Assembly (NCBI GenBank): GCA_963745075.1
Contig: CAVUWV010000018.1
Coordinates: 1-64,000 of the forward strand
Direction: 5' to 3'
Length of the DNA stretch: 64,000 nucleotides
Origin: Candidatus Hydrogenedentota bacterium
GTDB lineage: Bacteria > Hydrogenedentota > Hydrogenedentia > Hydrogenedentales > SLHB01
How positions within the stretch are numbered: position 1 is the stretch's first letter; each line of letters opens with the position of its first letter. The notes under the pieces were generated by a model. It was given only the letters and a program-made list of their open reading frames with translations. It ran no database searches and had not been told where the DNA came from. A program made the position numbers and the translations under genes. Below, in pieces: positions 1-64,000 of this stretch.

Positions 1-243
1 AAGCCGGAACTATCTCTCGTTGTCGATTACTGCTGCAAACACCTTGAACTGTGGTACTGGTTTGCCGTCGTTGTGACCCACTTCTACCGATATGAGATTC
101 TGACGCATGATCAAGCGTACATCCTTGGATATGACAAAGCGTCTAAACAAGGGATCAAGGTGAAGAAATGGCTCGTGGAGAGTTTGCCGCGCTTACACGA
201 GGAGGCATTGCGCAGACAGCCCGATAACGAAATCGAATTATAG
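1..243 (+). CDS. 3' end of a hypothetical protein (partial, runs off the window start)
   Basis: Frame +1 is open from base 1 (KPELSLVVDYCCKHLELWYW...RRQPDNEIEL) to TAG at 241-243; no family recognised. Confidence 0.45.
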   Translation, partial: KPELSLVVDYCCKHLELWYWFAVVVTHFYRYEILTHDQAYILGYDKASKQGIKVKKWLVESLPRLHEEALRRQPDNEIEL

Positions 244-332
244 GGAATCGGCGAGTAGGCCACACGGCGCGGCGCGTGAATCGGTCGCGAAAGGGAAACT
301 CAGGGGCAGGCCACGAACACACGTGTGGTCAC
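238..332 (-). pseudogene. Decayed ParE/RelE-type toxin remnant
   Basis: GTG overlaps the antitoxin stop (GCGTGA) and reads MTTRVFV..; fragments PLSFP and RRFP occur in other frames; only ~95 nt remain. Confidence 0.4.
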
Positions 333-574
333 GCATCGTCCAGACTGCGGGCGATTCGGTCGCGGATTTCTCCCCAGGGGTCACCGTCCGACTCACCTGA
401 CAGAACGCGCCGGGCCCGCCGTTTAATCTCCCTCGCCCAAGCAGCTTGGACGGCGACAGGGTCCTCAGCATGTGATTCGTCTAGGCTCGCCAACGGTTCG
501 GCGGCGACATCGGCGCGTTCGTCCGGTGGAAGCGTCAAGGGTTCACGGAGTAACGTTTGCGCTCGGTCTGTCAC
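329..574 (-). CDS. Putative addiction module antitoxin (TIGR02574-like), possibly decaying
   Basis: MTDRAQTLLREPLTLPPDERADVAAEPLASLDE...AAWAREIKRR; L-x-L-x2-ERA-x-L/VA-x2-L-x-SLD and W-x2-EI-x-RR pattern. Confidence 0.75.
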   Translation of the reverse strand: MTDRAQTLLREPLTLPPDERADVAAEPLASLDESHAEDPVAVQAAWAREIKRRARRVLSGESDGDPWGEIRDRIARSLDDA

Positions 575-702
575 GAACGAATTGTGAGCCGGCACCGGAT
601 AATGCGGCAAGGATTGCGGGCGGTAGACATTCCCATGCTGCTGCTATAATGTGCAATCAAGCATTAGCTGCTGCGCGGGTGCGCGCGATGGAGAACGACT
701 CA

Positions 703-909
703 ATGCAATTCACTATCGAAACGGATCAAGAAACGGATGGCCGCTGGATTGCGGAAGTGATCGAACTGTCGGGGGTCATGAAGTATGGAGCGACTCGCGA
801 AGAGGCGATCGGGCAAGCGGAGGCCCTCGCCCTTCGTGTGATTGCAGAGCGAATCGAGGCAGGTGAACAGCCCGTGGCCCCAATCCAGATCTCGTTCGGC
901 GCCGCATGA
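703..909 (+). CDS. hicB: HicB family antitoxin
   Basis: MQFTIETDQETDGRWIAEVIELSGVMKYGATREEA; overlaps hicA start (ATGA). Confidence 0.85.
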   Translation: MQFTIETDQETDGRWIAEVIELSGVMKYGATREEAIGQAEALALRVIAERIEAGEQPVAPIQISFGAA

Positions 910-1118
910 GCCAATGGTCCAGTACACACGCACGCCTCGTGCTGGCTGCCTTGAAACGAAACGGTTGGACCGAGAAACGTGCGTCCGGTTCCCATCGCAC
1001 CCTGTCGAAAGAAGGGTGTCCTGACTTTGTGTTCGCCTTTCACGACAGAGAGGAAATCGGCCCACGAATGTTGAGGCGTATCGCGAAGAGAACCGGTTTA
1101 AAGCCTGAGGATTTGTGA
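906..1118 (+). CDS. hicA: HicA family toxin (mRNA interferase)
   Basis: LKRNGW..KRASGSHRTL..FAFHDREEIGPRML; GSH catalytic motif. Confidence 0.88.
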   Translation: MSQWSSTHARLVLAALKRNGWTEKRASGSHRTLSKEGCPDFVFAFHDREEIGPRMLRRIAKRTGLKPEDL

Positions 1119-1189
1119 ACCCGGTTGCGGAACGGGCGGTAAGTAAGGGGACACAATGTCTGACTCGGCATGAATACGTGGCGAAAGAA

Positions 1190-1456
1190 TCAGAAAAGGG
1201 AGGCAACAGACCAGGGTAATTCCAGTCGACGGGCGATTCGTTCACGTACATCTTCCCAGGCCTCGCCCTCTGATTCACCGGCCAGTACGCGGCGGGCGCG
1301 CCGGTCAATCTCCTTCGCCCAGGCGGCTTGGACGGCGGCAGGGTCCTCGGCAGGCGGTTCGTCAAGGCTCGCCAGCAATTCGGCAGCGACATCGGCGCGT
1401 TCATCCGGCGATAGCGCCAAGGCTTCACGAAGTAACGTTTGCGCTCGGTCGTTCAT
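1190..1456 (-). CDS. Putative addiction module antitoxin (TIGR02574-like), paralog of 329-574
   Basis: MNDRAQTLLREALALSPDERADVAAELLASLDE...AAWAKEIDRR; 58/76 aa identical to the 329-574 copy by manual alignment. Confidence 0.85.
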   Translation of the reverse strand: MNDRAQTLLREALALSPDERADVAAELLASLDEPPAEDPAAVQAAWAKEIDRRARRVLAGESEGEAWEDVRERIARRLELPWSVASLF

Positions 1457-1614
1457 GGATATATCCTAAGCGTTGACCGGTCTGCACGGCAAGCCGTTGG
1501 AGCCGAACGGATGGGTCCGCCGGTTCGCAGAATTCGGCGCGCCACCCCGAGCGACGCCACATCGTTGCGCGTATATGAGTACGTGTTGAGCGGCTGGAAT
1601 ACAAGGATATAGAC

Positions 1615-1827
1615 ATGGCGGCCAACGCGAGAATTTTGGCGGAGGCATTGAATCTGACCGCTGTCGAACGAGCGGAATTGGTCGATAGCCTCATCTCCAG
1701 CCTGGACGAGCCGGACAAGGAGTTTGATAAACAGTTGGCTCGGGAAGCTGAAGATCGAATCGATGCCTACGACCAGGGACGAATCAAGGCGCTTACCCTG
1801 GACGAAGTGGTCCAGAAGTACCGGTGA
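1615..1827 (+). CDS. Putative addiction module antitoxin (TIGR02574-like)
   Basis: ILAEALNLTAVERAELVDSLISSLDEPD...EAEDRIDAYDQG; AAGGA RBS upstream. Confidence 0.82.
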   Translation: MAANARILAEALNLTAVERAELVDSLISSLDEPDKEFDKQLAREAEDRIDAYDQGRIKALTLDEVVQKYR

Positions 1828-1941
1828 AACGGCCTTTTGAGCGTGGCCTGACTACTACATGTAAGATCGATGCGGCAGGCTGGAGCCTCATTGTGATATC
1901 ATGAAATTATGGATAGCGCTCGGGGAACGAGAGAGAGTCGG

Positions 1942-2139
1942 ATGAAATACAAGATTGCCATTCAAGAAACTGACGACGGATTCAGTGTTTCCGTGCCGGG
2001 ACTTCCAGGTTGCTGGTCTCAAGGCGCCACAGAAAGTGAGGCTCTCGAAAACATCCAGGATGCGATCCGGGAATACCTCGCCGCCCGCGATGAACTCCTC
2101 AAAGACGCAGTAGTGCGTGAAGTGGACGTTGTGGGCTGA
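1942..2139 (+). CDS. hicB: HicB family antitoxin
   Basis: MKYKIAIQETDDGFSVSVPGLPGCWSQGATESEALENIQDAI. Confidence 0.9.
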   Translation: MKYKIAIQETDDGFSVSVPGLPGCWSQGATESEALENIQDAIREYLAARDELLKDAVVREVDVVG

Positions 2140-2141
2140 GC

Positions 2142-2354
2142 GTGCCCAGCATTTCCGGCATCAATCACCAAAACGCCGTTCGGGCACTTCAAAAGGCCGG
2201 TTTTCAGGTCATCCGGCAAGGCAAACATGTCGTAATGAGTGACGGCGTTCGCATCCTCACCATTCCACGCCACAATCCCGTGAATGCCTACACGATGGGC
2301 GGCATCGTACGCGACGCCGGGCTTTCCGAAGACGATTTCCGCAAACTGCTGTAG
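2142..2354 (+). CDS. hicA: HicA family toxin
   Basis: AVRALQKAGFQVIRQGKHVVM..LTIPRHNPVNAYTMGGIVRDAGL; GTG start 2 nt after hicB stop. Confidence 0.88.
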   Translation: MPSISGINHQNAVRALQKAGFQVIRQGKHVVMSDGVRILTIPRHNPVNAYTMGGIVRDAGLSEDDFRKLL

Positions 2355-2604
2355 TCATCATGCTCCAACAGATACCACGAAGCCCCACGACCGAAATCAG
2401 GCTTAGGCTGGAAGTGCCCTGGGTACTTCGCACACGTGAGTTTTCGGCCCCTCGGGGCGCAAGCCCATACTGCGTCACGCGCCCCACTCCCGATTTGCGC
2501 CTTGACCCCGTCCTATGGTATATTCTGCCGTTCAAGGGTTTACGACCAAAACCAGGAATTGCACGCCCGCGGGTAGCGCGAGGCGGTTTTATGAGGAGAG
2601 ACTC

Positions 2605-2808
2605 GTGAAGAAGGGCATTCACCCCGAGTATGTTACGGCCAAGGTTTCCTGCGCCTGCGGGAACACCTTTGAGACCCGGTCCGTCAAGCCGGCGATCAAC
2701 GTCGAAATCTGTTCCGCCTGCCATCCGTTCTTTACCGGCAAGCAGAAGTTTGTCGACAGCGAAGGCCGCGTCGACCGCTTCAACAGGAAGTACGGCCGGA
2801 AGTCCTAG
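2605..2808 (+). CDS. rpmE: 50S ribosomal protein L31 (Zn-binding type)
   Basis: [49 protein letters not shown] start. Confidence 0.97.
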
Positions 2809-2842
2809 GGCAGACCGCGCCTTCAACCCACGCCGTAGACCC

Positions 2843-3097
2843 AAATTCGAATCTCGAAATCCGAAATTCGAAACAAACTCGAATGTTCGAAATTCGAATG
2901 ACCGAAACCAACTCGGAACGGCAGTGTGGACGACTCCGCGGCAAGAGGATTCGGAATCACGGCAGTTGTGTCGCTACATACAAGCGGATTCCAGGAGAAC
3001 ACGGCATGCGGGGGTGGTAATTGCCATTTCCGTTTGGGGCATTTGAATTTGCGTCATTAGAATTTGTTTCGGATTTCGTGCTTCGGATTTCGAATTT
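2843..3097. repeat. Imperfect 66-bp inverted repeat pair built from heptamer units (arms 2843-2908 and 3032-3097)
   Basis: Left AAATTCGAATCTCGAAATCCGAAATTCGAAACAAACTCGAATG.. aligns without gaps to the reverse complement of the right arm AAATTCGAAATCCGAAGCACGAAATCCGAAACAAATTCTAATG.. Confidence 0.85.
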
Positions 3098-3142
3098 CTA
3101 TCCTCAGTTTCCAGGGTTGAATCACTAAGGTAACCACCCCGT

Positions 3143-4219
3143 ATGGATCGCGCTATGCGCCAAAGGCTCCTCGCGCTTCGCGAGGAGTACGACCGTCTCA
3201 CGGCTGAGATGTCCACCCAGGAAGTGGCCTCCGATCCGGACCGGTTCCGCCGTCTCGCCCAGCAGCAGCGTTCCATCGAAGAGGCCGTCAACACGTTCCA
3301 CCAATACGAGCGGTACGAAAAGCGCCTTGCCGATTCCGATCAAATGTTGCGCGACGAGACCGATTCCGAGTTGCGCGAAATGGCCGAGGGCGAGAAGCAG
3401 GAAGTCCTCGAAGTCCTGGAACAACTCGAACAGGACCTGCGCGTCCAGCTCATTCCCAAAGATCCGAACGACGCGAAGAACACCATCATGGAAATTCGCG
3501 CCGGGACCGGGGGAGAGGAGGCCGCCCTCTTCGTCGCCGATCTCTTCCGCATGTACAGCCGCCTCGCAGAACTGAAGGGTTGGAAGGTCGAGATTCTCGG
3601 GTCCAACCCCACCGGTATTGGCGGCTACAAGGAAATCAGCTTCTGCGTTTCCGGCGACAGCGTCTTCAGCCAACTGAAATTCGAAGGCGGCGTCCACCGC
3701 GTGCAACGCGTTCCCGCCACCGAAGCCCAGGGGCGCATCCACACCTCTGCCGTGACGGTGGCCGTGCTGCCCGAAGCCGAAGACGTCGATATCCACATCG
3801 ACCCCACCGAACTGCACATCGACGTGTACCGGGCCTCCGGGGCGGGCGGCCAGCACGTGAACACAACGGACTCCGCCGTTCGCATTACCCACGTTCCCAC
3901 CGGCGTCGTGGTGTCCTGCCAGGACGAGCGGTCCCAGCACAAGAACAAGGCCAAAGCCATGGCCGTGCTGCGCGCGCGTTTGCTGGCCCACAAGGAAGAA
4001 GAGGAAGATGCCAAGCGTTCCGCCAACCGCAAGAGCCAAGTCGGCAGCGGCGACCGCAGCGAACGCATCCGCACCTACAACTTCCCGCAAAACCGACTTA
4101 CCGATCACCGTATCGGCCTGACGCTCCATCAACTCGAAAACGTCATGGAAGGCGAACTCCAGCCCGTTATCGACGCCCTTATCGACGCCGACCGCGCCGC
4201 CAAAATGTCGTTGACCTGA
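3143..4219 (+). CDS. prfA: Peptide chain release factor 1
   Basis: GAGGQHVN (GGQ), RVPATE (PxT anticodon of RF1), [21 protein letters not shown]. Confidence 0.98.
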
Positions 4220-4269
4220 ATACGAACCAACACAAAAGAGGACGCACGTAACAGCAGGTGCTTCACGTA

Positions 4270-4433
4270 AAGAACATCCCCCTTGATCCCCCTTCAAAGG
4301 GGGAAATTCACAACGCTTTGCGTTGCGTGGGGGTTCGTAACGGCTCCACATCGGAGCAGTTCACGTTGTATAGACTGACAACGACGGTTACGCACAACTC
4401 CCCCTTTGAAGGGGGATCAAGGGGGATGTTCTT
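4270..4433. repeat. Perfect 35-bp inverted repeat (4270-4304 / 4399-4433) around a 94-nt spacer, MITE/REP-like
   Basis: AAGAACATCCCCCTTGATCCCCCTTCAAAGGGGGA and its exact reverse complement; each arm holds the hairpin CCCCCTT-CA-AAGGGGG. Confidence 0.9.
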
Positions 4434-4493
4434 ATGGTGACCACGCGTTCCCGTAGTTATATCCTCAAGCACAGGTAGGCAGGTGCACCGAAA

Positions 4494-5339
4494 ATGCCCA
4501 CCCTTGGCGAACGCCTGGAAACCGTCACCCGCGCATTATCCGAGGTCAGCGAATCGCCCCGCACCGACGCGGAGTACCTGCTGGCCCATGCGTTGGGCAT
4601 CGCACGGAGCAAGCTGCTCGCGCGCCTGTCCGAAACGACCGAACCCGCCGGCTTTGATGCATTATTAAAGCGCCGTCTCGCCCACGAACCCGTGGCGTAT
4701 ATCCTCGGGGAATGGGAGTTCTACTCCCTCGATCTCGAAGTCGGGGCCCCCATACTCGTTCCCCGGCCGGAGACCGAACACCTTGTCGAGGTGGTGCTCG
4801 AATTTGTCGGCGATCGCGCCATCCGCATTCTCGAAATCGGTACCGGCACCGGCTGCGTTGCCATCGCCATCGCAAAGCACGCGCCCGGTACTCTGGTTGT
4901 GGCGACGGACATCAACCCTGCCGCCCTGCAACTCGCCCAACGCAACGCCGAACGGCATGATCTGACCAAACGCATCGAATGGCGGGAGGGAAGTCTCTAC
5001 GGAGCCCTCTGCGACGACGACGCTCCCTTCGATGTCATCTGTTCCAACCCGCCCTATGTCGAAGAAGTCGACTATCCGAATCTCTCGCCGACCATCCGTC
5101 TGCACGAAGATCGCCGCGCCCTCGTCGCTGGTCCCGACGGTCTGGACATTGTCCGCGAACTCATTGCGCACGCCGGGAAGCATCTCGTCCCCGGCGGTCT
5201 GCTTGCGCTCGAAATCGGGCTCGGGCAGTATGCTAGAGTACGGGAACTGATGACGGATGCCGGGCTGGAGTTGCCCGGCGTTCGCCGCGATCTCGCAGGA
5301 ATCGAACGCATTGGCTACGCGAGGAGACCAGGACTATGA
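4494..5339 (+). CDS. prmC: Release factor N5-glutamine methyltransferase
   Basis: EPVAYILG, LVPRPETE, LEIGTGTG, SNPPY; follows prfA. Confidence 0.96.
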   Translation: MPTLGERLETVTRALSEVSESPRTDAEYLLAHALGIARSKLLARLSETTEPAGFDALLKRRLAHEPVAYILGEWEFYSLDLEVGAPILVPRPETEHLVEVVLEFVGDRAIRILEIGTGTGCVAIAIAKHAPGTLVVATDINPAALQLAQRNAERHDLTKRIEWREGSLYGALCDDDAPFDVICSNPPYVEEVDYPNLSPTIRLHEDRRALVAGPDGLDIVRELIAHAGKHLVPGGLLALEIGLGQYARVRELMTDAGLELPGVRRDLAGIERIGYARRPGL

Positions 5340-6031
5340 AGACGCCGGAGTACTCGACCGCCGTCCGGGAATTGCCGCCCGACGAACGGCCGCGGGAACG
5401 GCTCGCCCGCCTGGGCCCCAAAGCCCTGCGCGACGCCGAACTCATCGCCGTCCTCTTCCGGACCGGGACCCGCGAAGTGGGCGCCGTGGCCCTCGCCGAC
5501 CGCGCGATTCAACACTTCGGCGACCTTCGCGCCCTGGCCCGCGCGTCCATTGAAGAGTTACAGCAGGTCAAAGGTCTCGGGCCCGTGAAAGCGATCGAAA
5601 TCAAGGCCGCCCTCGAACTCGGCACGCGGCTCGCCCAACACAATGCCCAGGAACGCGACAAAGTGACCAGCGCGGCCGACGTCGTAAACCTGCTCATGAT
5701 CGAATACAAGGACAAAGAAGTTGAAGAATTCAAGGCCCTGCTCTTGAATACCAAGAACGAAGTGCTCAAGATCCTGCCCATATCCAGCGGCGTGCTCGAC
5801 GCAACCCTCGCGCTCCCGCGCGACGTGTTTCGCCAGGCAATCCGCGACGGGGCGACCGCCGTGATCGTGTGTCACAATCATCCCAGTGGCGACCCGGAGC
5901 CCAGCCGCGACGATATCAGCCTAACCCGGCGCCTGGCCGAAGCCGCGGAAATCCTGGGAATACGCTTCCTGGATCACGTCGTCTTCGGCGATGGCCGATA
6001 CGTCAGTCTGAAAGAAAGGAATTTGATGTGA
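5336..6031 (+). CDS. radC: RadC/UPF0758 JAB-domain protein
   Basis: ERPRERL, GLGPVKA HhH, CHNHPSGDPEPSRDD, LDHVV. Confidence 0.95.
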   Translation: MKTPEYSTAVRELPPDERPRERLARLGPKALRDAELIAVLFRTGTREVGAVALADRAIQHFGDLRALARASIEELQQVKGLGPVKAIEIKAALELGTRLAQHNAQERDKVTSAADVVNLLMIEYKDKEVEEFKALLLNTKNEVLKILPISSGVLDATLALPRDVFRQAIRDGATAVIVCHNHPSGDPEPSRDDISLTRRLAEAAEILGIRFLDHVVFGDGRYVSLKERNLM

Positions 6032-6705
6032 ACCCTCCGTTCAGCGGATGGCGTGAAGGCGCCCCATTCTACGTTCCCCTCATCGGACTGGGCGCGCTAC
6101 TTCTAATTTTCGCCGGTGATTCCATGACGGGGTTCGTTATTTCCCTCGTGCTTCTCGGACTCGGCGGATTCACGCTTTACTTCTTCCGCGATCCACACCG
6201 GACTATCAGTCCGGCCCCGGAAGACATCGTCTCTCCCGCGGACGGAACCGTCGTCGGCATCGAAGATCTTGAAACAAGCCCCTACTACGATGGCCCCTGC
6301 CGTCGCGTATCCATCTTCTTATCCATATTGGATGTGCACGTCAACCGCGCTCCGTGTGATGGGACCATCGAATCCATCACCTACCGGCCGGGCCGCTTTC
6401 TGAACGCCATGAAAGCGGAAAGCAGCGAGCAGAACGAGGCCAACACCGTCGTGATGTCCACACCCCACGGCCCCGTGACCGTCCGTCAGATTTCCGGCCT
6501 CATCGCCCGGCGCATCGTTTGCCGGCGCAACGTGGAGGATACCCTGGTTAAAGGCGAGCGATTCGGCATGATCCGCTTCGGTTCCCGCACCGAACTCTAT
6601 CTTCCGCAGGGCACCCCGGTCTGTGTTAAACTAAAAGAGAAAGTACGCGGCGGCGCTACCGTGATGGCGCGGTTTGCAGCATCCCCGTCAGGGACGGAAG
6701 AGTAA
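6028..6705 (+). CDS. psd: Phosphatidylserine decarboxylase proenzyme (short type)
   Basis: FFRDP, SPADG, DVHVNRAP, GMIRFGSR self-cleavage motif; GTG start overlaps radC stop. Confidence 0.92.
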   Translation: MNPPFSGWREGAPFYVPLIGLGALLLIFAGDSMTGFVISLVLLGLGGFTLYFFRDPHRTISPAPEDIVSPADGTVVGIEDLETSPYYDGPCRRVSIFLSILDVHVNRAPCDGTIESITYRPGRFLNAMKAESSEQNEANTVVMSTPHGPVTVRQISGLIARRIVCRRNVEDTLVKGERFGMIRFGSRTELYLPQGTPVCVKLKEKVRGGATVMARFAASPSGTEE

Positions 6706-6713
6706 AAGGTACC

Positions 6714-7589
6714 ATGACACGGAACCCGTTCAAACGCGATGGTGAAGGCCGACCGTCCCGGTCGAGCCGGAAGCGGCGCAAGCCCAATCGCCGGCGCCCG
6801 ATCAATGTACTGGCCGGCGCGATCACCACGCTGAATCTCTACTGTGGAATCGCCAGCATCTTTGCCGCAATCGAAGGGAATTTCAGCAAAGCCGTTTACT
6901 GGATCTTTGCCGCGATCGTGCTGGACATGTTGGACGGCACCGTGGCTCGGCTCACGAAAAGTGTTTCGGAGTTTGGCAAGCAACTCGACAGCCTGTGCGA
7001 TGTGGTGTCTTTCGGAGTCGCGCCCGCCGTGCTCATCTACAAAGTCTATTTGCCTCTCGAGATCAACGCGGTATCCCGGATCGGCGGGGTGATGGCGATT
7101 ATTTACGTCATTTGTGCGGCCCTGCGATTGGCGCGTTTCAACGTGTATCAAGCCGAAATCCGCGAATACTTCATCGGGTTGCCCAGTCCCGCCGCCGCGA
7201 TTACCATTGCGTCGTTTGTCCTGTTCACGGAGTACTTCTGGCCGGATATCTCCTTCGATATATCCTTCTGGGTAGTCGGGCCGATCACCCTGCTAATGGC
7301 GTATCTGATGGTCAGTACCGTCCAGTACCCCAAAAACAAAATGAAATCGATGCTCCTCGCGCCGCGGAATGGATTTCGGCTACTGGCTCTGTGCGCGGTG
7401 GGGATTGCCGTCTTCGATTACGCCAGCCGGCGTTCCCCGTCCATCGTGCTCTTTCCGTTGGCCGCGTCGTACTGCCTCTTCGGCGTCGTCGACACCGGTT
7501 ACCGGCGCTTCATCCGGCACCAGGCGCGAACCCAATCCGAGAGTCCGGCGCCGCCGCAAACGCCCGCCGATCAGCCGCCGCGCGCCTGA
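6714..7589 (+). CDS. pssA: CDP-diacylglycerol--serine O-phosphatidyltransferase
   Basis: DMLDGTVAR..FGKQLDSLCDVVSFG CDP-alcohol motif, LRLARFN, FIGLPSP. Confidence 0.93.
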   Translation: MTRNPFKRDGEGRPSRSSRKRRKPNRRRPINVLAGAITTLNLYCGIASIFAAIEGNFSKAVYWIFAAIVLDMLDGTVARLTKSVSEFGKQLDSLCDVVSFGVAPAVLIYKVYLPLEINAVSRIGGVMAIIYVICAALRLARFNVYQAEIREYFIGLPSPAAAITIASFVLFTEYFWPDISFDISFWVVGPITLLMAYLMVSTVQYPKNKMKSMLLAPRNGFRLLALCAVGIAVFDYASRRSPSIVLFPLAASYCLFGVVDTGYRRFIRHQARTQSESPAPPQTPADQPPRA

Positions 7590-8866
7590 CCCTCCGTAAA
7601 CAGGGCCGTTTTGCGGTAATAGGCAATGCCTTCAAGCACCAGCACTTTCAGCGCCGCCGCAATAGGTACGGCCAATAACAGTCCCAGGAATCCCAGGAAG
7701 TTTCCGAACACCAGAATCGCCAGAATCACCCAGACCGGATTCAAGCCAACCTTATCGCCCACGATTTTCGGCGTCAGCACATTGCCTTCCAAGGCCTGCG
7801 CGACTCCTATCGTCGCAACCACGGCCACGATATGCCAATCGAAACCGTATTGAAGCACCGTAAGCGTGGCTGCAATGGAAGCCACCATGATCACCCCGAG
7901 AAACGGGATGAAACTGGCCACTACTCCGAACGCCGCGATTAGGATCGCAAAGGGCGTCTGTGCGAGGAGAAATCCCACTGCGTACATCGCACCGAGGCAG
8001 AAGCACACCGTGATCTGTCCCCGCAAAAAACTTCGAAGTTGGTCGTTGATCTGGCTCGCGATCGAGACCGTCTTATCCCGGTACTTGGGCGGGATCAATT
8101 CCCGCGCACCCCGGACCAGTCCGTCAAAGTCCCGTAGGAGATACCCTGCCACAAAGGCGAACAGCGCGAAATTGGCCACGAACAAAACAACCTGGAGCAC
8201 GCCATTTCCCAGGAGCGAAAATAGTCCGAACAGATTGACCCCCGCCTGCCTGCCAACGGCCGCGAAGGTACCGAGATTCCCCTTGACGAACTGCAAGGCC
8301 GACTTTCGGACAACCTGGCCGATGTACATGGCGAGCACTTCGCGCCGAGTCAATTCCGTAGCAGGAGAGGTTGGCGCACTCGCTGTCGCTGTGTCCGATG
8401 CCGCCTCCGGTTCCGTTTGGCTGCTTGATTGACCGGTGGTTTCCGTGGCCACGGCGTCGTCACTCGGAAGCGCCTGCACGTGCGAAGCTTCCAATTCCGC
8501 TGCCATCTTGTCGAAAGGCAAGCGCTCCAACATGCGTTCGAGCCACGCGCCGCCCACGACTTCCGTGTTCGCAGATCGGATCAGATCCTCCGCCTGATGG
8601 TAGATCGACGGCAATACCACCAAGGGCACACTCAGTGCCCCAAGAATCCCTACCACGGCCAATCCTGCGATCGTGACGCCACGGGATATCTTCCGCGCCT
8701 CAAAGTAGTCCACCACCGGATCAAATACATAGGCCACAATGAGCGCGAGAAAAAGCGGCACCAGGATGGGTTTGAGGATGTACACCACAACACCGAGCAG
8801 CACCAGGGCCAGCACGGCTGCCACAGCGCGCACCCAGGGATTCGTCAGAACCGGCTCCAGCATCAA
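7571..8866 (-). CDS. AI-2E family (PerM/UPF0118) transporter
   Basis: Multiple TM helices, FLRGQ, EGNVLTPKIVGDKVGLNP, GFLGLLLAVP. Confidence 0.9.
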   Translation of the reverse strand: MMLEPVLTNPWVRAVAAVLALVLLGVVVYILKPILVPLFLALIVAYVFDPVVDYFEARKISRGVTIAGLAVVGILGALSVPLVVLPSIYHQAEDLIRSANTEVVGGAWLERMLERLPFDKMAAELEASHVQALPSDDAVATETTGQSSSQTEPEAASDTATASAPTSPATELTRREVLAMYIGQVVRKSALQFVKGNLGTFAAVGRQAGVNLFGLFSLLGNGVLQVVLFVANFALFAFVAGYLLRDFDGLVRGARELIPPKYRDKTVSIASQINDQLRSFLRGQITVCFCLGAMYAVGFLLAQTPFAILIAAFGVVASFIPFLGVIMVASIAATLTVLQYGFDWHIVAVVATIGVAQALEGNVLTPKIVGDKVGLNPVWVILAILVFGNFLGFLGLLLAVPIAAALKVLVLEGIAYYRKTALFTEGQARGG

Positions 8867-8979
8867 GTTTCTCCTCCGTTATCTCCCGCGATTCCGCACG
8901 TCACAGTGCCGCCGCATTCTATCATCCGCCACCCGAACAGTACATCCCCGTGCGAGCACATTCGGTCTACCACGTCGTC

Positions 8980-9002
8980 CGTCCCTATCGTCCCTATCGT
9001 CC
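8980..9002. repeat. Short 9-mer tandem repeat (CGTCCCTAT)x2.5
   Basis: CGTCCCTAT CGTCCCTAT CGTCC in a divergent intergenic region. Confidence 0.5.
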
Positions 9003-9086
9003 AGTACCCAATCATCGCCCCTGTCACAACTCCTTCAGATGGGGTACAATACCGGTGAATTGGATGTAGTTTGAGTACTCGAGGTC

Positions 9087-10199
9087 ATGAAGTTCTTGCT
9101 GAAAGGAAGTCTACTGTTCCTGGCGGTGGCCGCTTTCCAGGCCTCCGCCGACACCATCGTATTACGTGACGGAGACCAGTTTACGGGGTCCCTCGTGGAA
9201 ATCTCGGACGACGTCGCCGTGTTCCGCACCGAACTCGCCGGCCAACTCATCCTCCCCTTGGTGCGCGTTGCGTCGATTACGACCGCCCACGACGTCCAAG
9301 TGCTGTTCAACGATGGCGGCCGCAGCGTCGGCCGCTTGGTGACGTTGGACGGCAAGATGCAGTTCATGCCCGCCGATGGGGGAGAGGCGTACCCCATTCA
9401 AACGGCTATGCTGGCCTCCGTTGCTCCGGCACGAGGCGAAACCCTCGCGACCGCCGATTCCTCGGCCCTCCATAAAGACATGGCGACCGTCGAATCCGGT
9501 GTCCAGTACACCAGCGGCAACGACGACTTCGTGTCGTTGTACGCCCATCTTCGTTTGGCCGGCGAAGGACCCCGCACCGATTGGTGGTACGACGCGCGGC
9601 TCGCATCCGGCAATGATTTCGACGACCTGAGCCTGGCGCGTACGGCCGCGCGATGGCACTGGCGCCCGGAAGCTCGCCTGCACCCCGCACTCGAGGTCTC
9701 CCTCGAACGCAATACCGATGAACTGCTGGATCTTCGCGGAACCCTCACTGTGGGCGCCTACGCCACGCTCTGGGAAAATTCGGATCGCGAACTGGGCGTC
9801 ATGGCCGGTCTAACCGCCGAAGCCGATCGATGGAATGGGGAAGCGCTCGACGATCGCAATGTCTTTCCCGTCCACGGATGGGACGGGGCCAAGGCCGCGT
9901 TGTACTACCAAACCGTCGAACGGCACTACAACGATACCGACGTACGCCTCGACCTCAGTCTTCACCACCTCATGCAGGTATTCGACCGCGTCACCTGGGA
10001 AGAAGAACTCTCCCTGTATCCAAACCTCCTCGACGGCGGCGACTGGCGGGGCGCCTACGAGTCTTCCTTCCTGTTTCCGTTGACGGATCGCCTCCGGCTC
10101 AACCTCAACCTTCGGGTCGATTACGACAGCGATCCGGCCTTCCGCTACCTCGAAGAATGGCGCACGTCCGTCGGCGCCGGGATTCGGTGGACCTTCTGA
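9087..10199 (+). CDS. DUF481-like outer-membrane beta-barrel protein
   Basis: Signal peptide (ASA-D), DTIVLRDGDQFTG N-terminal motif, amphipathic beta strands, terminal W-T-F. Confidence 0.75.
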   Translation: MKFLLKGSLLFLAVAAFQASADTIVLRDGDQFTGSLVEISDDVAVFRTELAGQLILPLVRVASITTAHDVQVLFNDGGRSVGRLVTLDGKMQFMPADGGEAYPIQTAMLASVAPARGETLATADSSALHKDMATVESGVQYTSGNDDFVSLYAHLRLAGEGPRTDWWYDARLASGNDFDDLSLARTAARWHWRPEARLHPALEVSLERNTDELLDLRGTLTVGAYATLWENSDRELGVMAGLTAEADRWNGEALDDRNVFPVHGWDGAKAALYYQTVERHYNDTDVRLDLSLHHLMQVFDRVTWEEELSLYPNLLDGGDWRGAYESSFLFPLTDRLRLNLNLRVDYDSDPAFRYLEEWRTSVGAGIRWTF

Positions 10200-10474
10200 G
10201 TCATCATCGCGCAGAAGGTCTCGGGCACATCCCTGAGACTCACCTTCGCACGCCGCGTATCGCAGTCCGCACGGGGTGGACTTCTCAGTCGATCCCGCGA
10301 TATACTGTTCGGCAAGCGCGAGGATTCTTGGCTGCGTTATAATTGACACCTTTCCTGATGTCTGCTATTATTCGCCGCGTTTTTTAGCCAGTGTACCTGC
10401 GTTGTGTGTCTAGGAGTGTTGATTCTCGAAAACGGCCACAAGTTGTGCCGTTGCCACCTCAAAGGTAGGATCCC

Positions 10475-11431
10475 GTGTCGGCTGTAATTGAAACTCAAGA
10501 ACTCACCAAAGTGTACGAAGCCGCTTTCGGTGGACAGGATGTCCACGCACTGACCAGCCTCAATCTCTCCATCGGTGAGAAAGAAATCTTCGGATACCTC
10601 GGTCCGAACGGGTCAGGCAAAACCACCACCATCAAGATGCTCCTCGGCCTCATCTTCCCAACTTCTGGCGCCATCCGCATTATGGGAAGCGACGACATTT
10701 CGTCGCCCTCCGTAAAGCGGCACGTCGGATACCTTCCGGAGGGCGCCTATTACCCGGACTTCCTCAAAGGCGAGGAAATCCTCCGGTTTTACGGCCAACT
10801 CTACGGATTGGGCGGAAAGTCCCTGGAAAAGCGCATCGATGCGAGCCTCGAAACCGTGGGCATGACTCGGGCGCGCAAACGCCTGCTCCGCGGCTACTCC
10901 AAGGGAATGCGTCAACGGATCGGCCTCGCCCAATGCCTCCTCAGCGACCCCCAGATCCTCATTCTCGATGAGCCCACCACGGGACTTGACCCCGTCGCTC
11001 GTAAAGAAATCCGCGATCTACTCGTTGAATTGCGCGCCCAAGGTAAAACGCTTCTGATTTCCAGTCACGAACTGCTCGAGGTTGAGCTGATTAGCAACCG
11101 GGTCGGCATTCTCTACGACGGAGTTATGCAGACCACCGGCACCATCGACGAGTTGCTCCAGGAACGGGATGTTGTCATCGAGGTGTCCGGACTCACCGAT
11201 GAGATCGCTGGTCGCCTTGCCGAAAAAGGCATCGCCGCCGAAGATCGCATCGATTCAAAAGCCAGCCTCCGGATTCCCAACGAACTGTCCGTGTACGACG
11301 CGATCGACCTCATGAAGGCGCAGCACGTGAATGTAGTCAGTATCGCGCCCCGTCGCGAAACGCTCGAAGAATTATTCGTCCGCGTCGTTGGCGACGCCCG
11401 CACGAAAACAGAAGGAAAGAGTGAGGAATGA
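10475..11431 (+). CDS. ABC transporter ATP-binding protein
   Basis: GPNGSGKTT Walker A, YSKGMRQR signature, ILILDEPT, SSH. Confidence 0.95.
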   Translation: MSAVIETQELTKVYEAAFGGQDVHALTSLNLSIGEKEIFGYLGPNGSGKTTTIKMLLGLIFPTSGAIRIMGSDDISSPSVKRHVGYLPEGAYYPDFLKGEEILRFYGQLYGLGGKSLEKRIDASLETVGMTRARKRLLRGYSKGMRQRIGLAQCLLSDPQILILDEPTTGLDPVARKEIRDLLVELRAQGKTLLISSHELLEVELISNRVGILYDGVMQTTGTIDELLQERDVVIEVSGLTDEIAGRLAEKGIAAEDRIDSKASLRIPNELSVYDAIDLMKAQHVNVVSIAPRRETLEELFVRVVGDARTKTEGKSEE

Positions 11432-12270
11432 GCGGTTTTGTAGGATTCATGCGCGGTTCCCTGAGTATCGCGCGATACACCTGGCGCGAAGGTCTCCGCA
11501 AGAAAACCATGATCGGCTTTCTCATCCTGAGCATCCTGGTTATCTTCGGCTCCCAATTCATGACCGCGTTCCTGACCCGATCCACCATCGGTGACAGTGG
11601 CGCGGACCTGGACGTTAAACTCATCAAAGACATTTGCGTGACCACCATCGCCATTTTCGGAATGCTGATTACCGTCTTTATCTCCGCGTCGGTGGTACCC
11701 GGGGAAGTCGAGAATAAAGTAATCTACACCATACTCTCCAAGCCCGTACGGCGCTTCCAGTACCTCTTCGGCAAGTTCCTCGGCGTTCAGTTTATCGTGA
11801 TCCTGAACCTCGCGCTGATGGGAGGCTTGTTCTTCCTCGCCCTTTACGTCAAACAGCAGGTTTGGCCGACGCTTCTCCTGTACTCGATTTTCCTGACATA
11901 CTTTCAGTTTCTCATCGTTTCGGCCTTCACATTCGCCGTTTCCTGCACGTCCAGTTCCTCGGTGTTGCCAACAATTGCCGGACTCTTCATTTACATCACC
12001 GGCAACCTCACCGAGTACCTCAAGGACGTTTCAGTTCGGGCCGGCCAGACCGAACAGGCGCTCGACGCCCTGATCGGGCGCATCTCCTGGGGCCTGTATC
12101 ACGTGCTGCCCAATCTACGGTTCTTCGATTTGAAGGACCAGATTCTCTATCTCCAGCCCAACGACCCCCCGCGCGACGTTCAGTTCCCGCAGCTCATCGC
12201 ATACGGACTCGCGTACGCGCTGGCCGGGTATATCATGGCGTACTGGATTTTCCGCCGTAAGGAACTGTAG
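11428..12270 (+). CDS. ABC-2 type transporter permease
   Basis: IARYTWREGLR, EVENKVIYTILSKPVRR..GKFLG, C-terminal FRRKEL, ~6 TM helices. Confidence 0.9.
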   Translation: MSGFVGFMRGSLSIARYTWREGLRKKTMIGFLILSILVIFGSQFMTAFLTRSTIGDSGADLDVKLIKDICVTTIAIFGMLITVFISASVVPGEVENKVIYTILSKPVRRFQYLFGKFLGVQFIVILNLALMGGLFFLALYVKQQVWPTLLLYSIFLTYFQFLIVSAFTFAVSCTSSSSVLPTIAGLFIYITGNLTEYLKDVSVRAGQTEQALDALIGRISWGLYHVLPNLRFFDLKDQILYLQPNDPPRDVQFPQLIAYGLAYALAGYIMAYWIFRRKEL

Positions 12271-12275
12271 TAGAA

Positions 12276-14108
12276 ATGGCTAAGAAGTTCCCGAACCTTT
12301 TGTTAGGACTCCTGCTCGTCGCAGTCCTGGCCGTGGCAACGCTCCAAGGCCGTCATGTCGACCATCTGCGCGACTGTGACCATTTTTATCGCTGGATTAT
12401 TTCCGCGTGCACACAAGTCCGCATATTCGGACTCCCCGGTACGGTCCTGAACAAAACGGACGTAGATACGAACGGTCAGAAGGAAGACTACGACCTTCGC
12501 CTTTTCCACTCGCTGGTCGAGAAGAGCGATTCCTTTCTCGAAGATGTCCCGGTAGCCGACTCGGATTACGACAAGGATGGTAATCCCTATCCAAAAGTCG
12601 TCCGATATACGGCGGCGCCGCTGGATCCGAAAGCGGAATCCTCCGACGTTGAAAAGGGGCAGATTCAAAGCGCCGAGCAGGTCCGCCGCGACTGGGAACT
12701 GTGGCAAATGGCACAAAGTAAAGAACTGGCCCCTCTTCGCAGCGAATTCCTCGCCGCCCTGCGAGATGGAAACCTGACGAGTTCCGGGTCGCAATTCAAC
12801 CTCTCCGGCATGTACGAGGAACACGGGACCACCGCCAACCTCGCCAACATGTTCCTCGGATTCCGGAAGATGGCCGCCAACCTCATCTGGCTCCAAATCG
12901 ACAAACTCTGGCACAAAGGCGCCATGTATCAAATGATTCCGCTGATGCGAACCTGCGTCACGCTGGATCCGACCTTCGTCGATGCATTCCTCGTAGGCGC
13001 CTGGCACCTTTCGTATAACATTCCCGCCAAACTTGAGATTACGCCGTATGAATTGCGCACCTACCACCCGGAATACGACGACTGGCTGGGCGAGCGGGAG
13101 GATTTCATTTACGCGGGCGTCGAATTCCTGAAGGACGGCATCCGCAAGAATCCGCGCGAGTACAAGCTGTATTTCGATCTCGGATTCGCCATCTACGAGG
13201 AGAAACTGGACAATATCCCGAAGGCGATCGAGTATCTTTCCGAAGCCATTCGGCTCGATCACGACCGCTGGGTACGGCGCCAACTCTATCGTGAACTCGG
13301 TGAGGACGGCCGCCTCGAGGAGTCGAAAGCGGGCTGGGAGAGTTACCTCGAGTGGCAACCCGGCAACGAGGTCGCCAAGCGCTTTATTCACCTCATGGAT
13401 GGCGCCATCAAAGAACGTAACGCCGAATGGGCCTCCGACCGCGCCCGGGCCGCCGAGAAACGCGCCGAACTCGCCCGTCAACAGGGGAACGAGGCCGTGG
13501 CGAAGGAATGGGATGCCAAAGCGGAAGAGGCCCGAACTGCGGAAGCAGAGGGGTACAAAGAGGCCCGGGCCTACTGGCAACAGATCGTGGACGACTCCAA
13601 TGGAGAAGACACGTACGCTTTGGCTCGAGTGCTGCTATTGAACGCCCGGGAAAAGGTCCAGCAGGAACGGTACGTTGAAGCCATCGTCGATTTTGACAAC
13701 GCCCGCTGGGCCTCCAGCACGTTCTGGGACGAAGCCACCGACGCTATGGTCCAGACAAAGCTCAAGGCCAACCAGCCTCTTTCCCTGACCGAGAAACGAC
13801 AGCTTGATCGCGAAACAGACTCCCTCCAATACACACGCCACCTTCCCAAATCGATTGGCGGGGAGCACTACCGGTTTGACGATGGCACGTGGTACGAAGA
13901 GACGCGAGAATCACGTGGCGAACCGAAGAAGATCCCCCGCGATTCGTCAGAGTTGTACGAACTCATTTACCGCCATCCGCAGATCGCAAAGACCTTGGAC
14001 GATTTGGATGGCGACATCGTGCTCCAGGCCGGGGATACCTGGTACTACATCGACTCGCCAAAACCGGCAATGGCGTCCAAGCTGTACACCCCACCGCCAG
14101 CGGCATAG
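12276..14108 (+). CDS. Membrane-anchored TPR-like protein associated with the ABC transporter
   Basis: N-terminal TM; GFRKMAANLIWLQ, TLDPTFVDAF..AWHLSYN, helical repeats. Confidence 0.7.
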   Translation: MAKKFPNLLLGLLLVAVLAVATLQGRHVDHLRDCDHFYRWIISACTQVRIFGLPGTVLNKTDVDTNGQKEDYDLRLFHSLVEKSDSFLEDVPVADSDYDKDGNPYPKVVRYTAAPLDPKAESSDVEKGQIQSAEQVRRDWELWQMAQSKELAPLRSEFLAALRDGNLTSSGSQFNLSGMYEEHGTTANLANMFLGFRKMAANLIWLQIDKLWHKGAMYQMIPLMRTCVTLDPTFVDAFLVGAWHLSYNIPAKLEITPYELRTYHPEYDDWLGEREDFIYAGVEFLKDGIRKNPREYKLYFDLGFAIYEEKLDNIPKAIEYLSEAIRLDHDRWVRRQLYRELGEDGRLEESKAGWESYLEWQPGNEVAKRFIHLMDGAIKERNAEWASDRARAAEKRAELARQQGNEAVAKEWDAKAEEARTAEAEGYKEARAYWQQIVDDSNGEDTYALARVLLLNAREKVQQERYVEAIVDFDNARWASSTFWDEATDAMVQTKLKANQPLSLTEKRQLDRETDSLQYTRHLPKSIGGEHYRFDDGTWYEETRESRGEPKKIPRDSSELYELIYRHPQIAKTLDDLDGDIVLQAGDTWYYIDSPKPAMASKLYTPPPAA

Positions 14109-14263
14109 CCGGTAACACGTTGCAGCCGACTGTCGGCTCGCTCCGATTCGAGATCGAAAACCGACGGCGTTGCGCATATCTTCGACTCGTCTTAAAGGGA
14201 CTTGAATCCAGGGGGCCAGCCCAACTACCATACCAAGGCCGAGTCGCAGGGTAAGGGGTATCT

Positions 14264-14926
14264 TTGAGCGAAGACGCTATCGAAGCACGACTTACGGACG
14301 TACGCCGACGCATCGCGGATGCCGCGGTACGGGGTAATCGTGCCCCCGATGAAATCACGTTGGTGGCCGTAACCAAGGGCCGTACGGCCGAAGATGTCCG
14401 GTCCCTCTATAACCTTGGCATTCGACACTTTGGCGAGAATCGCGTTCCCGAAGCGGAGACGAAGATCGCCGCGTTGCCGAACGACATCGTGTGGCACATG
14501 GTCGGCAACGTGCAGCGCCGAAAAGCCCCCGCAGTGCTCCGTTTGTTTCAACGAGTGGACTCGGTCGACCGGGTCGAACTCGCCGAGACCTTGAACCGAC
14601 GGGTCGAGTCGGCTGATACGATCTTGGACGTTTTGGTCGAAGTAAACGTTTCCGGAGAGGCTTCCAAACACGGGATGGTCCCGTCTGCCTTACGGTCGGC
14701 CTTGGAAGCAATGTCGGGTTTCGAACACGTTCGCGTGGTGGGCCTGATGACGATGGCGCCGTTGTGCGACGACACGGAATTGGTCCGGCCCGTCTTTCGG
14801 AAACTGCGTAAGTTGGCGGTCGAAAACAATTTGCCCGTCGTTTCCATGGGGATGTCGGGGGACTTTGAAGTGGCAATCGAAGAAGGCGCTACCGAAGTGC
14901 GCATCGGCACCGCTTTGTTTGTCTAA
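14264..14926 (+). CDS. yggS: PLP homeostasis protein, YggS family
   Basis: [49 protein letters not shown] start. Confidence 0.96.
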
Positions 14927-15024
14927 AAGCGGTACCTGGCACCGTCTCACGGAGGCTGGGACCGAAACGTTTTCTCACGAAGTCCAACGTCTGTCACCTC
15001 TGGACATGTGAAGGAAGGCATTTG

Positions 15025-16032
15025 ATGAAAGAAGAACTCGAGCGGCTTCGTGTGGAGGCCTTGGCGGAAATTGCGGATGCCGATTCGTCCCGTCAGATTG
15101 AGGACCTCCGGGTCAGGTTTCTGGGCCGGAAAGGCGCCATCACCGCGATACTCCGGAGCGTAAGCCAGGCATCCGCGGAGGAACGCCCCCTTCTGGGAAA
15201 GGCCGCCAACGAGCTGAAAAACGCCCTCACGATAGCCATCGAGGCCCGCGCGGCGGATGTTCTCGCCCGGGAACGCGCTACCACGAGCCGCAAGGACCGT
15301 CCCGATATTACCCTTCCGGGAAGGAAACCGGAGCTTGGCCACTTGCACGTGATTACGCAGGTCGCCGAGGAAATCCTCGACGTCTTCGGCGAATTGGGGT
15401 TTCAAGTGGCGACGGGACCCGAGGTCGAGACCGAATACTACAATTTCGACAGTCTCAACACACCCGCCGATCACCCTGCGCGGGACTTGCACGACACCTT
15501 CTTTGTCAAACCCGGCGTCGTCCTCCGAACCCACACATCGCCGGTCCAGATGCGGGTCATGGAACGATCGAAACCGCCCGTCGCCGTGGTCGTACCGGGC
15601 AAAGTCTACCGCGTCGATGCCGACGCGACCCACAGTCCCATGTTCTTTCAGATCGAAGGGTTGCTGGTCGACGAAGGTGTCAGCTTCGCGGACCTGAAGG
15701 GCACCCTCATGCACTTCGTCCACCGCTTCTTCGGCAAGGACGTCGTGATGCGGTTCCGTCCTCATTTCTTCCCGTTTACCGAGCCCTCTGCCGAACTCGA
15801 CATCCTCTGGACCAGCAAGGCGGCCGACGGCAGCACCCAGACCAAGTGGATGGAAATTCTGGGTTGCGGCATGGTCCATCCCGAGGTATTTCACTACGCC
15901 GGGTACGACTACGAGAAGTACACCGGCTTTGCTTTTGGGCTCGGCGTCGACCGAATCGCCATGGTGCGGCACCGGATCAGCAGCATCAGCTACTTATACG
16001 AGAACGACTTACGATTCCTGGAGCAGTTCTAA
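15025..16032 (+). CDS. pheS: Phenylalanine--tRNA ligase alpha subunit
   Basis: HPARDLHDTF, LRTHTSPVQ, FPFTEPS, GFAFGLG. Confidence 0.98.
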   Translation: MKEELERLRVEALAEIADADSSRQIEDLRVRFLGRKGAITAILRSVSQASAEERPLLGKAANELKNALTIAIEARAADVLARERATTSRKDRPDITLPGRKPELGHLHVITQVAEEILDVFGELGFQVATGPEVETEYYNFDSLNTPADHPARDLHDTFFVKPGVVLRTHTSPVQMRVMERSKPPVAVVVPGKVYRVDADATHSPMFFQIEGLLVDEGVSFADLKGTLMHFVHRFFGKDVVMRFRPHFFPFTEPSAELDILWTSKAADGSTQTKWMEILGCGMVHPEVFHYAGYDYEKYTGFAFGLGVDRIAMVRHRISSISYLYENDLRFLEQF

Positions 16033-16033
16033 T

Positions 16034-18424
16034 ATGCGGATCTCCTATCGATGGCTTAAAGAACTTGTCGACTTCGACCTGGATGTCGAAGCACTGGCCC
16101 AGCGCCTGACCCTACTGGGCCTTGAAATCGAATCCGTCGAGCGGCCCGGCCAAGGGATTCGCGAGGTCTACATCGGCCGGATTCTCGACATCCAATCGCA
16201 CCCCGATGCGGACAAATTGGTCGTGTGCAAAACCGACATCGGCCTGAGCGACCCCCTCCAGATCGTCTGCGGCGCTAAGAATATGAAAGTGGGGGACTTG
16301 GTACCGACTGCCGTGGTCGGTGCGACGCTGCCCGGTGGCTTCGAGATTGGCCGCCGAAAGATGCGCGGCATCGAATCCCAAGGCATGATGTGCTCGGCCC
16401 GCGAACTCGGCTTAGGCCAAGACCATGCCGGCCTGCTGATTCTTCCCAACGACCTGCCGGTCGGCGCCGACGCCATCCCGATCCTCGGTCTGGACGATGT
16501 GATTCTCGAGATCGAGGTGACCCCGAATCGCGGCGACTGGGCCGGCATGCTCGGTGTGGCCCGGGAACTCGCCGCCTCGCTGAACACCGAGGTGAGACTT
16601 CCCGACGCGACCTTGTCCGAAGACGGCCCGCCGGTTACCGAACTCTCGAGCGTGACTATCGACGATCCGGACTTGTGCCCACGGTACACGGGCCGTGTTC
16701 TAACAGACGTGAAAGTGGGACCGCCACCCCTTTGGATGGTCCAACGACTCGTCCATGCAGGCCAGCGTTCCATCAGCAACCTCGTCGACATCACAAACTA
16801 CGTGATGCTGGAGACGGGCCACCCGCTACACGCCTTTGATTTCAATACTCTCACAGAGAATCGAATCCTCGTGCGGCGCGCGAAACATAATGAAACAATT
16901 AAAACAATCGACGAAACAGATAGAAAGCTCGATGAAGACACGCTGGTGATCGCGGACGGCGCAAATCCTATTGCTATAGCTGGAGTTATGGGCGGATTCG
17001 ACAGTGAAGTTACAAATAAGACATCGGTAATCTTTCTTGAAAGTGCCTATTTCAAACCCCAATCAATTCGGCGTTCTTCCAAGACGTTGGGGTTGCAAAC
17101 CGAGTCATCAACACGGTTCCAGCGTGGCGCCGACCCGGAAATGGCACGATTCGCGCTGGACCGCGCCGCGCAACTCATCCAGCAATACGCGGGGGCAAAG
17201 GTGGCCAAAGGGGTTCTGGACGAGCACCCCGGCAAGGCGGCGCCTCGGGAAATCTCCCTGCGCTACGCGCGTACGGACTTGCTTCTGGGCGGGGAAATCC
17301 CTCCGGAATCCCAGCGTAACTATCTCGCCGATTTGGGTTTCGGTGTCGAGGAAGTTGACGGGAGTGAGTGCACGATCACCATTCCCGCATGGCGGCATGA
17401 CGTTACCCAGGAAGCTGACTTAATCGAAGAGATCGCCCGGCTTTACGGCTACGACGCCATCCCGATCACCTTGCCGCGGGTGCGTAAGACCGACCAGATT
17501 TTCGCACCCATGGAGAAGCCATTGCGCGAATTGCGCCACTTGCTGGCTGGCACGGGCCTGTCAGAAATGATGAGCCTCAGCTTCGGCAACCCGAGCGACT
17601 TGGACGGCGCAGGATTAGATTCTGACGGGATGCTGATGCTCCAAAACCCGCTCTCCGAGAACCATGCGGGCATGCGGACCAGCTTAGTGCCGGCCATGCT
17701 CCAAGCGGTATCGACCAACATCCGGCGCGGCGTAGAATCCATTGCGGCCTTCGAGGTCGCCAAGGTTTACCTCCCAAAACCTGACGAGGAACTTCCCGAG
17801 GAACGGGTGGACCTCTGCATCGCGCTGGCGGGCCGGCACGGGGCACGGCACTGGAGCCGCGAACCCCGGCAATCGGATTTTTACGACATCAAAGGCCTTG
17901 TCGAGTCACTGGCTGAGACCCTCGGAATTCGTCTTGAAATGGCAGCAGGGGAGTCTGGATATCTGGAACCCGGACACGGAATTGCGCTCCACTTCGAAGG
18001 CGAAAAGGTTGGCGTCTTCGGCCGCCTCGCTACCAATGCCGCCCAGCATTTCGACATCGATAAGCCGGTATTCCTAGCGGACTTAACCTTGGAATCCCTT
18101 CTCAATGCCACAAAACCCGAACGCCACTTCCAGGAGGTTTCCGTATTTCCGCCATCCTTGCGGGATATGGCGGTCGTCCTCGACGCGTCCGTTCCGGCCG
18201 GCGACATACTGGAAGCCGCCCGAAATGCGGGAGGGAAACTCCTTCACCGTGTGGAAATCTTCGACGTGTATACTGGTAAGCAAGTTCCGGAAGGCAAGAA
18301 AAGCCTCGCCCTGGGGCTCGTATTCCAGGCGCCGGACCGCACCCTGACCGATAAAGATTCACAGAAGAGCTGGGACAAGATTCTCCGAAGGCTACAGGAC
18401 ACGTTTCAGGCACAACTCCGGTGA
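16034..18424 (+). CDS. pheT: Phenylalanine--tRNA ligase beta subunit
   Basis: MRISYRWL, HPDADKL, IVCGA, TPNRGD, DLIEEIARLYGY, C-terminal FDX-ACB domain. Confidence 0.98.
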   Translation: MRISYRWLKELVDFDLDVEALAQRLTLLGLEIESVERPGQGIREVYIGRILDIQSHPDADKLVVCKTDIGLSDPLQIVCGAKNMKVGDLVPTAVVGATLPGGFEIGRRKMRGIESQGMMCSARELGLGQDHAGLLILPNDLPVGADAIPILGLDDVILEIEVTPNRGDWAGMLGVARELAASLNTEVRLPDATLSEDGPPVTELSSVTIDDPDLCPRYTGRVLTDVKVGPPPLWMVQRLVHAGQRSISNLVDITNYVMLETGHPLHAFDFNTLTENRILVRRAKHNETIKTIDETDRKLDEDTLVIADGANPIAIAGVMGGFDSEVTNKTSVIFLESAYFKPQSIRRSSKTLGLQTESSTRFQRGADPEMARFALDRAAQLIQQYAGAKVAKGVLDEHPGKAAPREISLRYARTDLLLGGEIPPESQRNYLADLGFGVEEVDGSECTITIPAWRHDVTQEADLIEEIARLYGYDAIPITLPRVRKTDQIFAPMEKPLRELRHLLAGTGLSEMMSLSFGNPSDLDGAGLDSDGMLMLQNPLSENHAGMRTSLVPAMLQAVSTNIRRGVESIAAFEVAKVYLPKPDEELPEERVDLCIALAGRHGARHWSREPRQSDFYDIKGLVESLAETLGIRLEMAAGESGYLEPGHGIALHFEGEKVGVFGRLATNAAQHFDIDKPVFLADLTLESLLNATKPERHFQEVSVFPPSLRDMAVVLDASVPAGDILEAARNAGGKLLHRVEIFDVYTGKQVPEGKKSLALGLVFQAPDRTLTDKDSQKSWDKILRRLQDTFQAQLR

Positions 18425-18717
18425 AACCGCGCATCCAAGAGCAGATTCAAGAAATCGAGGCCACGATCGATCGACTGCGCATCGCCGCCCAAGCCGCTGC
18501 CGGGAAGGTTGAATCGGTCCAGGCAGCCCAGGAGGAACTCCGCAAGGAGCACTGGCGCCACCGCAAGGAGCTGGCAACTTTGTCCCGGACGGTGGACGAC
18601 ATCACCGGACTCGAGAATGAGAACGCCCGTTACCGGGAATGTGTCGGAGAACTCAAAGACACCCTTCAAAACCTGCTTGCGGGCATCAAATCCCTGCGGG
18701 CCGAGTACCGCACATGA
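18421..18717 (+). CDS. Coiled-coil protein, ZapB-like
   Basis: 98-aa all-helical heptad pattern between pheT and zapA, translationally coupled to both. Confidence 0.55.
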   Translation: MKPRIQEQIQEIEATIDRLRIAAQAAAGKVESVQAAQEELRKEHWRHRKELATLSRTVDDITGLENENARYRECVGELKDTLQNLLAGIKSLRAEYRT

Positions 18718-19019
18718 AGACGCCCTCGCTGCAAGTGAAGATGGGGGGGAAAACGGTAACCGTTCCCATCGTCAAGAACGAAGAAACTACCCTGCGCATC
18801 GTTGAACGCGTAAACCAACGTCTTCAGGACATCGAGGAAAGCAGTCCCCGAATCGATACGCAAGCCTTCGCGCTGCAAACGGCATACTCCTTCGCCGTAG
18901 AGCTGGCCCAGGCAGAAGCTGCCGAAGCGGACGACCAGCAAGACACGCTGGAGGCCTTGGGGCGATTGCAGCGCTCGCTGGAAGACGTGTTAATGGTACT
19001 AGACTTTAGCGCTGACTAG
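18714..19019 (+). CDS. zapA: Cell division protein ZapA-like
   Basis: N-terminal beta hairpin (VKMGGKTVTV), VNQRLQDI, ALQTAYSFAVEL then coiled coil; pheT-zapA synteny. Confidence 0.7.
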   Translation: MKTPSLQVKMGGKTVTVPIVKNEETTLRIVERVNQRLQDIEESSPRIDTQAFALQTAYSFAVELAQAEAAEADDQQDTLEALGRLQRSLEDVLMVLDFSAD

Positions 19020-19097
19020 AGTCCGCAGGCGACCGCATCCTTACCATAGGATAAATCCCTCGATAGACCGCATGGGGCGGGTTTCATTGCCCATTAA

Positions 19098-19125
19098 ACG
19101 TCTGATAATATATATTATGTTCAAT
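19098..19125. other. dif: XerCD dif site (chromosome dimer resolution)
   Basis: ACGTCTGATAA-TATATA-TTATGTTCAAT: 11-6-11 layout; XerD arm is 1 nt from E. coli TTATGTTAAAT, spacer TATATA as in B. subtilis dif; intergenic. Confidence 0.85.
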
Positions 19126-19475
19126 TAGTTTGTGCATGAATACCCTCAGAACGCCCCTCATCGTGGTGCCCGCGAGCGCCAACCACCTCTCTTGCGTATT
19201 CCTGTGTCATACCCGCACCTTATTTTCGTCGTGAGCTTTTTGATGCAAGTCATTATATACATAGTTCTTGAGAACTTTATAGACCGCATCGAGGGTTGTG
19301 CGCCTGGCGGATTTTCAGTGGTTTTGCATCGCGTCGCATGACGCTGCTTGCTCGATTCAAATTGAGACAACGCCGGTTGGACGGTCGAAGTACAAAAAAG
19401 ATGACATGGGCGCTTTTGGGGTCGGTGACGGGATTCTGAGACAAGACACGTTCGGTGAAGGGCTGGAAATGAAAA

Positions 19476-19551
19476 TGGAGCGGGATACGGGGTTCGAACC
19501 CGCGACATCCAGCTTGGGAAGCTGGCACTCTACCAACTGAGTTAATCCCGC
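19476..19551 (-). tRNA. tRNA-Gly(CCC)
   Basis: GCGGGATTAACTCAGTTGGTAGAG..CCAGC-TTCCCAA-GCTGG..GGTTCGAACCC..CCCGCTCCA, 76 nt with encoded CCA. Confidence 0.97.
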
Positions 19552-19566
19552 TCTATCGGCGGCCGT

Positions 19567-19595
19567 ATTCTAGCACCTCCCCACCCCCCTGTCAA
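19567..19595 (-). promoter_or_regulatory. Sigma70 promoter of tRNA-Gly
   Basis: TTGACA-N17-TAGAAT on the minus strand. Confidence 0.8.
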
Positions 19596-20747
19596 TCGAC
19601 CCGCGGCCTTCTGGACCTCATGAAGCCAGGATGAAATGCGCGGTTTCGGGCGCCCCACGACCTCAAGATTCAGACACGTTTCCAGGCGTGACATCTGCGG
19701 ATGTGACTAGCGTGACCGTCCTTGGAGTCAGCGGCTTCGGCCGACCAAGGGGTCGAGCCGGGTGGGATCGCCTCTAAATTGACACCGTCGTCCACTTCCA
19801 ATCTCGGTTCGGAGTTACGCATGGTTATTTGCTGACGGCCAGTTCAGCGTAGCAGTCAGGGGGGTATGATTAAGGTGACATCAGAATTTTCGGGGTATTT
19901 TCTTAACTGATTTCTACTTCGTATAGGTGCAGCCCATGAGTAGACTTAAAATTGGAGCGTAGGGTCGGCGCGATTCATTTGCTTTCCGGTATGATTCCAG
20001 GCAACATCTATTTTTCGTTACACGAAACGCGAATTCTGAGATGTAAATTATTTCTCTGACGTAATTGGCCCCTGTTGCCGTCACTCTCCTGCAAGGGATG
20101 TCATCTAAAGCATGCACTCTGGGCAAATTGACAAAATCGTACGCTCCTATTTCACCAATTTGTCCAAAGACTACTGAAGCGTTCGGAATCATGCTGTTTC
20201 ACAATGAACACCGACGCCCACACGGTTCAAGCGGAATACTCCCCCACTTCCCGTGTCGGACACGCGATCTCAGTCGGATTTTGCGGGCAGCACGTACGAA
20301 GATTGTGTCCAGCTCCGTGCCCCACGCGTCGATTCGCCGGTTTGCGATGACAGGGATGATTCGCTTGGCACCCTGCACGAGATCGAATCCTGAAGTATCG
20401 GGTCGGTGGGCTCGCAAACACGCAGGCAAGACAAAGGCGCCAAGCGACGTCGTGCGTCCAGGGTGTTGGCAAGACTCGCGGCCGGACACCTTCCTACTTT
20501 GCAGGGAGGATTTGGTCGAGACCGCGGTACTCTCGACCCGCAAGTTCGAGCGTCCCTGCGAATGCGCTTCCGGGAAGAACTTTGCGGATCAGGCGGTGAG
20601 AATCTTTCCCACGTGCCCAGAACCCCCGGACTGCACCCAATTTGCCGATGCGCGTCCACATTAGGCAAGATTCCGGCCTAATTGGCTTGTGCGGGTGGGG
20701 AATTCGGACTAGAATGGACTATCACAGCCACCTCCCGAGGATTGTGC

Positions 20748-20776
20748 TTGACACGGGGCGAATCAGGGTGTAGGAT
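20748..20776 (+). promoter_or_regulatory. Sigma70 promoter of recA
   Basis: TTGACA-N17-TAGGAT; GGAGGAG RBS downstream. Confidence 0.8.
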
Positions 20777-20784
20777 ACGGCGTG

Positions 20785-20803
20785 GTGAATAAATTTTCAG
20801 TAT
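20785..20803 (+). promoter_or_regulatory. Candidate repressor (LexA-like) operator of recA
   Basis: GTGAA-TAAATT-TTCAG-TAT palindrome between -10 and RBS; 15/18 identical to the site upstream of the dinB-family gene. Confidence 0.6.
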
Positions 20804-20821
20804 ATTTAGAGGAGGAGTTCC

Positions 20822-21883
20822 ATGGCTGACACAAAGACCGATCCGAAGGGGAAAGCCCTGGATATTGCCGTTGCACAACTCGAGAAGCAGTTTGGCCGGG
20901 GCACGTTGGTGCGTCTCGGTGATGACCAGTTCGACCGCCGGGCCCGGGCTATCTCGTCCGGGAGCCTGTCGTTGGATATTGCAACCGGGGTCGGGGGGTT
21001 CCCGCGCGGCCGAGTGGTCGAGGTGTTTGGACCGGAATCTTCGGGTAAGACGACGCTCGCCCTGCACGTGGTGGCAAACGCGCAAAAGGCCGGTGGCATT
21101 GCGTGCTTCATCGATGCGGAGCACGCGCTGGACCCCACCTTTGCGACGAAGATCGGGGTGGACATCGATAACCTCTTGGTGTCGCAGCCGGATACGGCGG
21201 AACAGGCCTTGGAGATCTGCGAGACCCTGGTGCGAAGCAACGCCGTAGACGTGATCGTCATCGACTCCGTGGCGGCGATGGTACCCAGAGCGGAAGTCGA
21301 AGGCGAGATGGGCGACAGCCATATGGGCCTTCAGGCTCGTTTGATGTCGCAGGCATTGCGTAAATTGACCGCCTCGATCAGTCGCTCGAAGACCCTCGTC
21401 ATTTTCATCAACCAGATCCGCGAAAAGATTGGCGTCATGTTTGGAAGTCCTGAAACGACGACGGGCGGGCGGGCGCTTAAGTTCTATTCCAGTATGCGGA
21501 TTGATGTTCGCCGTATCGCAACGATCAAAGAGCGGGACCAGGATGTCGGGAATCGCGTACGCGGCAAGGTTGTCAAGAACAAGATGGGTCCCCCCTTCCG
21601 TCAGGCGGAATTTGATATCTTGTTCAACGAAGGGATTTCGAAAGAAGGCGATTTGCTCGATCTCGCCGTCGAGAGTAAACTCATCCAGAAGAGCGGAGCC
21701 TGGTTTTCGATGAACGGCGAGAATTTGGGCCAGGGCCGCGAGAACACTCGCCAGTTCCTTCGGGACAACCCGGAACTTGTCGAAAAGCTCCGGGCGCAAA
21801 TCATTAAGGAGAAGGGTCTCAATTGGGCTGAATCGGAGGAGCCGGAGGAAGGCGAACCAGCCGAGACCAGCGCCAAGAGTTGA
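20822..21883 (+). CDS. recA: Recombinase RecA
   Basis: [42 protein letters not shown]. Confidence 0.99.
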
Positions 21884-21896
21884 TACCTCGATACGT

Positions 21897-24800
21897 ATGG
21901 ACGAGCCGAACGTCGCCGCGTCCCGATATTCCCGTCTTTGGTTGGTGGGGCTATTGGCCCTGACAGCCATTGTCACGGGGGGAGCGCTGTTTGCGAAATA
22001 CCAATTGGAAGGGGTCCGCGGGGTCCTTTTGGATAACGCGCGAACGCGGATCGGCGCCCGCCTGCAAGTAAAGGACATCGACGCGTTCGGACTGCGCGGG
22101 CTTCGGGCTGAAGGTGTGCGGTTCACCTATCCGAACGCCCCCGGTGGCGAGCTGGAGGTGGACGCTCCCGAGGCGCTCATCTACATCGACCTGCTGGACC
22201 TGTTGTCGGGGAAGGTTTCCGTTGAACACATCCGGCTCGATGGCGCGAGTTTCCACATTCGGCGTGAGCCGGGCGAGCCATGGGTCCAACCGGTAGCGGG
22301 GCTCCCAGGTGGTCCGTCCGCCATTTCGTCCACGGGTATTCCGTTCCGTCTTACAGGCTCCGGGTGCACACTTTCGGCCGACAACGTAGTAAACAATACG
22401 AGACTCGAAATGACGGGGGTGGATTTTGACATTTCGCGACTGACCGGTTCTCCAACGATCACGGGCACCGTATCCGGAACCCTTGAAAACGACGATGACA
22501 AAGCATTCGCACTGGACATCCAATATGCGTCACCGAAAGACTTCGATTTCCGGGTTCGGTGCGCCAAACTGTCGGCGGATGACGTTAACATCTTCCTTCC
22601 TGCGACCCGGCGGATGATCCGGACGGGGACGGCCAGTCCGACGGCACGGTTGACCGGCAATGAAAACGGTACGATTTCGATTTCGCTGGAGTCTGCCTTC
22701 GAGGACATTCAGGTGCGGAATCAACCGGAGTATCTCCCACCGGCGACCGGGACTTTTTCGGCGTACGGAAGTTACAGCCCGGCGAGCCGTACGCTGCAAC
22801 TTTCGATGGCCAACGCGGAGACTCAGACGCTGTCGGGTAGCGTCAACGGGGAGGTGACTTTCGGGGAGGGTTCTCCTAATCTGAATTTGACGTTCACGTC
22901 GTCTAGGCTGCCCGTGCGTGAAGTATTGAATTCTTTACTTGCAGGTCGACTGGAACGATACGGTGAAATCGAGTACTCCGTGGATACGCTCGAGGAATGT
23001 AAATTGACTCTGACGGGAAGCACTGAAGAGCCCATCATCAAGGCGTCGGCGGCGGCGGATGGGGGCTCATTGGCCTTCACTCCGGCCGATTCGAAGTATC
23101 CTAAGGGGGAAGTGCGCCTGGGCCATTTCGAGGTGGCCTGGGATTCGGAAACGCGAGAGCCGAGCGGGACCATTGCGATACTCGACGGAAGTATCGCGCA
23201 CAAGCGAACCGACTTGGAGGCAGATAACCTTTCCGGGCGGGTGGCCATGCAGGGAGGCGAAATTCAGGTGGACCCGCTCAAGGCGTCCTTTATGGGGCAG
23301 CCCTTGATGGTAACGGGGTCGTACAACGTCGAGGAGCAGAAAGGCGAAGCGGCGGTGTCGGGTTCGCTGGACCGGATCGAGAAGACCAAGCTGGCCGGCT
23401 ACATTCGCAACGCGGAACTCGCGGGGAGCGGTTCGGTAAACGCGAATCTGCGGCTGAGTAGGGACAGCGTCAAATTCGACGCCGACGTGGATGCGACGCA
23501 GACGGAGATCGGGTACCGGTGGTGGTTTCTGAAACCCGTAGGGATTGGCGCCAACGGCAAGATCGAAGGAACCTTAAAGCTGAACAGATCCATCACGTGC
23601 ACGATCGATGCGTTGATTGCGGGAACGGAGGTTTCCGCGACAACCGATCTCGTCTACAACGGATCCAAATGGCAACTACGGGACGTCAACGCCACGTCGG
23701 ACTCGGTGGACGTGGTGTCCGTGGGGAAATGCCTTCCCCTGCCCTATACGATTACCGGCGGGAAGGGAACCAAGGGGTCGTACGTCTGGCACCGAGACGA
23801 AGCGAAGCCCGACGAGACCCGTTCGCAGTTTGCCTGCGATATCGATCAAATTGGGTTGCAGGCCGATACATCGGACCAGCCGATCCTTTGCAAAGTGGTC
23901 CATCTGGAAGGCGGCATGGTCAGCGGTTCCGAGGAAACCGGGGAATTGACGGTCGTCATGGACCAGGGTCAGACGCCGCCATTGCGCGGATCGAAATGGT
24001 TTGCTCCCCTGGAGCGGGACTTGGAGAAGTTTCCTCCCGTGGACCGGCGGTGGACGTTTAACCTCAAGGCGAAGACGCTTGAGGTGCCGCCGTGGACAGG
24101 CATTGATTTTGTTGGCGACGGGTTCGGGGACCTCACCGAGTTCGGTTTGAGCCACTACAGCGCGAAGGTCGAGGAAGGCCGGGTCAGCGGGTCGTATCTC
24201 AACCATCGCAACGAGAACTCGTTCGAGTCCGAAGCCGCGTGGGAGAACGTGCCGGCGAAGTACCTCATGGACACGCTGGACCTGGCGCACGTGTTTCGCG
24301 GGAATATGTCGGGCAAGGTATCGTACTCGCAGGACCGGGACGACCCCGGCACTCTGGAAGGAAAAGGGTACTTCACCATGGGGGATGGCCAGTTCAGCGC
24401 GGACTACCTGCTTTCCATGCTGGAACAGCAATCGGATTCCGCCGGGGTCTCCTCCCTGCCGCCATCGTTGCGGTTTTCGTCCCTCGAAACCGACGTGGAA
24501 TTTGAGAAAGACGTGGTGCGCACGCCGCGAATCGAGCTGACATCCGACGCGATTCGCCTGAAGGCCCAGGGCCAGTTCGTGACCGACGGCGACATGGATT
24601 ATGACATCCAGATTGCGGTTACTCCTGACGCGGCGGAGCGCATCCCGTTGTTGGCGGAGAATTTTAATGTCCAGGGGCATCGCCTGGCGCAGCAGGATAT
24701 TGACCTCGCATTCAAACTGACCGGACCGGCGTTGAAGCCGGTGAGTTCGCTGGAAGAAACGCCGCCGGTGCATGTGACACTGGTGAGTGGCGCTCTCGAG

Positions 24801-24920
24801 GCAGCTAACGAAGCCATCCGTGTAATCGATGCACCTAGAAAAATACTGGTCGATCTGCTTAAAATTGGGGGAGGTATTGTGGGAGCACGAAAAGCCGCAC
24901 CATCGGGGAGTCCCAATTAA
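21897..24920 (+). CDS. AsmA-like/TamB-like large beta-taco protein
   Basis: N-terminal TM anchor, ~1000 aa rich in beta strands, AsmA-like C-terminus (GQFVTDGDMDY..LAFKLTG). Confidence 0.7.
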   Translation: MDEPNVAASRYSRLWLVGLLALTAIVTGGALFAKYQLEGVRGVLLDNARTRIGARLQVKDIDAFGLRGLRAEGVRFTYPNAPGGELEVDAPEALIYIDLLDLLSGKVSVEHIRLDGASFHIRREPGEPWVQPVAGLPGGPSAISSTGIPFRLTGSGCTLSADNVVNNTRLEMTGVDFDISRLTGSPTITGTVSGTLENDDDKAFALDIQYASPKDFDFRVRCAKLSADDVNIFLPATRRMIRTGTASPTARLTGNENGTISISLESAFEDIQVRNQPEYLPPATGTFSAYGSYSPASRTLQLSMANAETQTLSGSVNGEVTFGEGSPNLNLTFTSSRLPVREVLNSLLAGRLERYGEIEYSVDTLEECKLTLTGSTEEPIIKASAAADGGSLAFTPADSKYPKGEVRLGHFEVAWDSETREPSGTIAILDGSIAHKRTDLEADNLSGRVAMQGGEIQVDPLKASFMGQPLMVTGSYNVEEQKGEAAVSGSLDRIEKTKLAGYIRNAELAGSGSVNANLRLSRDSVKFDADVDATQTEIGYRWWFLKPVGIGANGKIEGTLKLNRSITCTIDALIAGTEVSATTDLVYNGSKWQLRDVNATSDSVDVVSVGKCLPLPYTITGGKGTKGSYVWHRDEAKPDETRSQFACDIDQIGLQADTSDQPILCKVVHLEGGMVSGSEETGELTVVMDQGQTPPLRGSKWFAPLERDLEKFPPVDRRWTFNLKAKTLEVPPWTGIDFVGDGFGDLTEFGLSHYSAKVEEGRVSGSYLNHRNENSFESEAAWENVPAKYLMDTLDLAHVFRGNMSGKVSYSQDRDDPGTLEGKGYFTMGDGQFSADYLLSMLEQQSDSAGVSSLPPSLRFSSLETDVEFEKDVVRTPRIELTSDAIRLKAQGQFVTDGDMDYDIQIAVTPDAAERIPLLAENFNVQGHRLAQQDIDLAFKLTGPALKPVSSLEETPPVHVTLVSGALEAANEAIRVIDAPRKILVDLLKIGGGIVGARKAAPSGSPN

Positions 24921-24927
24921 GTAGTCT

Positions 24928-25491
24928 ATGGAAATACGAATCGGTAAACCAGCACGCGCGTGTTCGCAAACAGAACGACCTTTCGAACATGGCGAGGAAG
25001 TCGTGTCGATGGTGAAGATGGAGAATCAGGCGCTGGTCCGGCTGGACTTTGCGAAAGATTCGTTCGACCCCGCCATGGCCAGCGGCGCACTCGCCGTGTG
25101 GGCGACGGAGTACATCGACCCGAAGGTCGCGGAACAGGAGCCGGAAGAAGCCTATTCACCCCTTCGGCGCCTGTTTTATGATACGGTGGAGTCGACGGAC
25201 CGCGTTCAACTGGCGAAAGCGTTTCTGGCGGCTCAACTGTTGCGCCGGCAGAAAGTCTTTCGCTTGGTGAAGGAATCGGAAGAAGTCGAGGGTGAAAGTC
25301 GCGTCGCACTGTTTACGGATCGGATTAATAACCGCTTGATTGAGGTGCGCGACCCGTATCTGACATTGGCCGAGATGGAGCAGGGACGCACCATCTTGGT
25401 CGAGGAGCTTAACGCGCTTGAGGCGGACGCGAACGAGGAGTCCGCCGAAACCGAGGAAGTGACAGCAGCACAACATGGCGAATCTGAATAA
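24928..25491 (+). CDS. Hypothetical protein
   Basis: 187-aa ORF in operon context; CSQTERPFEHGE N-terminus, LAAQLLRRQKVF. Confidence 0.7.
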   Translation: MEIRIGKPARACSQTERPFEHGEEVVSMVKMENQALVRLDFAKDSFDPAMASGALAVWATEYIDPKVAEQEPEEAYSPLRRLFYDTVESTDRVQLAKAFLAAQLLRRQKVFRLVKESEEVEGESRVALFTDRINNRLIEVRDPYLTLAEMEQGRTILVEELNALEADANEESAETEEVTAAQHGESE

Positions 25492-26350
25492 GTCCAGAGG
25501 CAAGAACAATAAGGAGAAACCGGCACTCCAACTGACGTCGTATCAGTTGGTGATGGCAATTTGTGCGCTGCTGTTGTTGATGTGTGTGTTGTTCATTGCG
25601 GGCATCTTGGTCCAACGATTCAGCGACCGCGGACAACACAATCCGGTCGCAGTGAATAACTCGGCAACGCTGGAGCCGTCACGGCCGAGCGGGGCTACGC
25701 CATCGGCACCCAAGACCGAAGGCGTGCAGGTTGCGCCGCGACCCGTGACACTGCCGGCCGAGGGGGCACAGCCTGGCCCGGCAATGGCAAAGAAGACCAC
25801 GGAGCCGGACGCGAAATATATCCCCGCTCCTCCCCCACGCCGCGATCGCGGAAAGCCGACGCCGAAGCCGGAGACCTCGTCGACGACCAGCAAACCCGAA
25901 ATGACGGCGAAGGAGACCCCGGAATCAACGCCAGTGAGCGAGCCGTCGACTCCGGTGAAGCCCGCGGCCCCCGAAGCGCCCAAGACGGAATCGACGCCGC
26001 CCGTCAAGACCGAACCGGCTAAGGCCGCGGAGAGCCCCCCCCCGCCACAAACGACGGAAGAGCCGAAGACAAACTCGACGGAAACTACGGAGGATTCCGA
26101 GAAGGGTCCGTTTACGGTTCAGGTGGCGTCGTTCGACTCCAACAATCTGGATCGGGCCAAGCGCTTCAAAACGGATGTTGAGAAGGATACCGACTATTCC
26201 GTCAACTTGGTGCCGTCATCAGACGGCAAACATGTTCGCGCGTACGTGGGCGAGTACGCGGACCGCGCAGCGGCGGATAAAGCGAGAGACTCCATGCGCA
26301 AGATCGAGGATTTTAAGGATTGTTTTGTGAAAGCGCTGAACGAGGAGTGA
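25475..26350 (+). CDS. SPOR domain protein (FtsN/DedD-like)
   Basis: Single TM, Pro/Thr/Glu-rich linker, FTVQVASF..RAYVGEY..A SPOR domain. Confidence 0.85.
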   Translation: MANLNKSRGKNNKEKPALQLTSYQLVMAICALLLLMCVLFIAGILVQRFSDRGQHNPVAVNNSATLEPSRPSGATPSAPKTEGVQVAPRPVTLPAEGAQPGPAMAKKTTEPDAKYIPAPPPRRDRGKPTPKPETSSTTSKPEMTAKETPESTPVSEPSTPVKPAAPEAPKTESTPPVKTEPAKAAESPPPPQTTEEPKTNSTETTEDSEKGPFTVQVASFDSNNLDRAKRFKTDVEKDTDYSVNLVPSSDGKHVRAYVGEYADRAAADKARDSMRKIEDFKDCFVKALNEE

Positions 26351-26387
26351 CCGCCATGTGCTCGGATAACGAAACGGGGGAATCGCC

Positions 26388-27263
26388 ATGAAGGTATCGG
26401 TTGTGGGCCCGGGTGCCATGGGATGTTTGTACGCGTCGCAGCTTGCGCGAGCGGGAGTGGACACGACGCTGGTTGATCGCCAACCGGACCGTGCGACGCG
26501 CCTCAATGCCACTGGAATCACCGTTGAATCAGGCGCCGGTACCGAGACGGTAAAGGTCAAAATTGTTTCAACTGTTCCAAGCGGTCAGGATTTGATTATC
26601 GTATGTGTTAAATCACATGACACCGGTAACTTAAGTCTGAATGGCCGCGGCTCGGTCTTGACGCTGCAAAACGGCCTTGGAAACATTGAAACACTTTGCT
26701 CGGCGATTGGTAGTGCAAATCTCCTCGTGGGTGTCACCACCGAGGCTTCCACCCAAATTGAAGAGGGGCACGTCCGTCACGCGGCGCGTGGTGTTACCCG
26801 GCTGGGATCCTGGACATCCTGCTCCACGGACATGGCGATGCGCGCATTGGAGAAGGCTGGCTTTGCGGTCGAGTTGACCGAGTCGCCGGGGCAGGCAGTT
26901 TGGGAGAAGGTGGCGATCAATGCCGGCATCAACCCGATTACGGCGCTTCTGGATATCCCTAACGGTCAGATTTTGAACATCCCGGAGGCGCGGCAACTCA
27001 TGCGCGATTTGGTGGTCGAGGCGGTGAAAGTGGCGTGCATGGAGGGGTATCGGTTCGACAAGAGTCTGGTCGAGGTGGCCGAGGCGACTTGTGAGGAAAC
27101 AAAAGATAACATTTCGTCCATGCTTCAGGACGTTCGCGCCCACCGAAAGACCGAGATTGACGCCATCAGCGGCGAGATTTTGCGACGTGCGCAGCAATCG
27201 GCCTTGCCGACCCCGAGAACCCGTGTAGTCTGGCAATTGCTGAAGGGCATGGAACGCCGTTGA
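26388..27263 (+). CDS. panE: 2-dehydropantoate 2-reductase
   Basis: VVGPGAMG, VKS, LQNGLGN, WEKVAINAGIN, SSMLQD..TEIDAISG. Confidence 0.94.
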   Translation: MKVSVVGPGAMGCLYASQLARAGVDTTLVDRQPDRATRLNATGITVESGAGTETVKVKIVSTVPSGQDLIIVCVKSHDTGNLSLNGRGSVLTLQNGLGNIETLCSAIGSANLLVGVTTEASTQIEEGHVRHAARGVTRLGSWTSCSTDMAMRALEKAGFAVELTESPGQAVWEKVAINAGINPITALLDIPNGQILNIPEARQLMRDLVVEAVKVACMEGYRFDKSLVEVAEATCEETKDNISSMLQDVRAHRKTEIDAISGEILRRAQQSALPTPRTRVVWQLLKGMERR

Positions 27264-28006
27264 AACATGAACAGCTCGTATACGACAGCCCTGTTAAGTT
27301 CAATTTTAAGCAGCGCTTATCTCTTTCTTTAACCACGAACACCGTAGCCCTGGCCCACCGTATTATCTGCTCGACCTGCAAAGTAGAAGCCCGTGGGGCT
27401 TCTCAACTCCGTGAGATCCAGCAAACGCGTGGCCCCGTCATCTTAGCCTTCTGGCATGAGGTACTTCCCCTCGCGATCTGGACGCAGCGAAGTACAGGAT
27501 ATCATACGTTAACGAGCTACAGTTATGACGGCGAGTTGGCGGCGCGGGTCATCGAACATTTCGGGTTGGCGGCCGTTCGCGGATCGTCGAGCCGGGGCGG
27601 TCGTCTGGCACTTCAACAGTTGGAAGCGGCGCTGAAACTAGGGGTTACCATCGGGATTACGCTCGACGGGCCCCGCGGACCCAGGCGGGTATCCAAACCG
27701 GGTGTGGCGGTGCTTTCGGCGAGGACGAATGCGCCCATCGTGCCTTTGGTTCTGGGGGTGCCGCGCGGGTGGCGAATGCGTTCCTGGGACCGCATGCTGA
27801 TTCCGAAGCCGTTCAACACCATCACGTACTGGTGCGCGGACCCCATCGAACCGGCGCAGGATACCTCGGCGAACGAGGTCGAGCGGGTCCGACTGGAAGC
27901 GGAATCCGCGTTGAATCACCTGCAAGTTGAGCTGGAGCAAGAGCTTGGGATGGTGACGCACTGGGAACCATCGACCGCTTCGGGGGATGGCGCGGAAGAC
28001 CCTTAG
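27260..28006 (+). CDS. DUF374 / lysophospholipid acyltransferase family protein
   Basis: ILAFWH, SYDGE, VRGSSSRGG, DGPRGP, SWDRMLIPKPF. Confidence 0.88.
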   Translation: MKHEQLVYDSPVKFNFKQRLSLSLTTNTVALAHRIICSTCKVEARGASQLREIQQTRGPVILAFWHEVLPLAIWTQRSTGYHTLTSYSYDGELAARVIEHFGLAAVRGSSSRGGRLALQQLEAALKLGVTIGITLDGPRGPRRVSKPGVAVLSARTNAPIVPLVLGVPRGWRMRSWDRMLIPKPFNTITYWCADPIEPAQDTSANEVERVRLEAESALNHLQVELEQELGMVTHWEPSTASGDGAEDP

Positions 28007-29043
28007 TCCGCGCCAACGGCGAGATGTTGGCGGCGGAGTTGACCGCAGGCGGCGTCGATATCCTGGCCGCGTTCCTTGCGTAAGGTAGCGGCGATCCCGG
28101 CGTTGGTCAGTTCATCGCGGAACGCTTCGCAGCGTCCGATGGGCGGTGGGGCGAAACCGAGACCCGACACCGGGTTATACGGTATGAGATTGACGCTGGC
28201 CTTGACGGTTCGGGCGAGGTCGATGAGTTCTCGGGCATCCTGCTGCGAATCGTTGACACCATCGAGCAAGGTCCATTCGAAGGTAATCTGGCGGCCAGAG
28301 CTCTCGGTGTACTGGCGCACAGCATTGAGCAGCTTCTCCAGGGGGTACTTTCGGTTCAGGGGGATGAGCCGGGAACGTAAGGTGTCGTTGGCGGCGTGAA
28401 GCGAAATACTCAGTCGTACTTGCCACGCTTCTTCGCCGAACTGCTCGATGCCCTTAATCTCACCCACGGTAGAGACCGTAATCTTGCGGGCGCCGATGCC
28501 CAGTCCGTCGGGATTCATCAGCAGCCGGATGCTCGCGACGGTGGCGTCGTAGTTGCGGAAAGGCTCCCCCATGCCCATGTATACGATGTTGGGAGTCCTC
28601 TCCCCCATTTCTTCGTCCTTGAGCAGGTACAGGGCCTGTTCGACGATCTCGCCGGGGGTAAGGTTCCGGGTGTAACCGGACATGCCGGTGGCGCAGAACT
28701 CGCATTTCACCGCACAGCCTACCTGGGTGGAAAGGCAGATGGTGCTGCGGTCGCGGTCCCGGATGAGCACGGACTCGACGGTCTCGCCGTCGGACAGACG
28801 AAACAGGGCCTTCTTGGTTCCAGTGGACCGTTCCGATGTGGAAAACCGGACCAATTCGAGCTGGTTGGCAACGCAGTGGTCGGAGAGTTTCTTGCGAAGG
28901 TTTTTGGACAGATCGGTCATGCGATCGAACTCGAACACTTTCTTCTGGTGGATCCACCGGAATATTTGCTTGCCTTGGAAAGGCTTCAGATCCAGAGTGA
29001 CGGCGATTTCTTCGGGGGTCATTTGAGACAGGCTATTTGACAT
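28003..29043 (-). CDS. rlmN: Dual-specificity RNA methyltransferase RlmN
   Basis: CLSTQVGCAVKCEFC, MGMGEP, SISLHA, DIDAACGQL. Confidence 0.96.
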   Translation of the reverse strand: MSNSLSQMTPEEIAVTLDLKPFQGKQIFRWIHQKKVFEFDRMTDLSKNLRKKLSDHCVANQLELVRFSTSERSTGTKKALFRLSDGETVESVLIRDRDRSTICLSTQVGCAVKCEFCATGMSGYTRNLTPGEIVEQALYLLKDEEMGERTPNIVYMGMGEPFRNYDATVASIRLLMNPDGLGIGARKITVSTVGEIKGIEQFGEEAWQVRLSISLHAANDTLRSRLIPLNRKYPLEKLLNAVRQYTESSGRQITFEWTLLDGVNDSQQDARELIDLARTVKASVNLIPYNPVSGLGFAPPPIGRCEAFRDELTNAGIAATLRKERGQDIDAACGQLRRQHLAVGAD

Positions 29044-29863
29044 TGGGTGGTGGTTTAATCACGAACAGGTCATCCGTTACCTGGTCGGTGTTTATCCTTA
29101 TGTTGCGCATTTCAAAGGTCATACGGGTTGCTTCACTCGGGAACCGGGCATCGACCGAGGCTGGGAACCGGACTCCATCCACCTCGTGATAGTCGTCGAG
29201 GGTGGTGTCGGCGATCACGGCGCCGGTGTCGTCAAGACGTTCGTTGCGAATCACGACCCACGGTAGGCCCCGAACGGTGAGACGCCGCTCCGGATGTCGG
29301 CGACGGCCCAATTCGAGGACGGCGGTCTGGGCATCGGGGTCGTATTGGACGATCCGAACTCGGTCCCGATCGTAGGTCAACCAATCCACAGGCGCAAACA
29401 TTTCCTTGGCGACATCGGCGGGGGAAACGCTGAAGGGGATGCTCTCCAGTTTCTCGCCTTCGAAGCGGTAGAAGTAGCGCTCGTCGGGGTCCCGTTTAGT
29501 GGGAAATTCGATGAGGAATTCGGACCCGACGCAGGTCAGGCGGAAGGCAGGGATTCCGATCAGGAGTTTTCCTTGCACATAGAGTTCGTCGGGTTTACGG
29601 TAGGCAATCATCCCCTGGGGGAACTTCTCGACGGCCTTGAGGTCGGGAGATTCGATGGTGAAGGTGCCTGCGGCGCGGAAGTTGTGGATTTGCGCGTCGT
29701 TGGCCGCGAGGTCGTCCACGATGGCATCGACCTTTGGGGTGCCCGGGGGCAATGGCGCATGATGAAGCTGCTGACCGAGCCCGGCGCAACCAGACACGAG
29801 CGCGACCAGCATGGCGGCGAACGCGAGGATGGCTCGGGCTTGTTGAATGACCGGTATCTTCAT
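29033..29863 (-). CDS. Lipoprotein, LolA/DUF4292-like fold
   Basis: Lipobox VSGC; C-terminal DYHEVDGVRFPASV..IRINT..DDLF pattern. Confidence 0.65.
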   Translation of the reverse strand: MKIPVIQQARAILAFAAMLVALVSGCAGLGQQLHHAPLPPGTPKVDAIVDDLAANDAQIHNFRAAGTFTIESPDLKAVEKFPQGMIAYRKPDELYVQGKLLIGIPAFRLTCVGSEFLIEFPTKRDPDERYFYRFEGEKLESIPFSVSPADVAKEMFAPVDWLTYDRDRVRIVQYDPDAQTAVLELGRRRHPERRLTVRGLPWVVIRNERLDDTGAVIADTTLDDYHEVDGVRFPASVDARFPSEATRMTFEMRNIRINTDQVTDDLFVIKPPPNVK

Positions 29864-29881
29864 TGGGACCCTCGTAAACCG

Positions 29882-29917
29882 ATGGACCATATGGACTGTA
29901 TTGACCAAATGGACATT
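29882..29917. repeat. 9-mer tandem repeat (ATGGACNNN)x4
   Basis: ATGGACCAT ATGGACTGT ATTGACCAA ATGGACATT. Confidence 0.6.
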
Positions 29918-30017
29918 ATGAATGCAAAAGCCGGTGATGTAGATCCGCCGCGAACGGCAGACGATGCATGGCGTGGCAGGCACCAACCCGGCTATATCCC
30001 CCAACCGGAACTTTTTT

Positions 30018-30046
30018 TTGAAGTTGGATTCGACATGTGTTACACT
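30018..30046 (+). promoter_or_regulatory. Sigma70 promoter of rpmB
   Basis: TTGAAG-N17-TACACT with extended TG. Confidence 0.55.
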
Positions 30047-30141
30047 TAGCGGCCTTCGACGATTGAAAACAGTACGGTTTTGCGCCCCGACCCGCCGTGG
30101 GTATGTTGCGGGAGCACCTAGGAAACGCCCAGGAGAGTATC

Positions 30142-30396
30142 ATGGCTCGAGTGTGTGAATACAGCGGAAAGAAGCCCCGGGTTGGCAAGCGCGTGATTCG
30201 GCGCGGTAAGGCCAAGCGTGAGGGCGGTATCGGTCAGAATGTAACCGGCATCACAAAGCGTCGGTGGAAGCCCAATTTGCAGAAGATTCGTATCATAGAC
30301 GAGAACGGCACGGTGCGCCGGGTGCGGGTCTGCGCGCGATACATAAAGGCGGGCAAATTCACGAAGGCGCCAGGGAAGACGCGCAAAGCGTCGTAG
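30142..30396 (+). CDS. rpmB: 50S ribosomal protein L28
   Basis: MARVCEYSGKKP..GITKRRWKPNLQK..RVCARYIK. Confidence 0.95.
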   Translation: MARVCEYSGKKPRVGKRVIRRGKAKREGGIGQNVTGITKRRWKPNLQKIRIIDENGTVRRVRVCARYIKAGKFTKAPGKTRKAS

Positions 30397-30418
30397 GCTT
30401 ACTATAAGACAGTTTTCT

Positions 30419-30461
30419 CGCGGGAGTCCCGCCGAGGTGGCGAGGCTCCCGCGGTTCTTTT
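30419..30461 (+). terminator. Intrinsic terminator after rpmB
   Basis: CGCGGGAGTC..GGCTCCCGCG stem followed by GTTCTTTT. Confidence 0.6.
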
Positions 30462-30470
30462 ATGGGGAAG

Positions 30471-30500
30471 CACGGACGGGGACGGACACACACGGACGGA
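30471..30500. repeat. 10-mer tandem repeat (SACGGACNNN)x3
   Basis: CACGGACGGG GACGGACACA CACGGACGGA. Confidence 0.5.
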
Positions 30501-30542
30501 TAATCGGAGACAAGCGGTCCGCGTGTGGGGTTGAGCGGGGAC

Positions 30543-33500
30543 CTACATCGTCGGAACCAGGCTGTTCAGGTAGTCCTCGAGGTTGGTGTAGCCGTCGTTG
30601 TCGCGATCCTGCGGGCCGTCGGCATCGTCGTTAGGGTCGAGTCCGCGGGCGGTTTCCCAGTCATCGGGCATGCCGTCGTGGTCGGCGTCGGGCGGTGCGG
30701 GCTGAGATTGGAGCGCCGGCCAGCCGCCGACGGCGGTCTGGGAATCGATGATGCCCTTTCCCCCACCTTTGTACGTTTCTCCGTAGTGGGCGGTGCCGGA
30801 GCGAATCTCGTCGACGATGCGGGCGTCGACGGCGTCCCGGTGTAGGGATGCGCCCGCACGTTCGAGCACATGTCCGTACGCGTCTTCTGCGGACTGCGTG
30901 GTCACGGGCGCAACAATGTACGGGGCGTGCACGCGTAGGGTTTCTTCCGTTGCTTCACCGTCTTCGGCGAAATCGATACCGCCGCTCCAGTTATTCGCGG
31001 AGATTTCGGGGAATCCCCAAACGAAGTTGCCGTCAGCGTACATCTTTCCGCGTGGGTTCTTCTGGAGAAAGATGCGGTCGCGGACGTTTTCCGAGGTGGC
31101 GGGGCCCAATTTGTAGTAGTTGTTGATCCAGTTGCGCGGCCATAGCTCGCCACCGTAAGCGCTGTTGAACCCCCAGTTGTAGATCACATTGTTGCGAAAG
31201 TCGAGGAGTCCGGAATCTCTGTTGCCGGAAGCGCGCGGATTGCGGCTCGTGTGATGGGCGAGGATGTTGTGATGGAAGGACCCGCCGGGGCCGCCCCAGA
31301 GTCCACCGTAGCCGTGAGCGCCTTTTTTGTGAATGGAGTTGGTGAGACTCTCCGTCGCCATGCACCATTGGACGGTGAGATTGGACGCCTTGTTGATGGA
31401 GAGGGTTTCGTCGATTCCCCAGCTCACGGAACAATGATCGATGACGACGTGATCGCCTTGACCGCCGAAACCGTCCTGTTCTTCGCCCGCCTCGTCGCCG
31501 GGCCGGAAACGTAGATACCGGATGATGACCTGGTCGGTATCGAATTCGACCTGGTAGTTCTTGATGCAGATGCCGTCGCCCGGAGCGGTCTGCCCGGCAA
31601 TCGTGATAAACGGATTCTCGATATCGAATTCGGATTCAAGCGGGATGGTTCCGGAGACACGAAAGACGACCGTGCGGGGACCCTCGGCTTCGCATGCGGC
31701 GCGAAAGCTGCCGGGACCGCTGTCCTTGAGGTTGGTGACTTCGATGACCCGTCCTCCGCGCCCACCGATGGTGTACTTTCCAAAACCTTCGGCGCCGAGA
31801 AAAGCGGGTGCGTGATCCGGGCGGAAATTCCTGAGCACTACGTTCGGCGGCGATTCGACGTAATCCACATCGCAGTGCCAGCCATTCGGAAGAATGATAT
31901 CGTCGAAGCGGCCGGAGACAACTTCAAGATCGGGGTCAAAGAGATTTACCGACGTGTTCTCATGGGGGTCGATACGGCCGTCGAACTGAACGCTTAACGT
32001 TCCACCCAATTGAACCCGGCCGCCACCCAAGGAAGTCACCGCGTTTCCATCATTGAGGATAACGTTTGTGTCGGGTCCGATCCTGCGCGTGTCACCGGCA
32101 AGCCTTTCCGGCGACGGCCACGCGGACTGCAATTCGTAAACATTCATGTCGACGATCCGGGCGCCGGTGCCTACCGCATCCAATGACAGGCTGGTGTCGT
32201 CCGGATCGAGAATAGCGCCGACGGGAAGGTACGCGTGTCCGTCGTTGGCGTAGATCTCGATGGATGTTCGGTCGACGAGGATGCGCAAGCGAATCCGGCC
32301 GTCGTCACTCTGCAGCGGTGCTTCGAAATTCTGGCAAATCAATTTGCTTGCCGTGACGTCGTAGACGATCGGCATTCCGCGGACATTCAACTCAATCTTC
32401 TCCGCGTCGCCGACATCGATTTCGGTGTCGATGTCGAAGAGTTCACCGCGCACATCAGCGAGTGGGTTCTCGCCGGGAACAATCACCTGGTTTTCCCAAT
32501 GATGCTTAGTCGTATGCAGCGCTTCGATCTCGCGCACGGGATAGGCAAACATGCGGATGCCCTCGTCCGTGGTATGCAAGGTGAGTTCGACGGGGAAGGT
32601 CATCATCTGATTGAACGGCATGCCGGGCATGTTGACGCGTCCCCAGCCGATTTGGATCCGGCGCGCGTCGCTTTTCGGGACGCTGTTGTAGGTTTGCGAC
32701 GCGTAGAAGCAGTCGCCATAGCTATACCGGATTAACTCCGATTCGGGATGGAAGGCCGTGCCGTCGAATTCGCCAATCATGTAGTCGCCGGAACCACCGT
32801 AGACTACCCACTTCGGGTTATCGTCGTCACCGTCGACGGGCAACTCAAAGAGTTCGGGGCATTCGTAAAAGCCTTTCAGTTCGCTTTGCAGGTGCCAGGA
32901 TTGAAGATCCTTCGATGTAAAGAAGCCGATATTCTTGTCTTCGAGGTAGAGGACAATCACCCATTGCCGGGACGGTTCGTGCCAGATCATCTTGGGGTCG
33001 CGGTTGCTGCCACGGATATGCCGTTGGACGGGGTTGCCTGGGTACTTGGTCCAAGTGCGGCCACGGTCGTTGCTGTAGGCGAGGGATTGGGTGAAGGGTT
33101 GTCCTTCGGACAAGAAGGCATTGGTGCCGCCTGCGGAGGTGTAGGCGGCCACAATCGGATCCTCATCGCCTGTCTTGAAGCCGGTCGTGTTCTGCGTGTC
33201 CACGACGGCGGAACCCGAGAAGATCGTTCCGAGCGGGTCGGGATGAATGGCGTCGCCCAGTTCGGTCCAGTGCACGAGGTCCGGGCTGACGGCATGGCCC
33301 CAGGTCATGTTCCCCCACTTCCAGCCGAAGGGATTGTGCTGGTAGAAGAGGTGCCATTCGCCTTTGTAGTAGACGAGGCCGTTGGGATCGTTGTTCCAGC
33401 CGCGCCGGGACGTGAAATGAAACTGGGGACGATACTTCTCGCGATAGAGGTTCTCGAAACCCGGCACGATGTCGGATTGCCGGACCGCTTGGAAGCCGTC

Positions 33501-34271
33501 AGCAACCGATCCTTCGTACGCAAAGCGGTTGGTGGAAACGATCACGGACTTGCCCTGAAACTCGTCCAATCTGACGTAAACCCAGAAGTCGGGTTCGCCG
33601 TCGGCCAACTCGATGGTGAACATTCGTGTGACTTTGCCATCGACTTCGATCGCGAAGACTTGCGATGGCGCGCCGTTCTTTACAGGGAGAATCAGATACG
33701 GCTTGGACACCGTGAAGGTGCGCGACTGGCGGTCGATGACCGGGTTGGCGTCGTCGCTCTGGCAGATGTAGTCGACATTGATGTGGCCCCATCCCTCGCT
33801 CCGGGCGTCTACGATCTCAAGGTGAGCCTGTTGGTTCTCGAACTCGGACACCTCCCAAGACTTCCACTCAAGGGCTTCCGATCCACCGGGTTTGTCGTTG
33901 GGCCCGGTCACGGTACGGACGACTTTGCCGTCCACAAGGAGGTTCATGCAGGTTTCGCCTGGGTACTTGCCGCCGCCGATGAGGAAGGTGATGTAGGGTC
34001 GTTGAATGACGAAGGGTTCCGAGACGAGCTTGCCGGTTGGACCATCACCACCGAGGAAGGAATTGACGAGTCTAATGCCTTGAAAACCTGACACGGCCAT
34101 CTGGCCGTCAAGGGTACCCGCAGCGGGTCCCGTTCCGAAGGCCTCTCCTTGCGCAGTCCAACCGTGATAGGAGTCCTGTTCGAAGTCGGCGATCACGGTC
34201 ACATCTGATGCCCACACGACCGGGATAATGAGGTGGAGGAACATCACGATGCAAGGTTGGAGTTTCGGCAT
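30543..34271 (-). CDS. Secreted GH32 (levanase/beta-fructosidase) - PL1 pectate lyase fusion
   Basis: Signal peptide; GH32 WNNDPNG, RDP, YECPE; PL1 AFLGAEGFG..GGRGGRV..GQTAPGDG..IDHCSVSWGIDE; C-terminal DHDGMPDDWE. Confidence 0.9.
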   Translation of the reverse strand: MPKLQPCIVMFLHLIIPVVWASDVTVIADFEQDSYHGWTAQGEAFGTGPAAGTLDGQMAVSGFQGIRLVNSFLGGDGPTGKLVSEPFVIQRPYITFLIGGGKYPGETCMNLLVDGKVVRTVTGPNDKPGGSEALEWKSWEVSEFENQQAHLEIVDARSEGWGHINVDYICQSDDANPVIDRQSRTFTVSKPYLILPVKNGAPSQVFAIEVDGKVTRMFTIELADGEPDFWVYVRLDEFQGKSVIVSTNRFAYEGSVADGFQAVRQSDIVPGFENLYREKYRPQFHFTSRRGWNNDPNGLVYYKGEWHLFYQHNPFGWKWGNMTWGHAVSPDLVHWTELGDAIHPDPLGTIFSGSAVVDTQNTTGFKTGDEDPIVAAYTSAGGTNAFLSEGQPFTQSLAYSNDRGRTWTKYPGNPVQRHIRGSNRDPKMIWHEPSRQWVIVLYLEDKNIGFFTSKDLQSWHLQSELKGFYECPELFELPVDGDDDNPKWVVYGGSGDYMIGEFDGTAFHPESELIRYSYGDCFYASQTYNSVPKSDARRIQIGWGRVNMPGMPFNQMMTFPVELTLHTTDEGIRMFAYPVREIEALHTTKHHWENQVIVPGENPLADVRGELFDIDTEIDVGDAEKIELNVRGMPIVYDVTASKLICQNFEAPLQSDDGRIRLRILVDRTSIEIYANDGHAYLPVGAILDPDDTSLSLDAVGTGARIVDMNVYELQSAWPSPERLAGDTRRIGPDTNVILNDGNAVTSLGGGRVQLGGTLSVQFDGRIDPHENTSVNLFDPDLEVVSGRFDDIILPNGWHCDVDYVESPPNVVLRNFRPDHAPAFLGAEGFGKYTIGGRGGRVIEVTNLKDSGPGSFRAACEAEGPRTVVFRVSGTIPLESEFDIENPFITIAGQTAPGDGICIKNYQVEFDTDQVIIRYLRFRPGDEAGEEQDGFGGQGDHVVIDHCSVSWGIDETLSINKASNLTVQWCMATESLTNSIHKKGAHGYGGLWGGPGGSFHHNILAHHTSRNPRASGNRDSGLLDFRNNVIYNWGFNSAYGGELWPRNWINNYYKLGPATSENVRDRIFLQKNPRGKMYADGNFVWGFPEISANNWSGGIDFAEDGEATEETLRVHAPYIVAPVTTQSAEDAYGHVLERAGASLHRDAVDARIVDEIRSGTAHYGETYKGGGKGIIDSQTAVGGWPALQSQPAPPDADHDGMPDDWETARGLDPNDDADGPQDRDNDGYTNLEDYLNSLVPTM

Positions 34272-34500
34272 GTCTGGTTCCCGTTCTCGGATGTTATGGA
34301 TGTCTGAAGAGGAATTGCCTCGCGGAACTATAAGTAATATATATCTTACTCACAAAATTCTGAGTCATGTTGGGACTCTCGAAAGCAGTTTGAGTGCGTT
34401 CTTGAATCGTGGACCGTTCAGGCGCTCCGCTCTCAGGGACGAATTGCGCTGATTGCCTCGTCGCGAGAAACACAGGCGTTTCAACATGGTTTCAAATGAT

Positions 34501-36225
34501 TCAAACAGGTAGTTTCAATGCTTCCTTTACCCAATCTTTAACGGTACCAATAACTTCATTGATGTCAAGCGTACCGTATTCGCCGGAATCGCGGCGTTTC
34601 CACTCCACTTTTCCGTCGGACAGGTTTCGTTCACTAACGATGAGGCGGAACGGGACGCCCAAGAGGTCGGCGTCGGCAAATTGGGCACCTGGCCGGGCGT
34701 CTCGGTCGTCGTACACAACTTCCAGCTCGGCCGCGCGAAGATCGGAGTAAAGTTTTTCTGACGTATCGCGAACGCCGGGCGCATCCAGTTTCAGCGCGTT
34801 CAAATGGACTTGCCAAGGTGCCACCCAGATGGGCCATTTGGGGCCGAACTTGTCCCGGTGGACCTCCATGATGGAGCTCATAAGGCGGCCGATTCCGATC
34901 CCGTAGCAGCCCATGATGGGCACACAAGATTTGCCATTCTCGTCGTTGTATGTCATACCCATGGACTCGGTATATTTCGTGCCGAGCTGGAAGATATTTC
35001 CGACTTCGATGCCGCGCTGGAGTGTAATCTTTCCATTACCCTCTGGAAGCCCGTCTCCGTCTTGCAAGGCGCACACGTCGACAGTCTTCACGCCCGGCAG
35101 GTCGCGGTACAAATTAAAATTCTTGTGGTGGTAGTCGACCTCGTTGGCGCCCGTGACGAGGTTGTTGGACTGGGCGACCGTGTGGTCGACGACGAGCCGC
35201 CACTTTGAGGCGTCGAGACCCATGGGCGACGCGTAGCCGGGGATGGAACCGGCGGCCGTGATGCGTTCGTCGGAGGCCGGTGCGGGCATGACCTGGAGCA
35301 CCTTGGCGAGTTTGATCTCGTTGACGTCCCGGTCGCCACGGATGATGACCATGACGGGTTTGCCGTCGGCGTCGGCATCGTAGAAGACGGCCTTGGCCGT
35401 CTGATGGGTCGGCACGCCGAGGAATCCGGCGACCTCTTCGATGGTCTTCTTGCCGGGAGTGTGGACCTTTTCCAGGGGCTGCGGGTCCGCGGGATAGCCT
35501 TCGATGACGCCCTCGGCGACTTCGAGGTTGGCGTAATAGCCCGCTTCGGGGCAGGTGGCGATGGTGTCCTCCCCCACTTCGGTCAGGAGAATAAACTCGT
35601 GGGCGACCTTACCGCCCATCATGCCAGTGTCCGAGGCCACCGCGACGACCTCCGGCAGTCCGACGCGGGCAAAGATGCGGTGATAGGCCTGATAGCAGTC
35701 CTCGTAGTAGCGTTCGAGGTCTTCCTGGGTCGTGTGAAAGGAATAGCCGTCTTTCATGGTGAATTCACGGACGCGGATGAGGCCGCCGCGGGACCGGGGT
35801 TCGTCCCGGAACTTGGTCTGGATCTGATAGACCATGAAGGGCAACTGCGTGTGACTGTTGATTTCGTTCCGGCACAGGTGGACAACGCCCTCTTCGTGGG
35901 TCATAGCGAGGACCATCTCGTGGCCGGTGCGATCCTTGAACCGGCACAATTCGGAACCAACGCTCGTGTAACGGCCGGACTCGTCCCATAGTTCCCTGGG
36001 TTGGACCACGGGCATGAGGACTTCCTGGCCGCCGATGCGGTCCATCTCTTCGCGGACGATCTGTTCGATCTTATGGATGACGCGGAACCCCGGCGGGAGC
36101 AGCGAATAGATGCCGTTGGCGACCTGCCGCGCGTATCCGCCACGCAGGAGAAAGGCGTGGCTCTCCAGGGCAGCCTCGGCGGGCCGTTCTTTGTACCGCG
36201 TTCCAACGAGTTGACTCATTCGCAT
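34501..36225 (-). CDS. proS: Proline--tRNA ligase (with INS editing domain)
   Basis: THEE, QTKFRDEPR, RVREFTMKDGYSF, GIEVGNIFQLG, MGCYGIG. Confidence 0.97.
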   Translation of the reverse strand: MRMSQLVGTRYKERPAEAALESHAFLLRGGYARQVANGIYSLLPPGFRVIHKIEQIVREEMDRIGGQEVLMPVVQPRELWDESGRYTSVGSELCRFKDRTGHEMVLAMTHEEGVVHLCRNEINSHTQLPFMVYQIQTKFRDEPRSRGGLIRVREFTMKDGYSFHTTQEDLERYYEDCYQAYHRIFARVGLPEVVAVASDTGMMGGKVAHEFILLTEVGEDTIATCPEAGYYANLEVAEGVIEGYPADPQPLEKVHTPGKKTIEEVAGFLGVPTHQTAKAVFYDADADGKPVMVIIRGDRDVNEIKLAKVLQVMPAPASDERITAAGSIPGYASPMGLDASKWRLVVDHTVAQSNNLVTGANEVDYHHKNFNLYRDLPGVKTVDVCALQDGDGLPEGNGKITLQRGIEVGNIFQLGTKYTESMGMTYNDENGKSCVPIMGCYGIGIGRLMSSIMEVHRDKFGPKWPIWVAPWQVHLNALKLDAPGVRDTSEKLYSDLRAAELEVVYDDRDARPGAQFADADLLGVPFRLIVSERNLSDGKVEWKRRDSGEYGTLDINEVIGTVKDWVKEALKLPV

Positions 36226-36354
36226 GGTTTTAATCGCTCCGCTATGGGTTGCGCCTGCGACCTGGGCCTGCCGCAGACGGATCGTTCAAGAATACCGGGG
36301 GAGGCGGAAGGATAGCGTGTAGACGTGGAGGGGCGCAACCGAAGAAGGAACTGT

Positions 36355-36429
36355 CCGCAGATTACGCCGATAGTCGCAGATGATCACAAGAGATTTAGGG
36401 TCCACAGATTACACAGATTTGCACAGATT
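36355..36429. repeat. CAGAT-core tandem repeats (9-10 nt period)
   Basis: CGCAGATTA CGCCGATAG TCGCAGAT ... CCACAGATT ACACAGATT TGCACAGATT. Confidence 0.65.
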
Positions 36430-36543
36430 CAAGAATCAAGAATGAGCGTCGAAAAAGAACGGGCCGCTGACTAAACCATGGCAGACTCGTTGGGGTACCT
36501 AATTAGCGCATTTCAAGGTATTCCGTGTCCTCTTAATCGAGTT

Positions 36544-36681
36544 TCGTAATCGGTCTCGTACTCGTGCTCGATGAGATGCGGTTTCTTGTCGCGGTGGAGA
36601 AATGACGTGTTGGGTTCGCCATACCGCAACTTTTCCCGCTCGACGATTCGAGTACGAGTACGAAGTACGAGAACGAGTACG
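36544..36681. repeat. Hexamer-armed inverted repeat (CTCGTA / TACGAG)
   Basis: TCGTAATCGGTCTCGTACTCGTGCTCGA (36544-36571) opposite TCGAGTACGAGTACGAAGTACGAGAACGAGTACG (36648-36681). Confidence 0.75.
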
Positions 36682-36747
36682 TGTGGTCAGCAACGGCTAC
36701 GAGAACACTTAAACCGTTCTAATCAACAAACTGCCAACCTCCCCAGG

Positions 36748-37404
36748 TCATTCGCCGTATGCTGTTTGTCCCCTCGCCCTTCTAAATCCGTTTCGGAAGA
36801 ATTCCCGCAGGCGGGTGATCTGTCTCCGGATCAAGCGGAATACTTTTGGCAGGAGCCAGAGGGCGAAGCAGATGAAAACCATCACAATGCCGAAGAGAAT
36901 GATCGGGTGGGAAAAGAACAGCCATGCGCCGACGAAGGTCACGGCGTCTTCGGTGAGGCTGACGGCGGAATTGGTGAAGGGTTCGGGGCTGTGGTTGACG
37001 ACGAGACGGGTGCCGGCTTTGGTGGAATGGCTGAGCAGGGCGACGCTGCCGCAGAGGATAATGAGGCCGACTTTGACTGCGGGCGGCAGATCCGTGGCGC
37101 TGGTGGCGACGATAACGACGGCGCCAATGGGCCGAATGACGGTGTGAAAGACGTCCCAGGCGCTGTCGACCCAGGGGATCTTGTCGGCGAAGAATTCGGC
37201 GGTGAAGGCGATGGCGGCCGGGATCAGGACGTAGGGATGGGCGAGCACTTCAAGCTGCTGGAGGTAGGGCGGTGGCGTGAAAAAGTCGAACCGGATGGCG
37301 AGTCCCAGAGCGAGGATGGTGGCGTAAAGGTTGATGCCGGAAATGAAGCCGAGACCCATGACGGTGCCGAGGAGCGCGACGATGTCCATTTCCGATGGCT
37401 CCAT
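36748..37404 (-). CDS. DUF4126 membrane protein
   Basis: SGINLYA, EFFADKIPWVDSAWD..HTVIRP, SPEPFTN..SLTED. Confidence 0.9.
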   Translation of the reverse strand: MEPSEMDIVALLGTVMGLGFISGINLYATILALGLAIRFDFFTPPPYLQQLEVLAHPYVLIPAAIAFTAEFFADKIPWVDSAWDVFHTVIRPIGAVVIVATSATDLPPAVKVGLIILCGSVALLSHSTKAGTRLVVNHSPEPFTNSAVSLTEDAVTFVGAWLFFSHPIILFGIVMVFICFALWLLPKVFRLIRRQITRLREFFRNGFRRARGQTAYGE

Positions 37405-37504
37405 TGCTTAAGACAGAGGATGATAGGAAGCATAGCGAATTGCCTCGGGGAGGACAATGTCGATTGCGGATTAAGGACTGGAAAGAAGGCCGGAGACTTG
37501 GTTT

Positions 37505-37588
37505 AATCGGGATCGGGATCGGGATCACGTTGGGTTGCGCGTCTCACTTCGATCCCGATCCCGATCCCGATTTCGATCCCGATTTCGA
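37505..37588. repeat. Hexamer-armed hairpin: perfect 22-bp inverted repeat with 24-nt loop
   Basis: AATCGGGATCGGGATCGGGATC (37505-37526) / GATCCCGATCCCGATCCCGATT (37551-37572), plus extra units. Confidence 0.85.
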
Positions 37589-37980
37589 GAGTACTGTACG
37601 TTTCAACCATGCACGACCGTTCTTGGTTCCGGCAACCTCTATAGAGGTCCCCACTCAAGAATGCATGTTTGCCGCGAACGTACGGTTCATCTCCCCATAG
37701 GGGAACCCGTCATACCACAACAGCACCGCGCTGCTGACCATGTCTCAGCCTAATTCCAGTGCAACGCCCGATCTCTATCTATAGGGAGAACTCTGCCCAT
37801 GAAAGACGACGCCGAATCCGCACCCGCCCCGGCATTCCCGAAGATCCGCAATGTGCGACCCCCTTGTTTCGTCAAAAAACCGAGGGGGTGCAGTTTCGGA
37901 TTGCCGACTGCAGATTGGAAGGAAGCATTCGCGGGCAATCGGACTAAGAGCGTCTTCTGCTCGACCGCAGAAACACGGTG

Positions 37981-38203
37981 GCCTGAAGGGCCAAGGTACC
38001 TCTAGCCCCGGGTTGGCCGCAGCGAAGCAAGGCCTACCCGGGGTCTGCAGACCCTCTCCGGATCGGTACCCTGAAAGGGTTTCGTACCAATGGCTTCTAC
38101 GAATCCCCTACGGGGAAGCAGTGGTGGGGGTGGACCGGCTGACCCCGGGTAGCGTCGCTTCGCGCCGCAACCCGGGGCTGTTGGTACATAGTCCCTTCGG
38201 GAC
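37981..38203. repeat. REPIN-like doublet of palindromic units
   Basis: AGCCCCGGGTTG..CTACCCGGGGT (38004-38044) inverted against ACCCCGGGTAG..CAACCCGGGGCT (38142-38179), flanked by small hairpins CCTGAAGGG, CCCTGAAAGGG, GTCCCTTCGGGAC. Confidence 0.75.
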
Positions 38204-38479
38204 ATTTCGGCGGCTTGGCGCCGCCGCATGAATGGTCCAAGTTGTCAGCGCATACGCAATCGCGGTCCAGATTCCGTGGGTGCACGACGGCGGGTAACGC
38301 CAAAACGCGAACATCATACGTCAACCGGTCAACGTTGAAGCATCCACGGTTTTGGCGCGATTGCACTGGAAGAAAGGCTGGCGACCCGGAACCATCGCGG
38401 TATGCTATCGTATGAATAGGTGTGATTCGACATTTCGGCTGTGGGGACCCGGCTCGAAACAACTGCGGGAGGTTACGCG

Positions 38480-39172
38480 ATGAACTCCGTCCAACGTGTA
38501 GTGTTTGCGGCCCTTTGTGTGGTGGTTGCGGCGGTTTTGACCGGATGTCAGACGGTGGGTGTGCAATCCTTCGAAATGACGAGGGTCAAACCCAAACCGG
38601 GAGAGGTCCTCAAGGTCGACCATGTGATTCTGCTGGCAGATGTCACCGGATCTACCGGTGAAGATGCCGTGTTCGAGCGGGAGAAGAGTCTGATGCAGGC
38701 TTTCGTGGCGGCCATGCCCGACCTGAACTACCAAATGGGGTTCTATTCGTTCGCGGGGAATTCCCAGTCGGACTGGACGCAGGTTCATTTGGGTGAGGGA
38801 AATTTGGATGTCCTCGCCAATTGCGCTTCGAGTCTGCAATACGTTGGCGGATTGACGCCATTGCATGAGGCGGTACTGGCGACCAAAGACGATTTCGAGG
38901 CGAATGACGGCGATGCCGCCTTGGTGGTGTTTTCCGACGGGCGCACGCATCCGCACGAGCGGGTCATCGAGGCCTGCGAGGCGGTGGCATACCCGCACAT
39001 CGGCCGATTATGCATTTATACCGTGAACGTTGGGCACAGCGATTCGGGAGAGGATTTGCTGGAGAAGATGGCCGATTCCACGAGCTGCGGGCGAGCCTGG
39101 CAGGCGGCGGAGGTGAGTTCGCCTGAGGGGATGGAAGCGATGGTGCGGGAAATCTTTTTCGAGGCTGGGTAG
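38480..39172 (+). CDS. VWA-domain lipoprotein (N-terminal part of an ancestral VWA-OmpA protein)
   Basis: Lipobox LTGC, DVTGS MIDAS-like, GGLTPL, VVFSDG; GGGAGG RBS. Confidence 0.8.
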   Translation: MNSVQRVVFAALCVVVAAVLTGCQTVGVQSFEMTRVKPKPGEVLKVDHVILLADVTGSTGEDAVFEREKSLMQAFVAAMPDLNYQMGFYSFAGNSQSDWTQVHLGEGNLDVLANCASSLQYVGGLTPLHEAVLATKDDFEANDGDAALVVFSDGRTHPHERVIEACEAVAYPHIGRLCIYTVNVGHSDSGEDLLEKMADSTSCGRAWQAAEVSSPEGMEAMVREIFFEAG

Positions 39173-39547
39173 AAACGAGATTCCAGCAGTTATCCGAAGG
39201 GCTACGGACAGGTTCTGCAGAATGATGCTGTTCGACTTGGACAAGGTCGTGATCAGGCCGGAAGGAAAGCGGAATTGGACAAATTCGTCGCCACACTGAA
39301 GAAGCGCCCGTCCGATACCGTATCGTGTAGAGGGGCATACGTGCGACCTCGGTTCTGCCGAATCCAATATGGTATTGAGCCAGCGTCGGGCCGACGCCGT
39401 GAAGGCATATATGATTGAGCAGGGATTGACGGCAGTCGCATCACAACCAGGGCATGTGGAGAGACACAGCCAGCCGTGCCAAACGACGGCCCCGCCAACC
39501 GGAAACTGAACCGCCGTGTGGTGATCGACTACTTCTACGGAAAATAG
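39173..39547 (+). pseudogene. Frameshifted OmpA-like C-terminal domain
   Basis: Stitching frames gives LFDLDKVVIRPEG/AELDKFVATLKKRPSDTV/EGHTCDLGSAESNMVLSQRRADAVKAYMIEQ/IDGSRITTRACGETQPAVPNDGPANRKLNRRVVI. Confidence 0.85.
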
Positions 39548-39659
39548 GCCCATGCTCGCCGCCGACAGAAACGAACGGCATTCCATAGTCAGCGAACTCG
39601 GATCGGCCACGCGGTTCCCGCAGCGCAGGATGGTGCCTGGCGGTCCCAGTAAGGCACAG

Positions 39660-39691
39660 CCGTGGGGCGGGTGATTGGCCCGCCCCTACGG
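39660..39691 (-). repeat. GTAG-type REP palindrome
   Basis: Minus strand CCGTAGGGGCGGGCCAATCACCCGCCCCACGG, just after the dinB-family stop. Confidence 0.6.
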
Positions 39692-39711
39692 CTGTTGGGC
39701 AGGAGGAATTT

Positions 39712-40210
39712 CTATCCCTGCTCGTCGGCGGAGGGGCCGTAGAGCGCGGGGACGGGGATATCCAGCATGCGGAGGTAGACGCCGAGTTGGGCGCGGTGGT
39801 GGATGGAGTGGTTGAACATCATGCTCCGTAGCACGGCCACGCGGGGCATTTCGAAGAGGGGCTGGCCGTCCATGGTCATCTTCCACGGCTTGAGCATGTC
39901 GGCGTCGGAGGTGCCGGTCATGGCGTCAATGGCGTCCTTGACCTTGGCGTCGTAGTCTTCGAGCATCTGCTTTACGGACGCGGCTTTGTACGGGACGTAG
40001 TCCTTCCTGTCGAAGTTGAACTCGTCCTGCTTCATGGTGGGTTCGAACCCAATGGGGGATGTCGGACAGATGAGCGGCCAACTCCCCTAAGGTCATAGAC
40101 TTATCGTGGGGTTTCCAAGCGAACTTGTCTTCAGGAACCCGCGCGAGGACTTTGCGGGTTTGCGCCGCCTCGTGGTTGTACTCGTTCAACATACCGTCAA
40201 TGATCGCCAT
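39712..40210 (-). CDS. DinB family protein (one +1 frameshift near 40044)
   Basis: MAIIDGML..EAAQTRKVLARVP..WKPHDKSMTLGELAAHL / ..HSIHHRAQLGVYLRMLDIPVPALYGPSAD; AGGAG RBS. Confidence 0.88.
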
Positions 40211-40250
40211 GTGTATTTCTCCTAGGGTTGGTTGTTGGAATGCACCGGTG

Positions 40251-40302
40251 ATACTGAAATTAAATTCAGGTAAATTAAACCATGATTCGGCCCATTTGTC
40301 AA
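40251..40302 (-). promoter_or_regulatory. Sigma70 promoter plus palindromic operator of the dinB-family gene
   Basis: TTGACA(40302-40297)-N17-TTTAAT, then CTGAA-TTTAAT-TTCAG-TAT (40269-40251). Confidence 0.7.
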
Positions 40303-40506
40303 TGCTTTTATTCAGCAGGGCAATCGCAGTTGGTGCATCGTATCCGGTCGACGCTCCGAACCCCGCCAAGCTGGTGCCTGGCGCTCCCAGTGGCGCCACG
40401 ACAGTGCATTCCCGCCGGTTAATCGAAGTCGGCCCCGCCACACACCGGTACTTTTGTGAGAGGGTTCAATGCGTCTGTATAGGATAGAGACGACGTACAG
40501 ACCGTC

Positions 40507-41874
40507 TTACGAAGTCTCTTTGCCGGTGCGGCGGGCTTCGGAATCCCAGCGGCGCTGGAGCAGGAATTCGCTTTTGAGGATGCGGCGCATTTCGTCGAAC
40601 ATGCCGATCACGGCTTCGTCGGTCAAGGCCAGTTCGGCGAGCGACTGCCCACAGGGAACGGAGAGAGCGCTGGGATCTTCGCGCTCTTCGGGTAGCAGAT
40701 GAGCCATGGTGTTGCCGATGGCGGCAACGGCGGCGGCTTCACGGTTCAGTTTGGCGAAGTCCGGCACGTGATGGTAGCGGATGGTTTCGCCGAGTTCGTC
40801 CGGCAATCCCCAGGCTGTCGCGAGCAGGTAGCCGGCTTCCGGATGGCCGATGCCGAGGACTTGTTCTTCGGCTTCGACGAGTTCGATGCCGCGCAACTGC
40901 TGGTCAATGGTGGCGTAGCGCTGCGGTGCGACCTCCGCCAAAGCCAAGCGGCCGATGTCGAGGAGGAGGCCAGCGGTGAAGGTGCCGGGTTTGGCGCCGA
41001 ATCCGGCGGTTCGGGCGACGATTTTGCAGAGCGTGCCGCAGAGCATGGACCGGACCCAGAAAGACCGGTAGTCGAAGGTGCGGGAGCCCTTGATCAGATC
41101 AACGACGGCGGCGGATAAGACGGTGGAATAGGTTTCTTCGAGTCCCAGGAGCGACACGGCCAGGTGAATCGAGGTGATCTGGTGTGGAAACCCGAACGCG
41201 GGCGAGTTGGCGATGCTCAGTAATTTGGCGGAGAGCGGCGCATCGGTGGCGATAATGCCGCCGACTTCTTTCGCGGAGACCTCGGGGTCGTCGATGGCCT
41301 CGCGCACCTTGCGCACGGTGACGGGCAACGCTGGCAGCGTGTGCAATTGGCGAATAACCGTGGGGATTCCGGCGAGACGAAGTTCGGTGCCGATGGTATC
41401 CAGGTGAGATTCCGCTTGGGTCGCGTCCTGGGCAGATTCCTTGCCGTAGCAGCGGTCGATGCCGGCGCGGAGGTCTGCGCCGGAACACAGCACCGGCATC
41501 ACGCTCAAGCCACAGGTCGATTCCAGTTCTTGTATCGTTGCGGTATCCAGGGGGCAAATCATGCCGACCGTGAGGGTGTCGCCCACCCGGTCGAGGGGGA
41601 AGACTTCGTGCTGGATGGCGAATTGCCGGGGGACCAGGGAAAGGACTTCTTCGGGAACGCCGTATCGGCCGATTTCAATCCGGAGCAGGCCTTGCCGCCG
41701 GGCGAGGAACTCCGTGAATTTCTCCGCCGTGATACTTTCGTGGGCGATGAGGTTCTGGACGAGCTTGCCGCCTTCTTTCTTCTGCCGTTCGAGGGCCGCA
41801 ACCAACTGATCTTCACGGATGAGGCCTTCCTCGACGAGCATGGCACCAATGCGTTTCTTGCGCTGCACGGGCAT
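40507..41874 (-). CDS. MshEN (T2SSE_N) - HDOD domain protein
   Basis: RIGAMLVEEGLI..QLVAALERQ; HDOD LPALP..DAPLSAKLLSIANS..SLLG..AGLLLDIGRL..GIGHPEAG..WGLP..IRYHH. Confidence 0.85.
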   Translation of the reverse strand: MPVQRKKRIGAMLVEEGLIREDQLVAALERQKKEGGKLVQNLIAHESITAEKFTEFLARRQGLLRIEIGRYGVPEEVLSLVPRQFAIQHEVFPLDRVGDTLTVGMICPLDTATIQELESTCGLSVMPVLCSGADLRAGIDRCYGKESAQDATQAESHLDTIGTELRLAGIPTVIRQLHTLPALPVTVRKVREAIDDPEVSAKEVGGIIATDAPLSAKLLSIANSPAFGFPHQITSIHLAVSLLGLEETYSTVLSAAVVDLIKGSRTFDYRSFWVRSMLCGTLCKIVARTAGFGAKPGTFTAGLLLDIGRLALAEVAPQRYATIDQQLRGIELVEAEEQVLGIGHPEAGYLLATAWGLPDELGETIRYHHVPDFAKLNREAAAVAAIGNTMAHLLPEEREDPSALSVPCGQSLAELALTDEAVIGMFDEMRRILKSEFLLQRRWDSEARRTGKETS

Positions 41875-42054
41875 GGACGATCTCCTTAACTTGGCCGGAG
41901 CGTTACCGCCTGTTAGTGGTCACCCCAGCCTCTCGACACTTTCACCCCTGTGAACGCACGGTACCGAGTTTCAGTAGAGCATAAGGCCCAGCTTAGTTAC
42001 AATCCAGGTGACATTGGCCGGTTTCTGGGAGCTGGATAGGTCTTTATCCCCTCG

Positions 42055-43154
42055 TCATGTTCTCCGGCCCGCCAGCGTGGCGCTCCGGATCTGGGCGGCA
42101 CGGTCGAAGATTTCTTCGCGGGTGATGCCGGCTTCTTCGTACATGGCGAAGAGGTTGTCGTCGGGGGTTTCGGGGGGACCGTGTGGGAGGCGGCGAGGAT
42201 GTAGCCGCCGCCGTCGGCAGTCATGCCTTCGAGGAGGCGGGTGGTGGCATGGCGGACTTCGTCGGCGGTGCCGTTGGGCAGGAGGTATTGGGTGTCGACG
42301 CCACCCATGAAGGCGAGGCGATCGCCGAATTCGCGTTTGAGTTCGAGGGGATCCATGCCGGGACAGGTGCATTGGACGGGGTTTAACACGTCGATGCCCA
42401 TTTCGATAAGATCGGGGATGATAGGCCGGACGGCGCCGCAACTGTGATACGCGACGGGTAGGCCGTTGGCTTTACCCACGTCGACGACGCGTTGCAGATG
42501 GGGACGGATACGATCGCGCCAACAATCCGGGCTCATGATCATGGATTGCTGGCCCGCGACGTCGTCGCCGGTCCACAGCCAGTCCACGGCGAAGCGGTTG
42601 CAGGCTTTCACGGAGAGGTCGACGGCGTAGTCCGCGCAGCGGCCGAGCATGGTGTCGGTGAGGTCGGGGTCTGTGGCGAGGTCGAGGAGCGCGTATTCCA
42701 TGCCGCGGAGACGCCAGTACATCTCGTAGGCGCAAGGCGACACGTCGACGCCGATGTAGTAGCGGCCGGCATAGTCCATGACCCGGTTCATGTTTGCGAG
42801 AAGGGATTCCTGGGCGTGGTTCGGGAATTCGTAGGCCAGTACCGCGTCGCGATCCAGCCCCGCGAGGGGGTAACGGGTTACTTGGTTGTACTCGCCTTCC
42901 TTGGTCCAGGTGATGCCCCAATCGTCAACGTGGGACTCGCCGTCGCGCTCGTGGACGATGCCTTCCATGGCGTGGTTGTTGTTCACCCAGGCCTGAACGA
43001 TGTCGTTGCCCATGGCCTCCCCCACTTTGTTTGGAAGGACGTTGAGAAGCGATGCGAGGCGGCGTGTCGTGGACGGATGAAACCACATGAAGACGGGAAC
43101 CCGATCGACCGGCTGGCGGTTGAGGGCGGCGACGACACGTTCACACGAGTTCAT
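42055..43154 (-). CDS. Uroporphyrinogen decarboxylase / MtaA-CmuA methyltransferase family protein (frameshift in G6 run 42172-42177)
   Basis: DRVP, DDWG, LRGME, GDDVAGQ, YHSCG, LNPVQ, GGVDTQ..LP.GT, GGYILAASH; C-terminus PETPDDNLFAMYEE in the next frame. Confidence 0.85.
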
Positions 43155-43934
43155 AGGATTCGGTTTCCCCCTGGATCGATTCTGAGTCGAGAGCGTAAAG
43201 CATTGAACGATTGCTATGTTCGCTGACCGACTCGATTACCGGTTTCCGAGCGCTCCATGATGAACGAAGTGCCCCCAAAAACCGACAACGTTGACAGGAT
43301 CTCGGCGTCCCCGACTCAGTCAAAACGCACCCCACATTTACCACGGGAGTTCATGCGGGGTCCAGAAAAACCGTTAGAATCGGGAACGGAGTGGTGAATT
43401 CGCGGTAACCGGATCTGTCAGTAAAGCGGCTTCAAAAAAACGTAAGATACTGTAAATAAACATCTTATACAGAAAACCAATATCGCAATTGCCTTCCATC
43501 ATTGGCGGGCGAATAGGCCATAAAACTTATTGACGAAAAGGCTAGAATAAGAATATTATAGACACTGGTGTTTTGGGGAGCAACGAGCCGGTAACATTCT
43601 GGCGGGGATGGTGCATTAAGTTCGCGTAGACGCGGTGCGGGGTGCAGCGCGGTTCATGGTATTTCGTTGAGCATGCCTTCATACTCAAACCGAAATTGGT
43701 GCATTTGAGCGTACGTGTTTGTCTTTCGTTGTCGGTCGGGGCCATCACGGCTCGCGAATCGAAGCGGCGCGGTTTTCGCGCCTTGGGGGGAACAGCGGCA
43801 ATAAGAAACGTCTCGGAATGACACGGCGGCGAAGTAGGCCGAATCCGTTTAGGGAAATTGGTTTCGATTGAATTGTGATTTGTATTCGTTTGGGAATTGT
43901 ACATGCGGGCAACTGAAGGGGAGGGAATCCGGCA

Positions 43935-44855
43935 ATGAAAAGGTTATCGGTAGTCATGTTATGTGTAATGTGCGTGTGTTTTTTTGGCGTCGCGCCCAAG
44001 GCGTCGGCGCAGGCCATTATCGTCGATTTCGACGCGGCGATAACGAGCACCACGGAAGATCCGGCTACGTTTGAGGGCAACGTGAATTCCATCCTGGACA
44101 GTGATGAATTCGCGTTATTGGCTGCCATTCTTGCGGATACCGGCAAACCGCAACACACGGCAGTTCGTGCAGCGTGGGTCCAAAACCGCGCGCAGATGAC
44201 CAGCGATCTTGGCATTTTCGATTCAATTTATGGTACGGCGCTGGCCGGTTACATGACGCTCGGCGATGCCACTTCGGTTGCCGCAGTGGTGGCGTTAGCC
44301 GGCGGTGCCGGCGTTACAATTAATCCGGCCGACTATGATTTAACCCAGTCGGTGGTGCTTGCGTACAACGCGGATCCGGACTCGGATAGTCTCGATAACA
44401 CCACGGAGTATACGGCAATCGCGGGGACGGGCGGTCCGAGTTCGGCGAAGCGAGCGCAGTACATCGTGGATGCGCTCACAGCCTCGACGTTCAGCTTCAC
44501 GACGCAGCCGCAAGGCGCAAATCTCTTTATCGGAGGGAATCACACCTTTACCGTGGCGACCGCGAACGGCGTTGCACCGCTTCATTACCAGTGGAAACGC
44601 GGCGCGACGAACGTCGGTACGGATTCTGCGTCCTTGACCATCAGCAATGCACAGCTCAGTGATGCGGGGTCGTACACCTGCACGGTAACCGACTCGGATT
44701 CGCCAACGCCGGGGGAGATTACCTCGAATGCAGCGACCCTGAACGTGTATGATGCCGGGTCGTTGCCGGCTGCGGGCATCTACGGTTTGATCCTGTTGGG
44801 ATTCCTTTGTGTCGGCGCTGGGGTTTTCGCTATCCGGCGGGTTGCCCATCGTTAG
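43935..44855 (+). CDS. Secreted Ig-domain protein with C-terminal sorting-type tail
   Basis: Signal peptide; Ig I-set (FTTQPQ..YQWKRG..LTISNAQLSDAGSYTCTV); LPAAG-TM-RR tail. Confidence 0.85.
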   Translation: MKRLSVVMLCVMCVCFFGVAPKASAQAIIVDFDAAITSTTEDPATFEGNVNSILDSDEFALLAAILADTGKPQHTAVRAAWVQNRAQMTSDLGIFDSIYGTALAGYMTLGDATSVAAVVALAGGAGVTINPADYDLTQSVVLAYNADPDSDSLDNTTEYTAIAGTGGPSSAKRAQYIVDALTASTFSFTTQPQGANLFIGGNHTFTVATANGVAPLHYQWKRGATNVGTDSASLTISNAQLSDAGSYTCTVTDSDSPTPGEITSNAATLNVYDAGSLPAAGIYGLILLGFLCVGAGVFAIRRVAHR

Positions 44856-44888
44856 GCCACTCACAAGACCCGAATCGTGATTGACAAT

Positions 44889-44929
44889 GCGAGGCGGACG
44901 GTCGTGAAACCGTGCGCCTCGCTTTTTTT
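44889..44929 (+). terminator. Intrinsic terminator
   Basis: GCGAGGCGGACGGT/ACCGTGCGCCTCGC stem followed by T7. Confidence 0.75.
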
Positions 44930-45087
44930 CGCGGCGTTGCGCCGGTTCGGATAGTGACGGGTCGAGGTATAGGAAGCTGTCAGGCGTCGAACGTTTCACG
45001 GCCGTCGCGTTCAAAGAATGGCTTGATGAAGCGCAGTGATGCTGGATTCCGGCCGCGTTGGAGGGACGTTGCCGTATCCGCGGCGCG

Positions 45088-46266
45088 TTACTTTCCTTCA
45101 CCTGAAGTTGGCAGGCCGGGGATGTACAGATCGGCGCAACCCGGGCGGGTGGCGATTTTGCGGTCGCATTCAATTCCCCACATTTCCCAGCCGCCGTCGA
45201 TGTAGTTGTCGTTGTCGGGGCGTCCGCAGGCTTGGACGAAGAGATACCAGTTGCCGTCAATGTCGTATAGGGCGGGCGTGGCGACGTGATACATGGTGTC
45301 ATCACTGTAGAGCCCTTGCCATTTCGTCTGTAGCATCGTGTCGATATCGAGTTGCGTCCAACCTTTCACCGGATCCGTGCTGACTGCGAGTCCGGGACGC
45401 CAACGCGCGCCGTGCTCCACACCCACTTCGATGCAAAGGATGTAGGTATTGTCGACTTTGAATGCTTGGTGCCATTCGTAATAGGCGTTAGGGGTCGATT
45501 CGAAGATCTGTCCCATGCCGCGCGGATCGCTTTCGTTGAAGTGCCGGGTCCAGGCCTTTCCGTCGGTGGAGGTGGCAAGGCGAATACCGGGCAGGACGCC
45601 GTCGCGGCCGCGGTAGGAGTAATACATGTACCAGTCCCAGCGCTGCTCGGCTTCGTTCCATTCGCGCATGACGGCGGCTTGGGAGGCCATGTCTTCGTAG
45701 TACGGCGCGGCCGGTTCGGGAGCTAAGCACGGGTGCGTCGCCGTAGCGCTTGATGTTGGCGGAGGTGACCTGCGAGTACCCGTCTTCCCCGACTGGGCAA
45801 ATCGCGAGACCGATGTGGTCCTGTACGTTGCCGGTGGTGCCGGAGTAGTAGATGTAGTAGGCGTCCTCCTCGGGGATGTAGAGCACCGTGTCGAGGCGAA
45901 TGGATCCGGAATCCCAGCCTTGTATCCGGAAGGGCCGAAGATGGGGTTCGCGTCGTCTTGATGCCACTTGAATGGATTGCTCGCATCAGCCCAGGCCTTT
46001 CCTACGGCCGCGACGGCACGGTTCGATGCCGAAACGGCGGAATAGAACATGATGAGACGTCCCGGCACTTTGGGGTTGGGAACGATGCAGGGTTCTTCGA
46101 TTTGTTGCGACATCCAATCATGGCTGGCGCGGGCAAGTACGATTTCGCCGTGGACGGCGTCGGGGATGGCGGTTTGGGCATATGCCCGGTCGGGGCGCCA
46201 GAAAGACCATCCGGCAAGTAGACCTACAACAATGACGGATTCTGCTATTCGCGATGACGACCTCAT
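45088..46266 (-). CDS. Secreted five-bladed beta-propeller glycosidase-like protein (two compensating frameshifts ~45920 and ~45725)
   Basis: Repeats EPCIV..MFYS, WDSGSIRLDTV..YYIYYSG (alternate frame), WYMYYS..IRLATSTDG, VATPALY..WYLF. Confidence 0.65.
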   Translation of the reverse strand: MRSSSRIAESVIVVGLLAGWSFWRPDRAYAQTAIPDAVHGEIVLARASHDWMSQQIEEPCIVPNPKVPGRLIMFYSAVSASNRAVAAVGKAWADASNPFKWHQDDANPIFGPSGYKAGIPDPFASTRCSTSPRRTPTTSTTPAPPATYRTTSVSRFAQSGKTGTRRSPPPTSSATATHPCLAPEPAAPYYEDMASQAAVMREWNEAEQRWDWYMYYSYRGRDGVLPGIRLATSTDGKAWTRHFNESDPRGMGQIFESTPNAYYEWHQAFKVDNTYILCIEVGVEHGARWRPGLAVSTDPVKGWTQLDIDTMLQTKWQGLYSDDTMYHVATPALYDIDGNWYLFVQACGRPDNDNYIDGGWEMWGIECDRKIATRPGCADLYIPGLPTSGEGK

Positions 46267-46368
46267 ATCCAACCTCTCCATAAAACGATCCGGGAGCGTC
46301 TCCGTCCCGCCTTGTGGGGTGGTGTGATTGGAACGGAATTCATTGCCGGAGTTCAAGTGGACGCAGGT

Positions 46369-47082
46369 TCAATCACTCCCGCCCGCTCGAATCCGGAATG
46401 CCTCGATCTTCCAGTCCGGGTCTTTCGTGAGGTGCAGGACCGTGGGTTGGACGTAGCGCGGGGCATCCAGCGGCGGGGATACGTAATCGGGATCTTCCGT
46501 CGGGAAGAACGTGAGGTCGAAGCGCAACGTTGCACGCGGCATTTCCAACGTTCCGTCTTCATAGGTGTGGACGGCGAAGGTGCCCCAGTGCTCGCGGATC
46601 GCGCGGAGGTCGTCGTCCGATTCGCCTGATTCAACGGGAAAACAGTCGATCCGGCCTTCTTTGGCCGCAGCACTTGCGGCGCCCGGCGGATAGGCGATTT
46701 CGAGGGTCTTGGGGGTTAGCACAATCCCCAGTTCGGCCTTTGGATCGGTTCCGAATACCGCGTGGAGCGGTTCCAGAATTCGTGTTTGTTGGGTCATGAC
46801 GTCTTCGTCCATGGCGATGCGGAATTCCTCTCGAATAAACCTGCGGAAATCGTCGGACAGTTTCTCAATGAAGTTCTTGGATTGTTGCTCGGGTTCTTCG
46901 GGGGGCAGGATACCACCGCCGAGGCCGCAATACAGCACGTACTGGGTTAACGCGTAGGTGATCGCGTATTCGTCGTCGGTCTCCGCGCGCGTTGGGTGGT
47001 TTGTGGGGTGAAGGCTCGCGCAGGAGAACGATGCGATGACGGTTAGAACGGCGATGAGTGTATTCAACCGGAGGAGTGTCAT
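46369..47082 (-). CDS. Hypothetical (lipo)protein
   Basis: Hydrophobic N-terminus ending SFSC; AAAGGA RBS. Confidence 0.6.
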   Translation of the reverse strand: MTLLRLNTLIAVLTVIASFSCASLHPTNHPTRAETDDEYAITYALTQYVLYCGLGGGILPPEEPEQQSKNFIEKLSDDFRRFIREEFRIAMDEDVMTQQTRILEPLHAVFGTDPKAELGIVLTPKTLEIAYPPGAASAAAKEGRIDCFPVESGESDDDLRAIREHWGTFAVHTYEDGTLEMPRATLRFDLTFFPTEDPDYVSPPLDAPRYVQPTVLHLTKDPDWKIEAFRIRAGGSD

Positions 47083-47290
47083 AGCGATTCCTTTCCCGCA
47101 CGACGTATTTGCGCGCGCTGTTTAGAACCTATCCGACGACGAACGGCCTCTAGATGACCAATCACCTTTCGCATAGGTACGACCTATATGAAAAGTATAT
47201 TACTGTTTCTGCGCCACAGTGCTACGATATGGAAGGTTCAATAGAGGAAAGGGTGCGATTGGTCGCGAGTAGTCGAAGGAGGTTTCTCGG

Positions 47291-48070
47291 ATGCAGGGTT
47301 CTGCGACACGGTATGGATGGTTCTCAGCAATTCTCGTGGCCTTCTTTATCCCAGGAGCGGGACCGCTAACGGGTTGTGGTAAGAAGCCGGTGCCGGAGGC
47401 GGCCGGACTTATGACGGCGCCATACAAGATGCCGGACTTTAGCGGAATCACGATTTCGTATCCCGAAGCAAAGCGTTTTGAAACGAAGACGACGAAGGGG
47501 GCGGAGCAATACTACATGGTGCAAGAGCCGGAAACGCTCAGCGCGAACGCGCCCATGCTCCTCTACATGCACGGGGCGGATGGCGACGAGACGCAAGGGA
47601 TGGATCCGGAATATGCGGAGGGCACATTCGCGCGATTGCGATCGCTCCTGGCCCAACGGGGTTGGCTCTATGTCACGGCACGGAAAGCCGAGTATGAAGG
47701 ATTGCGAAAGGAACTGGAGGTGAAGTACGGCAAACGGCCTATCGTGCTTTCCGGATCGTCTTTGGGCGGCAAACAGTCGCTCACGGAGGCGATGCTTCAC
47801 CCCGATTTGTATGCAGGCGTGATCGTGATGTGCCCGGCCCTTCCACTCTCGGACCCCGGCCCCGCGCAACGTCTCACGATGCCGGTCTATATCGAAAGCG
47901 GCGAAAAGGATGTGTTGATTGCATCGGTGTCGCGCATGGTACTGGGAGCGATGAAACGGAAAGGACGGCCTTTCATCTACAAGGAGATTCCGGAGGGAAC
48001 GCACCGCACGCCCATCGAGCAGATCGATTGGGTAGGGGCGCTGGAATTCGTCGACGCCAATCGGCCGTAA
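47291..48070 (+). CDS. Alpha/beta hydrolase lipoprotein (esterase-like)
   Basis: LTGC lipobox, YMHG oxyanion, GSSLGG nucleophile, GEKD, EGTH. Confidence 0.8.
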   Translation: MQGSATRYGWFSAILVAFFIPGAGPLTGCGKKPVPEAAGLMTAPYKMPDFSGITISYPEAKRFETKTTKGAEQYYMVQEPETLSANAPMLLYMHGADGDETQGMDPEYAEGTFARLRSLLAQRGWLYVTARKAEYEGLRKELEVKYGKRPIVLSGSSLGGKQSLTEAMLHPDLYAGVIVMCPALPLSDPGPAQRLTMPVYIESGEKDVLIASVSRMVLGAMKRKGRPFIYKEIPEGTHRTPIEQIDWVGALEFVDANRP

Positions 48071-48283
48071 CACGTCTTTCAGTGCTGCGCATGAGTGCGA
48101 TCATTGTCGATTGCGCGGTCATATTCGTTGCCTCACGGGAATTGCGTCGCGATACCGGGCTATTGGCGGTGGTGGCGGCGCGAATGGTACAATTTGTGGA
48201 ATACGGACGGGCGCGGTTTGGCGCGCCTCGGGCTGGAATTTGGCCTTAGGGGGGAGTCCGTGAGAACAGGGGGAAATCGCGTT

Positions 48284-49039
48284 ATGGAAGATGTGCGACA
48301 AGGCTGGTTGGATGGCGATCCGAACCATTGCGGGCGGACCGATCCGCATCCGAGCCGGCCATTTCGAATCATATTGTTGGGCGCGCCGGGCGCCGGGAAA
48401 GGTACGCAAGCGGAGTTGTTGAGCGACCGGTTGCGGCCATGCCAGTTATCGACGGGGGACGTGTTCCGCGCGGCAAAGTGTGCGAGTTCTGAGGCGCTGA
48501 CGGTGGTGATGCGCGATGCGATGGAGGCCATGAAGGCTGGGAAGCTTGTGTCGGACGATACGGTCATCGACATGGTGCGGGAACGGGTCCACTGCGTCAC
48601 GTGCAGCTACGGGTTCATGTTGGACGGATTTCCGCGGACGGTGTCTCAGGCGGAAGCGCTGGACGAGCTGCTGGCGGAGCACGATCTGGAAGTGGACGTG
48701 GTGTTGAACTACGACCTTCCGGTGGAAACGGTCGTGCGGCGGTTGAGCGGGCGGCGTACGTGCCGGTCGTGCAAGACCACGTTTCATGTGGAGACAAAGC
48801 CGCCGAAGGTGGAAGGCGTGTGTGACAAGTGCGGCGGGGAATTGTTCCAGCGTGATGACGACAAGGCGGACTCGATTCGCGTGCGGCTGAAGGCGTATGA
48901 GGAAAGCACATCGCCGTTGGCGGCGTATTACGATGCGAAGGGACTGTTGTGCACCGTGTCCGCGGAGGGTAATCCGGCAGAGGTGTTTGCGCGGACGTTG
49001 ACGTCACTGGAGGAGCGATTTGGCGCGTTGCCCGCGTAA
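48284..49039 (+). CDS. adk: Adenylate kinase (Zn-lid type, N-terminal extension)
   Basis: GAPGAGKGTQA, STGDVFR, LDGFPRT, CRSC..CDKC lid, QRDDD. Confidence 0.93.
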   Translation: MEDVRQGWLDGDPNHCGRTDPHPSRPFRIILLGAPGAGKGTQAELLSDRLRPCQLSTGDVFRAAKCASSEALTVVMRDAMEAMKAGKLVSDDTVIDMVRERVHCVTCSYGFMLDGFPRTVSQAEALDELLAEHDLEVDVVLNYDLPVETVVRRLSGRRTCRSCKTTFHVETKPPKVEGVCDKCGGELFQRDDDKADSIRVRLKAYEESTSPLAAYYDAKGLLCTVSAEGNPAEVFARTLTSLEERFGALPA

Positions 49040-49063
49040 GGGTTCCGTGATGAAAGGACGTGT

Positions 49064-50572
49064 GTGAAGCGCAAACACGACACGTACCTTCTGGGAATCG
49101 ACGCCGGCACGACGATGCTGAAAGCGGCGATATTCGATGCGCGAACCGGCGCGTTAGTGGCCGGAGCGTCGCGACGATTGATGACTACAATTACGCAGGA
49201 CGGTGGGCGTGAACAGACGCCGGACGCCGTCCTGCGTTCGCTTTCCGGCGCGTTAGAATCGCTGCGAAAACGTGCGGGCGCGCGATGGGAACGCGTCGGC
49301 GGCGTGGGGCTGGCGGCACAGGGCGGAAGCAGCATCATCGCGGACCGGGTGACCGGCCGCGCGCACACACCGATGGTTCTTTGGAACGACGGGCGAACGC
49401 GGTCCTACGACGCGCGGATTGCCGCGCGCTGTTTACCTTCCTATTGGCGCCGGATCGCCCTGCGCGACGTGCCGCCTGCGGGCCTGGGACGTTTGCTGTG
49501 GTTGCGGGAAACGCATGGCGACCTGTTCCACGGCGGGAACATCCATTGCGGCGCCGGGGAGTTTTTGTTGTTTCACTTGACCGGTGTCTGGCGGCAAGAC
49601 CCCGGGCATGCGATCCAAATTGGCGGATATGACGCGGCAAAAGCGAAACTCGCACAGGGTCCGTTAAACCTCGTCGGCGTACTGTTGTCGTTTTTCGCGC
49701 CATTACGCGAGGGGCATGAAACGTCGCCCCTCTCCCCCGCTGCCGCGAAACGATTCCATTTGCGCGCGGGCATTCCGGTCGCCGGGCCGTATATCGATCA
49801 GGAGGCGGGTTACCTTGCCGCGATTGGCGCTGTGAAACGGCCGTTGCAGTGTTCGCTGGGCACGGCGTGGGTTGGTAATTTTACGTTGCCACCGCAATGG
49901 CAGGGCGGGTCGCCGTTTCAACTGGTGCTGCCGAATCCGGCAGGCAAGGGTCGGCTGATCGTGCAACCGCTATTGAGCGGCAATGCGGCGTGGGACTGGG
50001 CGCTGGCGTCGCTACTGGGGAGTACGGATGCGCGGGCATTGCGCCGAGCGGAACGCATTCTTCGCGAAGCACCGTTGCCTCCGTCCGGGCTTGCGGCTGT
50101 TCCGTGGCACACGCAAGGGAATTCATTGGAGCATGGCGCGGTCGGCGCAGGAACTGTCTTTGGCATCAATCCCGCTACGAGTCGTGAGGACATGATTCGC
50201 GCGATCGCCGCGGGAATGGTGTGCGAGTTGCGGAGGGTCTTTGACGCGGTGGTCCGGCACCCGGTCTGCGATGGTGTGGTGCTGTGCGGCGGGACGAGCA
50301 AGAGCAGCCATATTCGGCGCCTCATCGCGACCGCGTTTGCGCCGATGCCTGTGCTTCGGATCGTCGACGAGGATTATGCGACGGCACGGGGTGCACTGTA
50401 CGGATTGCAGAAAGGGGCCGCGCGGTGCTCGACGGATCGGTGCAAGCCTTTGGGGAAGCGCTGGACATCGGAATTCGATTCCTGTTACGAAACCTATCTC
50501 CGGCTGTTTGAGCGACTGTACGACGACGTGCACTCGGGCAAGGCGTTCACGATTCGCAAGGAGCGGAAATGA
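49064..50572 (+). CDS. FGGY family carbohydrate kinase
   Basis: LGIDAGTTMLKA, LWNDGR, DQEA, SLGT, LCGG. Confidence 0.85.
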   Translation: MKRKHDTYLLGIDAGTTMLKAAIFDARTGALVAGASRRLMTTITQDGGREQTPDAVLRSLSGALESLRKRAGARWERVGGVGLAAQGGSSIIADRVTGRAHTPMVLWNDGRTRSYDARIAARCLPSYWRRIALRDVPPAGLGRLLWLRETHGDLFHGGNIHCGAGEFLLFHLTGVWRQDPGHAIQIGGYDAAKAKLAQGPLNLVGVLLSFFAPLREGHETSPLSPAAAKRFHLRAGIPVAGPYIDQEAGYLAAIGAVKRPLQCSLGTAWVGNFTLPPQWQGGSPFQLVLPNPAGKGRLIVQPLLSGNAAWDWALASLLGSTDARALRRAERILREAPLPPSGLAAVPWHTQGNSLEHGAVGAGTVFGINPATSREDMIRAIAAGMVCELRRVFDAVVRHPVCDGVVLCGGTSKSSHIRRLIATAFAPMPVLRIVDEDYATARGALYGLQKGAARCSTDRCKPLGKRWTSEFDSCYETYLRLFERLYDDVHSGKAFTIRKERK

Positions 50573-51966
50573 CAGCGAAACCGCGCGTGGGGTTATTGCC
50601 CCTGTATCTCAAGCTTTACGACGACCGCATGCCTGAACTGCGCGCAGCCTTCGATCCGTTCCTTCAGGAGGTATCAGCGGGATTCGAGTCGCGTGGGGTT
50701 GCGGTACACCGGGCGGACGTGTGCCGCGTGGAGGACGAGGTTGCCGCCGCGTTGCGCGGTTTTGACGAGGCCGATGTCGATCTCATTGTTACGCTGCATC
50801 TGGCCTACTCGCCGTCCTTGGAGTCTGCGGATCGGCTGATCGCCTCCCCCCGTCCCCTGCTGTTGCTGGACACGACGATGGATTACGATTTCGGATCGGA
50901 CGTGGACCCGGCGCGGATCATGTACGACCACGGCGTGCATGGCGTGCAGGATCTCGCGTCGGTATTGCGGCGGTGCGGGCGGCCCTTCGAAATCGTCGCG
51001 GGGCACGTTTCGCAGTCGGAGGTGTTGGATCGCGCCAGCGGCATTGCGCGGGGCGCGTGCGCGGCGCGATTGTTGCGAACGATGCGGGCGCTCCGGATCG
51101 GGGAGACCTTCGCCGGGATGGGCGATTTCGCGATCGCCGATTCGTTGTTGGAAGCGTTGATCGGCGTGACCGTGGTGCAACGGGATCTTGCCGCGCTGGA
51201 AGCGGCGGCCACTGCGGTTACCAACGAGGCCATCGAACGGGAACTCGAGGAGGACCGGAATCGTTACGCAGTGAATGCGCCGGAGGACGTACACCGGCGA
51301 TCGGTTCGAGTCGGCCTGGCCTTACGGCAGTTGCTGGAGGCAGACGGATTCGGGAGTTTTACGTTCAACTTTGGCGCCTTCAACCGAAGCGAGGGTCCGG
51401 TGGATACGGTTCCGTTTCTCGAAGCGTCGAAAGCGATGGCACGCGGACTGGGCTACGCCGGCGAGGGCGATACGTTGACGGCGGCGTTTGTCGGGGCGCT
51501 GAACGGCGCGTTTGGACGCACGACGTTTACGGAAGTCTTCTGTCCGGATTGGAAAGGCAACGCGCTATTCCTGTCGCACATGGGCGAGGTAAATCCAGAA
51601 ACGGCAGCGGAAAAACCGCGGTTGTGCGAGAAGGAGTTGCCGTGGGCGGGCGCGTTGAATCCGGCGGCGTTGACGTGCGCGATTGCGCCGGGGCCGGCCA
51701 TATTGGCGAACCTTGCGCCGGGGCCGGACAACACGTTTACGCTGATACTCGGGCCGGTGGAGGTGTTGGGCGACGGGACGCACCCGGGGCTGAAGGATTG
51801 GATTCGAGGTTGGATTCGGCCGGTGTACTGCGAGGTCGCGGATTGGCTGGAGGCGTATTCGCGGCACGGCGGGACGCATCACAGCGCGTTGGTGTTGAAC
51901 GGCGACCTGGAGGCGCTGGCAGCGTTTGGACGGTTTGCGGGGATGGAGGTGGTGACGTTGGAGTGA
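50569..51966 (+). CDS. L-arabinose isomerase-like (AraA/FucI superfamily) protein
   Basis: LHLAYSPS, GYAGEGD, TFTE, SHMGE, GGTHH metal ligands. Confidence 0.8.
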   Translation: MTAKPRVGLLPLYLKLYDDRMPELRAAFDPFLQEVSAGFESRGVAVHRADVCRVEDEVAAALRGFDEADVDLIVTLHLAYSPSLESADRLIASPRPLLLLDTTMDYDFGSDVDPARIMYDHGVHGVQDLASVLRRCGRPFEIVAGHVSQSEVLDRASGIARGACAARLLRTMRALRIGETFAGMGDFAIADSLLEALIGVTVVQRDLAALEAAATAVTNEAIERELEEDRNRYAVNAPEDVHRRSVRVGLALRQLLEADGFGSFTFNFGAFNRSEGPVDTVPFLEASKAMARGLGYAGEGDTLTAAFVGALNGAFGRTTFTEVFCPDWKGNALFLSHMGEVNPETAAEKPRLCEKELPWAGALNPAALTCAIAPGPAILANLAPGPDNTFTLILGPVEVLGDGTHPGLKDWIRGWIRPVYCEVADWLEAYSRHGGTHHSALVLNGDLEALAAFGRFAGMEVVTLE

Positions 51967-51969
51967 AGA

Positions 51970-52087
51970 CCCCCTCCCCGGCCCTTCTCGTGACAGGGGA
52001 GGATTTCTGTCATTTGATAAAGTACGCAAGTTGATTTGGATGGTCGATTACGATTACGAGCACGATTACGAGAAAGACGAGGATGAG
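51970..52087. repeat. CCTCCCC/GGGGAGG hairpin plus hexamer tandem (CGATTA/CGAGCA)
   Basis: CCTCCCC(51973)..GGGGAGG(52002); CGATTACGATTACGAGCACGATTACGAG from 52045. Confidence 0.6.
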
Positions 52088-52092
52088 AGCCA

Positions 52093-53124
52093 GTGTGGCG
52101 TGAGACGACGAAGTACGATCGCAACCGCGTGATCTTTGAGGAGGAGTTTGCGGCGTTTTTGCCGGAACGAATCCTGGACTTTCACGTGCATGTGTATAAC
52201 GAAGGGGTAGTGCCGGCGTTCGATCCGTTTCCGTGCGGGGGGCATCCGACGACGCGGTACGATTATGATGATCTCGCGCAGGATCTGGCGGAATGTTTTC
52301 CCGGGCGCGAGACGTATGCGGTGTGTTTCGGGCTGCCGATTGTCGGGTACGACCGCGTTCGGAATAACGACTATCTCGCGACGGCGAGCGATCGGAAGCG
52401 GTTCTTTCCGTTGCGGCTGGTCGATCCGCATGAGGATACGCCGGAAACCTTGCGGTACGACTTGGAGTCTGGCGCGTTCTATGGGTTGAAGCCTTATCCC
52501 GATTACGTGCGCAAGGAGAACGTAAATGAGGCAGAAATCCACGAAATGCTGCCGGCTTGGGCGATGGAGATCGCGAACGCGCAGGAACTGATCATCATGC
52601 TGCACATTCCGCGGAAAGGACGGCTGGCGGACCCGGTAAACCAGCGGCAGATCGTGGAACTGTGCGCAACCTATCCTCGGGCGAAAGTGGTGTTGGCGCA
52701 TATTGGACGCGCGTATTACCTGAAGAACGTGTTGGGGAATCTGCGAGAGTTGAAAGACATTCCGAATCTCTATTTCGATCTCGCCATGGTGAATCATTGG
52801 GAAGTGATGGAACATCTGTTTGAGAACGTTCCCGTCGAACGGATTCTGTACGGTTCCGATGTGCCGATTGCATTGGCGCCGGGAAAGTCGGTAGAGATCA
52901 ACGATCAGTACACGTATGTGACGCCCGTGCCGTGGTCTCTGTCGATTTCGGATAACCACGACAAGCTGGCGTTTACGAGTTTTCTGTACGAGGAGCTGCG
53001 GGCGATCCAACACGCGGTACGGCGGATGGATTTGGGCAGCGAGTTTGTGGAGGCGTTGTTTTTCGGGAGCGGGATGCGGTTGATCGAGTCGGTGAAGACG
53101 AATGAATCGGACGGATCGGTCTGA
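52093..53124 (+). CDS. Amidohydrolase_2 family metallohydrolase
   Basis: DFHVH, GLKPY, MLH, VLAHIG, ILYGSDVP. Confidence 0.85.
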   Translation: MWRETTKYDRNRVIFEEEFAAFLPERILDFHVHVYNEGVVPAFDPFPCGGHPTTRYDYDDLAQDLAECFPGRETYAVCFGLPIVGYDRVRNNDYLATASDRKRFFPLRLVDPHEDTPETLRYDLESGAFYGLKPYPDYVRKENVNEAEIHEMLPAWAMEIANAQELIIMLHIPRKGRLADPVNQRQIVELCATYPRAKVVLAHIGRAYYLKNVLGNLRELKDIPNLYFDLAMVNHWEVMEHLFENVPVERILYGSDVPIALAPGKSVEINDQYTYVTPVPWSLSISDNHDKLAFTSFLYEELRAIQHAVRRMDLGSEFVEALFFGSGMRLIESVKTNESDGSV

Positions 53125-53139
53125 TCCGTCGGATCGGTT
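53104..53139. repeat. 9-mer tandem repeat overlapping the amidohydrolase stop codon
   Basis: GAATCGGAC GGATCGGTC TGATCCGTC GGATCGGTT. Confidence 0.55.
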
Positions 53140-53169
53140 GGTAAACCGAGCCGGGTAGAAAGGAATTGC

Positions 53170-54321
53170 ATGGGGCGCACGTTACGAGTGGGAATGGTGG
53201 GTCACGGGTTTATGGGGAAGATGCACGGGCACGCGTACCGGTCGCTCGGGTTCTACTATGATCCGGCGCCTGCGAAGGTGGTCCTGGCGGGTGTGGCGAC
53301 CCAAAGTGAGGCGAGTTGGAAGCGCGCCGTCGACGAATGGGGCTACGAATTCGGCACGACGGACTTTCGCGAATTGTGCGCGCGGCCGGATATCGACATC
53401 ATCGATTGCTGCACGCCGAACTACCTGCACCGCGACGTGCTGCTTGCGGCGCTGGAGCACGGTAAACATGTATACATGGACAAACCGCTGTGCAACACGC
53501 TCGACGAAGCGCGCGAGATGGTCGCGGCGGCGGCAGCTCGTCCGGAATGCGTGACGCAAATGACGTTTCAGTATCGCTTCGTGCCCGCGATGTTGCGCGC
53601 GAAGGAGTTGATCGAGGCGGGCGCGCTGGGGCAGATCTTTTCCGGGCGCGTCTGTTATCTGCACGCGGGGTATGTAAATCCGAATCGACCGTTTTCGTGG
53701 CGGTTGGACGTGAGCAAAAGCGGCCGCGGGGGCGCACTGTTCGATCTGGGCGCGCATGTCGTGGATCTGACGCGTCATTTGCTTGGGGACTTCGATGAGG
53801 TGTTGCATCTCGGCGAGACGTTTATCAAGGAGCGCCCCGTGAAGGACGACCCGGCGAAGATGATGGCCGTAGATGTGGATGACGTATCGATTCTCACGTT
53901 TCGCTTGGCGAACGGCGCAGTGGGAACGCTGGAATCGTCGCGGCTGGCGACGGGCGTGCAGGACGAGGTGCGGTTCGAGGCCCACGGAAGCAAAGGCGGG
54001 ATTCGGTTCAATCTCATGCAGCCGAACTTTCTCGAGTATTACGACGGGACGGCGGCGGAAGGGCCGTACGGCGGCGACCGGGGCTTCAAGGCGATCGAAT
54101 GCGTCGCACGGTATCCGAAACCGTCGGCCTTGCCGGGTCCGAAGAATACGATTGGGTGGGAACGGTTCCACGTGCATTGCATGCGGAATTTTGTGTCGCA
54201 CGTCGTCGAGGGAAAGCCCGGGCAGCCGGATATTCTGGAAGGCGCCAAGACGCAGGCGGTGCTGGATGCAGCGCTGCGATCGAGCGATGGGAAGGGATGG
54301 GTAAAAGTCGAAGCGGTGTGA
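53170..54321 (+). CDS. Gfo/Idh/MocA family oxidoreductase
   Basis: GMVGHGFMG, CTPNYLH, MDKP, GGALFDLGAH. Confidence 0.92.
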   Translation: MGRTLRVGMVGHGFMGKMHGHAYRSLGFYYDPAPAKVVLAGVATQSEASWKRAVDEWGYEFGTTDFRELCARPDIDIIDCCTPNYLHRDVLLAALEHGKHVYMDKPLCNTLDEAREMVAAAAARPECVTQMTFQYRFVPAMLRAKELIEAGALGQIFSGRVCYLHAGYVNPNRPFSWRLDVSKSGRGGALFDLGAHVVDLTRHLLGDFDEVLHLGETFIKERPVKDDPAKMMAVDVDDVSILTFRLANGAVGTLESSRLATGVQDEVRFEAHGSKGGIRFNLMQPNFLEYYDGTAAEGPYGGDRGFKAIECVARYPKPSALPGPKNTIGWERFHVHCMRNFVSHVVEGKPGQPDILEGAKTQAVLDAALRSSDGKGWVKVEAV

Positions 54322-54341
54322 GGCGCGGGGAGTATGAAGAG

Positions 54342-54372
54342 CGATTACGATCACGAGCACAAATACGATTAG
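54342..54372. repeat. Hexamer tandem related to 52045-52087
   Basis: CGATTACGATCACGAGCAC vs CGATTACGATTACGAGCAC. Confidence 0.6.
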
Positions 54373-54412
54373 GAGGAAGAAACACCGGCGGTCTGTCGGA
54401 GCTCAGATCGAT

Positions 54413-55585
54413 CTAGTCAGGATAGGGAAGATCCAGGACTTTTCGGACTTCGCGGGCGAGGGCGGTGAGGCGGAATGGTTTTAGCAGGAACGACTCCACG
54501 CCGGCGTTGAGCAGTTCGCCGGTAAGGAGATCTTTCTCGAAACCTGTGCAGACGATGAACCGCATTTCGGGGTGGGACTTCTTCAGCAAGGGATGGGCAT
54601 CGGCGCCGGTCATCTCGGGCATGGCCATGTCGAGAAGGACGAGGTCGATGGGGTCTTCGTATTTTCGCGCGAGGTCAACGGCCTCTTTGCCGTTGTACGC
54701 GACGAGGGTGTTATAGCCGAGACGTTTGAGCGAGTCGACCATGGCATTGGCGATCATGGGTTCATCGTCGACGACCAGGATCGTTTCGCCACCCTTGGGC
54801 AGTTCTGACTCAGGGATGACCGGTTCGACTTCGTCGGGTACGGCCGGGAGGTAGACGCGAAAAACGGTGCCTTGGCGCGGAAAGCTGTTGACGGTCACGA
54901 AGCCGCAATTGTTCCGCACGACGCCGAAGACGTTGGCAAGACCTTTGCCTGCGTGACCCGGTTTGGTGGTGAATCCCGGCTGGAAGACCTTGCTGAGCAC
55001 GTCGTCACTCATGCCTTCCCCGTCGTCTTCGATGGTAATGAGGACGTAAGGTCCGGGTTCCAGGCCGGAACCCACGGGGATCGTTTCGGAATCCACCTGC
55101 ACGTTGTTGGTTCGGATCGTCACGCGTCCATGGCCGGGTACGGCCTCGACGGCATTCGTCGCGAGACTCAAGAGCACCTGGGCGATCTGGGTGTGGTTGA
55201 CGCGGACCTTCCACAGATCGGGATCCACATGGCGCACGATGCGGATTCGCGGCGCGAGCTGTGACTCTTCGATGAGCAGGAGGTGGTACACGATGGAGTT
55301 GACGTTGACCAATTCCAACCGGGTTCCTTCGCCTTGGGTGATGGCGAGGATTCGTTCGGTAAGACGGCCGGCAACTTCGGCGGAGATTTCGATCGCGTCC
55401 AACGCAACGACGGCGTCGCGGTCGCCTTCGAGTTTATGACGGAGCAGGGCGGTATTGCCGAGGACGGTTTCCATCAGATTATTAATGTCGTGGGCGACAC
55501 CACGGCCAACCATGGCGATCGCGTCAGGATGGCCGTCTTGTGCGGCTGGATCTTCCCCACGTTGTCCGGGGGTTTCTTCGGTCAT
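54413..55585 (-). CDS. Hybrid histidine kinase/response regulator (CckA-like), no sensor domain
   Basis: GVAHDINNL H-box, NAVEA, DDGEGM, FTTK, GKGL; REC ILVVDDE..LLDMAMP..KPF. Confidence 0.9.
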   Translation of the reverse strand: MTEETPGQRGEDPAAQDGHPDAIAMVGRGVAHDINNLMETVLGNTALLRHKLEGDRDAVVALDAIEISAEVAGRLTERILAITQGEGTRLELVNVNSIVYHLLLIEESQLAPRIRIVRHVDPDLWKVRVNHTQIAQVLLSLATNAVEAVPGHGRVTIRTNNVQVDSETIPVGSGLEPGPYVLITIEDDGEGMSDDVLSKVFQPGFTTKPGHAGKGLANVFGVVRNNCGFVTVNSFPRQGTVFRVYLPAVPDEVEPVIPESELPKGGETILVVDDEPMIANAMVDSLKRLGYNTLVAYNGKEAVDLARKYEDPIDLVLLDMAMPEMTGADAHPLLKKSHPEMRFIVCTGFEKDLLTGELLNAGVESFLLKPFRLTALAREVRKVLDLPYPD

Positions 55586-55641
55586 CGGGGCACCGCTCGC
55601 ATGCCGTTACTCCAGACGATCAGGAAAACCAGACAATAAAA

Positions 55642-55717
55642 TGGCGCGCCCGAGACGATTCGAACGTCCGACCCCTTGCTCCGGAGGCAAGTGCTCTATC
55701 CGCTGAGCTACGGGCGC
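55642..55717 (-). tRNA. tRNA-Arg(CCG)
   Basis: GCGCCCGTAGCTCAGCGGATAGAGCA-CTTGC-CTCCGGA-GCAAG..GTTCGAATC..GGGCGCGCCA, 76 nt. Confidence 0.96.
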
Positions 55718-55870
55718 GCAGAGACATTAAGATTACTTCTCGGGTAGAAATCTTATCACAGAATGATACCGGTATTCCAAGTGTAATCGCGGGGAGGTTC
55801 TGTCAGTATGGGACTCCGATTGCTTGTGGAACAGGCGAATTGGCACGGGTGGCCGTTTTTGGAGCAGCTC

Positions 55871-56621
55871 ATGAATGAGTGGTTGATGGAGGTGGTCCGC
55901 GAGGCGGGTCAGATTGCGCGAGAGTATCAGGCGCGCGGATTCACGGTGAAGTACAAAGGGGACGGGTCGATTGTCACGTCGGCGGATCTGCACATCGATG
56001 AGTTTCTCACAGGTCGAATTCACGGGCGGTTTCCCGACGACGGGATTTTGACGGAAGAGAGCGTGGACGATCCGAAGCGATTGTCGTGGCGGCGGGTCTG
56101 GATCATCGATCCCATCGACGGGACGGCGGCGTTTGCGGACAAGCGGCCGGAGTACGGGATCCTGGTGGCGCTCTGCGTGGACGGTGAGGCGGTGGAAGCC
56201 GTCGCGCATTTCCCGCTGATGGGGGTGACCTTATATGCGAACGTCGAGCAGGGGGCCTTCGTAAACGGACGCAAGGTGCAGGTATCGCGCGTCTCGGGTA
56301 CGGGGCACAAAGTTGCGGCCGGGACGGGCCCCTTCGAGTCGCTGCACACAGCGTCCGACACCGATACGCAACAATGCGCTGGCCATGTTCCAAGTAATTG
56401 CGGGGGAAATCGAGGGTTGTTTGATTTCGTGTGGACCAAGCGCGGGCGAGCATGATTATGCATGGGCGAGTTGCGCGTTGCGTGCGGCGGGCGGCCGAAT
56501 CACGGACGGGCGGGGCGAGCCTCTGCGATACAACAAAGTCGATCGCCGGATGCCATCCGTCATTGTCGGGAGCAATGGGCTGGTCCATGACGAGTTGCTG
56601 CAACAGGCGAGCCGGGTATAG
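55871..56621 (+). CDS. Inositol monophosphatase / CysQ family protein (frameshift near 56360)
   Basis: VTSAD, ILTEE, WIIDPIDGT; C-terminal EHDYA..LRAAGGRITD..GEPLRY in the next frame. Confidence 0.85.
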
Positions 56622-56748
56622 ACTCCGAATCGCGTCGTTGTGCGCTTTCAATCAATTTGGTGTACACTTTCGGCGCATTTATTTCGGTCGGCGGCGGATT
56701 GGGTTTTCCACTCGGCTTTTTTCGTGTCTTAGATCGAAGGTTCCATGA

Positions 56749-57477
56749 ATGGAAGTCGTTGTCGTAATTCCCACGTTTAACGAGCGTGACAATCTTGACC
56801 GGCTGTTGGGGCGCGTCCTCGATGAATTGCCCGAAGCAGCAGTACTCGTGGTGGACGATAACTCGCCGGACGGGACCGGGGAGATTGCGGACGAGTGGGC
56901 GCGCCGCGAACCGGAACGCGTCCGGGTGTTGCATCGCCCGGGCAAGGAAGGTCTGGGTGCGGCGTATGTGGCGGGATTCCAATTTGCTCTCGAGCGCTGG
57001 CCCGAAGTGGCTTTCTATTTTCAGATGGATGCGGACTTTTCTCACGACCCGCAGTATTTGCGGCCCATGCTGGACGCGGCGCGCGACGTGGACGTGGTGA
57101 TCGGGTCGCGCTATTACCAGGGTGTTCGCGTCGTCAATTGGCCGTTTCACCGCTTGTTGATCAGCAGGATGGGAACGCTCTATGCCCGGTTGATGACGGG
57201 GTTGCCGTGTACGGATTGCACGGGTGGATTCAAGTGTTTCCGGCGCGAAGTCTTGGAGAAGTTGGATTTGTCCGGCATCGATTCGAACGGGTATTGCTTT
57301 CAGATCGAGATAAACTACCGCGTCTGGAAGTTGGGCTTTCGGATGCGGGATTTTCCGATCACCTTTCTCGAACGCGAGCGCGGAACATCGAAGATGAGTC
57401 CGGGAATCGCCTTCGAAGCGATTCGGGTGGTAACACAGCTTGGCCTGGAACGTCTCATCGGTCGTCGATTATTGTGA
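56749..57477 (+). CDS. Polyprenol-phosphate glycosyltransferase (GT2, Ppm1/DPM1-like)
   Basis: IPTFNERDN, VDDNSPDGTG, GLGAAY, QMDADFSHDP, IGSRY, SKMS. Confidence 0.92.
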   Translation: MEVVVVIPTFNERDNLDRLLGRVLDELPEAAVLVVDDNSPDGTGEIADEWARREPERVRVLHRPGKEGLGAAYVAGFQFALERWPEVAFYFQMDADFSHDPQYLRPMLDAARDVDVVIGSRYYQGVRVVNWPFHRLLISRMGTLYARLMTGLPCTDCTGGFKCFRREVLEKLDLSGIDSNGYCFQIEINYRVWKLGFRMRDFPITFLERERGTSKMSPGIAFEAIRVVTQLGLERLIGRRLL

Positions 57478-59847
57478 AGGCTTGCGCCGGGCCAATAATC
57501 GAATGCAGTAGGCGGAACTCCCCGCCAAGGCCAATGCCGAAATCCAGAGTCCGATTCGAAGACTTAACGGATCGTATTCATAGGTCACGGTGTGATCGCC
57601 TGCGGGGATGATGGCGCCGCGAAAAGCGTAGTAGACGGGAAACAGATCCAGCGGTGCGCCGTCGAGTGAGGCTTTCCACCCGGGGTAGTAGGCATCCGCC
57701 AACACCAGGACTGCGGGCGCTTGCGCCTTCACCGACACTTGGACGCGATTTGGCGTGTAGTCGATGACGTGGGCCTCCCCCACGTTGTTTGAAGGGGTTG
57801 CGGGCAGGGGTCCGGCGAGAGGGACCTCGGTGATGGCCGTTTCGGCGGGCCGGTAGTCGGGGTCGAGCATTCGGTCGAACAGGTCGTCGAGGTTGGTAAT
57901 AATCTGCAGCGCGCCGACGAGGAACGCGCGCGGCATGGCCCGGTGGTTTGCGTAGACGTCGAGTGCATCGCAGGTGGCGACCTTCTCGAGGGCGCCTTCG
58001 GCGACCAACTCGTTCAGCGGAAACACCGGCTCGTGTTTCGGATCGGTGGCGTAGAATCGAATGCTGCACACCGGTTCCATGACATCCCAGAGGTTGTAGC
58101 CCAATTCATTCTGGAAACGGAGTATTCTTTCGGGATAGATCCCGTCGTAGCCGAGCCACTCTTCGATGCCGTAGTTGCCCATACCTCCGCTGATGATGAA
58201 CGCTTCGGCGACGCCCACCCGGCAAGGTTGCGGTTGTGTCTTGAAAAACTGCGTCAATTGGGTTTCGGGGCAGATCCAGTCGCGCGGCAAGGTAGGGTTC
58301 AGTCCGCGGCACGCATAGAGGTAGTCCCCGACGAGCAGCAGGGTGAGGAGTGCCCACATCACGCGAGGACGGTACCAGAGGCAGGTGAGCACCATGATGA
58401 CGCAGGCGAGTGCTGCGAATACGGCGGCGGTCTCGACTTGCCGGAGGACATAGTCCAGGTGCCGGCCCATGGAGAGTACTGCGTAATTCCACCAAAGCAT
58501 ATACCCCACAAGGCTGGATGCGAGGACGAGCATGAGAGCGACCGGCCCGAGTTCTCGCAGCGATCTCGGCTTGGAAAACCAGCGATCAAATCCGATTGCG
58601 GCAACGAGGGGCAATGCGAAGTACGCGAAACAGATCTGGTAGATGGGCTGCGTTGAATTGAACACGGGCAGGCGGTTCAGCAACGCGACGAGCGGAAACT
58701 GATAGGCGAGCAGAATGCCCAGCAACGCGGCGATGGTCAGTCCGGCGACCCGGGCTCGATTGCGGGGGTCCAAACGCTTGCGGAACAGCGCGGCCACGGC
58801 GAGGGAGATTCCCACCCAGATCGTCGTGCCGAGATACTGGGCGGAGGCGAGGTTGGAGTTGACTTTGCCCGGGTCCCAGAAGTTACCTTCCGCAACGGTT
58901 CCGAAGAACCGTGCAACCCAGAAGGCGACCAACGCGGAGATCTGCATTTCATTCATTTCTTTCGTGCCGGTGGCGCGCTCCACTTGGGTATAGCTATGGA
59001 GGATGTATTCGACGAATGGAAGGATCTGGACCATGCACACCGCCAAGGCGAGTCCCCAAGCGGCACCGGTGAGGGTGATGGGACGCCAGAGCGCTGCGCC
59101 TCGCCGACGCTCCCACATGAGCCGGACGGCAAAGTAGACCCCTACTCCGAGACTCATGGTGAAGGCGCTCTCGGGGTGGCCCGCGAGGAGTGCGAGTGTG
59201 CCGCCAAAAGCCAGGGCAAAGAAGCCGCGCCGATGTTTGCCGGCAAGCAGGAGTTCCACGCCGAGCACCAGAACCGGCGCCCACGCGCTGACATCGGGCA
59301 GGGGCCACGAGGCCCAAAGAAGATTGTAGCTTCCGACCATCCACGCAGCGGAAAGCAGACGGGACGCGCCAATGCTCAGACCGATCGTCCGGGCGCAGAG
59401 ATAGGCGGTCGCGCCGCACAACCAGAGTTTCAGCAAGACCCAGATGCTCATGGCGGTGTCGATATCGAAGACGGCGCGCAGTAGATTGGGCGGATAAAAG
59501 ACGGCGCTCTGGGCGTTGGCCAGCAGGGGTACGCCGGCGTGTTCGAGCGGGTTCCACATGGGCCACTGGTGTAAGGCGAGTTCCCGCTTCGTAAGCAGGT
59601 AGTCGGGCCGGAATGCCGCAAGGGGGTCGAGTTTCAAAACGTTTCTTGGCGATTCGAAACTGGCGGGCGCGACGGCTTTCCACGGAGAGACGGCGAAGAG
59701 AATGTCCGCGGACGAGATGAGTTGGCCTTTCAAAAAGACGTTGGGAAATGCTGCGGCGAGAAGCAGGATCATGAGCACGCTATGAAGGGCGAATTCCCTC
59801 CACGTGAGCGGCGTCGCCGGGGAGTTGTTTTCGTTAACGGAGTTCAT
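57469..59847 (-). CDS. YfhO family (GT-C) membrane glycosyltransferase
   Basis: WNPLEHAGVPLLAN..FYPP, LAGHPE, LADAYYPGWKA..FRG..PAGDH. Confidence 0.88.
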   Translation of the reverse strand: MNSVNENNSPATPLTWREFALHSVLMILLLAAAFPNVFLKGQLISSADILFAVSPWKAVAPASFESPRNVLKLDPLAAFRPDYLLTKRELALHQWPMWNPLEHAGVPLLANAQSAVFYPPNLLRAVFDIDTAMSIWVLLKLWLCGATAYLCARTIGLSIGASRLLSAAWMVGSYNLLWASWPLPDVSAWAPVLVLGVELLLAGKHRRGFFALAFGGTLALLAGHPESAFTMSLGVGVYFAVRLMWERRRGAALWRPITLTGAAWGLALAVCMVQILPFVEYILHSYTQVERATGTKEMNEMQISALVAFWVARFFGTVAEGNFWDPGKVNSNLASAQYLGTTIWVGISLAVAALFRKRLDPRNRARVAGLTIAALLGILLAYQFPLVALLNRLPVFNSTQPIYQICFAYFALPLVAAIGFDRWFSKPRSLRELGPVALMLVLASSLVGYMLWWNYAVLSMGRHLDYVLRQVETAAVFAALACVIMVLTCLWYRPRVMWALLTLLLVGDYLYACRGLNPTLPRDWICPETQLTQFFKTQPQPCRVGVAEAFIISGGMGNYGIEEWLGYDGIYPERILRFQNELGYNLWDVMEPVCSIRFYATDPKHEPVFPLNELVAEGALEKVATCDALDVYANHRAMPRAFLVGALQIITNLDDLFDRMLDPDYRPAETAITEVPLAGPLPATPSNNVGEAHVIDYTPNRVQVSVKAQAPAVLVLADAYYPGWKASLDGAPLDLFPVYYAFRGAIIPAGDHTVTYEYDPLSLRIGLWISALALAGSSAYCIRLLARRKPSQ

Positions 59848-59877
59848 GTGGTTAAGCGGACGGCGTCGTGAGTTTCC

Positions 59878-62475
59878 CTACACCTGGGGAACCAAGAGTG
59901 CGTCAAGTTCCGCCAGGAGCCGGCGTAGTTCGAACGGTTTGAGCAGAAAGCTTCGCGCTCCGAGAGCCATGGCATCTTCACGAACCTGGGGAGAAGCGTT
60001 GCCGGTCATGAAGACCACGGGTGGAGCATCGGTCCGCTGGCTGAGATCGCGCAGCACTTCGAGCCCGTCCCGATTGGGCATGAGCAAATCCAGAATGATG
60101 ATGTCCAAATGTTGCCGTCCGATGATTGTTTGGGCCTCGACGCCGTCGGTCGCCGACAACGTGTGGTATCCGCGCATCTGGAGGGTCTGCTTGAGGATTT
60201 CGCGGACGGCTTCGTCGTCGTCCACGATCAGGACCGTCTGTAACCCGGTTGCGACCTCGGGGGAGGGCGCATCGGGTTCGGCCGCGGGCTCGCGCGCCGC
60301 CGCCGGCAATACGATGGTAAACGTGTCGCCCCCTTCGGGGCCGCGATCCAGGGTGATGCGGCCGCCGTGTTCTTCCAGAATCGTCTGACACACCGCCAGC
60401 GCGATCGCCGACGTGGAAGTACTGTTTTCACTGAAGGGTTCGAACACGTTGCCGGAGGGCGTCGCGGAAATGCCCTGACCGCAGTGGGTGAATTGGACGA
60501 TCACCGCGTTGCGATCCGGTGTCGCGCCAGTTTGAACGGTAAGGGTCCCGCCCGTCTCATCCATGGCGTCTTCGGCGAGGTTGAAGAGATTCAAGAAGAC
60601 ATGTTCGAGGCGGCGGGCGTCCACCATGACGCGGTGCAATCCTTCGGCGTAAAGTTCCTGGACGCGGATGCCACGGCGCTCGAGACGGGACTTCATCATG
60701 GCCACGAACTGGTGGATTCGGAAGTTGATCAGGCTGGGTTCCAGATGGGGTTTGGAATGGGGCGCCAACGCGGCGAGGTCGGTTCGAAACCGGTTCAGGC
60801 GCCGGGTTTCCCGGACGATGGTGTCCAGGGCGCGGTGGTTTTCGAAGTCCTTGGCCTTAGCGAGCATGCGCTGCGCCTGGCTCGATATGAGGCCGAGCGG
60901 ACCGTCAAGAGTGCGGGCCACGGCGCCGGCAAAGCGACCAAGACGACCGGCTTGGTCCACGGTCTGTGATGCCGTTTGTTGTTCCGTTTTTCTCGCCGGC
61001 TCGGGCACGTGGGCGGCCAGCGAGCGTGCCAATTCTTCGGCCCGTTCGCCGGCGCACTCTTCAGCATGGCAGCGGGCGACCATCTGCCCCAAGACCCGGG
61101 CGTAGGACATGAGATCGGTGATGTCGGCGTCGGACACGCCGAAGTTGCTTGCGCTCGAATCGACGACGATCTGCCCGTAGCTACGTCCCTCGTGCAGCAT
61201 GGGTACGACAATGAGTCCATCGCGAGGGGTCGGCGTGGCGCCGCCGTTTTGGGATTGCCATCCTGCTTCAATTTTGCCCATGCCCAGTTCACGGACCGCG
61301 CGAAGGATCGGCGCCGGGTTGGTGTCATCTTCACTTGTGCGGAGATCGACGTTGATGTCCGATAAGGGATCATCGAGCGTTCTCCAGGTTTCGCCCAACA
61401 ATTCGCTGCCCGTCGCATTGGTTGCGAGGCAAACGCCGGGGGCGACCAACAGGCCCGCGCGGAGGGTATCGCCGCAGATGCGCACGATGGATCGAAGTGA
61501 CTGTCCCGGTGTTACGGCGAGTGTGGTGCGGTGAAGGGTTTCGAGCCGATGGACCCGGCGACGCAACGCCGGGACGTCGTCTTGCGGATCCGGCGGTACA
61601 CGAACGGACGGCGTTTCTTCTTCAGCGGCGTGGGTTATGGCCGGTTGTGCGGGTTCCGCACTCAACCGGATCCATTCGTGCGCGGCTTCCTGTAACGCGA
61701 GTTCGATCGCAGCGGTATCCAGTCCAAGGCTGGAAGCTAACGCACGAACGGCTGGAGGAAATGCGGTGTCGGCGACGCCGGCGCGGGAATGGCTGGCCAG
61801 CGTTCGCGCCAATTCGATTGCGGTGATAAGGCGCGTGGGAAAACACTGGGGAGACAAGGCGGACGGCGCGATATGGTGCAACCAGATCGTATCGACGATT
61901 TGCTGGGGTAGTCCGCGGGACTCGGCGAACCACTTACCGGCTTCGCCATGATGAAATCCGAGTGTGGCAATCTCCCGTTCCAAGGCGTCGGCATCGTCGC
62001 GTTCAAGATCGGGATGGCACGACGAATAGGTCGCAGAATCCAGGGCAAACAACACCCACTTCCCAATATCGCGCAGTAAGGCAGCCAAAAACGTTTCGGA
62101 TTCGTCGAGTTTGGGAGCCCGCCGCGCCAAGGCTCGTGCCAGCAAAGCTATGCGGACGGTCGATTCGTTGAGGACGTCCAAATGGCTGGAATCGACCGGT
62201 GTCGCTTCGGCGGATCGCAACTTCTCCGCGAGAATGTGGCGGAGCCCGGTCAGGCCCAAGGCGTCGAGCGCCGTCTGAAGGGTGGCATTGGCACTTGGCG
62301 AAGCCGCGGCGAGAACCTCGGCGATCAACGCCGGATCGCGCGGAAGGCGCTCTTCGATCTCGGTTGGGGTGAGTGGGTCACGAAGCAACCGGGTTTGGAA
62401 TTGGCGAAGAAACGCGGGGGGCGAAGGGATTCGGTTGATCTGTACAATGCGGTGTTTGGCCAGCGCCCTATCCAT
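59878..62475 (-). CDS. HDOD - GAF-like - degenerate histidine kinase - receiver protein
   Basis: HDOD (AALLRDIGK..HGEAG..GLP..IWLHH), kinase-like core with degenerate boxes, intact REC (VDDD..LDLLMP..TG..KPF). Confidence 0.85.
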   Translation of the reverse strand: MDRALAKHRIVQINRIPSPPAFLRQFQTRLLRDPLTPTEIEERLPRDPALIAEVLAAASPSANATLQTALDALGLTGLRHILAEKLRSAEATPVDSSHLDVLNESTVRIALLARALARRAPKLDESETFLAALLRDIGKWVLFALDSATYSSCHPDLERDDADALEREIATLGFHHGEAGKWFAESRGLPQQIVDTIWLHHIAPSALSPQCFPTRLITAIELARTLASHSRAGVADTAFPPAVRALASSLGLDTAAIELALQEAAHEWIRLSAEPAQPAITHAAEEETPSVRVPPDPQDDVPALRRRVHRLETLHRTTLAVTPGQSLRSIVRICGDTLRAGLLVAPGVCLATNATGSELLGETWRTLDDPLSDINVDLRTSEDDTNPAPILRAVRELGMGKIEAGWQSQNGGATPTPRDGLIVVPMLHEGRSYGQIVVDSSASNFGVSDADITDLMSYARVLGQMVARCHAEECAGERAEELARSLAAHVPEPARKTEQQTASQTVDQAGRLGRFAGAVARTLDGPLGLISSQAQRMLAKAKDFENHRALDTIVRETRRLNRFRTDLAALAPHSKPHLEPSLINFRIHQFVAMMKSRLERRGIRVQELYAEGLHRVMVDARRLEHVFLNLFNLAEDAMDETGGTLTVQTGATPDRNAVIVQFTHCGQGISATPSGNVFEPFSENSTSTSAIALAVCQTILEEHGGRITLDRGPEGGDTFTIVLPAAAREPAAEPDAPSPEVATGLQTVLIVDDDEAVREILKQTLQMRGYHTLSATDGVEAQTIIGRQHLDIIILDLLMPNRDGLEVLRDLSQRTDAPPVVFMTGNASPQVREDAMALGARSFLLKPFELRRLLAELDALLVPQV

Positions 62476-62516
62476 ACCCTACCACCAACGGGGTCTTAAT
62501 CATGTTGACGAGGTGG

Positions 62517-62545
62517 AGTCTACGGCGCGGCGCATGCAATGTCAA
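62517..62545 (-). promoter_or_regulatory. Sigma70 promoter of the HDOD-kinase-REC gene
   Basis: TTGACA-N17-TAGACT on the minus strand. Confidence 0.7.
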
Positions 62546-62637
62546 TGAGGTTGTGGGGTTTAGGACGGGGAGACGCAGACTCGGACCTACACGGTATCGC
62601 ACGGACTGACGCGGTCACGGAAGCGGGATTGGCGGGG

Positions 62638-63054
62638 CTATTTCTTGGCGAGGTGTTCAGTGGGGTCGCGTGAAAGCACCCGGACGAGTCCGCCGAGGGC
62701 GGCGAGGACGGCACCCAACAGGAAGCAAAGCATACCGCCGAGGTAGGTCCCCACGGCCACATCTCCGACGCGGAGCATGCGGCCAAAGACGATGCAGCCA
62801 ATGCCGATGGCGGCGATCATGAGGCCGGTCAGGGCGTAATTCTGGCGGGGCTCTGCATTGTCGGAACGTTGCTCGGTGACCAGGCTTTCCAATTCCTGAC
62901 TGGTCTCGAGAAGACGAGGATTGTGGTCGACCTTGTCGAGGAGGGCGATCCGTAGGCGGTAATCCAGCCACGCGCGGAGGATGGCGTAGAGAACGCTATA
63001 CAGGAGTGTAACAAGTACGAGGATTAAGGGTATTAGGATTAAGAAGGATTCCAT
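62638..63054 (-). CDS. Small three-TM membrane protein (DUF6249-like)
   Basis: N-terminal TM, charged linker, two Gly-rich TMs (TGLMIAAIGIG..LLGAVL). Confidence 0.65.
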   Translation of the reverse strand: MESFLILIPLILVLVTLLYSVLYAILRAWLDYRLRIALLDKVDHNPRLLETSQELESLVTEQRSDNAEPRQNYALTGLMIAAIGIGCIVFGRMLRVGDVAVGTYLGGMLCFLLGAVLAALGGLVRVLSRDPTEHLAKK

Positions 63055-63361
63055 AATCGCTGGACAGGCCCCTTATAGTTGCGGGGTCCGGCGGGACGCC
63101 CACCAGAGAGAGTACAAGAAAAGGAGGTTTTTCTTACGCTGGATCTGGCCCTGATGTGGCACGTCCCGCCGGTTAAAGTGAATTAAACTATACCTAATGT
63201 TTGAATCTCGGACTTTTACGCCCCCGTCTGGGGCGTAAAGGCGTCTTCAACTTGTTCGGAAGCCTTCTGACTTACTCGTAATTTGGACTGGGTTCCTGCC
63301 CCGCGGGTTTCACCTGACTTGCACGACATTCGCTATCCTCATCCTGAGCTATGACTTAACT

Positions 63362-63390
63362 GAAACCCGCCTAGTGTCATTTGAGTCTAA
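63362..63390 (+). promoter_or_regulatory. Possible ECF sigma promoter
   Basis: GAAACCC-N16-GTCTAA just upstream of the DUF4097 gene. Confidence 0.35.
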
Positions 63391-63398
63391 AGCGTGTT

Positions 63399-64000
63399 AT
63401 GAAGCCGCACATGCGAAGCATAGTGACCGCTCTGGTTGTATCCGGTCTGGTCGTATTGTTTATGGTACGGGTTGTCGCACCGTCGCTTCCGCCGATGGTG
63501 GGTAGGCCGGATGTGCAGGAAGTGAAACAGTTCAATCATCCGGCCGAAGGCACGTTTCGACTGATTAACTCGGATGGATTGGTGCGGGTATCGACGCATT
63601 CGGGGTCCAATATCACGGGCCGGGCCGATATACGTGCGTTCCTGCGCAATGGGGCCACAAAGGAAGCGTTGCGTGAGTATGTCGAGTCGATGGTCCACAT
63701 CCAGGGAAGCGGCACCGGGGTCGCTATTACCACGGAGCCGTCGGAACGGCCGGATGGAATCGAACTCTTTGTCGTGTACGATGTTCAGGTTCCGGTGGGA
63801 ACGAACGTTGACATCGAAAGCAATAACGGCAATGTTTGGGTCCTGCCGGGTTGTGGGCGGGTCGACGTGCGAGGCCGGAATACCGATATTGATGTTCGGG
63901 GCCCGAAGGGCAGTGTTGTCGCCGAGAGTGTCAACGGGCGGATAACGGTCCATGAAGCGCCCGATGGCGGACAACTGAAGACGGTGAACGGGAACGTGTA
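63399..64000 (+). CDS. DUF4097 beta-strand repeat protein (partial, runs off the window end)
   Basis: Open frame MKPHMRSIVTALVV..YDVQVPVGTNVDIESNNGNV..ESVNGRI..KTVNGNV; absent from the ORF track because it has no stop. Confidence 0.8.
   Translation, partial: MKPHMRSIVTALVVSGLVVLFMVRVVAPSLPPMVGRPDVQEVKQFNHPAEGTFRLINSDGLVRVSTHSGSNITGRADIRAFLRNGATKEALREYVESMVHIQGSGTGVAITTEPSERPDGIELFVVYDVQVPVGTNVDIESNNGNVWVLPGCGRVDVRGRNTDIDVRGPKGSVVAESVNGRITVHEAPDGGQLKTVNGNV

What the first reader, a model, noticed from the sequence alone, without database searches (positions are those of the whole stretch)
19098..19125. dif site at a strand-skew switch with origin-like (inverted) polarity
Seen: a near-consensus 28-bp dif. 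Hand counts of 60-nt lines left of it are C-rich whichever strand the gene is on (3241: C24/G15; 8101: C24/G15; 15481: C24/G12). Lines to the right are G-rich (21001: G23/C17; 28141: G24/C14; 52801: G17/C12), and lines near 17-18.5 kb are about neutral. Synonymous codon endings flip the same way. Known: the leading strand is normally G-rich, so a C-to-G switch marks oriC and dif sits at a G-to-C switch. Inference: either this lineage has inverted GC skew (C-rich leading strand), or dif lies next to an origin, or the contig is misjoined. Most genes left of dif point toward it. Several GGGNAGGG (KOPS-like) octamers on the right arm point away from it.
Basis: partly seen in the sequence, partly recalled or inferred. 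Interest (0 to 1): 0.78.

Follow-up and report, generated by a model that had tools for sequence, protein, structure and literature searches.

The report
Origin-like skew jumps, one at dif
The chromosome-unlinking site of this uncultured bacterium is real and sits where replication should end, yet the DNA around it carries the base-composition mark of a place where replication starts, a mark that recurs at about a dozen other spots, many beside one unknown repeated gene, which hints at hidden extra start sites or an undescribed local mutation process.

Summary
Confirmed: a single, family-conserved dif (19098-19125) lies on a C-to-G skew switch (contig cumulative minimum 19227). The host is a Hydrogenedentota MAG. 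A misjoin is unlikely (gene order across dif kept in 5 of 8 relatives). dif is not beside oriC: oriC flanks dnaN on another contig and is antipodal to dif in two closed relatives. The E. coli-type KOPS claim fails. A lineage motif, GTGGGGGAG, converges on dif instead (89 of 93 copies in a closed relative). Simple lineage-wide inversion also fails, because oriC itself steps C-to-G and a closed relative has normal polarity. The dif step is one of about 14 up-steps with slow decay between them and no equally sharp down-steps (sawtooth, G/C only, independent of gene strand). Seven lie within 10 kb of a Hydrogenedentota-specific multicopy gene with a terminase-small-subunit-like HGGxSTG domain, or its remnants. 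Predicted up-steps were found at 6 of 6 copies in four other genomes. dif itself has no such gene. Best reading: secondary, outward-moving DNA synthesis starts at dif and at these genes. A/T skew does not step, which argues against full origins. No earlier scan note on this was found.

The parts
19098..19125 (+). dif site (XerC arm, 6-bp spacer, XerD arm)
   Evidence: Unique in the assembly; 1-4 mismatches to the copy in 13 of 13 relatives' loci examined; single core match in at least 21 of 53 family genomes; XerD, probable XerC and FtsK-gamma encoded elsewhere
14000..25000 (.). Zone of the C-to-G skew switch (cumulative minimum 19227; fourfold-site change point about 21,970; step +0.63, top 0.2% of intergenic positions)
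2001..19097 (.). C-rich left arm (GC skew -0.060; fourfold sites about -0.25)
19126..64000 (.). G-rich right arm (GC skew +0.116; fourfold sites +0.32 to +0.39; peaks 10-40 kb from dif and decays to zero about 300 kb away on the contig)
9376..9384 (+). Lineage KOPS-like motif variant pointing toward dif (left arm)
16289..16297 (+). Lineage KOPS-like motif variant pointing toward dif (left arm)
20239..57783 (-). Eleven lineage KOPS-like motifs pointing back toward dif (5' bases at 20247, 25838, 28572, 28608, 30766, 33318, 35577, 43025, 49740, 55560, 57783); one at 24865 points away
   Evidence: they run against the local G-richness of the + strand
16034..19019 (+). pheT, a small ORF and a zapA-like gene ending 79 bp before dif (conserved left neighbourhood)
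19476..19551 (-). tRNA-Gly(CCC)
20822..21883 (+). recA (right neighbourhood; best of 80 kept hits is a Ca. Hydrogenedentes MAG at 80% identity)
37757..37893 (+). Short remnant (5' motif plus hairpin) of the multicopy HGGxSTG-gene element, 18 kb from dif; no full copy lies in the window

Best explanation
This is a genuine terminus dif, but in this lineage G/C skew is not a simple read-out of forks running from oriC to dif. It is dominated by local sources from which a process runs outward in both directions and leaves the outward-reading strand short of C and rich in G, as a normal leading strand is. Shown: the sources include oriC, dif, and copies or remnants of a Hydrogenedentota-specific multicopy gene with a terminase-small-subunit-like HGGxSTG domain; the signal decays over 100-300 kb; the dif-pointing motif does not change direction at the internal sources. 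Inferred: the process is secondary replication initiation (part-time origins primed at a nick, break, D-loop or R-loop), firing in only a fraction of cycles. At dif it would be restart or over-replication out of the terminus; at the element it would be set off by the element's protein or its conserved 5' motif and hairpin. What starts it at dif and at the largest step (C8, 450 kb), where no element is found, is not shown.
For: Shape: 22 of 1,044 windows step up by more than 0.25 and none steps down that far; skewness 1.79 against a maximum of 1.27 in 1,000 block sign-flip simulations of inversions. This N shape is the published signature of origins with dispersed termination (PMC3320577, passages). 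Polarity is calibrated by oriC, which steps C-to-G, and by the normal closed relative G079. The signal is the same for + and - genes and appears in intergenic DNA (coefficient +0.27, s.e. 0.02), so it is mutational rather than transcriptional. The polarised motif keeps its direction across the internal steps. 7 of 14 up-steps lie within 10 kb of the element or a remnant, which cover 7.6% of the genome (partly circular). Independent tests: 9 of 13 remnant loci not used in discovery step up (p=0.03); 6 of 6 copies in four other genomes step up, -52/+30, +18/+25, -39/+53, -15/+11, -41/+2, -15/+24 (predicted beforehand); 4 of 4 distinct metagenome loci with both flanks step up. Near dif, the strand pointing to dif is C-rich in 8 of 13 genomes, neutral in 1 and at most +5 in 4.
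Against: A/T skew at fourfold sites follows the motif direction (-0.040, s.e. 0.003) and not the sawtooth (-0.015, s.e. 0.024), and its pooled step at 13 up-steps is -0.005, s.e. 0.012; true origins should move it. No DnaA-box cluster, AT-rich tract or initiator gene was found at the non-oriC steps. dif and the largest step have no element, and four relatives with a C-rich strand toward dif lack it (G007, G036, G047, G051). One of the four full copies in this genome (C27) shows a local spike but no clear long-range step at 15 kb. Genes do not favour the locally G-rich strand (47-49% in most bins, 44% at the strongest skew); rRNA and the ribosomal-protein operon follow the motif direction, so the operon at C8 would be met head-on. 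The step is 20-30 kb away from dif in G012 and G051 and absent in G002 and G008. dnaA, recG and rnhA are kept in the family, so the usual genetic routes to DnaA-independent replication are not evident. No replication data were available.
Confidence: 0.4

Rival explanations
1. Same local sources, but the outward process is not replisome-based. Nicks or breaks at dif (XerCD, septum) and at the element (a terminase-like or packaging-related cut) lead to strand displacement, resection or single-strand transfer that exposes the outward-reading strand and loses C, while ordinary replication still runs oriC to dif.
For: Explains why only G/C moves while A/T skew, motif, rRNA and gene orientation keep the two-arm pattern. 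The very sharp spike at the element's 3' end (-79 to +43 within 2 kb, pooled) suggests a fixed cut point. Weak similarity of the protein to terminase small subunits (PHROGs E about 0.001 for 3 of 10 members; NF041373 below its cut-off).
Against: No known nick- or break-based process leaves a heritable two-sided gradient over 100-300 kb (own knowledge); no nuclease or large terminase gene was found beside the element; oriC gives the same kind of step.
Confidence: 0.27
2. Fork-borne G/C skew is weakly inverted in this genus (C-rich leading strand), which by itself makes dif a C-to-G switch; the element-linked and other steps are a separate local layer on top.
For: The strand pointing to dif is C-rich on average over 3,686 genes, most strongly in the three same-genus genomes (-28, -23, -17); dif and the C8 step are broad, unlike the sharp element steps; C-rich leading strands are reported for some Actinobacteria (recalled, not checked); this genome has a second DNA polymerase III alpha gene while the normal relative G079 has one.
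Against: oriC steps up, not down. On the dif contig the skew fades to zero and changes sign within 300 kb rather than staying constant. G012 and G051 return to normal polarity on one arm within about 40 kb of dif. G036 has one polymerase alpha gene and still shows the reversal.
Confidence: 0.18
3. The pattern is a relic of rearrangements and gene transfer (inversions, a moved oriC cassette, former termini), and the elements simply insert at or mediate such junctions.
For: The motif does not diverge at oriC in this genome and diverges 200-470 kb from dnaN in G079, which hints that the oriC cassette moves; G079 has many local reversals; Xia 2012 warns of such artefacts (PMC3269012, passages).
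Against: Inversions give up- and down-steps in equal numbers; the observed asymmetry exceeds all 1,000 simulations. Motif polarity does not flip at the steps. Steps at element copies have the same sign in 10 of 10 two-sided loci from other genomes.
Confidence: 0.12
4. The contig is misjoined at dif.
For: The assembly is a 36-contig MAG; no reads of the organism itself could be laid.
Against: Gene order across dif is conserved in 5 of 8 relatives; the motif converges on dif from both sides; same-genus genomes show the same switch.
Confidence: 0.02

Closest known systems
XerCD/dif with FtsK-orienting polar sequences (E. coli KOPS GGGNAGGG, B. subtilis SRS, L. lactis KOPS; PMC3384302 and PMC3025954, passages read)
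   Same: 28-bp two-arm site, single copy, antipodal to oriC in closed relatives, XerC/XerD/FtsK-gamma present, a G-rich polarised motif converging on it.
   Different: The motif is GTGGGGGAG-like, not GGGNAGGG; the GC-skew switch at dif has origin polarity instead of terminus polarity.
N-shaped skew domains of the human genome (PMC3320577, passages read) and multi-origin archaeal chromosomes
   Same: Sharp upward jumps with gradual decline between them, independent of gene strand, of unequal height.
   Different: Here it is a bacterium with an intact DnaA/oriC system and two-arm motif polarity; only G/C steps, A/T does not; no timing data.
Proposed or shown multi-origin bacteria: Wigglesworthia, Wolbachia, Mycoplasma pulmonis by skew (PMC3269012, passages); Synechocystis, Nostoc, Cyanobacterium aponinum, Geminocystis by experiment (PMC7198777, abstract)
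   Same: Several polarity changes on one bacterial chromosome.
   Different: Those profiles are described as irregular and, in cyanobacteria, DnaA-independent; here steps are strong, one-signed and tied to dif, oriC and a specific gene family, with dnaA kept in 49 of 53 family genomes.
Over-replication of the terminus region (Dinoroseobacter dif-enriched vesicle DNA, PMC7901474, passages; E. coli recG mutants, recalled)
   Same: Extra DNA synthesis centred on dif or the terminus.
   Different: There the extra DNA is thought to be removed; no heritable skew reversal is reported in the passages read; recG is present here.
Bacteria with inverted GC skew such as Streptomyces (recalled, not checked in a call)
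   Same: C-rich strand pointing to the terminus on average.
   Different: oriC here steps the normal way, and there are many internal steps.
HGGxSTG domain proteins (NF041373) and phage terminase small subunits
   Same: N-terminal Cys/His motif ending in HGG, followed by a GNxN..HGxY stretch.
   Different: 430-530 aa (or about 240 aa) with an unknown helical C-terminal part, stand-alone, multicopy, limited to Hydrogenedentota in the hits named, no phage genes found beside it; scores are below family cut-offs.

Membership tests
XerCD/dif chromosome dimer resolution site | 28-bp site with two 11-bp arms and a 6-bp spacer, conserved XerD arm | tested here: met
XerCD/dif chromosome dimer resolution site | Single copy, intergenic, conserved in relatives | tested here: met
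XerCD/dif chromosome dimer resolution site | XerC, XerD and FtsK-gamma encoded | tested here: met
   XerD over cut-off (337 vs 329.6 bits); XerC best hit but under cut-off (315 vs 335); FtsK-gamma in 6 of 6 genus genomes
XerCD/dif chromosome dimer resolution site | Located opposite oriC | tested here: inconclusive
   Met in 2 of 2 closed relatives (28 kb and 200 kb from the antipode); cannot be measured in this draft
XerCD/dif chromosome dimer resolution site | At a G-to-C (terminus-type) skew switch | tested here: not met
   C-to-G switch. This is a usual correlate, not part of the biochemical definition
XerCD/dif chromosome dimer resolution site | Recombined by XerCD | not testable with these tools
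   needs a plasmid resolution assay
KOPS-type FtsK-orienting motif (GTGGGGGAG) | At least 90% polarised toward dif near dif and at least one per 40 kb (criteria of PMC3384302) | tested here: met
   13 of 14 in the window for a four-variant set; 89 of 93 in closed G079; 95 of the 100 listed, out of 190, in G110
KOPS-type FtsK-orienting motif (GTGGGGGAG) | Bound by FtsK-gamma | not testable with these tools
   needs a binding assay
E. coli KOPS GGGNAGGG | Polarised toward dif | tested here: not met
DnaA-dependent oriC at dif | DnaA-box cluster and AT-rich unwinding tract | tested here: not met
   No cluster on contig C18; clusters flank dnaN on C10 and in 5 of 5 relatives
Lineage with inverted GC skew | G-to-C switch at oriC and constant C-rich leading strand | tested here: not met
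   oriC steps up by 0.33; skew decays and resets along arms; G079 is normal
Multi-origin chromosome | Several one-signed skew jumps with linear decline, independent of gene strand | tested here: met
Multi-origin chromosome | All replication-linked asymmetries switch at the jumps | tested here: not met
   A/T step -0.005, s.e. 0.012
Multi-origin chromosome | Marker-frequency peaks or mapped initiation at the jumps | not testable with these tools
   only low-share contig runs were available
Phage terminase small subunit / HGGxSTG family (element protein) | Profile match over the family cut-off or a clear fold match | tested here: inconclusive
   28.8 vs 29 bits for one fragment, 22.8 for P0003 and none for P0008; PHROGs E 0.001; model pLDDT 53, no fold match at E<=0.001

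The most novel reading that the evidence does not exclude
Hydrogenedentota replicate a DnaA/oriC chromosome from about a dozen additional part-time origins, one at the terminus dif and several created by a selfish, terminase-small-subunit-derived gene that turns each locus it occupies into a bidirectional start site; a naturally multi-origin bacterial chromosome acquired by element capture, readable from sequence alone.
Probability: 0.25. Interest if true: 0.92.

Novelty: new variant of a known kind. Interest (0 to 1): 0.74.

Why it matters
Whether free-living bacteria with a working DnaA/oriC use extra natural origins is a long-standing open question, and earlier skew-based claims lacked a candidate site. 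Here the steps are strong, one-signed, calibrated by oriC, and predictably tied to a specific gene family across genomes, so the question becomes testable by coverage profiles and by cloning one element. If the cause is not replication, it is an undescribed locus-centred, strand-specific mutation process acting over 100 kb or more. Either way, skew-based origin and terminus calls and dnaA-based genome rotation are wrong for this phylum (oriC flanks dnaN; dnaA lies 217-376 kb from dif in both closed genomes), and a candidate phylum-level FtsK-orienting motif is identified.

Tried and rejected
DnaA-less lineage: this assembly lacks dnaA, but 49 of 53 family and 106 of 109 phylum genomes searched have it, and its neighbours end contigs C2 and C31, so it is an assembly gap. 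Origin at dnaA: no skew switch in most of 11 relatives' dnaA loci (G012 steps -10/+10). Loss of recG or rnhA as cause: recG present; rnhA missing here but present in 37 of 37 relatives, including genomes with the same pattern; its gap was not checked. Second polymerase alpha gene as cause: does not track the pattern (G036 has one gene and the reversal). Contig breaks at steps: 31 of 54 ends, p=0.34. Step after the ribosomal-protein operon as a conserved feature: 1 of 3 relatives. Additional dif-like sites at other steps: none. Non-coding RNA near dif: only the tRNA. Reads: four runs laid, none spans the stretch, shares 0.00-0.12, uninformative. Structure of the element protein: low confidence, no significant fold match. 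Literature: 0 papers for Hydrogenedentes with GC skew and 0 for HGGxSTG; searches listed no report of this pattern by title or abstract start; the library lacks most subscription papers. The SkewDB paper had no passage on inverted skew for the terms tried. Earlier scan notes: none on this subject. Only parts of the closed relatives were sampled (60 pieces, about 0.97 Mb, of G079; 2 pieces of 5 kb of G110), so their step structure is unresolved.

Full report
Observation. The 28-mer at 19098-19125 has the dif layout and is unique in the 6.8-Mb, 36-contig, 89.7% complete assembly. GC skew is -0.060 left (2001-19097) and +0.116 right, deeper than all 10,000 block shuffles, and the cumulative minimum of the 354-kb contig falls at 19227, about 100 bp from the site. 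Fourfold-degenerate third positions flip on both gene strands. The switch is gradual, with a fourfold-site change point near 21,970. The GGGNAGGG octamers are what composition predicts (8:2 seen, 11.5:2.9 expected) and are not polarised elsewhere.

Host and site. The best of 80 kept RecA hits is a Ca. Hydrogenedentes MAG at 80% identity, the rest 69% or less, and the named relatives of another protein are all Hydrogenedentota. A dif core occurs once in at least 21 of 53 family genomes (the pattern missed some, for example G011, found), and 13 of 13 loci examined differ from this one by 1-4 bases. XerD, a probable XerC and FtsK-gamma are encoded. Gene order across dif is kept on both sides in 5 of 8 relatives, on the pheST side in 2, and on neither in 1. 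A misjoin is therefore unlikely; reads could not test it.

Where the terminus and origin are. A search for words polarised by contig gave GTGGGGGA(G); GTGGGGGAG is 80:4 on 17 contigs oriented by its own sub-words, which is partly circular. Independent checks: in the closed genome G079, 89 of 93 copies point toward dif with one divergence between 1.49 and 1.75 Mb; in closed G110, 95 of the 100 listed (of 190) do; in G012 the 7-mer is 59:10 toward dif. In the window 13 of 14 copies of a four-variant set point to dif, against the local G-richness. It meets the published criteria for a KOPS candidate (PMC3384302, passages); binding is untested. rRNA genes follow the motif strand in this genome, G079 and G110, as do 54% of 3,686 genes and a T-rich A/T skew. 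oriC is beside dnaN: DnaA-box clusters on both sides, an AT-rich tract and a parS-like pair 20 kb away on contig C10, with 7-15 boxes in the 3.35-kb dnaN loci of 5 of 5 relatives. dnaN is 28 kb and 200 kb from the point opposite dif in the two closed genomes. So dif marks an ordinary terminus and is not next to oriC. dnaA is detached from oriC; here it falls in an assembly gap.

Not a simple inversion. The strand pointing to dif is C-rich on average (-0.065 vs +0.033). But oriC steps C-to-G as well (+0.33 over 50-kb flanks; lopsided, about -35 to +5, with a foreign-looking island nearby). One origin and one terminus cannot have the same sign. G079 has normal polarity (mean +12, 44 of 60 samples). 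Within 10-20 kb of dif the strand pointing to it scores -28, -23, -19, -17, -13, -11, -6, -3, 0, +2, +3, +4, +5 in 13 genomes: never strongly normal, most reversed in this genus. G012 and G051 show a local up-step 20-30 kb from dif and normal polarity further out on one arm.

The sawtooth. Using my own gene calls (5,079 genes, 79% coding), fourfold-site G/C skew shows repeated sharp rises and slow declines on most long contigs, the same for + and - genes. With 30-kb flanks there are 14 up and 6 down peaks beyond 0.18; the five largest are up (0.70-0.36) and the largest down is -0.29. With 25-kb flanks 22 of 1,044 windows exceed +0.25 and none -0.25; skewness 1.79 beats all 1,000 inversion-like simulations. 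The dif step (+0.63) is second to one on C8. The motif keeps its direction across internal steps. The shift is C against G with A and T unchanged at fourfold sites, and it shows in twofold and intergenic sites. A/T skew follows the motif direction, not the sawtooth, and does not step (pooled -0.005, s.e. 0.012). This N shape is the known signature of origins with dispersed termination in human DNA (PMC3320577, passages); the flat A/T skew is the main result against that reading.

What sits at the steps. Comparing step regions revealed a 1.8-kb element whose coding strand has GC skew near -0.45. It carries one gene (open in one copy, broken in three) for a 430-530 aa protein with an HGGxSTG-like N-terminus, weakly similar to terminase small subunits. 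There are four full copies, the 3' end of a fifth at the C35/C12 junction, and about 25 short remnants made of a conserved 5' motif and a hairpin. The family is patchy and multicopy, in 23 of 99 genomes of the order. Seven of 14 up-steps are within 10 kb of a copy or remnant, against 7.6% of the genome, but the family was found at steps. Tests free of that bias: 9 of 13 other remnants step up (mean +0.064, p=0.03; 40% of intergenic positions do); 6 of 6 copies chosen beforehand in G012 (three), G025, G001 and G089 step up on 3-kb flanks 4-7 kb away, in both gene orientations; of 25 metagenome loci with long matches, the 4 distinct ones with both flanks step up, 9 of 11 upstream flanks are C-rich and 6 of 6 downstream flanks are G-rich or neutral (several share a sample). 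Around the 3' ends of the four full copies the pooled skew goes from -79 to +43 within 2 kb and stays +11 to +19 for 120 kb downstream; the C27 copy lacks a clear long-range step. dif, oriC and the C8 step have no copy; the nearest remnant to dif is 18 kb away at 37757-37893. Genes at the steps show no common function.

Mechanism. Shown: local sources with outward G-rich polarity at oriC, dif and element copies, on top of a normal two-arm layout. Inferred: extra DNA synthesis starts at these sources in a fraction of cycles (0.40). At dif this would be terminus restart or over-replication, for which there is precedent in principle (PMC7901474, passages). Rivals are non-replicative single-strand exposure from fixed nicks or breaks (0.27), a weakly inverted fork-borne skew with local resets (0.18), rearrangement relics (0.12) and a misjoin (0.02). 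Whether the element causes steps or targets them is not resolved.

Comparison and novelty. The dif and its orienting motif are new members of known kinds. Several skew switches in bacteria have been read as multiple origins before, with cautions (PMC3269012, passages), and shown by experiment in cyanobacteria with irregular skew (PMC7198777, abstract). dif normally coincides with the terminus switch (PMC3025954, passages). I found no report of one-signed steps that include dif, or of a gene family that predicts them (searches; open-access library only; no supplements were read, and tables of skew databases might list such genomes). I rate it a new variant of a known kind, interest 0.74, with a 0.25 chance of the boldest reading.

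Noticed in passing
G079 C1 4,869,301 and G110 C1 2,246,034; 12 dnaA loci (L027-L046, L239): dnaA is detached from oriC and lies 376 kb and 217 kb from dif in both closed genomes; it keeps only 2-4 tandem DnaA boxes upstream (none seen in G025, where the contig ends), while oriC stays with dnaN.
   Followed up: partly
Own genome C10 0-408 kb; G079 1.49-1.97 Mb: The dif-pointing motif does not diverge at oriC: it runs through oriC on C10 and diverges 200-470 kb from dnaN in G079, as if the oriC cassette had moved.
   Followed up: partly
L002:40-2217 (C36 52.8-54.9 kb); L003 (C8 302 kb): Two long proteins with a DnaA-type ATPase domain but no DnaA DNA-binding domain; the first starts with a stretch resembling the MshE N-terminal domain (by eye).
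   Followed up: no
C1 370 kb, C24 449 kb, C27 167 kb, C36 280 kb, C35/C12 junction; window 37757-37893: Hydrogenedentota-specific multicopy HGGxSTG-domain gene with extreme C-rich coding strand and about 25 short remnants; a candidate new mobile element in its own right.
   Followed up: yes
   Followed up: partly
Own genome, whole: RNase HI is missing from this assembly but present in 37 of 37 relatives; gap or loss not resolved.
   Followed up: partly
C10 428,857-428,899; C27 94 kb; C24 84 kb: parS-like pair at the end of a gene resembling rsmG (by eye), with parB and gidA on other contigs: the usual origin gene cluster is dispersed.
   Followed up: no
C22 (30 kb) and C36 305-398 kb: Low-GC stretches (52% and AT-rich tracts) with strong C-rich skew on the + strand, probably acquired DNA.
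   Followed up: no
window 1-2600: G-rich, poorly coding stretch that breaks the C-rich left arm.
   Followed up: no
C8 420-444 kb: The ribosomal-protein operon ends about 6 kb before the largest up-step; a step there was seen in only 1 of 3 relatives.
   Followed up: yes
Step regions of C1, C8, C10, C24: Several families of short palindromic intergenic repeats, some inserted inside the element gene.
   Followed up: no

Follow-up and report, generated by a model that had tools for sequence, protein, structure and literature searches.

In this study, we describe a 16-bp palindrome, CTGAAH-N4-DTTCAG, which very probably acts as the operator at which LexA represses lexA, recA and several genes of DNA repair across Candidatus Hydrogenedentota, as judged from its sequence, placement and conservation. 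The centre of the palindrome is AT-rich and the copy in front of recA usually starts with G. LexA motifs are known to vary by lineage, with 17 listed by 2021 (PMC8565304), and our literature search returned no SOS or LexA description for Hydrogenedentota and no description of this motif, with the proviso that supplements, subscription papers, RegPrecise and CollecTF might contain it. The box is a variant of known LexA regulation and not a new kind of regulation; what it adds is a well-supported motif and a first regulon for the phylum Hydrogenedentota.

Two copies of the palindrome lie in the window, by which we mean the whole 64,000-nt stretch of DNA that was analysed, one before recA and one before a DinB-family gene. 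The relevant features are:

20748..20776, plus strand: promoter-like site of recA, sigma-70-type, TTGACA-N17-TAGGAT (TTGACA at 20748-20753, TAGGAT at 20771-20776)
20785..20800, plus strand: candidate operator of recA, a 16-bp dyad, GTGAATAAATTTTCAG, scoring 28.2 bits with the weight matrix
20810..20815, plus strand: ribosome-binding site of recA, AGGAGG, by sequence
20822..21883, plus strand: recA, 353 aa, with its ATG at 20822 (Pfam PF00154, E 3e-135)
40274..40302, minus strand: promoter-like site of the DinB-family gene, sigma-70-type, TTGACA-N17-TTTAAT (TTGACA at 40302-40297, TTTAAT at 40279-40274)
40254..40269, minus strand: candidate operator of the DinB-family gene, a 16-bp dyad, CTGAATTTAATTTCAG, with a perfect core and 24.6 bits
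39712..40210, minus strand: DinB-family gene, frameshifted near 40046, both pieces of which match PF05163
19479-19551 and 55645-55717, both minus strand: two tRNA genes, found with Rfam

The promoter search returned TTGACA-N17-TAGGAT as the sole promoter-like site within 20600-20900, and the recA operator carries a change of the outer C to G that is also seen in most relatives. At the DinB-family gene a TG precedes the -10, and 33 nt separate the start of the box from that of TTGACA, a geometry equal to that of 32 of 61 lexA promoters; a single half-site, CTGAATAA, is found immediately upstream of the -35 (40315-40308, minus strand). The sequence-only reading from which this work set out had described the palindromes as 18-mers, TGAATAAATTTTCAGTAT before recA (20786-20803) and TGAATTTAATTTCAGTAT before the DinB-family gene (40268-40251, minus strand; gene ATG at 40210). 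Their coordinates, the TTGACA-N17 promoters and the agreement of the 18-mers at 15 of 18 positions are all correct by sequence, the underlying dyad being a 16-mer at 20785-20800 and 40269-40254. That reading had also pointed to CGAATCA as an element common to the two promoter spacers. CGAATCA is indeed present in both spacers of the window, but among relatives it occurs in 0 of 66 recA and 0 of 63 lexA promoters, hence in none of these 129, and the boxed DinB-family promoters lack it as well (0 of 7). We reject it as a second element; its double occurrence in the window is a coincidence. A search of the window with Rfam for a riboswitch or other RNA family returned the two tRNAs only.

The DinB-family gene of the window belongs to PF05163 and is of the Bacillus DinB/YfiT-like kind; it is not DNA polymerase IV. 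Its orthologue in the relative G106 is intact and encodes 164 aa. A one-base gap at 40046 distinguishes two related metagenome contigs from the assembly and, among the contigs of four of the eight listed DNA runs, one is identical to 40189-40339 and may represent the source sample. Frameshifts also split uvrA (C28:86500-89238), recN (C24:157120-158771), dnaE2 (C31:15516-20568) and an Hrq1/MrfA-like helicase gene on C14 (L118). With an intact orthologue, the one-base gap in the two contigs and these four further split genes, the frameshift near 40046 is likely to be an assembly (indel) error.

The genome that contains the window comprises 6.81 Mb with 59% G+C and holds seven perfect copies of CTGAA-N6-TTCAG and 96 copies with one mismatch; the background frequency of a box within one mismatch is 0.0045 per 300 nt. 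A weight matrix trained on 42 distinct lexA and recA sites, all from other genomes, found seven sites at 23.5-28.5 bits in the whole genome, with the next best at 18.1, and both window sites rank among these seven. They precede lexA, recA, the DinB-family gene, a Hel308-like helicase gene, a PA0069-family radical SAM gene, an ORF of 65 aa and a TetR gene. Beyond the window, the loci concerned include:

G000:C9:61849-62466: main lexA, with its box at G000:C9:62480
G000:C10:82881-85526 (L116:4881-7526), minus strand: Hel308-like helicase, 881 aa, followed by a GSU2086-family gene
G000:C8:559355-559552 (L114:7355-7552), minus strand: Arg/Pro-rich ORF of 65 aa, preceded by a strong box and by the promoter-like site TTGACA-N17-TAAAAT
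G000:C19:102290-102971 (L115:6290-6971): TetR gene with a conserved palindrome of its own, TGTGAAT-N4-ATTCACA, each half-site of which differs by one base from that of the LexA box
G000:C31:12150-20568 (L002, L419): second lexA (helix GFRAVQTAREH) followed by imuA-imuB-dnaE2, with no CTGAA box

Several mid-scoring matrix matches were also seen at G000:C36:298000-397812, in AT-rich DNA whose genes look Bacteroidota-like (a SusC-type N-terminus, GH9) and which is possibly foreign or mis-binned.

The protein encoded by the main lexA gene has the domains PF01726 and PF00717, scores 209 bits against a cut-off of 111 with TIGR00498, and has an intact Ala-Gly cleavage site, catalytic Ser/Lys pair and DNA-binding domain; its motifs AAG, GDSM and TVKR align with the sites at which E. 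coli LexA is cleaved and has its catalytic residues. A homologue search with LexA protein returned only close LexA relatives. In the genome collection, the 23 closest LexA loci (57-88% identity) comprise 18 whose titles name Ca. Hydrogenedentota or one of its lower ranks, four of Nitrospira type and one Bathyarchaeia, and beyond them identity falls below 50%. The box, within one mismatch, precedes lexA in all 23 of these closest named loci versus 2 of 57 more distant ones.

The sequence-only reading had suggested looking for the motif upstream of lexA and before recA in relatives, and both searches bear it out. In the window genome a box precedes the start of lexA by 14 nt. Across the phylum, the main LexA was found in 120 of 135 genomes, from which one genome per matched genus (62 genera) and one more were sampled, giving 63 genomes that overlap the 23-locus set and come from the same shared collection. 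The lexA box was found within one mismatch in 62 of these 63 relatives (62 genera), was perfect in 54 and occurred in 14 of 15 families; the remaining promoter has three mismatches. For recA, 66 relatives out of 129 genomes with a recA match were sampled, and 59 have the box within one mismatch, three with two and four with more, although related genomes in both the lexA and the recA counts are not independent samples. In several Hydrogenedentota lexA promoters (L016, L021, L022, L024, L176, L190) a second, weaker half-site or box follows about 17 nt after the first.

The distance from the -35 to the box is nearly fixed, the box starting 30-34 nt past the -35 start at lexA (55 of 61 promoters) and 36-40 nt past a TTGAC-like -35 start at recA (30 of the 33 boxed promoters of relatives). 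With such spacing the box overlies the predicted transcription start, which is the position of a repressor. The ends of the box differ between the two genes: at lexA the first base is C, with C...G ends, in 59 of 62 sites, whereas at recA it is G in 26 of 33. Given this conserved outer G at recA versus C at lexA, we infer that the recA operator may be deliberately weaker than that of lexA.

Canonical LexA binds its dyad as a dimer, blocks transcription and cleaves itself on RecA filaments after damage. In Hydrogenedentota, the dyad immediately downstream of the -10 would be occupied by a LexA dimer that blocks transcription, and DNA damage would trigger RecA-stimulated self-cleavage of LexA, leading to derepression. 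Repression is suggested by the position of the box over the predicted start and damage induction by the canonical mechanism, which is summarised in PMC7739468; gel shifts reported in PMC9705874 have M. xanthus LexA binding to Myxococcus-type boxes. That LexA is the binder is supported by the autoregulatory position of the box and by its co-variation with the recognition helix, for which the sole genome of family f14 (G001) provides a natural control: the helices of its two LexA proteins are of other types, and the box is absent from both of its lexA genes and from recA.

Could the box be no more than a chance likeness of AT-rich promoter DNA within a GC-rich genome? Promoter regions here are AT-rich and each local shuffle of the genome yields between zero and three sites at 23 bits, yet the seven genomic sites at 23 bits or more compare with a mean of 0.35 and a maximum of 3 over 20 such shuffles, and the coding-region controls gave 0 of 120 at 15 bits or more. 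Neither would chance account for conservation at a fixed distance ahead of both lexA and recA, nor for a box that is absent at uvrA (0 of 30 loci) and at 23 of 30 DinB-family homologues. The conservation at lexA and recA, the per-gene counts and the shuffles refute this reading, which we regard as scarcely credible. It is also improbable that these sites are bound by a different protein, be it the TetR-family repressor whose own palindrome resembles the box, the second LexA or an activator of WYL type. Such a reading draws on the GTGAAT-N4-ATTCAC palindrome before the TetR gene and the one G end of the recA site, on the second LexA encoded in the window genome, and on two genomes, G087 and G007, which keep the recA box and in which no lexA was found, both being drafts (of about 200 and 80 contigs). 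However, this TetR was found in 28 of 135 genomes versus 120 of 135 for the main LexA, and lexA is boxed in 14 of 15 families, so that TetR does not explain a box that is phylum-wide. Moreover, lexA sites end in C...G in 59 of 62 cases whereas TetR sites end in G...C, as do all 25 of the 30 TetR homologue loci that score at least 10 bits. As for the second LexA, its helix differs and its gene lacks the box. The site of a WYL activator is expected in place of the -35, whereas here the site lies downstream of the -10 and TTGACA is intact.

We retain LexA as the very probable binder. Of the seven top sites, that at C19:102290 was not counted as a LexA target, being the TetR gene's own palindrome with G...C ends; it is probably the operator of that gene, and cross-talk of TetR at recA is possible.

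To define the regulon beyond lexA and recA, the best-matching loci for each gene were scanned at a threshold of 15 bits, 30 loci per gene and 15 for the 65-aa protein, a sampling which favours close relatives and includes the window genome where it ranked. The Hel308-like helicase, whose gene 101 of 135 genomes gave a match to, was boxed in 28 of its 30 best loci. Its nearest solved structures and NCBIfam models are those of archaeal Hel308, with scores below the cut-offs, and it has a C-terminal winged-helix domain; our literature search found no prior description of Hel308 with SOS. The imuA gene of the imuA-imuB-dnaE2 cassette, found in 38 of 135 genomes, was boxed in 23 of 29 best loci, one locus having been dropped for missing upstream DNA, and the PA0069-family radical SAM gene, found in 45 of 135, was boxed in 15 of 30. 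Homologues of the 65-aa protein occur in 21 of 135 genomes, with a box of at least 15 bits in 10 of the 15 best loci, and a Pfam search assigned it to no family; we consider it a candidate new SOS protein. Both the Hel308-like helicase and this conserved 65-aa protein are put forward as damage-inducible candidates.

Other genes are less regularly associated with the box. The DinB-family gene, proposed at the outset as a target alongside recA, has a perfect core in the window, but only 7 of its 30 best homologous loci are boxed (five of the same genus and two others), with the family found in 66 of 135 genomes; it would thus be a peripheral and mostly genus-level target. DNA polymerase IV is boxed in the relatives G106 and G093. 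The sequence-only reading had listed further repair genes to be scanned, and this expectation held for lexA and for imuA of relatives but not for uvrA, which we exclude as a conserved target (0 of 30 loci at 15 bits; five loci have weak sites of 12-13 bits), nor for recN and ruvA of the window genome. Within 500 nt of recN, ruvA, polymerase IV, dnaE, the second DinB-family gene, the second lexA and imuA of that genome no box was present, and its Hrq1/MrfA-like helicase has a weak site of 9.6 bits only. Between the second lexA and imuA-imuB-dnaE2 lies an ORF that may encode an IS200-type transposase.

How does this box compare with those already known? The sequence-only reading held it to be a lineage-specific SOS box resembling, yet distinct from, GAAC-N4-GTTC. 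It is found phylum-wide, and its nearest described relative is the M. xanthus box and not the GAAC-N4-GTTC box of Firmicutes. With the Cheo box of Firmicutes and Actinobacteria, CGAAC-N4-GTTYC (PMC2248561, Table 5), it shares the inner GAA-N6-TTC spacing and that alone; the Hydrogenedentota box needs no inner C/G, and its outer bases are CT/AG rather than C/G. In the distant loci, Gram-positive-type helices (SSSTVH) accompany a GAAC-type box. Candidate boxes of other kinds were seen in further lexA promoters: TAGACA beside the -35, with the helix SLRGVTVHL, in Armatimonadota-titled loci (L030, L031, L033-L035, L037, L038, L047, L049, L051, L061), where it may be a separate box; GTAAAC-N4-GTTT, common to those of Ca. 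Sabulitectum (L043, L053, L064); and a long AT-rich TATAAAC/TAAG stretch in Poribacteria (L067, L069, L072, L075, L080).

The gammaproteobacterial SOS box of E. coli, CTGT-N8-ACAG (PMC2248561, Table 5), is of equal width, and the two share a CTG-N10-CAG skeleton, an AT-rich spacer and lexA and recA as core targets. In contrast, position 4 is A and not T in Hydrogenedentota (CTGAA versus CTGTA), CTGT being found in 2 of 190 half-sites; the helix is STNGVNDHL and not SPNAAEEHL; and uvrA is not conserved as a target.

[quoted passage not shown] It has in common with ours a 16-bp frame, CT..A..N4..TTCAG, and a place at both lexA and recA. However, the Myxococcus box is anchored on GTTCAG, whereas that of Hydrogenedentota is symmetric, usually has A/T as its inner base and has an AT-rich spacer, and its target set differs (the Hel308-like helicase, the imuA cassette and the radical SAM gene). 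For a wider comparison we used a Myxococcota-type set, namely the best 30 of 91 LexA matches in 121 sampled genomes of the phylum with a Myxococcota-titled locus. The helix pattern S[TP]N[GA]V is present in all 30, and 27 have a related box with at most two mismatches. The same pattern fits 62 of 63 Hydrogenedentota LexA proteins, and the exact helix STNGVNDHL is found in 37 of 63 versus 12 of 30, M. xanthus LexA itself lying outside both sets.

On these grounds one might take the box for nothing other than the published LexA box of Myxococcus type, its specificity not truly different. The common 16-bp CT..CAG frame and the shared STNGVNDHL helix speak for this, as does a quick LG+G4 tree of 48 rows in which the Hydrogenedentota, Myxococcota-type and Fibrobacter LexA proteins are joined (SH-aLRT 88), with a p-AU of 0.75 for the joint clade that is neither rejection nor proof. 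Nevertheless, in that tree the Hydrogenedentota proteins form a branch of their own (99), with a shorter wing region, and of 95 Hydrogenedentota sites only 2 agree with the M. xanthus consensus (12 within one mismatch). The GTTCAG half occurs in 27 of these 95 sites, whereas the corresponding G is found in 27 of 30 in the Myxococcota-type set. Both halves of TGAA-N6-TTCA are intact in 57 of 63 Hydrogenedentota versus 8 of 30 Myxococcota-type cases; half-site position 6 is C in 21 of 126 versus 39 of 54 lexA halves; and the A+T fraction of the spacer is 0.74 versus 0.41. Given these differences in symmetry, inner base and spacer, we think it unlikely, if still worth serious attention, that the two boxes are one and the same. 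Fibrobacter LexA begins its helix with STNGV, yet has no such box, so the helix alone does not set the box. The Hydrogenedentota protein, with a helix as in Myxococcota-type LexA on a box that differs in these features, thus offers a natural test of other determinants of specificity.

The evolution of LexA boxes has been explained by a stepwise model. We offer, as a tentative and rather doubtful proposal, that the box of Hydrogenedentota represents a surviving intermediate between those of Myxococcus (CTGAAC) and E. coli (CTGTAT), one base per half-site from each and read by a helix of Myxococcota type, in a regulon where, lexA and recA apart, the box is kept most faithfully at a repair gene for the archaeal-type Hel308-like helicase, joined by the 65-aa protein, and in which a phylum-wide G tunes the recA operator. 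If true, the stepwise evolution of LexA specificity could be tested with three natural proteins.

The LexA regulons of Balneolaeota and Bacteroidetes were also defined by comparative genomics, with motifs confirmed in gel shifts, as described in PMC7739468 and PMC8565304. As in those groups, the predicted regulon of Hydrogenedentota is small and comprises lexA and recA together with translesion polymerases, one helicase and a radical SAM protein; unlike theirs, its box is predicted from sequence, the motifs differ and its helicase is nearest to archaeal Hel308. The Hydrogenedentota box would thus work as a LexA SOS box, and by its sequence falls outside the Myxococcus, E. coli and Cheo boxes; we describe it as a variant of the M. 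xanthus box that is symmetric and AT-rich, on the CTG-N10-CAG skeleton of E. coli.
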